A DNA stretch of 23,144 nucleotides from Bacteroidota bacterium. GTDB lineage: Bacteria > Bacteroidota > Ignavibacteria > UBA10030 > UBA8401. This document shows, in pieces, positions 1-23,144 of this stretch. Both the position numbers and the translations under genes were made by a program. Under the pieces are notes generated by a model, which made no database searches, was not told where the DNA came from, and saw only the letters and a list, made by a program, of their open reading frames with translations. Location: positions 1 to 23,144 of the forward strand of contig JBMOHT010000049.1 in assembly GCA_049317705.1 (NCBI GenBank), in the 5' to 3' direction. Within the stretch, counting starts at the first letter, position 1. Each line of letters starts with the position of its first letter.

Positions 1-53
1 CTGATGACCTGCTGATTACAAATCAGCTGCTCTACCAACTGAGCTATGCCAGC
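1..53 (-). tRNA. tRNA-Thr (anticodon UGU), 5' 53 nt only; the 3' part lies beyond the window start
   Basis: Reverse complement of 1-53 reads GCTGGCA-TA-GCTC-AGTTGGTA-GAGC-A-GCTGA-TTTGTAA-TCAGC-AGGTC-ATCAG. This gives an acceptor arm, a D arm, an anticodon stem/loop with U33, TGT and A37, a variable loop and the start of the T arm. Confidence 0.85.
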
Positions 54-132
54 ATTTATTCAAAGAATCAATGCTCTTTTGAGAAACACCGGAATCCCGA
101 TGTTTCTCGAAAAGGCATTGTGACGGAGTTAA

Positions 133-162
133 CAAATATATACTTTTTTACAAGAAAGTCAA
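133..162 (-). promoter_or_regulatory. Candidate promoter for tRNA-Thr (TTGACT-N16-TATATT; also fits TTG-N19-TAnnTTTG)
   Basis: The minus strand reads cttgTTGACTttcttgtaaaaaagtaTATATTTGtt. The -35-like TTGACT is at 157-162. The -10/-7 element TATATTTG is at 133-140, about 75 nt upstream of the mature tRNA 5' end. Confidence 0.4.
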
Positions 163-194
163 CAAGATATGCGTTAAAAAATACTAACCTAGGA

Positions 195-1976
195 CTAGTA
201 TTTTATGGGGATTTCTGAGGCTTTTTTGAGGTAAAACTGAGCAGGGATGCTCTTTCCGTGAACTTCTTCATACTGCGCTCTCAATAAAAGGGCATTTCTT
301 GTCAGCATCGTGATCTGGCGGGAATAGGAATCCGTCCCGCTAAAATTACGGAATTGAATTTCGGGATCTGATATCGGATGATACAGAGTGTCCGTGGAAA
401 GCCGAAGTACGAGTCCTTCAGGAATACGGATAAATCCTGCGGTGTATTGTGTCTCGATTTCGGGAGTGATGAATATGGTGCGGTCCGGATTTTTCTGAAT
501 GAAGCTGTTCAACAGCTGCGTATAACGGCTTTCAATAACTGTAAAATCGTATGGAAGATCATGCTCGAATTTGTATAGTTCTACCAAGAATAGTTGTATC
601 TCCTTCTGTGACCTACGGGACAAATCAGGATGCATCTTTTCCAACTGAGCGAAATACCATGAACGGCGGAGCAGTTCCTTATCGATCACTGTCACATCCG
701 GACGAAGTCCGTTCACATACTGATAATAGTAGGAAGCCGCGACAAAGTAATCCCACTGGTAGGAAATAACGATCGCATCGGGGGGAAGGTTCAGGAGGAT
801 GTTCTTAGTATAATCCTCTACGAGGTAGTTAGTGCTTTGATCCACTTCTCCCTTGTTAATATAGAGCTGCGCTCCGGCAATAATCAACAATACGGATGCC
901 GTAATTCCACGTGCCACTCCCCCGTCAAACCGATCAAGCAGTAGACGGATGCCAAAGGACGCAAAGAACCCAATGGAGATAAATGCGAGAAGAAAATACG
1001 AGTCGATATCATGGATATCATAATTGACAGAGTAGGCTACGCATGTTACCAGCAACAATGATATAAAAACAAATTTCCTCCGTTCGTTGAAGAGCAAAAC
1101 GACAGCACCGATGCCGGCAAGAATGAGAACGGGAAAGAAGAATTCATTCGTCAGGTTATTAAAAAAATAATTGAGCTGACGCTGTGCCGCCTCCGTTGAG
1201 GAGAACATGAAAATGCGAAATTGCTTTCCTGTGAAGTGCCACCAGAACCGTTCCGCTGTCTGTGGATTTCCCCAGTTGAGCAAGGGCTGCTGCAAAGCGC
1301 GGACCGGCAGATAGAGATACAGTGAAAGTCCTGCGATGAAAGGCGCGGCAAGTATCCCGATCTTTTTAAAGGACGCTCTATTAAAACCATGATCTGCAAA
1401 GAACCAATAAAGCATCGCCGGTGCAAGAAGGATGGTTGTGAGATGATTCGTGAATGACAGTCCGACCATGAATGCGAACAACAGCCAGTGATTATAGGAA
1501 CGGAACTTCAATGCGTTCACGAAGAGTAAGAGATCGGTCATGATCAGAAGCAGGTGCAGAGAATAGACCTCAATGGCTAGCCCCTGGAACCAAAATGTCC
1601 TAGAAAAGCCTATAAACATTGATGAAATTGAGGCGGCGGCCAAGGCACTCCACTTGTTCCCCTTCGTTCCATCATCTATTATAGAGATGACCGTGAAGAA
1701 AAAAATTACAACGGAAATGGAAGTGGCAAAAGCAGCAAAGATATTCAGGCGGACGATCATCGCCTGAGCGACGGGAAGTGAGGACCATATCTTCGTGATG
1801 AGGGTAAAGAGCGGATATCCCGTGGGATGAGCGATACCGAGTGAGACGGCAACGGTAGATAATTCTCCGCTGTCGATGAATCCTATCGTCGGCGCCATGG
1901 TGAGGCAATAGACAGAAAAAACGGCAAGCCCGATGAGTGATGCTGTTAAGTATTTTATGGTGTTATAAGAGAACAT
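195..1976 (-). CDS. Polytopic membrane protein, DUF2723 / glycosyltransferase family 117 (TMEM260-like, GT-C fold) candidate
   Basis: 593-aa ORF with an ATG start. The N-terminus is LTMAPTIGFIDSGELSTVAVSLGIAHPTGYPLF, followed by many hydrophobic helices and a soluble C-terminal about 200 aa. This matches my recollection of the DUF2723 family signature; it was not searched. Confidence 0.7.
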   Translation of the reverse strand: MFSYNTIKYLTASLIGLAVFSVYCLTMAPTIGFIDSGELSTVAVSLGIAHPTGYPLFTLITKIWSSLPVAQAMIVRLNIFAAFATSISVVIFFFTVISIIDDGTKGNKWSALAAASISSMFIGFSRTFWFQGLAIEVYSLHLLLIMTDLLLFVNALKFRSYNHWLLFAFMVGLSFTNHLTTILLAPAMLYWFFADHGFNRASFKKIGILAAPFIAGLSLYLYLPVRALQQPLLNWGNPQTAERFWWHFTGKQFRIFMFSSTEAAQRQLNYFFNNLTNEFFFPVLILAGIGAVVLLFNERRKFVFISLLLVTCVAYSVNYDIHDIDSYFLLAFISIGFFASFGIRLLLDRFDGGVARGITASVLLIIAGAQLYINKGEVDQSTNYLVEDYTKNILLNLPPDAIVISYQWDYFVAASYYYQYVNGLRPDVTVIDKELLRRSWYFAQLEKMHPDLSRRSQKEIQLFLVELYKFEHDLPYDFTVIESRYTQLLNSFIQKNPDRTIFITPEIETQYTAGFIRIPEGLVLRLSTDTLYHPISDPEIQFRNFSGTDSYSRQITMLTRNALLLRAQYEEVHGKSIPAQFYLKKASEIPIKY

Positions 1977-2033
1977 TCGATGACGAATTTATTCGAAGTC
2001 ATTTCAAAAACAGAATATATTTTTTATCCAAGT

Positions 2034-2063
2034 GTCATTCCTGAATAATTTTGGCGGGAATCC
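2034..2063. repeat. GTCAT-family short palindromic unit (GTCATTCC...GGAATCC)
   Basis: The sequence is gtcattcctgaataattttggcgggaatcc. ATTCC (2037-2041) pairs with GGAAT (2057-2061). It has the same GTCATnCyGA head as the units at 2157, 3089 and 3267. Confidence 0.5.
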
Positions 2064-2120
2064 ATACTACCGGACCCCCGGTAGGAGCATTTTCCGTCAC
2101 AAAGTGATGGCTTCGCCAAA

Positions 2121-2296
2121 GGATCGAGGCTGTGTCAAAAGCCGAATTTTTTCCAAGTCATTCTGAACGAAGTGAAGAATCTGGAACGAAGTGAAGAATC
2201 TGGAACGAAAGCAGACACTTCGCTGCCTGCCCGACTGATGTCGGTCAGGCGGGCGCTCAGTGTGGCATAATTAGAGTTTTGACACAGTCTCGATCC
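2121..2296. repeat. 176-bp MITE-like element bounded by 20-bp terminal inverted repeats (19/20 match)
   Basis: ggatcgaggctgtgtcaaaa (2121-2140) matches the reverse complement of ttttgacacagtctcgatcc (2277-2296). The interior holds a GTCATTCTGAACGAAGTGAAGAATC unit, a 19-nt tandem duplication and the hairpin ccgac-tgat-gtcgg. Confidence 0.6.
2165..2209. repeat. Tandem direct repeat, 19-nt unit gaacgaagtgaagaatctg x2 plus a partial third copy
   Basis: Units at 2165-2183 and 2184-2202 are identical. 2203-2209 repeats the first 7 nt. Confidence 0.9.
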
Positions 2297-2439
2297 CTTC
2301 GGGACGGGGTGACAACGATATTTTAAGATAGTGTTTAAAAAAATTAATGCCGCGCTTCACAAGGAAAATACGAAGATTCCGTGAATTACGGCAATAGAAT
2401 TCTTATGAAGGTCTTTCTCTGTGCGCGAAGCTCAGACCA

Positions 2440-3006
2440 TTATGAACGCACATCTGCATCGATCTGAAGATCGTTCTTCATTGTTACCAGCAGCTCTTTC
2501 AGATCGGAGAGCATTAGCGCTGTCTTCTTTTCCGTTGAAACTGACGATGGTAAATGACTGCACAGAGTGTCGAACTTTCTGACCGCTTCCAACATTTTTG
2601 TTTTATCAAGGACAATCTGTTTGCCGGATCTGCAGCTTCGGATACCATTATAGATCCTGGCAAACAGCTCATCCGAAGAGAACGGCTTGATCACATAATC
2701 ATTCGCACCGGCATTGAAGGCTTCGACGATATTTTCCGTCATGATCCTGCCGGAAAGCATAATAACATAGAGGTTGATATCCATTTTCTTCTTGCGGATT
2801 GTCGCGAGAACCTCTATCCCGGAAATATTCGGCAGTTCCCAATCCAACAGCATGATATCCGGATGGAACGAACCGAGCAATGCCAATCCCTGCTCGGCAT
2901 TGGCTGCAGCTTTTACATCAAAACCATTTTCCGTCAATATCATCTTTATCTGTTCGAGATAGAACTGGTCGTCATCAATTACTAAAATTCGATTTTTTAT
3001 ATCCAT
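2440..3006 (-). CDS. Response regulator: receiver domain with about 65-aa helical C-terminal extension, no recognisable output domain
   Basis: 188 aa with receiver motifs RILVIDDD, IMLLDWELPNISG, VIMLSG and YVIKPF. Confidence 0.85.
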   Translation of the reverse strand: MDIKNRILVIDDDQFYLEQIKMILTENGFDVKAAANAEQGLALLGSFHPDIMLLDWELPNISGIEVLATIRKKKMDINLYVIMLSGRIMTENIVEAFNAGANDYVIKPFSSDELFARIYNGIRSCRSGKQIVLDKTKMLEAVRKFDTLCSHLPSSVSTEKKTALMLSDLKELLVTMKNDLQIDADVRS

Positions 3007-3059
3007 ATTATTACTTCATCCTTTCTATATCAGATATTTCCCTGCCCTGAATTATCATT

Positions 3060-3206
3060 AGAGCGCATCTCAAAAATGGTTATACATTGTCATGCCGAGC
3101 GCCCGCCTGACCGCATGGCGGGCAGGTAGTCGAGGCATGATTCACGTGAATTGTCACACTTCGACTCCGCTCAGTGTGACAATATTTCGTTTTTGAGATG
3201 CGCTCT
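3060..3206. repeat. 147-bp nested palindromic element with perfect 17-bp terminal inverted repeats
   Basis: agagcgcatctcaaaaa (3060-3076) pairs with tttttgagatgcgctct (3190-3206). Inner palindromes are tcatgcc (3090-3096)/ggcatga (3134-3140), cccgcc/ggcggg, and attgtcacact (3150-3160)/agtgtgacaat (3173-3183). A 17-nt core gagcgcccgcctgaccg is shared, in inverted orientation, with 2241-2270. Confidence 0.7.
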
Positions 3207-3267
3207 AGTGCTGTTTCTCAAAAGTAATATTGTATTTGATCATCCTTCGGCGCGCGCCGCACCATGG

Positions 3268-3343
3268 TCATCCTGAGCAAGGCTCGAATTTCTTGATGGC
3301 CGCGTCGAAGGACCTCAAAATGTGCGGCGCTTGCTCAGGATGA
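3268..3343. repeat. 76-bp palindromic unit (GTCATCCTGAGCAAG ... CTTGCTCAGGATGA), perfect 14-bp arms
   Basis: tcatcctgagcaag (3268-3281) pairs with cttgctcaggatga (3330-3343). It is interleaved with further arms tccttcg (3243-3249)/cgaagga (3305-3311) and gcgccgc (3254-3260)/gcggcgc (3324-3330). Confidence 0.7.
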
Positions 3344-3390
3344 ACAATATTTTTACAAGATAATTTATGAGAAGTGGCACTAGTAATATT

Positions 3391-4770
3391 TCAGGATCCT
3401 TCTTTCATTCCATTCAATATCTTGTGAAGCCCCTGTCTTGTGATACCGGCCTTCTCCGCGGCTTTCGATATATTTCCGTTCGTTGATTTCAACAGAGTGC
3501 CGAAATACCGTTTCTTGAATTTCATATCCGCCTGCTTGTATGTGAGGACACCGTTGTTTCCGTTCTCATCTTCGGCCGCTTCGTGCACGCGGTCGAAGAA
3601 CGAACTGTTGCGGAGCGGGAACAGATCTTTCGTCAGTGTATTGTCGCGGGTATACGCCATAGCATTCTTCACGGCATTCTCCAGTTCACGGACATTCCCG
3701 GGCCAGGAATATTCTTCGAGATATTCCTGCACATCCTTCGGGATGACCATCTCGGCGTTGATCGGTGAACCGTACAGTTTCAGAAAATACTTCACGAGCG
3801 GAATAATGTCATTCTTCCTGGTACGCAGCGGAGGGACATTGAGCATGACACCGGAGATGCGGTAATAGAAATCCTCGCGCATTCTCCCCTTCACCACGAC
3901 ATCCTTCAAATCCTCGTTGGTCGCCATGATTATTCGAAGATCCACTTTGATCTCGGGCTTGCGGGGATCGTAACCGACACGGGAGAAACTTTTATACTGC
4001 ATAAAATGAAGCAGTTTCAGTTGAACTGATTCGGTGAGCGAGGATACCTCGGGGATATATATGGTCCCCCCATTCGCCGCTTCGAATTTACCTATTTTCA
4101 TCGTTTCCGCACCGGAATATGCCCCTTTTTCATGACCGAACAATTCTGATTCGATCAATTGTTCATTGAGACTTCGCAGGGAAATGGGAATGAACGGTTT
4201 GTCGGGATTCTGACTGCGACGGTGGATCTCGAACGCAATCCTATCCTTACCGACACCGGTCTCACCATTGATGAGCACATCGAACGGAACCCCGGCGAGG
4301 CGGTCGATCTCCTGTTGAATGGACTGCATCTTTTCGGAAACAACGATGAAGGTGTTCTGTTTGTCGTTGAATGTATCCTGCAGGAGATTCACATGCAGTT
4401 CAAGATCGCGGTGTTCCAGCGCTTTGTTGATCTTTGTGGCAAGATATTCCACGGTGAAATCTTTCTGGACAAAATCGTATGCGCCGTATTTGATGGTCTC
4501 TACGACATTGTTCAGATCGCCGTAATCCGTAACGATGATGACCGGCACATATTTATCGATCTCTTTCTTGATCACTTTCAGCACTTCCAATCCGTTGATA
4601 TCAGGAAGATCCAGGTCGAGAAGAATGACATCGACATGATCGGTCCTGAGCACTTCCAGAGCGCGCTTTCCGTTGTGAGCTTTAACGATAGTGTATCGTC
4701 CTTCCAGGAGCGATTCGACATCGTTCGTAAATGAGATATTGTCGTCGACGAGCAGAAGTTTTTTCTTCAT
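3391..4770 (-). CDS. Sigma54-dependent transcriptional activator, NtrC family (receiver + AAA+ sigma54-interaction domain + Fis-type HTH)
   Basis: 459 aa. Receiver motifs are KLLLVDD and VILLDLDLPDING. Walker A is GETGVGKD. The sigma54-contact loop is ELFGHEKGAYSGA, a GAFTGA variant. Also present are RLNV and WPGNVRELEN, and a C-terminal HTH NISKAAEKAGITRQGLHKIL. The start overlaps the upstream stop (ATGA at 4767-4770). Confidence 0.92.
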   Translation of the reverse strand: MKKKLLLVDDNISFTNDVESLLEGRYTIVKAHNGKRALEVLRTDHVDVILLDLDLPDINGLEVLKVIKKEIDKYVPVIIVTDYGDLNNVVETIKYGAYDFVQKDFTVEYLATKINKALEHRDLELHVNLLQDTFNDKQNTFIVVSEKMQSIQQEIDRLAGVPFDVLINGETGVGKDRIAFEIHRRSQNPDKPFIPISLRSLNEQLIESELFGHEKGAYSGAETMKIGKFEAANGGTIYIPEVSSLTESVQLKLLHFMQYKSFSRVGYDPRKPEIKVDLRIIMATNEDLKDVVVKGRMREDFYYRISGVMLNVPPLRTRKNDIIPLVKYFLKLYGSPINAEMVIPKDVQEYLEEYSWPGNVRELENAVKNAMAYTRDNTLTKDLFPLRNSSFFDRVHEAAEDENGNNGVLTYKQADMKFKKRYFGTLLKSTNGNISKAAEKAGITRQGLHKILNGMKEGS

Positions 4771-7187
4771 GGCATGAGAAGGTTAATGGTAAAAATTGTG
4801 CCGGTCGGTTCGTTTTCCGTAAAGGAGATACGGCCGCCGTACTCTTTGATAATATTCTGTGTATAGTACAACCCGAATCCGTGTCCTGTATTCTTTGATG
4901 ACGTACCGAACGAAAAGATCTCGTTCTTCACGTGGTGGGCGATGCCGGGACCGTTGTCCAGGATCTTGATGTATGCATATTCACCCTGCACGGAGATGAT
5001 GATATCGATGGATGGACCCTCCTGACGATCGGAACTCAGCGAGAAGGCCTCGATGGCATTCTTCAGAATGATCATCATAACTTCGGACAATTCGGACCGG
5101 CGAATGATGCCGAGGATCTGCATTTCGGTCGGATGGACCGTGATCCTGTATTCACCGGAATCGGAACGGATGGAATGGACAACATCCAGGACCGTCTGGT
5201 TCACATCGCATGTATAGTTCTGTTTGATGCTCTTGTTGAGCTTGACGATGGAGGATTTCAGTTCTTTGAGATTATGATAGAATAATTCGATCGATTCACG
5301 CTGGAACGGTCCGGACGACCTCTTCTTCCCTCCCGTTCGGGAAAGGATCATCTTCAGATAGTCATAATTGAATTTATTCAATTTGAGAATGTTCTCCGTA
5401 GTCTTTTGGAACGAATTATCCTTGAACTCACGAAGCGACAATTCCGACAGGAGCTGGGAGTACATCACCAGAGTATTCAGTTCCGGATAGACCCTGGTGA
5501 GGTATTCATTGATGACGATGGTGATCCTACGGACTATATTATTCTCGCCCGCATCACCATTCTCCAAAGATGAAAGCATGGAGAACTGTTCCGCATTTCG
5601 GGAGAATAGGAGCAGCCTATTGATGATCATCAGCAGACTTTCGCCATGACGGTACATTCGGAGTTTCATGAAGATCTTTTGGAACAGTTCGTTCTGTTTG
5701 ACGGTCTCGGGTTGGTGTCCTTCCTTCTGCGATGTGACTTTTGCAATAACGGAGACGGCGATAACCTTATTCGATTCGTTACAGATGGGGGTCCACTGCA
5801 TTGCGAACAGAACATCATCGCCATGAATGGAGAATGATTCGGCCGACATGACGGTCTGATTCGATTCGATGACATTCCGGATGTTCGATGAGAAGATATC
5901 TTTCAGGCCGTCGTCGGACGGTTTCTTTCCGATGACCGATAACGGGAACGGAGCATATTTTGTCGAGGGCTTATAATAGACAATCCGTCCGTCGGTATCG
6001 TGGATCCACAGTACATCATCGATCGCATCGGTGAGCTGTTTAAAGATATCATACCGCTCCATCAGCGCTTTCTCATGCTCCTTTTCCGTAGTGACATCCA
6101 TAATAAAGAAGAGGATGCAGGGCATTTCATGCACTTCGATCGTTTCATACTGCAGCATACCAAAGCGTACCTCACCATTCTTGGTGACATATTCGATCTC
6201 AACAGAACCCATAAACTGCTTCAGCGTCAGCCGACTGGTCTGGATCCCTTCGAGCAGCTGCCAGTTGAATATCCTGGAGTGAGAGATCGGCGAACCCAAC
6301 AGTTCGTCGGGTGAATACCGAGTATTCTCGCAGAAGGCCTCATTCACATCGATGAAGCAGCCTGAATCACGGCCATAGATGCACATCATAGAAGGACTGG
6401 AGAAGAAGACCGTGGAGAATTTATTTTCGGAGAGCTTGAGTGCTTCTTCGTTCAGTTTCTTTTCGGTGATATCCCGAATGACGCAGAGCAGTTCCTCTTT
6501 GATCCGGAACGGCATGACGCGGACCTCAAAGTAGCGGGGACCGTTATCATCCGAGATACCGAACTCAAGGTATTCGATGGTCTGGTTCTGCAGCACGGAT
6601 TCCATCCGCCGGTTCATTTCATCGCGGCTCGTTTCCGGAAACATGGTCAGGATATTCCGGTGAGCAGTTTGTAACGAAGAGAACATGAGCAGAGTCCGGT
6701 TATTCCCGTACTGTTCCACAATATCGCCAAGCTTAGTGATACGAAAGAACATATCCGGAAGTGTTTCGAACAGTGAATTCAGTTCTCCTACGGTATTATG
6801 CAGCTGCTGTTCAAGTTCGTATCGCCTTAAACGTGCATTCAGCGACAGCATCAGTTCCTGTTCGGTAAACGGTTTTTGGATGATATCATCCGCGCCAAGA
6901 TGCATCCCTTTGCGCTGAAGGTCCCGGTCCGTCAGACTGGTCATCATCACGATGGGGATCTCGTTGAACTCTTCCCGTGAACGGAGGAACTCGATGACAC
7001 TGTACCCGTCGCCGCGGTCCATCACGATGTCGCACAGGATAATGGCGGGAGGCTGCTGTTGGATCATCTGCACAGCAGTGTAACCGTCATGCGCCGTGCG
7101 GATATCAAACGTATCCTCCAGAACCGCAGATACAATACTGCAGATGGTCTCATCATCATCGACAAGAAGGAGGTCCTTCATTTTCAT
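4767..7187 (-). CDS. Soluble hybrid sensor: N-terminal receiver + about 3 PAS domains + divergent DHp region + HATPase_c
   Basis: 806 aa. Receiver motifs are LLLVDDDE, IILCDIVMDRGDG and IIQKPF (about nt 6828-7187). PAS ends are IRDITEKKL and IMDVTTEKE. ATP-binding boxes are LKNAIEA, DNGPGI and GHGFGL. The best H-box candidate is FYHNLKELKSSI. No TM segments. Confidence 0.8.
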   Translation of the reverse strand: MKMKDLLLVDDDETICSIVSAVLEDTFDIRTAHDGYTAVQMIQQQPPAIILCDIVMDRGDGYSVIEFLRSREEFNEIPIVMMTSLTDRDLQRKGMHLGADDIIQKPFTEQELMLSLNARLRRYELEQQLHNTVGELNSLFETLPDMFFRITKLGDIVEQYGNNRTLLMFSSLQTAHRNILTMFPETSRDEMNRRMESVLQNQTIEYLEFGISDDNGPRYFEVRVMPFRIKEELLCVIRDITEKKLNEEALKLSENKFSTVFFSSPSMMCIYGRDSGCFIDVNEAFCENTRYSPDELLGSPISHSRIFNWQLLEGIQTSRLTLKQFMGSVEIEYVTKNGEVRFGMLQYETIEVHEMPCILFFIMDVTTEKEHEKALMERYDIFKQLTDAIDDVLWIHDTDGRIVYYKPSTKYAPFPLSVIGKKPSDDGLKDIFSSNIRNVIESNQTVMSAESFSIHGDDVLFAMQWTPICNESNKVIAVSVIAKVTSQKEGHQPETVKQNELFQKIFMKLRMYRHGESLLMIINRLLLFSRNAEQFSMLSSLENGDAGENNIVRRITIVINEYLTRVYPELNTLVMYSQLLSELSLREFKDNSFQKTTENILKLNKFNYDYLKMILSRTGGKKRSSGPFQRESIELFYHNLKELKSSIVKLNKSIKQNYTCDVNQTVLDVVHSIRSDSGEYRITVHPTEMQILGIIRRSELSEVMMIILKNAIEAFSLSSDRQEGPSIDIIISVQGEYAYIKILDNGPGIAHHVKNEIFSFGTSSKNTGHGFGLYYTQNIIKEYGGRISFTENEPTGTIFTINLLMP

Positions 7188-10100
7188 GGCTGTAATAGTT
7201 GGTGCATCAGTTTGAGCAATGTATCGATCATGAATGGTTTTGTGATAAAGTTCTCCCGCGGAAGACCCAACTCATCCATCACTTTCACATTGGCATGGAT
7301 ACCGCTCATCATGATGATGTGCGGATTTTCGTTCATGGTACGGATCGCACGGACGGTCGATGGACCATCCATATGCGGCATCATCACATCGAGTATAACG
7401 ACCTTTATTTCCGACTTGTTCGAGGCATAAATGCCGAGCGCTTCCGCGCCATTCGATGCGGTAATGACCTTGTAGTGATAATCCTCCAGAGTCGCTTTGG
7501 AGATATTTCTGATCACTTCTTCGTCGTCCACCAACAGGATGGTCTCACCGTTTCCGCTCGGAAAATCTCCGCTCTTTTCGATGATACTGTTGATATTCGC
7601 GGAAGTTGTCGCCGGAAGGAATATCTGGAACGTGGTCCCCATGCCCACTTCGGATTCAAGGACGATGAATCCTTTATGCGCCTTAATGATGGCTGCGACA
7701 TTGAACAATCCGAGTCCGGTCCCTTTGCCGACCTCTTTTGTCGTGAAGAATGGATCGTAGATCTTTTTGATGATAGCGGAAGGGATACCGATACCAGAAT
7801 CTGCAACGGTGATGCGGCAGTACGGTCCGACCTTTGCGTCGATGTTGATGTGTGTCGACATCTCGTCGAGAATGACATTGTCCGCACGGATCTCCAGCCG
7901 GCCGCCAGCGGGCATCGCATCGCGGGCATTGACACAGAGATTCAGGAGCACCTGATGCATCTGTGTGGGATTGGCAAGGATGGGGAACAATTCACGCGAC
8001 GGGAAGAATTCGGCCCGAATCATCTTCGGGAATGTTTCGTTGATCAAGCGTTCCAATTCACGGATGATATGCTTCATCTGAACGACCATTGTATCCTGCT
8101 GATTCACGCGGGAGAATCCGAGGATCTGTTTAATCAGGTCGGAACCGCGGAGGATATTCGACTTGAGCATCTTATTGATCTCACGGGATTTATCATCCAT
8201 CAGGACGCGGTCAAAATACGAGAGTGATATGAGGATAGGACCGAGGATATTATTCATATCATGCGCAATACCGCTGGCAAGAGTACCGATACTTTCCAAC
8301 CGCTGGCTGTGCGATGCCTGGTCCTGCATCTGACGGCTCTTGGTGATATCCGAAATGACATAGAGGACGGATCGTGTTCCGGTGGAATCATCCGTAATAA
8401 TTGTTGCGCGGATATGGACCCAGATGTTCCCTTTGGACTTGGTCTTATGTTCCTGGTCCTGTTCCCAATTCATCCCTGACTTTATCATCTCGAAAGATTC
8501 GTTCTGACCGGAAGAAACATTAAAGAAGAAACCGCTGAGTGCTTTAGAATTCAGTTCGTCCTTCGAATATCCGTACAACTGTTCGACACTGTCGTTGGTG
8601 TATACGATCGATTCGTCAAGATCCGTCACAACGATGGCGTCACTTGCCTGATCGAGATAGAAGGACATATCTTTGATGCGTCCTTCCGCAAGCGTCAGAC
8701 GCTGCGTCGTTAACTGTTCACGTTCCTTGAGCAGCTGTTCTGCTTGTTTCTGTGTTGTGATATCCTCAAAGATATAGAAGCGTCCGAAGTATTGGCCGTG
8801 CTCTCCGACGATCTGCGTGGAGAAACGACGGATGGTGCTGTTCGATTTGAACTGTATCTCATCCTCTAAGACCGCAGTATTTGAGGGATCTTGAAGAGGG
8901 ACACACGTTTCGGCGAACGCCGCCGGATCCTCAAGAATAGGTATACAATACGGGATGATGTCATTATTCTTCATCGCACCTGTCCGCATCTTCTCTTCCA
9001 GATGAGTTATTCCCCAGAGTTCACAGAACCGGCGGTTGAAATAGAGGATACGATCGTCCCGGTTGTCCACGACAAGAAATCCGAGAGGCGAAGAAGTTGC
9101 CATCATTTGCAGCAGTGATGCATTCCATTCCAGTGCCGCTTCATTCTTCCTTCGTTCCGTGATATCCTGTTTGATGGCGATAAAATTCTCGATAAAGCCC
9201 AAGGAGTTCTTGATGGGAGAGATGATATCATATTCGATATAGATCTCGCCGTTCTTCTTCCGGTTGATCACTTCGCCCTGCCATACAATCCCTTCGGTGA
9301 TGGTCTTCCACATATCACTATAGAGTTCCGGCGACGTCTGACCGGATTTCATCACGCGCATGTTCTTTCCGAGGAGTTCCCCCTGTGAATATCCTGTGAC
9401 CTCGCTGAAGTGCGGATTGACGTACTGAATGGTGCCGTGTTGGTCCGTAATGACGATCATCGCAAAACTTTGTTCAATGGCAACGGACATTTTTTTGATC
9501 TGCTGTTCCGATTCGACGCGCTGAGTGATATCGGACAGCGTTCCGATCATCCGAAGCGGCATTCCTTTCGCATTACGTTCAACGATCTTTCCTCGGTCAA
9601 GCGTCCAAATGATCGAACTATCTTTCCGGATCATCCGGTGTTCGGACGCATAGGATTCGGTCTCGCCGTTAATATGTCTTTCTACTTTCTTCAAGGTCTC
9701 ATCCACATCCAGCGGATGGACACGATCCTTCCATTCGCTGAGATTGTCGCTCACCTCATCATTCTCAATTCCAATCATCTCCTTCCATCGCTGCGACAGG
9801 AAGAGAGTGCTCTCTTCAATATTCCAGTCATACATTCCATCGTTGCTCGCCTCGAATGCAAACTTCAGCCGCTGCTCATTCTCGTGCAAAGCCAATTCGG
9901 CCCGTTTGCGGTCGGTAATATCCCTGATGATTGAGAGGGCTTCATTATTGGACAATGCGATGAGTCTGTCCTCGAAATACCGGAGGCCGTCTGCCATGGG
10001 AAGTGAATATTCGAACAGTTCCATGGATTTTGAAATGAATGAACGTTCCATGGAGGCAATGGCCTGATCTGAAATATGCGGCGGAAGGATGTCCTTGATA

Positions 10101-12781
10101 TTCTTCCCGAGAAACTGTTCCGGAGGGATATACAGATCGGACTTATTCGTGACACGACAGTCCAAGAAAATACCCGATCGGGTTATACGGAACATCAGAT
10201 CGGGCACGGCATCCACAATAGCCTTATTCTCCTCTTCACTCCGGCGCAGATCCTCTTCGCTACGAAGCCGCTCAGTGATGTCGCGGATCGTCACGATGAT
10301 ACCCTCGGGACCGTGATTGGTGTCGAACAGTGCCGAACAACGGATCTCGGACTGGAACGACTTTCCGTCTTTTTTCAACAATGCCGCTGATACATCGGTC
10401 AATGTCTTTTTTTCAAAGATATGATCGAACACCGCTTTCCCCGTCAACCGGTCATCCTCCGTGAACAGGTCCAGAGCACTCAATCCGAGCATCTCATCAT
10501 TGGAACCGTAACCGAACAGCTTCATACACTCGAAATTCACCAACGCGAGAGAGCCGGCTTTATCGAAGAATGCAATGGCATCCGGAGAGGATTCGATCAA
10601 CGCTCTGTTGCGTTCCTCGATCTGATGGAGGAGCTGTTCGGTCTTTTTTCGTTCCGTAATGTCGCGGGTAACGCCGATAATAACACTCTTATTATTCCAT
10701 GTTCCCAATGCGATACTGGTTTCCACATCGATGCGGTGACCGGATTTGGATATCAATGGGACGGGGCAATACTTCGTTTGTCCCGCGATCATCTCCCCCA
10801 CGATCCTCAATGCTTCCTCCCTCCGTTCGGGAACATGCAACTCGATAACATTCATCGTCCGGAGTTCTTCGATGGAAAATCCCAGCCGTTCCAGCACCAC
10901 TTTGTTCACCTCGAGAATCGTACCTTTTTCGTCCAGCACGAACATAAAATCGTTGATCGAATTGAACAACGCATTGACATTCCTCTGATTCTGGCGAAGG
11001 GATTCTTCGATGCGTTGAGAATAGATCGCTTTTCCGATCTCTTCCGCGATCGAATTCAGGATCCTTCGATCGTCGGGAGTGAACGGACGATACCGTTTCG
11101 TAGCGATATTGATCGAACCACCGACGGATTTGCCGACAAAGAACGGAATGATAGCGGCCGACGTGAATCCGAACTTTTTTCCTTTCGTCGTCTCGGAGTA
11201 TATCGGCTGCCCCTTGATAAGCACCGTTGTGTACGGTTCAGCGGTCAACGGAATTACTGAGACCTCCTTGATGAATTCTTCGGGAAGGTTGATGGATGTA
11301 TGAAGGACGCCGGAGTTCTTTTCGCGATCGATGAGATAGATACCTCCGCCGTCGAAACTGAACAGATTCAGTGTCAATTCAAGATAACGATGCAGCAGAT
11401 CGGCGGACGACGACGTATGTTCGAGTGTATCGTTAAGGACGGTGGCAAATTCGATCCTTTCGGAAAGAAGACGGTATTTATATTCGATCTCTTTCGGTTC
11501 TGAAATGTCCGAGCAGGAACCGATGAATCCGAAAAATTCGTTCGTCGGAGAATACTTCGGAACAGCATTGATCTGGATCCACCGATAGGAGCCGTCATAC
11601 CTCAGCAGGCGAATCTGAATGTTCATTGGTCTTCGCGCTTCAAAGCAGGAATGAAATACCTGTTCGAAATTCTCTTTGTCGCCCAATTGAATGGAACCGA
11701 ACCATCCATCCTCACATTCCTGTGCGAACGAATGTCCGGTAAAATCGAGCCAGCTCTTATTGAAGAAGTTAAATTTCTGCGACTGATCGGTCATCCACAT
11801 CATCACCGGAACACTCTCAACCACACTATGAAAAAGGTTCTCGCTCTCCAGTAATTGTTTATCCTGTCTGAACCGTTCAATGGCATTGATGATCGAGTCA
11901 CCAAGAAGACGGAGCAGGTCCATCGTTTCGTCAATAAATGTCCGTTCTTCCTTTACAGCATCGAAACCGATAAAGCCGACAAGACGCGATGCATAGATGA
12001 GCGGAACCACTGCGAGTGATTTGATCATCTGAGGTTCGAGGATCTCCCTCTCCGCCACCGCTTCCGGCGGAAGTTCGTCGAGTGACCTCAGCGCAATATT
12101 CTCGAACCGTTTCATCTTCCCCATCCACCACGGCAAGATCTCCGCGGGAATGCCCTGCAGATTTTCGATCTGCGGATCTATGCCATGTGCACACCATTCA
12201 TGAGTATTGTCCATGACCGTATCGTTCATGCTCAGCATAAAAATATATGAACGGTCGACATGCATCAGATCACCAATTTCGGCGAGACCAGAATTGATCT
12301 GACGGTTCAGGTCCTGAGATGATACAAGGATGAAATCTTTCGAAATACGCGAGATGGTCGCATGCAGAGTTTTATGGAACGAGACCAGCTGTTTGGCTCG
12401 GGCGTCCTCCGTGATATCCAGGAAGATCACCATGATATGATTCGTATTCCTGTCGGGAATAGTACGGATCTCGAAGATGCAGGGGTGCGTATCGACGGGG
12501 ATCTCTACGATCAGTTTATCCGATGAATCCTTTCTGTCTGTATTGACGATCAGATCTTTGATCTTTGAAGCAAGTGTAGCGGGGAAGATCTTATCCAGCG
12601 GGAGCCCGATGAGTTGTTGAAGTTGTGACTGAACGGTATCATTTTTTCCTGTAAAATACGTCCTGAGATATCCTTGAACGTCGAACCACGTTATGATCTC
12701 GGATATCCGTTGAAATTCTTTGAAAAAAATATATTCTACCGATGAGATAGACTTTCGTGCTTTAAAAATACTGTCCGCCAT
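7184..12781 (-). CDS. Giant soluble hybrid sensor histidine kinase (9 PAS/PAC + 2 GAF-like + HisKA + HATPase_c + receiver)
   Basis: 1865 aa with no TM. Nine PAC-end motifs are present: FLDITEDAR, CSDISEPKE, TRDITERKK, IRDITERLR, IRDITDRKR, LSDITQRVE, KQDITERRK, FEDITTQKQ, ISDITKSRQ. The H-box is SGIAHDMNNIL (His about aa 1507). N/G boxes are LNLCVNARDA, DSGIGI and GTGLGL (kinase core about nt 7613-8317). The C-terminal receiver has ILLVDDEE, VILDVMMPHMDG and ITKPF (about nt 7187-7546). Confidence 0.9.
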   Translation of the reverse strand: MADSIFKARKSISSVEYIFFKEFQRISEIITWFDVQGYLRTYFTGKNDTVQSQLQQLIGLPLDKIFPATLASKIKDLIVNTDRKDSSDKLIVEIPVDTHPCIFEIRTIPDRNTNHIMVIFLDITEDARAKQLVSFHKTLHATISRISKDFILVSSQDLNRQINSGLAEIGDLMHVDRSYIFMLSMNDTVMDNTHEWCAHGIDPQIENLQGIPAEILPWWMGKMKRFENIALRSLDELPPEAVAEREILEPQMIKSLAVVPLIYASRLVGFIGFDAVKEERTFIDETMDLLRLLGDSIINAIERFRQDKQLLESENLFHSVVESVPVMMWMTDQSQKFNFFNKSWLDFTGHSFAQECEDGWFGSIQLGDKENFEQVFHSCFEARRPMNIQIRLLRYDGSYRWIQINAVPKYSPTNEFFGFIGSCSDISEPKEIEYKYRLLSERIEFATVLNDTLEHTSSSADLLHRYLELTLNLFSFDGGGIYLIDREKNSGVLHTSINLPEEFIKEVSVIPLTAEPYTTVLIKGQPIYSETTKGKKFGFTSAAIIPFFVGKSVGGSINIATKRYRPFTPDDRRILNSIAEEIGKAIYSQRIEESLRQNQRNVNALFNSINDFMFVLDEKGTILEVNKVVLERLGFSIEELRTMNVIELHVPERREEALRIVGEMIAGQTKYCPVPLISKSGHRIDVETSIALGTWNNKSVIIGVTRDITERKKTEQLLHQIEERNRALIESSPDAIAFFDKAGSLALVNFECMKLFGYGSNDEMLGLSALDLFTEDDRLTGKAVFDHIFEKKTLTDVSAALLKKDGKSFQSEIRCSALFDTNHGPEGIIVTIRDITERLRSEEDLRRSEEENKAIVDAVPDLMFRITRSGIFLDCRVTNKSDLYIPPEQFLGKNIKDILPPHISDQAIASMERSFISKSMELFEYSLPMADGLRYFEDRLIALSNNEALSIIRDITDRKRAELALHENEQRLKFAFEASNDGMYDWNIEESTLFLSQRWKEMIGIENDEVSDNLSEWKDRVHPLDVDETLKKVERHINGETESYASEHRMIRKDSSIIWTLDRGKIVERNAKGMPLRMIGTLSDITQRVESEQQIKKMSVAIEQSFAMIVITDQHGTIQYVNPHFSEVTGYSQGELLGKNMRVMKSGQTSPELYSDMWKTITEGIVWQGEVINRKKNGEIYIEYDIISPIKNSLGFIENFIAIKQDITERRKNEAALEWNASLLQMMATSSPLGFLVVDNRDDRILYFNRRFCELWGITHLEEKMRTGAMKNNDIIPYCIPILEDPAAFAETCVPLQDPSNTAVLEDEIQFKSNSTIRRFSTQIVGEHGQYFGRFYIFEDITTQKQAEQLLKEREQLTTQRLTLAEGRIKDMSFYLDQASDAIVVTDLDESIVYTNDSVEQLYGYSKDELNSKALSGFFFNVSSGQNESFEMIKSGMNWEQDQEHKTKSKGNIWVHIRATIITDDSTGTRSVLYVISDITKSRQMQDQASHSQRLESIGTLASGIAHDMNNILGPILISLSYFDRVLMDDKSREINKMLKSNILRGSDLIKQILGFSRVNQQDTMVVQMKHIIRELERLINETFPKMIRAEFFPSRELFPILANPTQMHQVLLNLCVNARDAMPAGGRLEIRADNVILDEMSTHINIDAKVGPYCRITVADSGIGIPSAIIKKIYDPFFTTKEVGKGTGLGLFNVAAIIKAHKGFIVLESEVGMGTTFQIFLPATTSANINSIIEKSGDFPSGNGETILLVDDEEVIRNISKATLEDYHYKVITASNGAEALGIYASNKSEIKVVILDVMMPHMDGPSTVRAIRTMNENPHIIMMSGIHANVKVMDELGLPRENFITKPFMIDTLLKLMHQLLQP

Positions 12782-12823
12782 ACCGTCCTTAAAGTAATCA
12801 ATGATCTATTCGATCATAACTAC

Positions 12824-12839
12824 CTCAATTTTTGAGCCA
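12824..12839 (-). promoter_or_regulatory. Weak sigma54-like element TGGCTC-N5-TTGAG upstream of the giant kinase operon
   Basis: The minus strand reads TGGCTCAAAAATTGAG. GG and TTG are at canonical spacing, but -12 is GA instead of GC. The site lies about 43 nt upstream of the ATG at 12781. Confidence 0.2.
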
Positions 12840-12890
12840 CAATTATTACGGTGGAAATTGTGAAAAAACGGTGTCACCGTGTCGCCAAAC

Positions 12891-12975
12891 ATTGTCATTT
12901 GTCCACACATGTTTACATAATGACAATTGGTGTATAGTGTTCATTCGGGATATGATTGTCCGTTTACAAGACAAT
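12891..12975. promoter_or_regulatory. Cluster of four ATTGTC/GACAAT hexamers forming two inverted repeats (regulator sites or GTCAT-family repeat units)
   Basis: attgtcatt (12891-12899) pairs with aatgacaat (12919-12927), a 9-bp perfect inverted repeat with a 19-nt spacer. attgtc (12955-12960) pairs with gacaat (12970-12975) with a 9-nt spacer. Both right arms are preceded by GTTTACA. Confidence 0.35.
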
Positions 12976-13037
12976 ACATCGGAGGAAGGGAGAGCAAATA
13001 CGAAGAGAGTGACTGACCAGTTCCGTTGACGACCGAT

Positions 13038-13439
13038 TCAGTGAACCGATATTCCTTCCGGCAGCAGAAGCAGTTCGTGTCGCAAAAAATCCATCAGCAT
13101 TGATTTATCGAAGTAGGTATCCGCACCGGCCTCAAGAGCGAAATCCGCATAAAGTGCTCCCTCATAGAATGACGAAACGGCGATCCTGCCGGTGTAGGAC
13201 TGTTGACGGAGCAGTTTCACTACATCGACCAGATGCATCCCCTCGATGGAGAAGTCGATGATCAGAAGTTCGGGTGAATGTTCGGTGCAATACTGCAGCA
13301 GTTTGTCCGCGCAATGCATCGGGATCCACAGTATGTCCGAATAGAGATCATTCAGGATAGGATCGATCCGTTCGAGGAACCATGAGTTTCCGTCCGCGAT
13401 CACGACTGAATGCCGGTGTGTGTTTTGTTGTGCGTACAT
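13038..13439 (-). CDS. Single-domain response regulator (receiver only), slightly divergent acidic pocket
   Basis: 133 aa. Motifs are VVIADGN (beta1), LLIIDFSIEGM (phospho-Asp position), IAVSS (beta4 Ser) and YFDKS (Lys). It begins 3 nt after the upstream stop. Confidence 0.7.
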   Translation of the reverse strand: MYAQQNTHRHSVVIADGNSWFLERIDPILNDLYSDILWIPMHCADKLLQYCTEHSPELLIIDFSIEGMHLVDVVKLLRQQSYTGRIAVSSFYEGALYADFALEAGADTYFDKSMLMDFLRHELLLLPEGISVH

Positions 13440-13442
13440 TTG

Positions 13443-14657
13443 TCACTCCATACGGTTATGTTTAACGGACCGAAGTTCTTCCGGTCTATCCTTTGAAAGA
13501 AGCGGAATGAGGATGGAGACTGTGGTTCCATTGTTCACACTTGAATCGAACGTAATGATCCCAGCGTGGACATCTACGATCAGTTTGATGAGAGATAATC
13601 CGAGCCCCATACCGTGCTGCTGCATCGATTTCTTGTTGAACTGCATAAACTGTCCGATCTCTTCCAACTGCGGCTGCGACATACCGCAACCGTTATCCTT
13701 CACCGTGATGCGCACGACCGGACCCTCGCATTTTACCTGAAGTGAGATGAGACTGTCTTCCGGAGAGAATTTCAGTGCATTGTCCACGACCTCACTGATA
13801 ACCTTCTCCAGGTATTCCGCGGAGATGCAGATATTGGAGTCAAGATCGATCGTGGTGGTAAGACAATGTTCCCGAACATATTTTCGTGCGGTATTCCGTG
13901 CGACACTCTCGATGAGCAAACCCGCATCGTACTGGAGTTTTTCCTTTGAGAATTTCGCAATGACATTCTGATGCGTGAGAAGATAAGTATAGATTGAGAT
14001 TTTTTCGAAGATGGCTTGAAGCTGGCTTGCCCCTTTCGAAATGGAAGAACCGATACGTTTCAGTTTATGCTGGTCGATATCCTTCGTCAGTTCCGTGAGA
14101 ATGAATGAGTTTCCCGAAATAATATGGAGCGGATTGTATAGTTCGGACGGGAACACCTTCTGGATACTCTCCCGGAGTGTATCCAGGCGCTCCTCGGCAT
14201 ATTTTTTGATACGCATCAGGCGCTCTTCCTGGGCATAGAACACATTAATGAGATCCTCCACGGCAAACGGCTTCTCAAGAATATCCTCCGCACCGAGCCA
14301 CATAGCCCTCCGCACAACGAACGTATCAACTAATCCGGACATGAGAATGAACGGCACCATGGAATATCTTTCGTTGACATGGATCTCCTGAAGCAGATCA
14401 AAACCGCTTTTTCCATCCATGTGGATATCGCAGAGGATCAGGTCGATCTTCTTGTCGTGATACTCATCGAGGGAATTCTTGCCGTTGCTCAGAAAGACGA
14501 CATATTTACGCTCGATGAGTTCCAACTCCAGCGACTTCAGCCAAAATTCGTCATCATCGATAATCAAAATATTATTGATCAATCTTGTCTCCGTAGAGAA
14601 TCGATGCTCCATCTGGACAGATGGTTCGTGCTTCAAGGGAAGAAATTGAGAGATCAT
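13443..14657 (-). CDS. Receiver-histidine-kinase hybrid with Ser at the canonical phospho-His position
   Basis: 404 aa. Receiver motifs are ILIIDDDE, LILCDIHMDGKSG and ILEKPF. The DHp motif is VFPSELYNPLHIISG, against the canonical (S/P)HELRTPL. The CA domain is intact: DNALKF, DNGCGM, FMQF, GMGLGL. The start overlaps the upstream stop (ATGA 14654-14657). Confidence 0.8.
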   Translation of the reverse strand: MISQFLPLKHEPSVQMEHRFSTETRLINNILIIDDDEFWLKSLELELIERKYVVFLSNGKNSLDEYHDKKIDLILCDIHMDGKSGFDLLQEIHVNERYSMVPFILMSGLVDTFVVRRAMWLGAEDILEKPFAVEDLINVFYAQEERLMRIKKYAEERLDTLRESIQKVFPSELYNPLHIISGNSFILTELTKDIDQHKLKRIGSSISKGASQLQAIFEKISIYTYLLTHQNVIAKFSKEKLQYDAGLLIESVARNTARKYVREHCLTTTIDLDSNICISAEYLEKVISEVVDNALKFSPEDSLISLQVKCEGPVVRITVKDNGCGMSQPQLEEIGQFMQFNKKSMQQHGMGLGLSLIKLIVDVHAGIITFDSSVNNGTTVSILIPLLSKDRPEELRSVKHNRME

Positions 14658-15127
14658 ATATACCTATCGATTGAATGGTGTTCCGGAGTGGTTGCATGAT
14701 ACATATTTACGTGATGCGTTTGCTCCGGGACAGTCTGTGTGCGTATGTATTCCATGAGTAGTTGAATCCGTTCGATCACATCGCTTTTGCGGAGGAACCG
14801 AACGTATGAAAAATGTTCCTGTGAATTGAGTGCCTCGTTGGGTTCATCGAGTAAAAGAATGAACTGCAGATCGGGATGGTATCTCCTCAATTCATAAGAC
14901 TTATTGAGGATCCTTTTGATGTTTTCCGAACCTTCCAGCATGATCATGGAGACTTTCTTCTGCTGGAGCCGGGGCATAGCCGCGATGAGCATATCCGCTG
15001 TCATCTCTTCCGCCGTCATGTTCACAAATTTAAAGAACCGTTCGAGCGGATAGTTCAGGTCGTTATCACTGCAGACAACAATTACATTATCCGTGAACTC
15101 ATTTTCTCTTAATATTTGATTTTTCAT
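14654..15127 (-). CDS. Hypothetical protein with receiver-like (CheY-fold) spacing but Glu at the phospho-acceptor position (pseudo-receiver)
   Basis: 157 aa. Motifs are VIVVCSDND (D21/D23), MIMLEGS (E65), FILLLDEP (about aa 93-94) and FLRKS (K114). The spacings of 42-44, 28-29 and 20 aa match the D-D-T-K spacing of receiver domains. Confidence 0.45.
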   Translation of the reverse strand: MKNQILRENEFTDNVIVVCSDNDLNYPLERFFKFVNMTAEEMTADMLIAAMPRLQQKKVSMIMLEGSENIKRILNKSYELRRYHPDLQFILLLDEPNEALNSQEHFSYVRFLRKSDVIERIQLLMEYIRTQTVPEQTHHVNMYHATTPEHHSIDRYI

Positions 15128-15181
15128 TTTATGTTCCCCATGCGAACATGAAGTTCAACACCTATCTCTGACCACACCATA

Positions 15182-15197
15182 TCCAAACAATATGCCA
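15182..15197 (-). promoter_or_regulatory. Sigma54-like element TGGCAT-N5-TTGGA upstream of the pseudo-receiver/RR-HK/RR operon
   Basis: The minus strand reads TGGCATATTGTTTGGA. GG and TTG are at canonical spacing, but -12 is GG instead of GC. The site lies about 55 nt upstream of the ATG at 15127. Confidence 0.25.
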
Positions 15198-15304
15198 ATC
15201 GATAATCACGATTTTGCCTTGGTTTTTGGTACTTTTATATCCTGGTCCGATAATTCGGGAAACGTTCGTTTCGTTCGGTGAACTTTCATTTCCCTGTATT
15301 GCCG

Positions 15305-15316
15305 GTGTTCGAACAC
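15305..15316. promoter_or_regulatory. Perfect 12-bp palindrome GTGTTCGAACAC (possible dimeric regulator site)
   Basis: The sequence is self-complementary and has no loop. It lies 11 nt downstream of the HTH-gene stop and about 110 bp upstream of the sigma54-like element at 15182-15197. Confidence 0.3.
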
Positions 15317-15326
15317 GCACACAAGA

Positions 15327-16187
15327 TCATTCCAATACGGCAGGTTCCATCTGCCGGCAGGTGATCCGTACATTCTCAAGGTCAATGTCCTGTTCCGCGA
15401 ATGATTCCAACGTTCCGCACAGAAACAGCATATCGCGGTCCTCTGCGATCCGTTCCAGCGCGTTGATATCACTCCGCATTGTTCCACTATTCAGTGAATG
15501 TTTCATGATGCAGAGCATCATATTCGAACTGCTTCTGGCGATCCATTGTTCAACTGCGGGCCACGAAGGCACCAGTCCGAGATTCACCACCAGATACCCG
15601 GAGGTATCGAACTTCGATTCAAGAATTCTGAGCTGATGTTCAAGGGTTTGTTCGAACGTGAAGATAACGACAACGGAATTCTTCGAACTTTGCCGGTCCA
15701 TACGGTCACAAAAAGAAGTGAACGCGTTGCTGATGGAATTCTTTGCAATTCTTCCTTGCGATGTGTCGATCGTGCCGAATCCCTCCATCCGATCCAATTT
15801 CTTCAGTACAGGTACGACTACTTCCATAAGGATATCCTTTTGAAGCAGATCCCCGTTGTAGAGAAGGATAAGGAGGTCCAAGATCTCCGGCTTGTTGCCG
15901 CGCAGCGCCGAAGCGAACAAGACCGAGCGGAATGTATTGAGTTCATTCCTTCGTACCATGTCCCGGATGACCGCAGAATCGCCGTTTGATATATGTTCAT
16001 TTCCCTTCGGTCCTGAACGGTGGCTCTGCTTCGCAGCAAATTCCACTATGTGGGAGTAGGAAAATTTGCGGTGATGCCCGACCGTGCAGATACAACTGAT
16101 CTTTCCGCTGTCGGACCAGCGTTTGACGGTGGACTTGCTCACATTCAGCATCTTTGCGACCTCTTCGGTCGTCATATTCTTCTGCAT
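15327..16187 (-). CDS. DNA-binding protein: excisionase/MerR-superfamily HTH + helical bundle + degenerate B12-binding-like Rossmann domain (CarH/LitR-like architecture)
   Basis: 286 aa. The N-terminal HTH is TTEEVAKMLNVSKSTVKRWSDSGKISCICTVGHHRKF. The middle segment VVVPVLKKLDRMEGFGTIDTSQGRIAKNSI follows the P.L..vG..W..G.i...EH.a pattern with W and EH replaced. The C-terminal VVVIFTFEQTLEHQLRILESKFDTSGYLVVNLGLVPSWPAVEQWI resembles a B12-binding domain, with the His kept but the DxHxxG context lost. Confidence 0.6.
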   Translation of the reverse strand: MQKNMTTEEVAKMLNVSKSTVKRWSDSGKISCICTVGHHRKFSYSHIVEFAAKQSHRSGPKGNEHISNGDSAVIRDMVRRNELNTFRSVLFASALRGNKPEILDLLILLYNGDLLQKDILMEVVVPVLKKLDRMEGFGTIDTSQGRIAKNSISNAFTSFCDRMDRQSSKNSVVVIFTFEQTLEHQLRILESKFDTSGYLVVNLGLVPSWPAVEQWIARSSSNMMLCIMKHSLNSGTMRSDINALERIAEDRDMLFLCGTLESFAEQDIDLENVRITCRQMEPAVLE

Positions 16188-16234
16188 AATTATTTCATTC
16201 TTTCGTGGCCGAGTGAGGCGATCAGTTTCTGTGA

Positions 16235-18022
16235 TTAGTCATTCAGTTCCGACACTGCTGCCGATCTTCCTGCCGGGTCAGCGGCTCCCCCCTCAAGAAC
16301 TGCACGACCGCCATTCCGAAGATCCTCGCGGATATGACGAGTAAACTTGCGGCGGACCGATTGTTCTTCCGTTGCAGATACCTGGGGAAGTGAGTTGATG
16401 GTATCCTGAAGGAGGCTTCGTGATCGTGTCGGCACAGCATCAAGGAATTTCATGCGGATATTCTCCGGAGCATTCTTGAGTGCAACGGCAACCTCTTCGG
16501 CCGAATGCACACGAATGATCTTACGGATGATACTGTCATCAACAGTGCCAAGATCTTCAAAAGAGACACGATGGGAGGAAAGATGACGGTATAGATCCAG
16601 ATCAAGGGTCTTGATTGTATTGCTGATGGCTGCCTCTGCATCCTCATCGATATTATCGAGGATGTCCATCAGAAGGTCTGTTCCCTGCACCTGAACATTT
16701 TGAATGGTGGGGATATTCGACGCTTTTTCCGCAAGGGTCCGGGCAACAGCAACGAACGTATCGATCGACAGCCGGTGAAGCGCGGACAATTGCATTGCGA
16801 CGTCTGCACGGGACCTCTCCGGAAGGCTCCGCAGGATCTCTGCTGAAAGGGCCGGGTCCAACTGCGAAAGCACCATAGCGGTGATCCCGGGTGATTCATC
16901 CTTTACCAACAGAAAGAGCTGCTGCTTCGACAATTTTTTCAGATACGCAAACGGGGATTGTTCCTCTTCCGCCGTAATGGCATACTGTCTGATCTGTATC
17001 TGGTTACTGAAATATGTGAATGCTTCGTCAATCACATCCTGTGAACTGAGCGAATGATCGCTGCTCATCTTTGACAGCTGAGAGTATTCGTTCTTCGAGA
17101 CATGCTCCCGTATCACCGAGAGAAGACCGAGTCCTAATTGCGAAAGGACCGGCTGCAGTCTCTGTCGATCTTCAGGGACCGCAAGCATCTGTCTGACTGC
17201 CCCGGCGGCCGCTTCCGGCCTTCCGACCGCTGCTGAGATGATGGAATGTTTGAGACGTTCATCATCCTTAACGGAACTGACCGGACGCACAGATTCAGGA
17301 AGGATATTCACAACTTTATTCTCCAGTTCTTTCACCGATGTTCTGGACCGTTCATCGGACTGCAACTGAACACGTTCGATCTCCTGCCGGAACATCTGGA
17401 GGTTCGATTTATTCTTCCTCATCAGCACAACGGCAGCGATCACAAGCATCATTACAATTGCGGAGAGGATCCCTTCGAACGGCGTCATTGCGCCGGTGAC
17501 TGCAGTCTGAACGACCGGTCTTATGACCGGCAGAGCAGTGTCCACTAACGGTTTTGCAATGACAACCGGAATCCCTTCTATTTCCGGGAACGCCATTTCG
17601 GTGATCCTCACTCTGTCGCCCCGGGAAGGATTGAGTTTACCGCTGACGATGGCAATATTGTCCAGTAATTGAATGAGTTCCCTTTTTTGCAAGGTCATTC
17701 TCTTGTCCACCAACAGTGCAACGGAAAGACGCTCGACCGAGATGACCTTCGATCCTGCGTTCTTTTCCGATTCGAAACCTTTCACGCCGGGAAGGGCAAA
17801 GTCCTTGGCATCCTTATAATCCACAGCGGTCTCTTCCTCGATCAGCATCGCGTCGCACGAGATGAGGAATTTCAGGTCGGGGTAATACCTTCTGATCTCA
17901 TTGCCGATCCTGCTTTCCACTTCGGACTCGATCAATTGTTTCTGTCTATTCACTTCGGCAGCACCTGCCATCAAGACGTTCAACACCAGCATCACAACAA
18001 TGATGAATTTAACAGTTCTCAT
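16235..18022 (-). CDS. Membrane-anchored FliG-like rotor protein: signal/TM1 + FliF/YscJ-type ring-building-motif-like periplasmic domain + TM2 + FliG N/M/C-like cytoplasmic domains (natural mini FliF-FliG fusion)
   Basis: 595 aa. aa 1-22 are hydrophobic. aa about 25-146 (nt 17585-17950) read IESEVESRIGNEIRR...LSVALLVDKRMTLQKRELIQLLDNIAIVSGKLNPSRGDRVRITE, an alpha-beta-beta-alpha-beta RBM-like pattern. TM2 is ILSAIVMMLVIAAVVLM (nt 17417-17473). aa about 255-570 are FliG-like: ESPGITAMVLSQLDPALSAEILRSLPERSRADVAMQLSAL (compare hPQtiAliLahL.pe.AaevL..Lpee.r.dv..Ria.l); RVSFEDLGTVDDSIIRKIIR (compare MFvFEDL..LDDrsiq.vLr); and ALKNAPENIRMKFLDAVPTRSRSLLQDTI (compare ALKGA...LREKFLRNMSQRAADILRDDL). 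Confidence 0.8.
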   Translation of the reverse strand: MRTVKFIIVVMLVLNVLMAGAAEVNRQKQLIESEVESRIGNEIRRYYPDLKFLISCDAMLIEEETAVDYKDAKDFALPGVKGFESEKNAGSKVISVERLSVALLVDKRMTLQKRELIQLLDNIAIVSGKLNPSRGDRVRITEMAFPEIEGIPVVIAKPLVDTALPVIRPVVQTAVTGAMTPFEGILSAIVMMLVIAAVVLMRKNKSNLQMFRQEIERVQLQSDERSRTSVKELENKVVNILPESVRPVSSVKDDERLKHSIISAAVGRPEAAAGAVRQMLAVPEDRQRLQPVLSQLGLGLLSVIREHVSKNEYSQLSKMSSDHSLSSQDVIDEAFTYFSNQIQIRQYAITAEEEQSPFAYLKKLSKQQLFLLVKDESPGITAMVLSQLDPALSAEILRSLPERSRADVAMQLSALHRLSIDTFVAVARTLAEKASNIPTIQNVQVQGTDLLMDILDNIDEDAEAAISNTIKTLDLDLYRHLSSHRVSFEDLGTVDDSIIRKIIRVHSAEEVAVALKNAPENIRMKFLDAVPTRSRSLLQDTINSLPQVSATEEQSVRRKFTRHIREDLRNGGRAVLEGGAADPAGRSAAVSELND

Positions 18023-18088
18023 ATGATTGCCATTATTTTGAATGAACTCTTTTCGTTTACGTACCGTAGAAAATCGCCGCCCGGAACA

Positions 18089-18775
18089 TCATGTTCCTGA
18101 ACTGCTGTAGTAATAGATGCGAATGACCACCCGACGATTATGAGCCCGTGCATTCTCCGTGTATGTTCGGGTAACAGAATCGGTCGCGGTCTGTGCAGGA
18201 CGTGTATCGGCAAATCCGACCGCCGACAATCTCTTCCTCTCAATGCCTGACGAATCCTGCAGGAACTTCAGCACCTGAAGCGACCGTGCAGCGGAAAGTT
18301 CCCAGTTGGTCTGGAATTCCTTACCGTTGATGAGCGGCTGATCGTCCGTATGCCCTTCGATCGACAGAAATGCATTGCGCGATTCGATGAATTTTTTCAG
18401 ATGCGGCGCGAGAACGATCATCGCATTGTATCCATCCTTCACAAGCGTCGCTTTCCCGATGGGGAACAAAAGATTGGACAGGAACCGCACTTCAACCCCG
18501 TCCCCCGTCATCACCACTGTCACTGCTTTGCGGAGGACCGTATCGGCACTTACCGTTTCGTTCAACTGATGAGCGATGGTTGAAAGATTCTCCTGACGGA
18601 TCTTTCCTGTGCCGGCGTCCGCCGCAAAGACATCCAATTTTGACTGATCCGGTTTGGAGATCGCCAACAGCAGTGTAAATGCGGCGATCATGGCCGTGAG
18701 AAGGTCGATATAACTTACCTTCCAATGCCCTGCATCTTCACGACTCCGTGAAGGACGTTCCCAAAGATAATTCAT
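18089..18775 (-). CDS. motB: MotB-family stator subunit (TM with conserved Asp + OmpA-like peptidoglycan-binding domain)
   Basis: 228 aa. The N-terminus HWKVSYIDLLTAMIAAFTLLLAI carries Asp24 (codon 18704-18706) at the position of the proton-binding Asp. The C-terminus is LSIEGHTDDQP...NWELSAARSLQVLKFL...LSAVGFADTRP...NRRVVIRI. The start overlaps the motA-like stop (ATGA 18772-18775). Confidence 0.85.
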   Translation of the reverse strand: MNYLWERPSRSREDAGHWKVSYIDLLTAMIAAFTLLLAISKPDQSKLDVFAADAGTGKIRQENLSTIAHQLNETVSADTVLRKAVTVVMTGDGVEVRFLSNLLFPIGKATLVKDGYNAMIVLAPHLKKFIESRNAFLSIEGHTDDQPLINGKEFQTNWELSAARSLQVLKFLQDSSGIERKRLSAVGFADTRPAQTATDSVTRTYTENARAHNRRVVIRIYYYSSSGT

Positions 18776-19623
18776 TGACGCTGCCGAGGGTCACCAGGGA
18801 CTTTCATCTTCATGGTGGTCATCGTCCGATGTGAAGGGACATAGTTCCGGAGTTTTTCCACGACATACTGGGTCCGCTTCTTCTCGTGGATCATGACAAG
18901 TCCGTCGGTGATCATCCCCTTCAGGATGAGATTCTCTGTGTTGATGGTATTGATCTTCTCAGCAATGGGCTGGAAGATGAAATTCGAGTACAGGAGTCCA
19001 TAGAGCGTGGTGGTAAATGCAATGGACATGGAATTGATGATTCCGTTGAAACCTGAAGCGGCATCGATCTTCTGTGAGAACATCTGGATGAGACCGACGG
19101 TCGTTCCCAGCATCCCGTATCCGGGCGAGAAATTCGCGGCGGTCCTCCACAGATCGTCATCGATCTGTTCGCGGTGCATCTCCGTTCTCATGCGCAGTTC
19201 GAGCATTTCCTTCACATCCTCGATCTTATACCCATTCACGAGCATCAGAAGTCCGTCCCGCAGGAACGGGAATGATATCCCGTTCGCATATTCCTCCAGC
19301 GTTTCAATATCGCCGGACTGTGTATATTCCGAAACCGTCTGAAAAACATTGATAAAATATGGATAATCGATCTTGTTACGGATGAATACCTGGTAGAGAG
19401 CCGCATGAGAGCGCGAGAATTCACGGAAGTTGTGGCTGATCAATATGGAAGCAAGAACGCCCAATGACACAAAGATGAATCCCGGAACGTGGATATACCG
19501 GCCTACCGTATCCGAGAAATACATTTCCTGGAATGATTTTACAGCACGTTCATCTGCACCGAAGACGAGCAGTACATATGCCGCGACCACGAACATGATG
19601 TAACCAAGAAATGTTGAATTCAT
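18772..19623 (-). CDS. motA: MotA/PomA-family stator subunit (4-TM architecture with large TM2-TM3 cytoplasmic loop)
   Basis: 283 aa. The loop is ISFPFLRDGLLMLVNGYKIEDVKEMLE. The core is FSPGYGMLGTTVGLIQMF...MSIAFTTTLYGLLYSNFIFQPIAEKI...ILKGMITDGLVMI. This matches the MotA/PomA consensus (PafGmiGTviGLI...AlltTlYGvllAN.i.lPia.Kl). A roughly 100-aa loop between TM2 and TM3 distinguishes it from 3-TM TolQ/ExbB. Confidence 0.85.
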   Translation of the reverse strand: MNSTFLGYIMFVVAAYVLLVFGADERAVKSFQEMYFSDTVGRYIHVPGFIFVSLGVLASILISHNFREFSRSHAALYQVFIRNKIDYPYFINVFQTVSEYTQSGDIETLEEYANGISFPFLRDGLLMLVNGYKIEDVKEMLELRMRTEMHREQIDDDLWRTAANFSPGYGMLGTTVGLIQMFSQKIDAASGFNGIINSMSIAFTTTLYGLLYSNFIFQPIAEKINTINTENLILKGMITDGLVMIHEKKRTQYVVEKLRNYVPSHRTMTTMKMKVPGDPRQRQ

Positions 19624-19637
19624 ACTTCGTCCTTCAT

Positions 19638-20345
19638 TCAGTACATTCTCATCAGCAACGCGCGAATATTATCGAGCGTCGGATCGAGTTCAAGGGCCTT
19701 TTCCCAGGAGAGTTTCGCTTCGGCAGTCTTGTGGAGAAGAAACAGGATGGATCCTCGTACGGAATGGAACAACGAGATATTCGGTGCGATGGCGATACTT
19801 TGATCGATCTCCTGCAACGCTTCGGTATATCGTTTCACCGAAAAATACTTCTGCGCGGTATTCATGTGGACCATTGCCTTGTTGTATTTGGCGTCATCGG
19901 CGGTATATTGATTCACTGTTTGAGCACCTGCTGCTGCAGACGTATCACGGCGTTCGCGGGACTTTGCGTTCAGTGTTCGCGTTGCGATCCCAGTCACTTC
20001 TTGTTCCATCATAACATCCTTTTCTGGATCGGGTTTGAAAACCGGTCCGAATTTTCCCGAGTACGTCAGATCGAAATCGATATTCCGGTCGTTCAGGTCC
20101 AACAGAAGATCGATCGTAATCACCGGTGAACGGAGTTTCACTTCGGTCAGCGGTGACGGTGATTCCATTGTGTCCCGTAGGGACGGGACCGATCTCCCCT
20201 CTTTATCGTTTGCGATTGTATCAGGAGGACAAACAGAATCATACGTCCCCAGGGATCCCTCCCACCGGGTTCCCGAATAGAGCGGGGTGATTCCGGTGAC
20301 CAGGAAGAACAACACGAATAGATGATATCGGAATAGTATGATCAT
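19638..20345 (-). CDS. Secreted/periplasmic protein with C-terminal TPR repeats
   Basis: 235 aa. The N-terminus is a hydrophobic signal-like segment MIILFRYHLFVLFFLVTGITPLYSG. The C-terminus is YNKAMVHMNTAQKYFSVKRYTEALQEIDQSIAIAPN...AKLSWEKALELDPTLDN, about 2-3 TPRs. The start overlaps the upstream stop (ATGA 20342-20345). Confidence 0.6.
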   Translation of the reverse strand: MIILFRYHLFVLFFLVTGITPLYSGTRWEGSLGTYDSVCPPDTIANDKEGRSVPSLRDTMESPSPLTEVKLRSPVITIDLLLDLNDRNIDFDLTYSGKFGPVFKPDPEKDVMMEQEVTGIATRTLNAKSRERRDTSAAAGAQTVNQYTADDAKYNKAMVHMNTAQKYFSVKRYTEALQEIDQSIAIAPNISLFHSVRGSILFLLHKTAEAKLSWEKALELDPTLDNIRALLMRMY

Positions 20346-21532
20346 AGATAAAAGAACAGATGACCGCCGAACATCGCACCTGCGGGGTATGATTTCCCCA
20401 TTCTGATTCCGTCTTCGATCCAGAATGAATCCAATCCAAGCCCGACGATCCTGCTCAGCCGGATATTCATGCCGCCATGGTACACCGGATAGAACTGAAG
20501 CATATCAAACTGGAAATAGTATCCGGCGGCGATGTTGACCGTGATGAGTCTGCTGCCGATCTTTTCAGATTGGAGCAGTTCAAAACCAACGCCGGGTGTA
20601 CAAACAATGCCGGGGGAAGAACATCTGGGATTATATAACAGCCGTGCATCGACAAAGACATTCATCGGATCGATGATCGTGGCGACGTCGTTGAATCGAT
20701 ATCCTGTTGCTACGAACGAGTAGTGTTTGTCCGAGACATCGATGCCGCCGCTGCGGATCTTTCCTGAAAGGAACGAGAAGGTGACACCGTTCATGTCGTA
20801 TCCCGTTTTTTTCTTCAGGGAGAACAGCTCTTCCATCTTGTCCTGTTCCGTGGGCACGTATACATCGAACACGGAACGGACATATTCACGGTTCCAGATC
20901 ATGACATTGTTCAGATCATTGAGGATCAAAAATACCATGACTTGCTGTTCGGTGATAAGGATCTCGGGCGAAAGGACAGCCTGGATGTTGCGGCGTACCG
21001 CGTATTGCCGCAACTGTTCTTCCGAATAGACATTCTTCACCTGAAGTGTTGAATCATCCGCTTTAATATAGAGAGGATGAAGGTCATGACCGGAGAAGAC
21101 CGTCACCCGTTTCGACCGGGCAAGGCTTCCTTTCAGTTTGTTCTCGAAGAACGAGAGCAGGAACTGCTGATCGCTGACACTCAGATCGGTCTTCAGCAGC
21201 CATTTCAATCGCATCTTATAGATGACGAGACTGGAAATCCCCATCGGCAATTCCGCTGAGGATTCAATGATCTGCGAACTGATGGAGTCTATCACGTTCA
21301 TGTACCGTTCAAGCATCTTCTGTGAATAGATCTTCTCAACTGCAGCGGGAGCGGGATCACGAGGTTTATCGCCGGCTGCGGCGCTCAAAGGAACGGTCCA
21401 CAGAATCAATACAAGCATAACAATGGAATCAAGAATTTTCAGCAGTGGTCGCAATCGGACAGCTCTCTTTCGGTTGTTCAGTGCATTATTATCAAAGACA
21501 GCATCAATGAACGTGCCACAGAAACAGATCAC
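20342..21532 (-). CDS. Hypothetical exported protein; the C-terminal half has amphipathic beta-strand periodicity (putative outer-membrane beta-barrel). Start uncertain
   Basis: The track start at 21532 is GTG. Alternatives are TTG at 21454 (giving MRPLLKILDSIVMLVLILWTVPLSAAAG, a clean signal peptide, preceded by GAAAGAGAG) or ATG at 21418. C-terminal strands are VTFSFLSG, YSFVATGYRF, LITVNIAAGYYFQF, GGMNIRLS, GLGLDSFWIE and GAMFGGHLFFYL. Confidence 0.5.
   Translation of the reverse strand: MICFCGTFIDAVFDNNALNNRKRAVRLRPLLKILDSIVMLVLILWTVPLSAAAGDKPRDPAPAAVEKIYSQKMLERYMNVIDSISSQIIESSAELPMGISSLVIYKMRLKWLLKTDLSVSDQQFLLSFFENKLKGSLARSKRVTVFSGHDLHPLYIKADDSTLQVKNVYSEEQLRQYAVRRNIQAVLSPEILITEQQVMVFLILNDLNNVMIWNREYVRSVFDVYVPTEQDKMEELFSLKKKTGYDMNGVTFSFLSGKIRSGGIDVSDKHYSFVATGYRFNDVATIIDPMNVFVDARLLYNPRCSSPGIVCTPGVGFELLQSEKIGSRLITVNIAAGYYFQFDMLQFYPVYHGGMNIRLSRIVGLGLDSFWIEDGIRMGKSYPAGAMFGGHLFFYL
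21503..21518 (-). promoter_or_regulatory. Candidate sigma54 promoter TGGCACG-N4-TTGAT for the motor-like operon
   Basis: The minus strand reads TGGCACGTTCATTGAT. The -24 heptamer is perfect and TTG is at correct spacing, but -12 is GA instead of GC. The site lies inside the GTG-extended ORF but 49 nt upstream of the alternative TTG start at 21454. Confidence 0.4.
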
Positions 21533-21651
21533 ATTTTCCCAGCAATATCCCCAGGACTTTTTGATCTGTTTTCTTCGCGGAATGATTGCGTCAACGATTG
21601 TTCACTTTTTGGGATACTATTATTGACAAGAATATCAGAGAGGAGGGATCG

Positions 21652-21684
21652 AAAAAAAACCACCTCGCTGATGAGACGAGGTGG
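21652..21684 (-). terminator. Rho-independent terminator downstream of the pilin-like gene
   Basis: The minus strand reads CCACCTCG-tctcatcag-CGAGGTGG followed by TTTTTTTT. This is an 8-bp GC-rich stem, a 9-nt loop and a T8 tract, 127 nt after the stop at 21811. Confidence 0.8.
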
Positions 21685-21810
21685 CAGGGGTGTAACATAA
21701 TAAAAAAATGATCCCGTTATTTTTGACCGGGGCGGTCAAAGAAGCGCGACACGGTTTCCTTGTCGATGAAGCATACTCTCAATTACTGCCCACGAAAATT
21801 ACCGGATTCA

Positions 21811-22224
21811 TCAATTGATGATGGTCACGATATTGCCGGATGGCGTGACAGTGCAGATAATAACCGGAAGTGTGCCGTCGGCGAAGAACGTGTTGCCCGT
21901 CCCCCGCAGCACAACCTGACCGGCAATACCGGCCGAACTGATGGTATATTCCCCGTTCCCATTATGAGAGAACGCGGTCGAGACAAGCTTTGCCATTCCC
22001 GCCGCATCCGCGGTAAGTCCGACAAAGGAATGACCGCCGCCGCCGTTCGCTGCCGGGGAAGAATAATACTGCATCGCTCTGGCGGAAAGATTCAACAAGT
22101 CCGATGCCATGGAATCGCGATTCGCCGTGATGGAATTCTCTTGAACGAGCGTGATGGCGACCGCAATGGTAACGCCGATGATGATCATACCTAAGATGAT
22201 CAGTAGAATTTGGTTCTGACCCAT
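21811..22224 (-). CDS. Small pilin-like protein (type IV pilin/pseudopilin-like N-terminal helix without the canonical G-FTLIE processing motif)
   Basis: 137 aa. The N-terminus is MGQNQILLIILGMIIIGVTIAVAITLVQENSITANRDSMASDLLNLSARAMQYY. The segment ...A.NRD...SDLLNLS.A...YY resembles the alpha1-C region of type IV pilins (...SDLRNLATAQEAYY), followed by a small Gly/Thr-rich beta domain. Neither Glu5 nor Phe1 is present. An AAGGAAG RBS precedes the ATG. Confidence 0.45.
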   Translation of the reverse strand: MGQNQILLIILGMIIIGVTIAVAITLVQENSITANRDSMASDLLNLSARAMQYYSSPAANGGGGHSFVGLTADAAGMAKLVSTAFSHNGNGEYTISSAGIAGQVVLRGTGNTFFADGTLPVIICTVTPSGNIVTIIN

Positions 22225-22268
22225 TTCATCTTCCTTTTCACTTTGGTGGATATTGAAACACTATTTCG

Positions 22269-23144
22269 TTACGACAAGAAACCTTCCAGCCGTAATTTCT
22301 CAATTGCGCACTCACACGGCGGGCATTCTGTGATCCCATTCTCTTTCCAGATCAATATTTGCTTTAGAACGTTCTTCATCTCCGACAAGAGCACTTCGCG
22401 CTCCTTTTCGATCACTTTTCTGTGCGTGATATCCCGCAGAAACGTAATTAACTTGCCCCCGTGGAAATGACGGAACTGGACACTGACCTCTACATTATAG
22501 ATGGTGCCATCCTTCCGGCGATGTATTGTCTCAAACCTGTCCTCAGATTCGATCATGACTGTGGAGAGATGTTCCATCGTTGTCTGTTCAATTTCGGATG
22601 CTTCGAGATCGAAGATGCTCATAGTGAGCAGTTCATCCTTACTGTAGCCTGACATCTCACAGTATTTCTCATTCGCTTCGAGCAATTTTCCGTTAAGGTC
22701 AACGATCCAAAATCCATCCAATGCCGATTCGATGATCTCTTTCCTCCACGCTTCCTGGTCACGGAGTTTCCTCTCGGAATATATTTTATCCAAGGCCAAA
22801 TGCCATTCACGAATGGAGCGCTGAACAATACGGTGGATCATTGCGAAGAAATCGGCAGATTTTGGGAAATAATCGAGTGCGCCGGATTTCATCATCTTTA
22901 CAGCCATCGCTTCATCCCCTTGCGATGTCAACACAATCACAGGGAATATCCCTTTGCTGATCGATATGAGAGTATCGCCGTTCCCGTCCGGCAGGAACTG
23001 GTCGGTGAACATCAGCATCGGAGCAGCTTGTCCGATCATCTCAACGGCACCGGCAATGGTACCGGAAATATGGACGCGGTACGGCTCCGGAGCTTCTTCA
23101 AGCGCTCGCTTCATTAATTCGGCGTGTTCCGGATTGTCCTCAAC
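22269..23144 (-). CDS. Response regulator: receiver + PAS + short Cys-rich C-terminal tail; 5' end outside the window
   Basis: The reading frame stays open upstream of the track ATG (23114): codons 23115-23144 read VEDNPEHAEL, a typical receiver beta1/alpha1 (lVEDNp.d.eL), so the true start lies beyond 23144. Other motifs are LMFTDQFLPDGNG (Asp), VIVLTSQGD and YFPKS. The PAS domain is ALDGFWIVDLNGKLLEAN...FLRDITHRK. The tail is ITECPPCECAIEKL. Confidence 0.8.
   Translation of the reverse strand, partial: VEDNPEHAELMKRALEEAPEPYRVHISGTIAGAVEMIGQAAPMLMFTDQFLPDGNGDTLISISKGIFPVIVLTSQGDEAMAVKMMKSGALDYFPKSADFFAMIHRIVQRSIREWHLALDKIYSERKLRDQEAWRKEIIESALDGFWIVDLNGKLLEANEKYCEMSGYSKDELLTMSIFDLEASEIEQTTMEHLSTVMIESEDRFETIHRRKDGTIYNVEVSVQFRHFHGGKLITFLRDITHRKVIEKEREVLLSEMKNVLKQILIWKENGITECPPCECAIEKLRLEGFLS

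What the first reader, a model, noticed from the sequence alone, without database searches (positions are those of the whole stretch)
16235..18022. Natural mini-FliF / FliG fusion in one polypeptide
In flagella, FliF (about 550 aa, three periplasmic RBMs, two TMs) and FliG (about 330 aa) are separate proteins joined by a FliF-C/FliG-N interaction. Here one 595-aa ORF has a signal/TM1 and a single roughly 120-aa periplasmic segment with an RBM-like alpha-beta-beta-alpha-beta pattern (IESEVESRIGNEIRR ... LSVALLVDKRMTLQKRELIQLLDNIAIVSGKLNPSRGDRVRITE). It then has TM2 (aa 184-202) and about 390 cytoplasmic residues that align by eye with FliG N, M and C domains, including MFxF-like RVSFEDL and the ALK...torque-helix region. 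A covalently fused and drastically shortened MS-ring/rotor would be an unusual architecture. It could represent either a reduced or an ancestral-like rotor.
Basis: partly seen in the sequence, partly recalled or inferred. Interest (0 to 1): 0.8.

Follow-up and report, generated by a model that had tools for sequence, protein, structure and literature searches.

The report
Natural FliF–FliG rotor fusion, non-flagellar
One 595-residue membrane protein joins a cut-down flagellar MS-ring protein (FliF) directly to a complete rotor protein (FliG), and it sits in a conserved operon with its own MotA/MotB ion motor but no other flagellar genes, so it looks like an undescribed ion-driven rotor–stator machine used for something other than swimming.

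Summary
The ORF lies on the minus strand at 16235..18022 and encodes 595 aa.

Its parts, in order:
- signal peptide
- one periplasmic domain
- one TM helix
- about 390 cytoplasmic residues

- The periplasmic domain is the S-ring core of FliF RBM3 without the β-collar. Its AlphaFold model finds only FliF rings in the PDB (E about 1e-5), and Pfam and profile hits agree.
- The family profile aligns to E. coli FliF 396-551/552 and, two residues later, to E. coli FliG 6-320/331. This is an in-frame FliF::FliG junction.
- RBM1, RBM2, the collar and the FliM-binding EHPQR motif are missing.

This is not a one-off. At least 190 clusters at 50% identity share the architecture. They come from uncultured Bacteroidota, Fibrobacterales and proteobacterial MAGs.

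In 20 of 22 informative loci the gene sits next to flagellar-type motA and motB, a TPR protein and a roughly 365-aa putative outer-membrane protein. No other flagellar gene is nearby.

Best reading: a non-flagellar, MotAB-driven ring rotor whose output is unknown.

The closest precedent is the shorter chlamydial FliF–FliG fusion. I found no description of this family.

The parts
16235..18022 (-). FliF(RBM3)-TM-FliF C-tail-FliG(N,M,C) fusion protein, 595 aa
   Evidence: ORF and translation. Pfam FliG_M and FliG_C above cut-off. hhalign to E. coli FliF and FliG.
17957..18022 (-). aa 1-22, probable Sec signal peptide (MRTVK-FIIVVMLVLNVLM-AGA|A)
   Evidence: Short hydrophobic run and A-x-A site. 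The median run is 13 aa in 60 family members. This is an inference; no signal-peptide predictor was available.
17585..17956 (-). aa 23-146, periplasmic FliF RBM3 S-ring core domain (alpha-beta-loop-beta-alpha-beta). A ~30-aa loop carrying the invariant LPG motif replaces the beta-collar, and an RGD motif precedes the last strand.
   Evidence: AlphaFold pLDDT 82.8. Foldseek top 17 hits are FliF RBM3 rings. Pfam YscJ_FliF_C. PDB profile hit to FliF at E 4e-4. LPG and GD are invariant in 60 diverse members.
17417..17479 (-). aa 182-202, single transmembrane helix (equivalent to FliF TM2)
   Evidence: Kyte-Doolittle 2.58. AlphaFold helix 181-230. hhalign aligns it with the E. coli FliF TM2 region.
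17165..17269 (-). aa 252-286, FliF C-terminal FliG-binding tail motif (family consensus LRxxxxxxxIGxPxxxAxVLxxWI; here AVGRPEAAAGAVRQML)
   Evidence: The top two PDB hits of a 35-column profile are the extreme C-termini of Salmonella and Vibrio FliF, at E 0.056 and 0.23. hhalign pairs it with E. coli FliF DPRVVALVIRQWINNDH.
16958..17164 (-). aa 287-355, FliG N-terminal domain
   Evidence: Profile hits: FliG_N of the Vibrio FliF-FliG fusion 8z4d (E 4e-5), T. maritima 5tdy_B (6e-4) and Salmonella FliG 5-65 (0.011). Pfam FliG_N in 7 of 26 members. hhalign starts at E. coli FliG residue 6. Foldseek aligns full-length FliG 3hjl.
16703..16957 (-). aa 356-440, FliG middle domain. The EHPQR motif is degenerate (DESPG; only the Glu is conserved in the family).
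   Evidence: Pfam FliG_M 60.4 bits. Alignment to 1lkv. Column statistics.
16313..16618 (-). aa 469-570, FliG C-terminal domain with the torque helix (PTRSRSLLQDTINSL, aa 531-545, nt 16388-16432)
   Evidence: Pfam FliG_C 67.7 bits. Foldseek to the FliG_C bound to MotAB, 8ucs_H (TMt 0.82). The Arg equivalent to E. coli R281 is R or K in 57 of 60 members.
18089..18775 (-). MotB-like stator subunit, 228 aa: TM with conserved Asp (SYIDLLT), plug, OmpA-like peptidoglycan-binding domain
   Evidence: Pfam MotB_plug and OmpA. NCBIfam MotD/MotB/MotS. PDB MotB/PomB. The Asp is conserved in all lineages checked.
18772..19623 (-). MotA-like stator subunit, 283 aa, flagellar type. Its stop overlaps the motB start by 4 nt.
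   Evidence: Pfam MotA_ExbB. NCBIfam MotP/PomA/MotA at 94-124 bits. PDB MotA/PomA at E 5e-24 to 1e-9. The equivalents of E. coli P173 and P222 are conserved.
19638..20345 (-). Secreted TPR protein, 235 aa; the C-terminal TPR pair is conserved in every lineage
   Evidence: Pfam TPR_2 and TPR_1. Present in 16 or more loci. Homologues carry signal peptides or lipoboxes.
20342..21532 (-). ~360-aa protein with no Pfam family. The maximal ORF starts at GTG 21532; the likely start is ATG 21418, ahead of a signal peptide. It has an N-terminal alpha/beta region and a C-terminal beta-rich region, and is a putative outer-membrane protein.
   Evidence: Conserved in the cassette. Only weak FlgT_M hints, in 2 of 12 members at E 0.036. 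No PDB hit. The outer-membrane assignment is an inference from the sequence pattern.
21659..21685 (-). Strong terminator-like hairpin (10-bp stem, T8) just upstream of the cassette; marks the 5' boundary of the operon

Best explanation
The gene encodes the rotor subunit of a self-contained, non-flagellar ion-driven machine.

Shown:
- The protein is a collinear fusion. In order, it has a signal peptide, the FliF RBM3 S-ring core without its beta-collar, one TM helix, the FliF C-terminal tail, and a complete FliG (N, M and C domains).
- It is co-transcribed with flagellar-type MotA and MotB that keep the channel Asp, the plug and the peptidoglycan-binding domain. A secreted TPR protein and a ~360-aa envelope protein complete the operon.

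Inferred:
- The RBM3 domains assemble into a ring just above the inner membrane. Salmonella RBM3 can do this on its own.
- The covalent link then places one FliG per subunit in a ring beneath the membrane.
- MotA5B2 units, anchored to peptidoglycan, engage the FliG_C torque helix and turn the ring as ions flow through them.
- There is no collar, RBM1/2, export gate, rod or FliM/FliN. The ring therefore cannot drive a filament or switch through CheY.
- Instead, the invariant LPG loop that replaces the collar probably couples the ring to the TPR protein and the putative outer-membrane protein. Inner-membrane ion-motive force would then be delivered to the outer envelope, in the manner of Tol-Pal or GldLM.

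The final output (surface movement, envelope maintenance or something else) is unknown.
For: Identity of the parts:
- Foldseek finds only FliF RBM3 rings at the top of the hit list.
- Pfam YscJ_FliF_C matches.
- A PDB profile hit to FliF reaches E 4e-4.
- hhalign to E. coli FliF 396-551/552 gives E 8e-8; hhalign to FliG 6-320/331 gives E 2.5e-18.
- The FliG_N and FliF-tail hits agree.

Stator competence:
- The MotB Asp, plug and OmpA-like domain are present.
- The MotA equivalents of P173 and P222 are conserved.
- The best matches are flagellar MotA, PomA and MotP.

Interface: the Arg equivalent to E. coli FliG R281 is R or K in 57 of 60 diverse members.

Linkage:
- motA and motB are adjacent in 20 of 22 informative loci, in shuffled gene orders across distant lineages.
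- In the window the genes overlap or lie within 66 nt of each other, downstream of a terminator.

Non-flagellar context:
- No other flagellar Pfam family appears among the called genes of nine loci or contig gene lists with precomputed Pfam annotation.
- The flanks that are conserved between loci encode housekeeping genes such as the ftsQ-ftsA-ftsZ genes, purL and dapF.
- Host labels are Chitinophagaceae, Bacteroidota and Fibrobacterales.

Ring competence: the RBM3 fragment alone forms the S-ring in Salmonella (PMC11739650).

Selection: at least 194 clusters at 50% identity share the architecture, with invariant LPG and GD motifs.
Against: - No oligomer was modelled or observed, so ring formation is an inference.
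- The classical charge pairs are only partly kept. The MotA R90 equivalent is Q or N. The FliG D288 equivalent is acidic in the Bacteroidota clade but Ser in most of the family. The MotA E98 equivalent varies outside Bacteroidota.
- Two distant members (L022, L023) have no motAB within 10 kb.
- I could not scan whole genomes, so flagellar genes elsewhere in these organisms are not excluded.
- The outer-membrane location of the ~360-aa protein and any contact with the LPG loop are untested.
- No output device, such as an adhesin, secretin or filament, is conserved next to the cassette.
Confidence: 0.6

Rival explanations
1. Static adaptor or sensor. The fusion does not rotate. It is a membrane scaffold that recruits and un-plugs MotAB units. 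Either MotA rotation acts on something else, or ion flux and load are read out as a signal (mechanosensing or regulation).
For: - The canonical MotA R90 / FliG D288-D289 charge pair is not conserved.
- In the window and in L001 the cassette is followed by a large block of response-regulator, histidine-kinase and HTH genes.
- No output structure is conserved next to the cassette.
Against: - The signalling genes are conserved only in the two closest loci, not across the family.
- The S-ring core, the FliF-tail/FliG_N junction, the Gly hinge and the [FY][VI]TF hinge motif of a working rotor are retained across about 190 clusters. This is more than a docking site would need.
- RBM3 is a ring-building module.
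Confidence: 0.2
2. It is the MS-ring/rotor of a genuine but streamlined flagellum. The remaining flagellar genes would lie elsewhere in the genome.
For: - All three proteins are of the flagellar type.
- Engineered FliF-FliG fusions assemble rings (PDB 8z4d/8z4g; PMC10941966, listed).
- Whole genomes could not be checked.
Against: - RBM1/RBM2, which house the export gate, and the beta-collar, which holds the rod, are absent (PMC11739650).
- The FliM-binding EHPQR motif is lost.
- No flagellar gene lies near the cassette in any locus, whereas fliF and fliG normally sit in flagellar operons, as in E. coli fliE-fliF-fliG-fliH.
- The hosts are labelled Chitinophagaceae and Fibrobacterales. From general knowledge these groups are non-flagellated.
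Confidence: 0.07
3. It is a decaying remnant of a lost flagellum, with no present function.
For: Large parts of FliF are deleted and the FliM-binding motif is gone.
Against: - The reading frame is intact in every member examined.
- The five-gene synteny is kept at 17-40% identity across several phyla-level labels.
- Invariant motifs persist.
- At least 194 clusters at 50% identity exist.
- This pattern indicates purifying selection, not decay.
Confidence: 0.03
4. It is an assembly, frameshift or gene-calling artefact that joins two genes.
For: None found.
Against: The same fusion appears in independent assemblies from NCBI, ENA, JGI and Logan, on contigs of up to 1.36 Mb.
Confidence: 0.005

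Closest known systems
Flagellar FliF (MS-ring) plus FliG (rotor) of E. coli / Salmonella, driven by MotAB
   Same: - RBM3 S-ring core fold.
- RGD-beta3-TM2-C-tail segment (hhalign E 8e-8).
- FliG N, M and C domains (E 2.5e-18).
- Torque-helix Arg.
- Flagellar-type MotA and MotB with the channel Asp, plug and OmpA-like domain.
   Different: - One polypeptide instead of two.
- No RBM1, RBM2 or beta-collar.
- Probably a cleaved signal peptide instead of TM1.
- The EHPQR FliM-binding motif is lost.
- TIGR00207 scores 103.6 bits against a cut-off of 226.7.
- No flagellar gene neighbours. The partners are instead a TPR protein and a ~360-aa envelope protein.
Chlamydiaceae FliF-FliG fusion (CT719 family; Bergeron 2016, PMC4768692)
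   Same: It is a natural single polypeptide with a shortened FliF periplasmic region, a TM helix and a FliG-like cytoplasmic part, found in an organism without flagella.
   Different: - The chlamydial protein is ~330 aa. It keeps an RBM2-like region plus a second RBM-like region, and only the FliG middle domain.
- According to the same paper, the genome holds only a few flagellar genes (FliF, FliL, FlhA), and the author suggests the fusion may interact with the injectisome protein SctQ.
- The present family keeps RBM3 only and a full FliG with a torque helix, and it brings its own MotAB.
- The NCBIfam model of the chlamydial protein matches only aa 368-408 here, at E 0.0026.
Engineered FliF-FliG fusions (Salmonella deletion-fusions; Vibrio FliFG, PDB 8z4d/8z4g)
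   Same: The junction is the same head-to-tail kind, the FliF C-terminus into the FliG N-terminus. 8z4d is the best PDB match for the junction region. Such fusions assemble rings (PMC10941966, PMC11481574, listed).
   Different: Those are laboratory constructs of full-length FliF with all three RBMs, and they work inside a complete flagellum.
Other 5:2 ion-driven motors that energise the outer envelope (Tol-Pal, ExbBD-TonB, GldLM)
   Same: The proposed logic is the same: an inner-membrane MotA/TolQ-type motor passes energy to periplasmic and outer-membrane partners. The gene set is loosely analogous to tolQ-tolR-tolA-tolB-pal-cpoB, with a TPR protein and an OmpA-like domain. This is analogy only, drawn from general knowledge.
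   Different: Here the stator is of the flagellar type, with a large cytoplasmic domain and a plug. Its cytoplasmic partner is a FliG ring protein, which none of those systems has.
RBM-ring proteins SctJ/PrgK and SpoIIIAG
   Same: They share the ring-building-motif fold. PrgK (2y9j_Y) appears as a weak Foldseek hit at E 9e-3.
   Different: They score far below the FliF RBM3 hits. They have no FliG fusion and no MotAB partner.

Membership tests
FliG (flagellar rotor / switch protein) | FliG middle domain (Pfam PF14841) | tested here: met
   60.4 bits against a cut-off of 25, aa 367-439.
FliG (flagellar rotor / switch protein) | FliG C-terminal domain with torque helix (PF01706) and its conserved Arg (E. 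coli R281) | tested here: met
   67.7 bits against a cut-off of 23.3. The Arg is R or K in 57 of 60 members. The D288/D289 equivalents are only partly kept.
FliG (flagellar rotor / switch protein) | FliG N-terminal domain that pairs with the FliF C-tail | tested here: met
   hhalign starts at E. coli FliG residue 6. Profile hits to FliG_N of 8z4d (4e-5) and 5tdy_B (6e-4). Pfam FliG_N in 7 of 26 members.
FliG (flagellar rotor / switch protein) | EHPQR motif that binds FliM | tested here: not met
   Only the Glu is conserved (55 of 60). The H, P, Q and R positions vary.
FliG (flagellar rotor / switch protein) | Equivalog-level score (TIGR00207) and a free-standing ~330-aa protein in a flagellar operon | tested here: not met
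   103.6 bits against a cut-off of 226.7. The protein is fused and 595 aa long. No flagellar neighbours.
FliF (MS-ring protein) | RBM3 S-ring core domain (RBM3a + RBM3b) | tested here: met
   Foldseek top 17 hits are all FliF RBM3, E 1e-5 to 2e-4. Pfam YscJ_FliF_C scores 24.8 bits against a cut-off of 23.8 on the isolated domain. PDB profile hit at E 4e-4.
FliF (MS-ring protein) | Beta-collar (about 110 residues inserted in RBM3) | tested here: not met
   Only ~30 residues lie between beta1 and beta2, and they are modelled as disordered (pLDDT below 50). Collar definition from PMC11739650.
FliF (MS-ring protein) | RBM1 and RBM2 (Pfam YscJ_FliF, SctJ-like) | tested here: not met
   No hit, and no room for them: the periplasmic part is ~125 aa plus a linker.
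FliF (MS-ring protein) | C-terminal cytoplasmic FliG-binding tail | tested here: met
   hhalign aligns it to E. coli FliF through residue 551 of 552. The short-profile top hits are FliF C-termini, though individually weak at E 0.056 and 0.23.
FliF (MS-ring protein) | Two transmembrane helices | tested here: inconclusive
   One clear TM (aa 182-200). The N-terminal stretch resembles a signal peptide. No dedicated predictor was available.
Chlamydiaceae FliF-FliG fusion | ~330 aa; RBM2-like plus one RBM-like region; FliG_M only; no dedicated stator | tested here: not met
   The architecture differs in every respect. The NCBIfam model NF004606 scores 17 bits over aa 368-408 only. Description from PMC4768692.
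Flagellar stator MotA/MotB | MotA channel prolines, MotB TM Asp, plug, OmpA-like peptidoglycan-binding domain | tested here: met
Flagellar stator MotA/MotB | MotA R90 / E98 charged residues facing FliG | tested here: inconclusive
   The E98 equivalent is Glu in Bacteroidota but varies elsewhere. The R90 equivalent is Q or N.
Zorya anti-phage system (ZorAB) | Long-tailed ZorA plus ZorC/D/E partners | tested here: not met
   MotA scores 13 bits to ZorA. MotB matches ZorB only generically, at 73 bits against 124 bits to flagellar MotD. No other Zor genes are present.

The most novel reading that the evidence does not exclude
FliF and FliG may originally have been one protein. On this reading the family descends from a MotAB-driven ring rotor that existed before, or independently of, the type III export apparatus and filament. 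It would then be a living view of a pre-flagellar stage of the motor rather than a later reduction. The exact FliF-end-to-FliG-start junction and the co-folded FliF-tail/FliG_N 'split domain' of flagella fit either a fission or a fusion. My data cannot tell the direction.
Probability: 0.1. Interest if true: 0.95.

Novelty: new variant of a known kind. Interest (0 to 1): 0.8.

Why it matters
It would be the first rotor–stator pair of the flagellar type (FliF/FliG ring plus MotAB) found working outside a flagellum. It is widespread in uncultured Bacteroidota, Fibrobacterales and proteobacterial lineages.

- **Evolution.** The standard objection to stepwise origin of the flagellar motor is that the rotor and stator have no use without the export apparatus and filament. 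This family offers a direct test of whether they do.
- **Structure.** A fixed 1:1 FliF:FliG ring with no collar, RBM1/2 or FliM/FliN could simplify structural and single-molecule work on torque generation.
- **Cell biology.** It points to a so far unrecognised way of delivering ion-motive force to the outer envelope.

Tried and rejected
- **Narrow periplasmic profile against the PDB.** A profile of 13 sequences found nothing relevant. A more diverse 34-sequence profile did find FliF.
- **Third homologue search.** Run with the 60-sequence alignment, it returned only the six closest proteins and added nothing.
- **The ~360-aa partner protein.** Profile searches against the PDB and Pfam gave no significant match. 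The only hint was FlgT_M in 2 of 12 members at E 0.036.
- **Literature searches.** I searched for FliG-like, FliF-like and MotAB-like non-flagellar systems, including Fibrobacter and Bacteroidetes terms. The only relevant precedents found were the chlamydial fusion and the engineered fusions.
- **Further conserved neighbours.** The conserved flanking blocks are housekeeping genes limited to sub-clades.
- **Zorya membership.** Rejected.
- **Downstream HTH and two-component genes.** I considered them as part of the system and rejected this, because they are shared only with the closest locus, L001.
- **Phylogeny of the FliG part.** I did not attempt one because no broad set of canonical FliG sequences could be retrieved. 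The exhaustive search lists only its best 150 hits, and all of them are fusion-family proteins or fragments of them.
Full report
**Observation.** The ORF is real, but it is read on the minus strand: 16235..18022, ATG start, 595 aa. Hydropathy analysis gives an N-terminal hydrophobic stretch (aa 6-24) and one strong TM (aa 182-200). The window is the whole 23,144-nt contig of an NCBI MAG labelled 'Bacteroidota bacterium', where the product is annotated only as 'FliG C-terminal domain-containing protein'.

**FliG half.**
- Pfam FliG_M (60.4 bits) and FliG_C (67.7 bits) pass their curated cut-offs.
- T. maritima FliG 1lkv aligns to aa 356-580 at E 9e-22. In that alignment RVSFEDL lies opposite MFVFEDI, and ALKNAP...PTRSRSLLQD lies opposite ALKGAS...SKRAAALLKD.
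- The full-length AlphaFold model (pLDDT 69) is helical from aa 249 to 570. Foldseek aligns it to full-length FliG of Aquifex (3hjl, 333 columns, E 7e-12) and of Salmonella.
- A profile of aa 248-358 from 26 diverse relatives hits FliG_N of the Vibrio FliF-FliG construct 8z4d (E 4e-5), T. maritima FliG_N 5tdy_B (6e-4) and Salmonella FliG 5-65 (0.011). Pfam FliG_N matches 7 of the 26.
- hhalign of the 60-sequence family profile against E. coli K-12 FliG gives 99.0% probability and E 2.5e-18, pairing window aa 287-572 with FliG 6-320 of 331.
- All three FliG domains are therefore present.

**FliF half.**
- On the whole protein, Pfam YscJ_FliF_C scores just below its cut-off (21.6 against 23.8 bits, aa 89-145). 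On the isolated domain it scores just above (24.8 bits). It matches 23 of 34 diverse members, with a best E of 4.8e-7.
- Modelled alone from 22 sequences, aa 22-150 folds as alpha-beta-[disordered loop]-beta-alpha-beta, with pLDDT 82.8 and pTM 0.70.
- The 17 best Foldseek hits in the PDB are all FliF RBM3/S-ring structures from Salmonella and Vibrio, at E 1e-5 to 2e-4. The next fold family, OsmC/Ohr, starts at 4e-3, and PrgK appears at 9e-3.
- A diverse sequence profile hits a solved FliF chain over the whole domain at E 4e-4.
- According to PMC11739650, RBM3 consists of RBM3a and RBM3b, which form the S-ring core of two helices and three strands, interrupted by a ~110-residue beta-collar that grips the rod. 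The same paper reports that the RBM3 fragment alone forms the ring.
- Here the core is kept but the collar is replaced by a ~30-residue loop. That loop carries an LPG motif that is invariant in 60 members of 17-42% identity, as is the GD of the RGD motif.
- RBM1 and RBM2 are absent.

**Junction.**
- hhalign of the family profile against E. coli FliF gives 94.5% probability and E 8e-8. It pairs window aa 109-284 with FliF 396-551 of 552. This span covers the RGD strand, TM2, the cytoplasmic linker and the terminal FliG-binding tail, with GRPEAAAGAVRQMLAVPE opposite DPRVVALVIRQWINNDH.
- The FliG alignment begins two residues later, at window aa 287 and FliG residue 6.
- A 35-column profile of the tail ranks the extreme C-termini of Salmonella and Vibrio FliF first and second among 177,635 PDB sequences. 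The scores are weak taken alone (E 0.056 and 0.23).
- The protein is thus what read-through of adjacent fliF-fliG would give, combined with deletion of RBM1, RBM2 and the collar. In E. coli K-12 the two genes overlap by 8 nt.
- The N-terminal hydrophobic stretch is short (median uncharged run of 13 residues in 60 members) and is often followed by an A-x-A-type site. It is probably a cleaved signal peptide rather than FliF's TM1. This is an inference.

**Family and context.**
- Word-indexed searches found about 50 close relatives. All were ~600 aa and all were fused.
- An exhaustive HMMER scan of 1.84 billion representatives found 194 with E <= 1e-30. The best 150 are almost all 560-780 aa and are matched end to end.
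- Of 152 sequences examined (148 of those representatives plus four family references), 124 also match a narrow model of the periplasmic domain, and nearly all show a mid-sequence TM helix.
- Source labels include Bacteroidota and Chitinophagaceae MAGs, Gammaproteobacteria and other Pseudomonadota, 'Deltaproteobacteria' and Fibrobacterales. No cultured organism turned up.
- In the window, the genes upstream on the same strand are:
  - a ~360-aa protein with no Pfam family (20342..21532);
  - a TPR protein (19638..20345);
  - MotA (18772..19623);
  - MotB (18089..18775).
- These genes overlap by 4 nt or are separated by 14-66 nt. They lie downstream of a strong terminator at 21685..21659.
- The same five genes occur in all 14 genome loci and in L015, wherever the flank is long enough. 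They recur in a different order (fusion, ~360-aa protein, TPR, MotA, MotB) in distant lineages: L016, L019, L020, and with further shuffling L017 and L018.
- Flanking genes differ between sub-clades and are housekeeping genes.
- No other flagellar family appears among the Pfam-annotated neighbours.
- Two distant members (L022, L023) keep the TPR neighbour but have no motAB within 10 kb.

**Stator.**
- MotA matches flagellar MotP, PomA and MotA models at 94-124 bits, and solved MotA/PomA at E 5e-24 to 1e-9.
- MotB has the plug, an OmpA-like domain and the essential TM Asp (SYIDLLT, aligned to B. subtilis PYADILT). The Asp is conserved in every lineage checked.
- The MotA equivalents of E. coli P173 and P222 are conserved.
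- Rotor–stator interface:
  - The equivalent of FliG R281 is R or K in 57 of 60 members.
  - The D288 equivalent is acidic only in the Bacteroidota clade.
  - The MotA R90 equivalent is Q or N, and the E98 equivalent is Glu in Bacteroidota but variable elsewhere.
- Other FliG motifs: only the Glu of the FliM-binding EHPQR motif survives. The hinge Gly (59 of 60) and the [FY][VI]TF hinge motif are kept in most members; this clade has RVSF.
- The cassette is not a Zorya system.

**Interpretation.**
- The identity of the parts is secure.
- The mechanism is inferred from their known roles. RBM3 would build a ring. The covalent link would set one FliG per subunit. Peptidoglycan-anchored MotA5B2 units would turn the ring through the FliG_C torque helix.
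- Without a collar, RBM1/2, export gate, rod or FliM/FliN, the ring cannot drive or switch a filament.
- The invariant LPG loop, the universally linked TPR protein and the putative outer-membrane protein suggest that the work is delivered to the outer envelope.
- In one lineage (L018) the TPR-family neighbour itself carries two RBM3-like domains (local hmmsearch E 9e-22). This fits stacked periplasmic rings.
- The output is unknown.
- Rivals are a non-rotating scaffold or sensor, a streamlined true flagellum, a decaying relic and an artefact. They are weighed in the structured fields above. The last two are effectively excluded by the conservation.

**Comparison and novelty.**
- The nearest natural precedent is the Chlamydiaceae FliF-FliG fusion: ~330 aa, an RBM2-like region plus one RBM-like region, and FliG_M only (PMC4768692). 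It has no torque-generating FliG_C domain; that paper reports only a few flagellar genes in the genome (FliF, FliL, FlhA) and suggests the fusion may interact with the injectisome protein SctQ.
- Engineered FliF-FliG fusions are full-length and work inside flagella.
- Seven full-text searches found no description of this family or of the five-gene cassette. The library does not cover all journals, so 'undescribed' is provisional.
- I rate it a new variant of a known kind: the flagellar rotor–stator module in a new architecture and a new, non-flagellar context.
- The direction of evolution, fusion and reduction or retention of an unsplit ancestor, is not resolved by these data.

Noticed in passing
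window 21811..22224 (-): A 137-aa ORF has a pilin-like N-terminus (MGQNQILLIILGMIIIGVTIAVAITLVQENS) and no Pfam or NCBIfam hit. A strong terminator at 21685..21659 separates it from the cassette, so it is probably unrelated to it.
   Followed up: partly
window 2440..16187 (-): A dense signalling block lies downstream of the fusion. It holds an HTH/excisionase-like 286-aa protein, a REC-like 157-aa protein, a REC-HK hybrid, a REC protein, an 1865-aa GAF/PAS-rich hybrid kinase, a REC-PAS-HK, a sigma-54 activator and another REC protein. The part from the HTH gene to the 1865-aa kinase is shared with the closest locus L001 only, so the block is not part of the conserved cassette.
   Followed up: partly
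L018 5185..6501 (+): In the 'Deltaproteobacteria bacterium TL4' locus, a 435-aa neighbour of the fusion carries two tandem RBM3-like domains (local hmmsearch E 9e-22) followed by a TPR-like C-terminus. In this lineage the periplasmic partner may itself build rings.
   Followed up: partly
L002, L003, L005, L014, L015 (upstream of the cassette): In one Bacteroidota sub-clade the cassette lies immediately downstream of genes carrying the FtsQ, FtsA and FtsZ Pfam domains in L015; the homologues in the other four loci were grouped by sequence clustering. This could be a coincidence or a hint of a role in the division or envelope machinery.
   Followed up: no
L022 and L023: The distant family members P0129 and P0125 keep a TPR neighbour but have no motA or motB within 10 kb. 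L022 also has a small PilZ-domain gene next to the cluster. These lineages may borrow stators encoded elsewhere or work differently.
   Followed up: partly
window 20342..21532 (-): The maximal ORF of the ~360-aa partner starts at GTG 21532, with a 37-residue extension that is absent from its homologues. The likely start is the ATG at 21418, directly before a signal peptide (MLVLILWTVPLSAAAG).
   Followed up: partly
P0014 / L014: One and the same 601-aa protein is labelled 'Bacteriovoracaceae bacterium' in one NCBI record and lies on a contig of a 'Bacteroidetes bacterium' MAG in another. This is a binning or label conflict to keep in mind when reading the taxonomic spread.
   Followed up: no
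window 195..1976 (-): A 593-aa multi-pass membrane protein carries a TMEM260-like protein O-mannosyltransferase domain (Pfam PF11028, E 2e-31). It is unrelated to the finding.
   Followed up: no

Follow-up and report, generated by a model that had tools for sequence, protein, structure and literature searches.

A candidate flagellum-independent rotor–stator pair built on a natural FliF–FliG fusion

The electrostatic contact between rotor and stator is where the flagellar motor turns ion flow into torque. To our knowledge, the redundancy of this contact has been studied only through mutagenesis and in a few model species. In Escherichia coli, Arg90 of the stator subunit MotA pairs with Asp288-Asp289 of the rotor protein FliG, and MotA Glu98 pairs with FliG Arg281 (PMC12505986); the FliG torque helix reaches neighbouring MotA subunits through charged residues at either end (PMC11302681). 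The motA2B2 genes of Vibrio fischeri lie outside the flagellar regulon and are dispensable for swimming (Brennan et al. 2013, PMC3948606). Engineered fusions of Vibrio FliF and FliG (PDB 8z4d and 8z4g) are reported to assemble rings (PMC10941966).

Here we analyse a 23,144-nucleotide stretch of DNA from a Bacteroidota bacterium (hereafter the window), in which a membrane-anchored FliG fusion protein is encoded next to MotA-like and MotB-like proteins. Neither this cassette nor its interface is described in the literature that we searched.

The FliF–FliG fusion and its linked stator genes

The cassette comprises five genes, arranged in the window in the order outer-membrane protein, TPR protein, MotA, MotB and fusion protein:

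20342–21532, reverse strand: outer-membrane protein, conserved cassette member (homologues in 81 loci)
19638–20345, reverse strand: TPR protein of 235 amino acids, conserved cassette member (Pfam TPR_2, 2e-9)
18772–19623, reverse strand: MotA-like stator A subunit of 283 amino acids, short-loop PomA type (Pfam MotA_ExbB, 3e-18)
18089–18775, reverse strand: MotB-like stator B subunit of 228 amino acids (Pfam MotB_plug, 1.1e-7; OmpA, 6.1e-13)
16235–18022, reverse strand: FliF(RBM3)-TM-FliG fusion, the rotor protein, 595 amino acids (Pfam, AF2 model and Foldseek)

The fusion protein contains both the middle and the C-terminal domain of FliG (FliG_M, 2e-16, 60.4 bits; FliG_C, 1.3e-18, 67.7 bits; both above the Pfam cut-offs), and phmmer matches it to 1lkv at 9.4e-22. 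In the AF2 model, an alpha-beta-beta-alpha-beta domain (residues 2–143), a transmembrane helix (181–232) and a helical domain (249–355) precede FliG_M and FliG_C, and Foldseek aligns the model with full-length FliG (3hjl) at 2.8e-11 over 324 columns. Resemblance to FliF is fainter. The model matches RBM3/S-ring chains of FliF with Foldseek E-values of 3e-3 to 1e-2 (7cg7_A, 2.9e-3), hhalign pairs the protein with residues 224–434 of E. coli FliF at a probability of 64%, and the Pfam score for YscJ_FliF_C (3.3e-4, 21.6 bits) lies under the cut-off of 23.8. The periplasmic part, of ~150 residues, is devoid of RBM1, RBM2 and the beta-collar; a short disordered loop of the model (68–90) occupies the place of the collar insert.

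The MotA-like protein aligns with solved MotA and PomA chains (phmmer, 5e-24 to 3e-19) and retains the channel domain with both prolines, P167 and P219, which correspond to E. coli P173 and P222 in the family alignment and do not vary in any of the 89 MotA rows of that alignment (86 from cassettes, 3 canonical). It is paired with a MotB that carries a plug, the channel aspartate D24 (aligned to D32 of E. coli MotB) and a peptidoglycan-binding domain of the OmpA type.

The outer-membrane protein, whose true start probably lies downstream of position 21532, gave no match in the Pfam scan. Its AF2 model (pLDDT 79) combines a periplasmic alpha/beta domain with a small C-terminal beta-barrel of eight long strands, and its relatives terminate in an aromatic beta-signal (...F). 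Foldseek relates the barrel to the transmembrane domain of OmpA (7.4e-6), OmpX, Ail and OmpW, and the N-terminal part to the C-domain of LpoB and to TolB. Homologues of the TPR protein occur in 94 of the fetched loci.

All five genes recur, in permuted order, in Thalassolituus, Marinicellulosiphila, Balneolaceae and metagenome contigs, and they form a syntenic unit conserved across phyla. Over 100 loci, drawn from several phyla, were examined; motA and motB were located within ~3 kb of the fusion gene in every one long enough to show them, and the assignment of the stator proteins and the fusion as a cognate rotor–stator pair, with obligatory genetic linkage, is supported. Among 400 sampled Pseudomonadota genomes the cassette was found in the seed genome only; the metagenome pattern scan used a 23-sequence subclade alignment.

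The cassette is independent of the flagellum and is found with or without one. Canonical FliG and FlhA are both absent from 7 of the 15 genomes of the window's clade, in which the cassette is nevertheless present, and two genomes scored ~100% complete (G175 and G079) encode the fusion protein without canonical FliG. We rejected a second or lateral flagellar system, given that no further flagellar genes lie nearby and that the cassette occurs in FlhA-less genomes.

The charged residues of the interface

An initial annotation had assigned interface residues in both proteins by comparison with E. coli sequences. Translation and alignment locate these residues as follows, the codons being given by translation:

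16391–16429, reverse strand: torque helix, residues 532–544, with R533 (=R281), R535, D540 (=D288) and T541 (=D289), from the AF2 helix and from alignment without gaps against the FliG proteins of E. coli and T. maritima
16475–16477, reverse strand: codon of K516 (=FliG K264)
16424–16426, reverse strand: codon of R533 (=FliG R281)
16403–16405, reverse strand: codon of D540 (=FliG D288)
16400–16402, reverse strand: codon of T541 (=FliG D289)
16376–16378, reverse strand: codon of S549 (=FliG R297, lost), also by alignment
19285–19335, reverse strand: cytoplasmic contact loop of MotA, residues 97–113, from translation and alignments
19321–19323, reverse strand: codon of MotA-like T101
19318–19320, reverse strand: codon of MotA-like Q102
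19294–19296, reverse strand: codon of MotA-like E110

Multiple alignments with FliG and MotA/PomA sets confirm this placement. Over FliG positions 264–297 the C-domain aligns with the E. coli and T. maritima proteins without a gap, in both MAFFT and phmmer, as had been annotated. The E. coli K-12 reference residues were likewise correct (FliG K264, R281, D288, D289 and R297; MotA R90 and E98), and a single wrong letter in the FliG string used there (EQP, not EPP) leaves the mapping unaffected. On the stator-facing ridge three of the five charges are kept (K516, R533 and D540), while T541 and S549 are uncharged. In a single pairwise comparison such retention is at chance level: 40% of the charged residues of E. 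coli FliG keep their sign in the fusion protein, and the probability of three or more out of five is 0.31.

The register of MotA was taken from a larger family alignment and from HMMER alignments in which solved MotA/PomA chains of the short-loop type match without gaps; a direct MAFFT alignment of the loop with E. coli MotA alone proved unreliable, with a 10-residue gap across R90–E98. E. coli R90 corresponds to Q102 and E98 to E110 in the family alignment, in agreement with the annotated residues, and C. sporogenes MotA aligns gaplessly in phmmer (arregllsle over tqsgdietle), so that the one-residue indel invoked previously is unnecessary. Some MAFFT runs place a three-residue deletion over the Arg position, and even then loop 97–113 is without a basic residue. 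The loop (Q102, S103, D105, E107, E110 and E111) has a net charge of −5 and no Lys, Arg or His; the acidic residue at the E98 position is kept, and Q102/S103 stand in place of the basic residue(s). Both partners have lost the second E. coli pair, MotA R90 (Q102) with FliG D289 (T541), as originally proposed.

The same genome also encodes a canonical FliG, which keeps all five charges (K, R, E, E, R), and two canonical stators, of which MotA2 keeps Arg and Glu, and MotA1 keeps Lys (+1) and Glu. The coexistence of these charge-bearing proteins with a cassette loop devoid of basic residues would fit the idea that the cassette charges were altered mainly to prevent cross-engagement with the canonical stators and rotors of the same cell. 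We consider this improbable, since, within one subclade, flagellated members (L008, L009) have interface motifs identical to those of non-flagellated ones (L006, L007, L018); the pattern thus persists in cells with no flagellar motor to be shielded against.

Charge pairs across homologous cassettes

The profile word-searches yielded chiefly relatives of the first queries, and the comparison set of 50 non-redundant cassettes is therefore without stator partners for several other subfamilies with a non-acidic position 289 (represented by P0015, P0016 and P0049); the contig of P0217 ends before motA. A basic R90 equivalent is accompanied by an acidic D289 equivalent in 28 of the 50, both are lost in 18, and loss is confined to the MotA side in 4 and to the FliG side in none. 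The pairing suggested by the initial annotation is therefore visible across homologous cassettes in charges kept or lost together, but is broken by the four MotA-only losses. In Balneolaceae type B the basic MotA residue was lost twice with FliG unchanged (in L045 and in the L050/L052/L059 group), and L062 has a Lys one position later, like the flagellar MotA1 of the window's genome. Most members of the window's clade have Arg, His or Lys one or two positions after the lost Arg, but the window itself does not.

For the first pair, E98 with R281, both residues are indeed kept, and all 18 double-loss cassettes retain an acidic E98 equivalent. This retention is nonetheless no evidence of pairing, because the R281 equivalent is basic in 50/50 cassettes, including 29 with a non-acidic E98 equivalent, and so does not track its partner. 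Being invariant whatever occupies the E98 position, R533 may be kept for another reason. At family level its retention does exceed chance: only three columns of the superfamily, this one among them, conserve their charge sign to 95% or more. Within the window's clade the charges of E110, K516 and D540 are invariant. Across the superfamily representatives the K516 equivalent is basic in 17/50, and the S549 equivalent is uncharged in 45/50 cassettes. Retention of D540 in the window's clade, even though the R90-equivalent Arg is gone (Q102 in the window), is not explained by a simple loss of pairs.

The net charge of the MotA loop is −4.1 in the window's clade compared with +1 in canonical MotA, and that of the torque helix is +0.9 compared with −1.3. 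Across all clades, net-charge complementarity is only weakly negative (r = −0.32, uncorrected for phylogeny), and we place no weight on it.

The 18 double losses sit in two branches and were reached by different routes. Members of the window's clade have an all-acidic loop shorter by three residues, with T, Q, H, R or K at position 289; in the 'SG' clade an R-to-Q substitution in a full-length loop is accompanied by G, S or A at 289. A single origin is rejected on the concatenated tree (p-AU 0.003) but not on the single-gene trees (p-AU 0.13 and 0.054), in a test whose group was chosen after tree inspection and in which the window's clade is a point where long branches join. The double loss probably arose independently twice, and its recurrence in the second branch suggests, without proving, co-evolution of the contact.

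Alternatively, the interface residues could have drifted on one or two occasions deep in the tree and been inherited, the pattern reflecting coincidence and shared ancestry with no functional coupling. Only two to three independent changes occurred at position 289, and the underpowered sign test counts two independent pairs changing the same way and none the opposite way (p = 0.5); the single origin left possible by the single-gene trees, the chance-level pairwise retention and the four cassettes in which MotA changed without FliG would also be accommodated. Such drift accords poorly with the lack of any cassette that lost the FliG acid while retaining the MotA base, with the retention of the other pair in every double-loss cassette, with the two different routes and the concatenated tree, and with the strong conservation of interface residues inside clades. 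On balance we regard it as rather unlikely. Of the co-evolving cognate pair first proposed, the linkage of stator and rotor and the co-distribution of their losses hold, although the statistics are weak.

Proposed motor and comparison with known systems

We lean somewhat towards a model in which the cassette encodes a cognate, flagellum-independent rotor–stator pair with a cut-down and repolarised flagellar electrostatic interface. A peptidoglycan-anchored, ion-driven stator of the MotA5B2 type would most likely push the torque helix of the FliG domain, which the transmembrane helix would join covalently to a periplasmic ring module resembling FliF RBM3. Opposite the basic torque helix (R533, R535 and K516), and presumably in direct contact with it, would lie the MotA loop with its acidic end (E110 and E111, together with D105 and E107); the second flagellar pair (MotA Arg/FliG D289) has been dropped by both partners. 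The fusion protein is predicted to form a ring and to turn, and the double loss would be compensatory rather than coincidental.

Pfam annotation detects no flagellar genes in the window besides the cassette, which contains no FliM, FliN, rod or export genes. This composition could also point to a FliG domain that stays put in the membrane as a scaffold, or as a docking site at which the stator is activated or parked, with the output elsewhere and the charges reflecting binding only; FliG_C moreover evolves faster than MotA (84% versus 99% identity to the nearest relative). A static role is hard to reconcile with the predicted retention of a ring-building, RBM3-like fold, with the universally retained R281 equivalent and with the ring formation described for the engineered FliF–FliG fusions, and we consider it very unlikely.

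In Balneolaceae types A and B the exact E98 position is uncharged. Tentatively, the two salt bridges may have been divided among lineages, the window's and 'SG' clades using the E98–R281 type and Balneolaceae A and B the R90–D289 type, such that either may suffice; if this is true, the lineages constitute a natural experiment showing that either contact can be enough. As part of this possible division, the window's clade would be the furthest along, with an all-acidic stator loop opposite a basic rotor helix, and so fully polarised an interface may suit a switchless, one-way motor.

A natural, minimal family of flagellum-independent motors would allow the indispensable contacts to be identified by comparison, the R281 equivalent never being lost among the cassettes compared and the FliG member of the Arg–Asp pair being lost only together with its MotA partner. 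Structural work would also gain a simpler target, one chain that combines a predicted ring module with FliG and comes with a dedicated stator. The predictions are testable because cultured carriers exist, among them Thalassolituus hydrocarboniclasticus, Marinicellulosiphila megalodicopiae and members of the Balneolaceae, a family with several complete carrier genomes.

Compared with E. coli and Salmonella, the cassette has homologous FliG_M, FliG_C, MotA and MotB, the last with a plug, the channel Asp and an OmpA domain. Register is shared in both the torque helix and the MotA loop, the equivalents of R281, D288, K264 and E98 are kept, and so are both prolines of MotA and the Asp of the channel; K264 and R297 have a secondary part in the flagellar interface. 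In contrast, charge is missing from the equivalents of R90, D289 and R297, acidic character runs through the whole MotA loop, an extra Arg occupies the position of FliG A283, and FliG is fused to a membrane-anchored mini-FliF; the cassette has no FliM/FliN and also occurs in flagellum-free genomes.

For Vibrio PomA, we take R88, K89, E96, E97 and E99 to be the FliG-facing set and matched the register against solved PomA. The cassette MotA is of the same short-loop, four-helix 'TGI4' type (PMC12505986), and E110/E111 correspond to E96/E97, whereas Gln and Ser replace R88 and K89. The second MotAB pair of V. fischeri is comparable as a stator set that swimming does not require. With the engineered fusions the natural protein shares the union of FliG with a FliF part, here predicted to be ring-forming, in one polypeptide, but it has the RBM3-like module only, without RBM1, RBM2 or beta-collar, in 595 rather than ~900 amino acids.

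Finally, the 5:2 ion-driven motors ExbBD-TonB, TolQR-TolA, GldLM, AglRQS and ZorAB resemble the cassette in that a stator of the MotA/ExbB family, linked to outer-membrane partners, drives an envelope process or, in the cassette, would do so. We know of none among them that has a FliG domain as stator partner. The cassette stator differs from theirs in belonging to the flagellar MotAB type proper, as its plug and OmpA domain show.

Gene run and predicted architecture

The 595-residue fusion protein, in which a FliF RBM3-like region, a transmembrane (TM) helix and FliG are joined, is encoded within a tight gene run on the minus strand (15327-21532), and two-component signalling genes make up the remainder of the window. 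The run comprises:

20342-21532, minus: 396-residue protein, no Pfam match
19638-20345, minus: TPR protein
18772-19623, minus: MotA-like protein, 283 residues (MotA_ExbB, 3e-18)
18089-18775, minus: MotB-like protein, 228 residues (MotB_plug and OmpA)
16235-18022, minus: fusion protein, 595 residues (FliG_M, 2e-16; FliG_C, 1.3e-18; weak FliF C-terminal match)
within 15327-21532, minus: HTH protein

Elsewhere in the same genome, contig 4 carries canonical fliF-fliG and contig 104 two canonical motAB pairs, so the fusion protein is an additional, divergent FliG copy. Receiver-kinase and GAF/PAS hybrid kinase genes adjoin the cassette in the window (3391-15127), in the loci L109 and L110, and in the distant member L062 (6637-8972); these neighbours, shared by close relatives and L062, hint at two-component control of the motor cassette.

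The AF2 model of the fusion protein (pLDDT 76) displays an alpha-beta-beta-alpha-beta domain (residues 2-143), a long TM helix (181-232) and a helical domain (249-355), followed by FliG_M and FliG_C with the stator-facing torque helix at 532-544. Foldseek superimposed the model on full-length FliG (3hjl) over about 320 columns (2.8e-11) and its N-terminal domain on FliF S-ring/RBM3 chains (E about 3e-3), while hhalign placed this domain on E. coli FliF 224-434 without the collar insert (probability 64%). In the model of the 396-residue protein, a periplasmic alpha/beta domain, likened to the LpoB C-domain and TolB, precedes a small C-terminal barrel likened to OmpA-TM, OmpX and Ail, and its relatives carry at their C-terminus the aromatic beta-signal of outer-membrane proteins. 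Nearly all of the first 22 or so residues of this protein have a pLDDT under 50 in the model and are followed by a hydrophobic helix at 28-52 (window 21400-21532), so translation probably begins downstream of the GTG at 21532.

Compared with L109 and L005, the fusion protein diverges much faster than its cassette neighbours (16235-21532): it shares 80% identity with the nearest relative, L109, as against 98.9% for MotA, 97% for the outer-membrane (OM) barrel, 96% for the TPR protein and 93% for MotB. Within the fusion, FliG_M is most conserved (93%) and the TM/linker region least (77%).

Charged residues at the proposed rotor-stator contact

Actual E. coli K-12 fliG, motA and motB sequences served as references; FliG carries K264, R281, D288, D289 and R297, and MotA carries R90 and E98. 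Translation of the window genes reproduced all residues and codons of the initial annotation, and its FliG register contains no gap across 264-297 in MAFFT and phmmer alignments to E. coli, T. maritima and A. aeolicus FliG. The FliG_C equivalents are K516 (K264), R533 (R281), D540 (D288), T541 (D289) and S549 (R297). The 1-residue indel assumed for the MotA loop is dispensable: the alignment to short-loop stators is gapless, with C. sporogenes 'arregllsle' over 'tqsgdietle', and E. coli MotA is a poor direct reference because of the extra segments in its loop. In a large family alignment, R90 corresponds to Q102, E98 to E110 and P173/P222 to P167/P219, and the MotB channel residue D32 to D24. 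The MotA loop (97-113) has five acidic residues and lacks basic residues altogether.

The residue observation therefore stands. The further reading, that the MotA E98-FliG R281 pair is kept and the R90-D289 pair lost on both partners in a correlated way, is correct as to residues, but the pattern by itself does not exceed chance, since 40% of the charged residues of E. coli FliG keep their sign in the fusion protein, giving P(>=3 of 5) = 0.31. All five charges are retained in the canonical FliG of the same genome, where MotA2 retains R and E and the basic residue of MotA1 is displaced by one position.

D540 is conserved in the window's clade of Bacteroidota relatives even though the residue it partners in E. 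coli is missing. Most members carry R, H or K one or two positions past the lost Arg, and these may be partners for the conserved D/E540. In L024 a Lys follows the lost Arg position by one residue, and other clade members mostly have Arg or His two past it; in the window and its two nearest relatives that position is Gly (MotA G104, 19312-19314).

Paired losses across the cassette family

Fusion proteins and neighbouring MotA proteins were paired in 86 loci and reduced to 50 cassettes of <90% identity, with loop registers checked against solved structures.

Residues at the proposed contact by clade (MotA loop: -8 = R90, 0 = E98; FliG in E. coli numbering; 'SG', subclade with S/G at fusion FliG 288/289)
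Clade; MotA -8; MotA 0; FliG 281; FliG 288; FliG 289
Canonical; R; E; R; acid; acid
Window's clade; Q or N (S in one); E; R or K; D or E; T, Q, H, R or K
SG clade and L062; Q or N; D or E; R; S, G or A; G, S, A or I
Balneolaceae type A; K or R; S (also T, G, N or D); R; S; E
Balneolaceae type B; mostly K or R; S, A, T, N or K; R; I, L, M or S; E
Gammaproteobacterial clade; R; E, I, V or R; K or R; varied; E or D

The MotA base and the FliG 289 acid are both kept in 28 of the 50 cassettes and both lost in 18; the base alone is lost in 4 and the acid alone in none. An acidic E98 equivalent is present in 18/18 double-loss cassettes. The R281 equivalent is basic in 50/50 and forms one of only three charge-conserved columns across the entire FliG part. 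R533 and E110 are both present, but their pairing is weaker evidence than it appeared, because the R533 equivalent is retained whatever the stator carries.

In a tree computed with the trait columns removed, the cassettes are monophyletic with respect to canonical proteins. The window's clade adjoins the gammaproteobacterial clade (support 83, weak, with a long-branch warning), and the SG clade and L062 fall in the other half, alongside the Balneolaceae types. At least 3 changes at FliG 289 and 6 at the MotA base are required. Constraining all 18 double-loss rows to be monophyletic lowered the log-likelihood by 31 units (p-AU 0.003); a single clade was not rejected by MotA alone (p 0.13) or FliG alone (0.054). 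The routes also differ: the loop of the window's clade is three residues shorter and wholly acidic, whereas the SG clade shows a simple R-to-Q substitution in a full-length loop. Double loss of the Arg-Asp pair, on stator and rotor alike, probably happened twice. Among independent pairs, 2 changed in the same direction, 0 in opposite directions and 2 showed no change, numbers so small that a sign test cannot reach significance. The proposed co-evolution is therefore partly supported: losses co-occur, never on the rotor only, which suggests coupled behaviour of the Arg-Asp pair within this family, on the strength of very few events.

Net loop charge in the window's clade is -4.1 (window, -5) and that of the torque helix +0.9, compared with +1 and -1.3 in canonical proteins; this combination of a strongly acidic loop and a net basic helix fits a one-signed, repolarised contact.

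A cassette independent of the flagellum

The motA-motB-fusion synteny is kept in 14 related loci of Bacteroidota MAGs. Of 15 genomes, 8 encode canonical FliG and FlhA and 7 neither; G175 and G079, relatives with completeness scored at ~100%, have the fusion protein only. The cassette is conserved and flagellum-independent. Altered charges may insulate it from the flagellar motor resident in this genome; as non-flagellated relatives bear identical motifs, insulation is not the whole reason.

An exhaustive profile search yielded 84 representatives at E < 1e-30 and ~128 of 540-800 residues. Named members, from Thalassolituus, Marinicellulosiphila, Bermanella, Oleispira and Balneola, are annotated solely as 'FliG C-terminal domain-containing protein'. 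OM barrel, TPR, fusion, MotA and MotB genes recur, variously rearranged, in these and in metagenome contigs: OMP-TPR-MotA-MotB-fusion in the window, OMP-TPR-fusion-MotA-MotB in the gammaproteobacterial clade, and fusion-OMP-TPR-MotA-MotB in the SG clade and type A (L019, L020, L062 and L067 compared). Balneolaceae harbour two paralogous versions; in type B loci (L042-L061) MotB is much longer (about 500-630 residues), and L042 has a 995-residue TPR gene upstream and no match to the OM barrel protein. Two open frames of 883-884 residues from a Pseudomonadota sample (G429:C20:73897-75390 and G583:C2:27260-29092; genomes of 2.3 Mb) match the fusion profile across positions 62-598 or 113-598 and could represent a separate kind of natural, full-length FliF-FliG fusion.

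Judging from domains and folds, a MotA5B2-like unit anchored to peptidoglycan would conduct ions through the D24 channel, and the fusion protein would probably oligomerise via its RBM3-like domain. The acidic stator loop would then engage R533, R535 and K516 of the torque helix, turning or pulling the ring, and a putative relay of periplasmic ring, TPR protein and outer-membrane barrel would transmit that work to the envelope.

Our literature search found no paper describing the cassette; a 2025 survey states that rotor proteins without filaments perhaps have another function, and nothing further (PMC12199754). The non-flagellar cassette encoded here, undescribed in the papers searched, contains a variant form of the flagellar rotor-stator interface.
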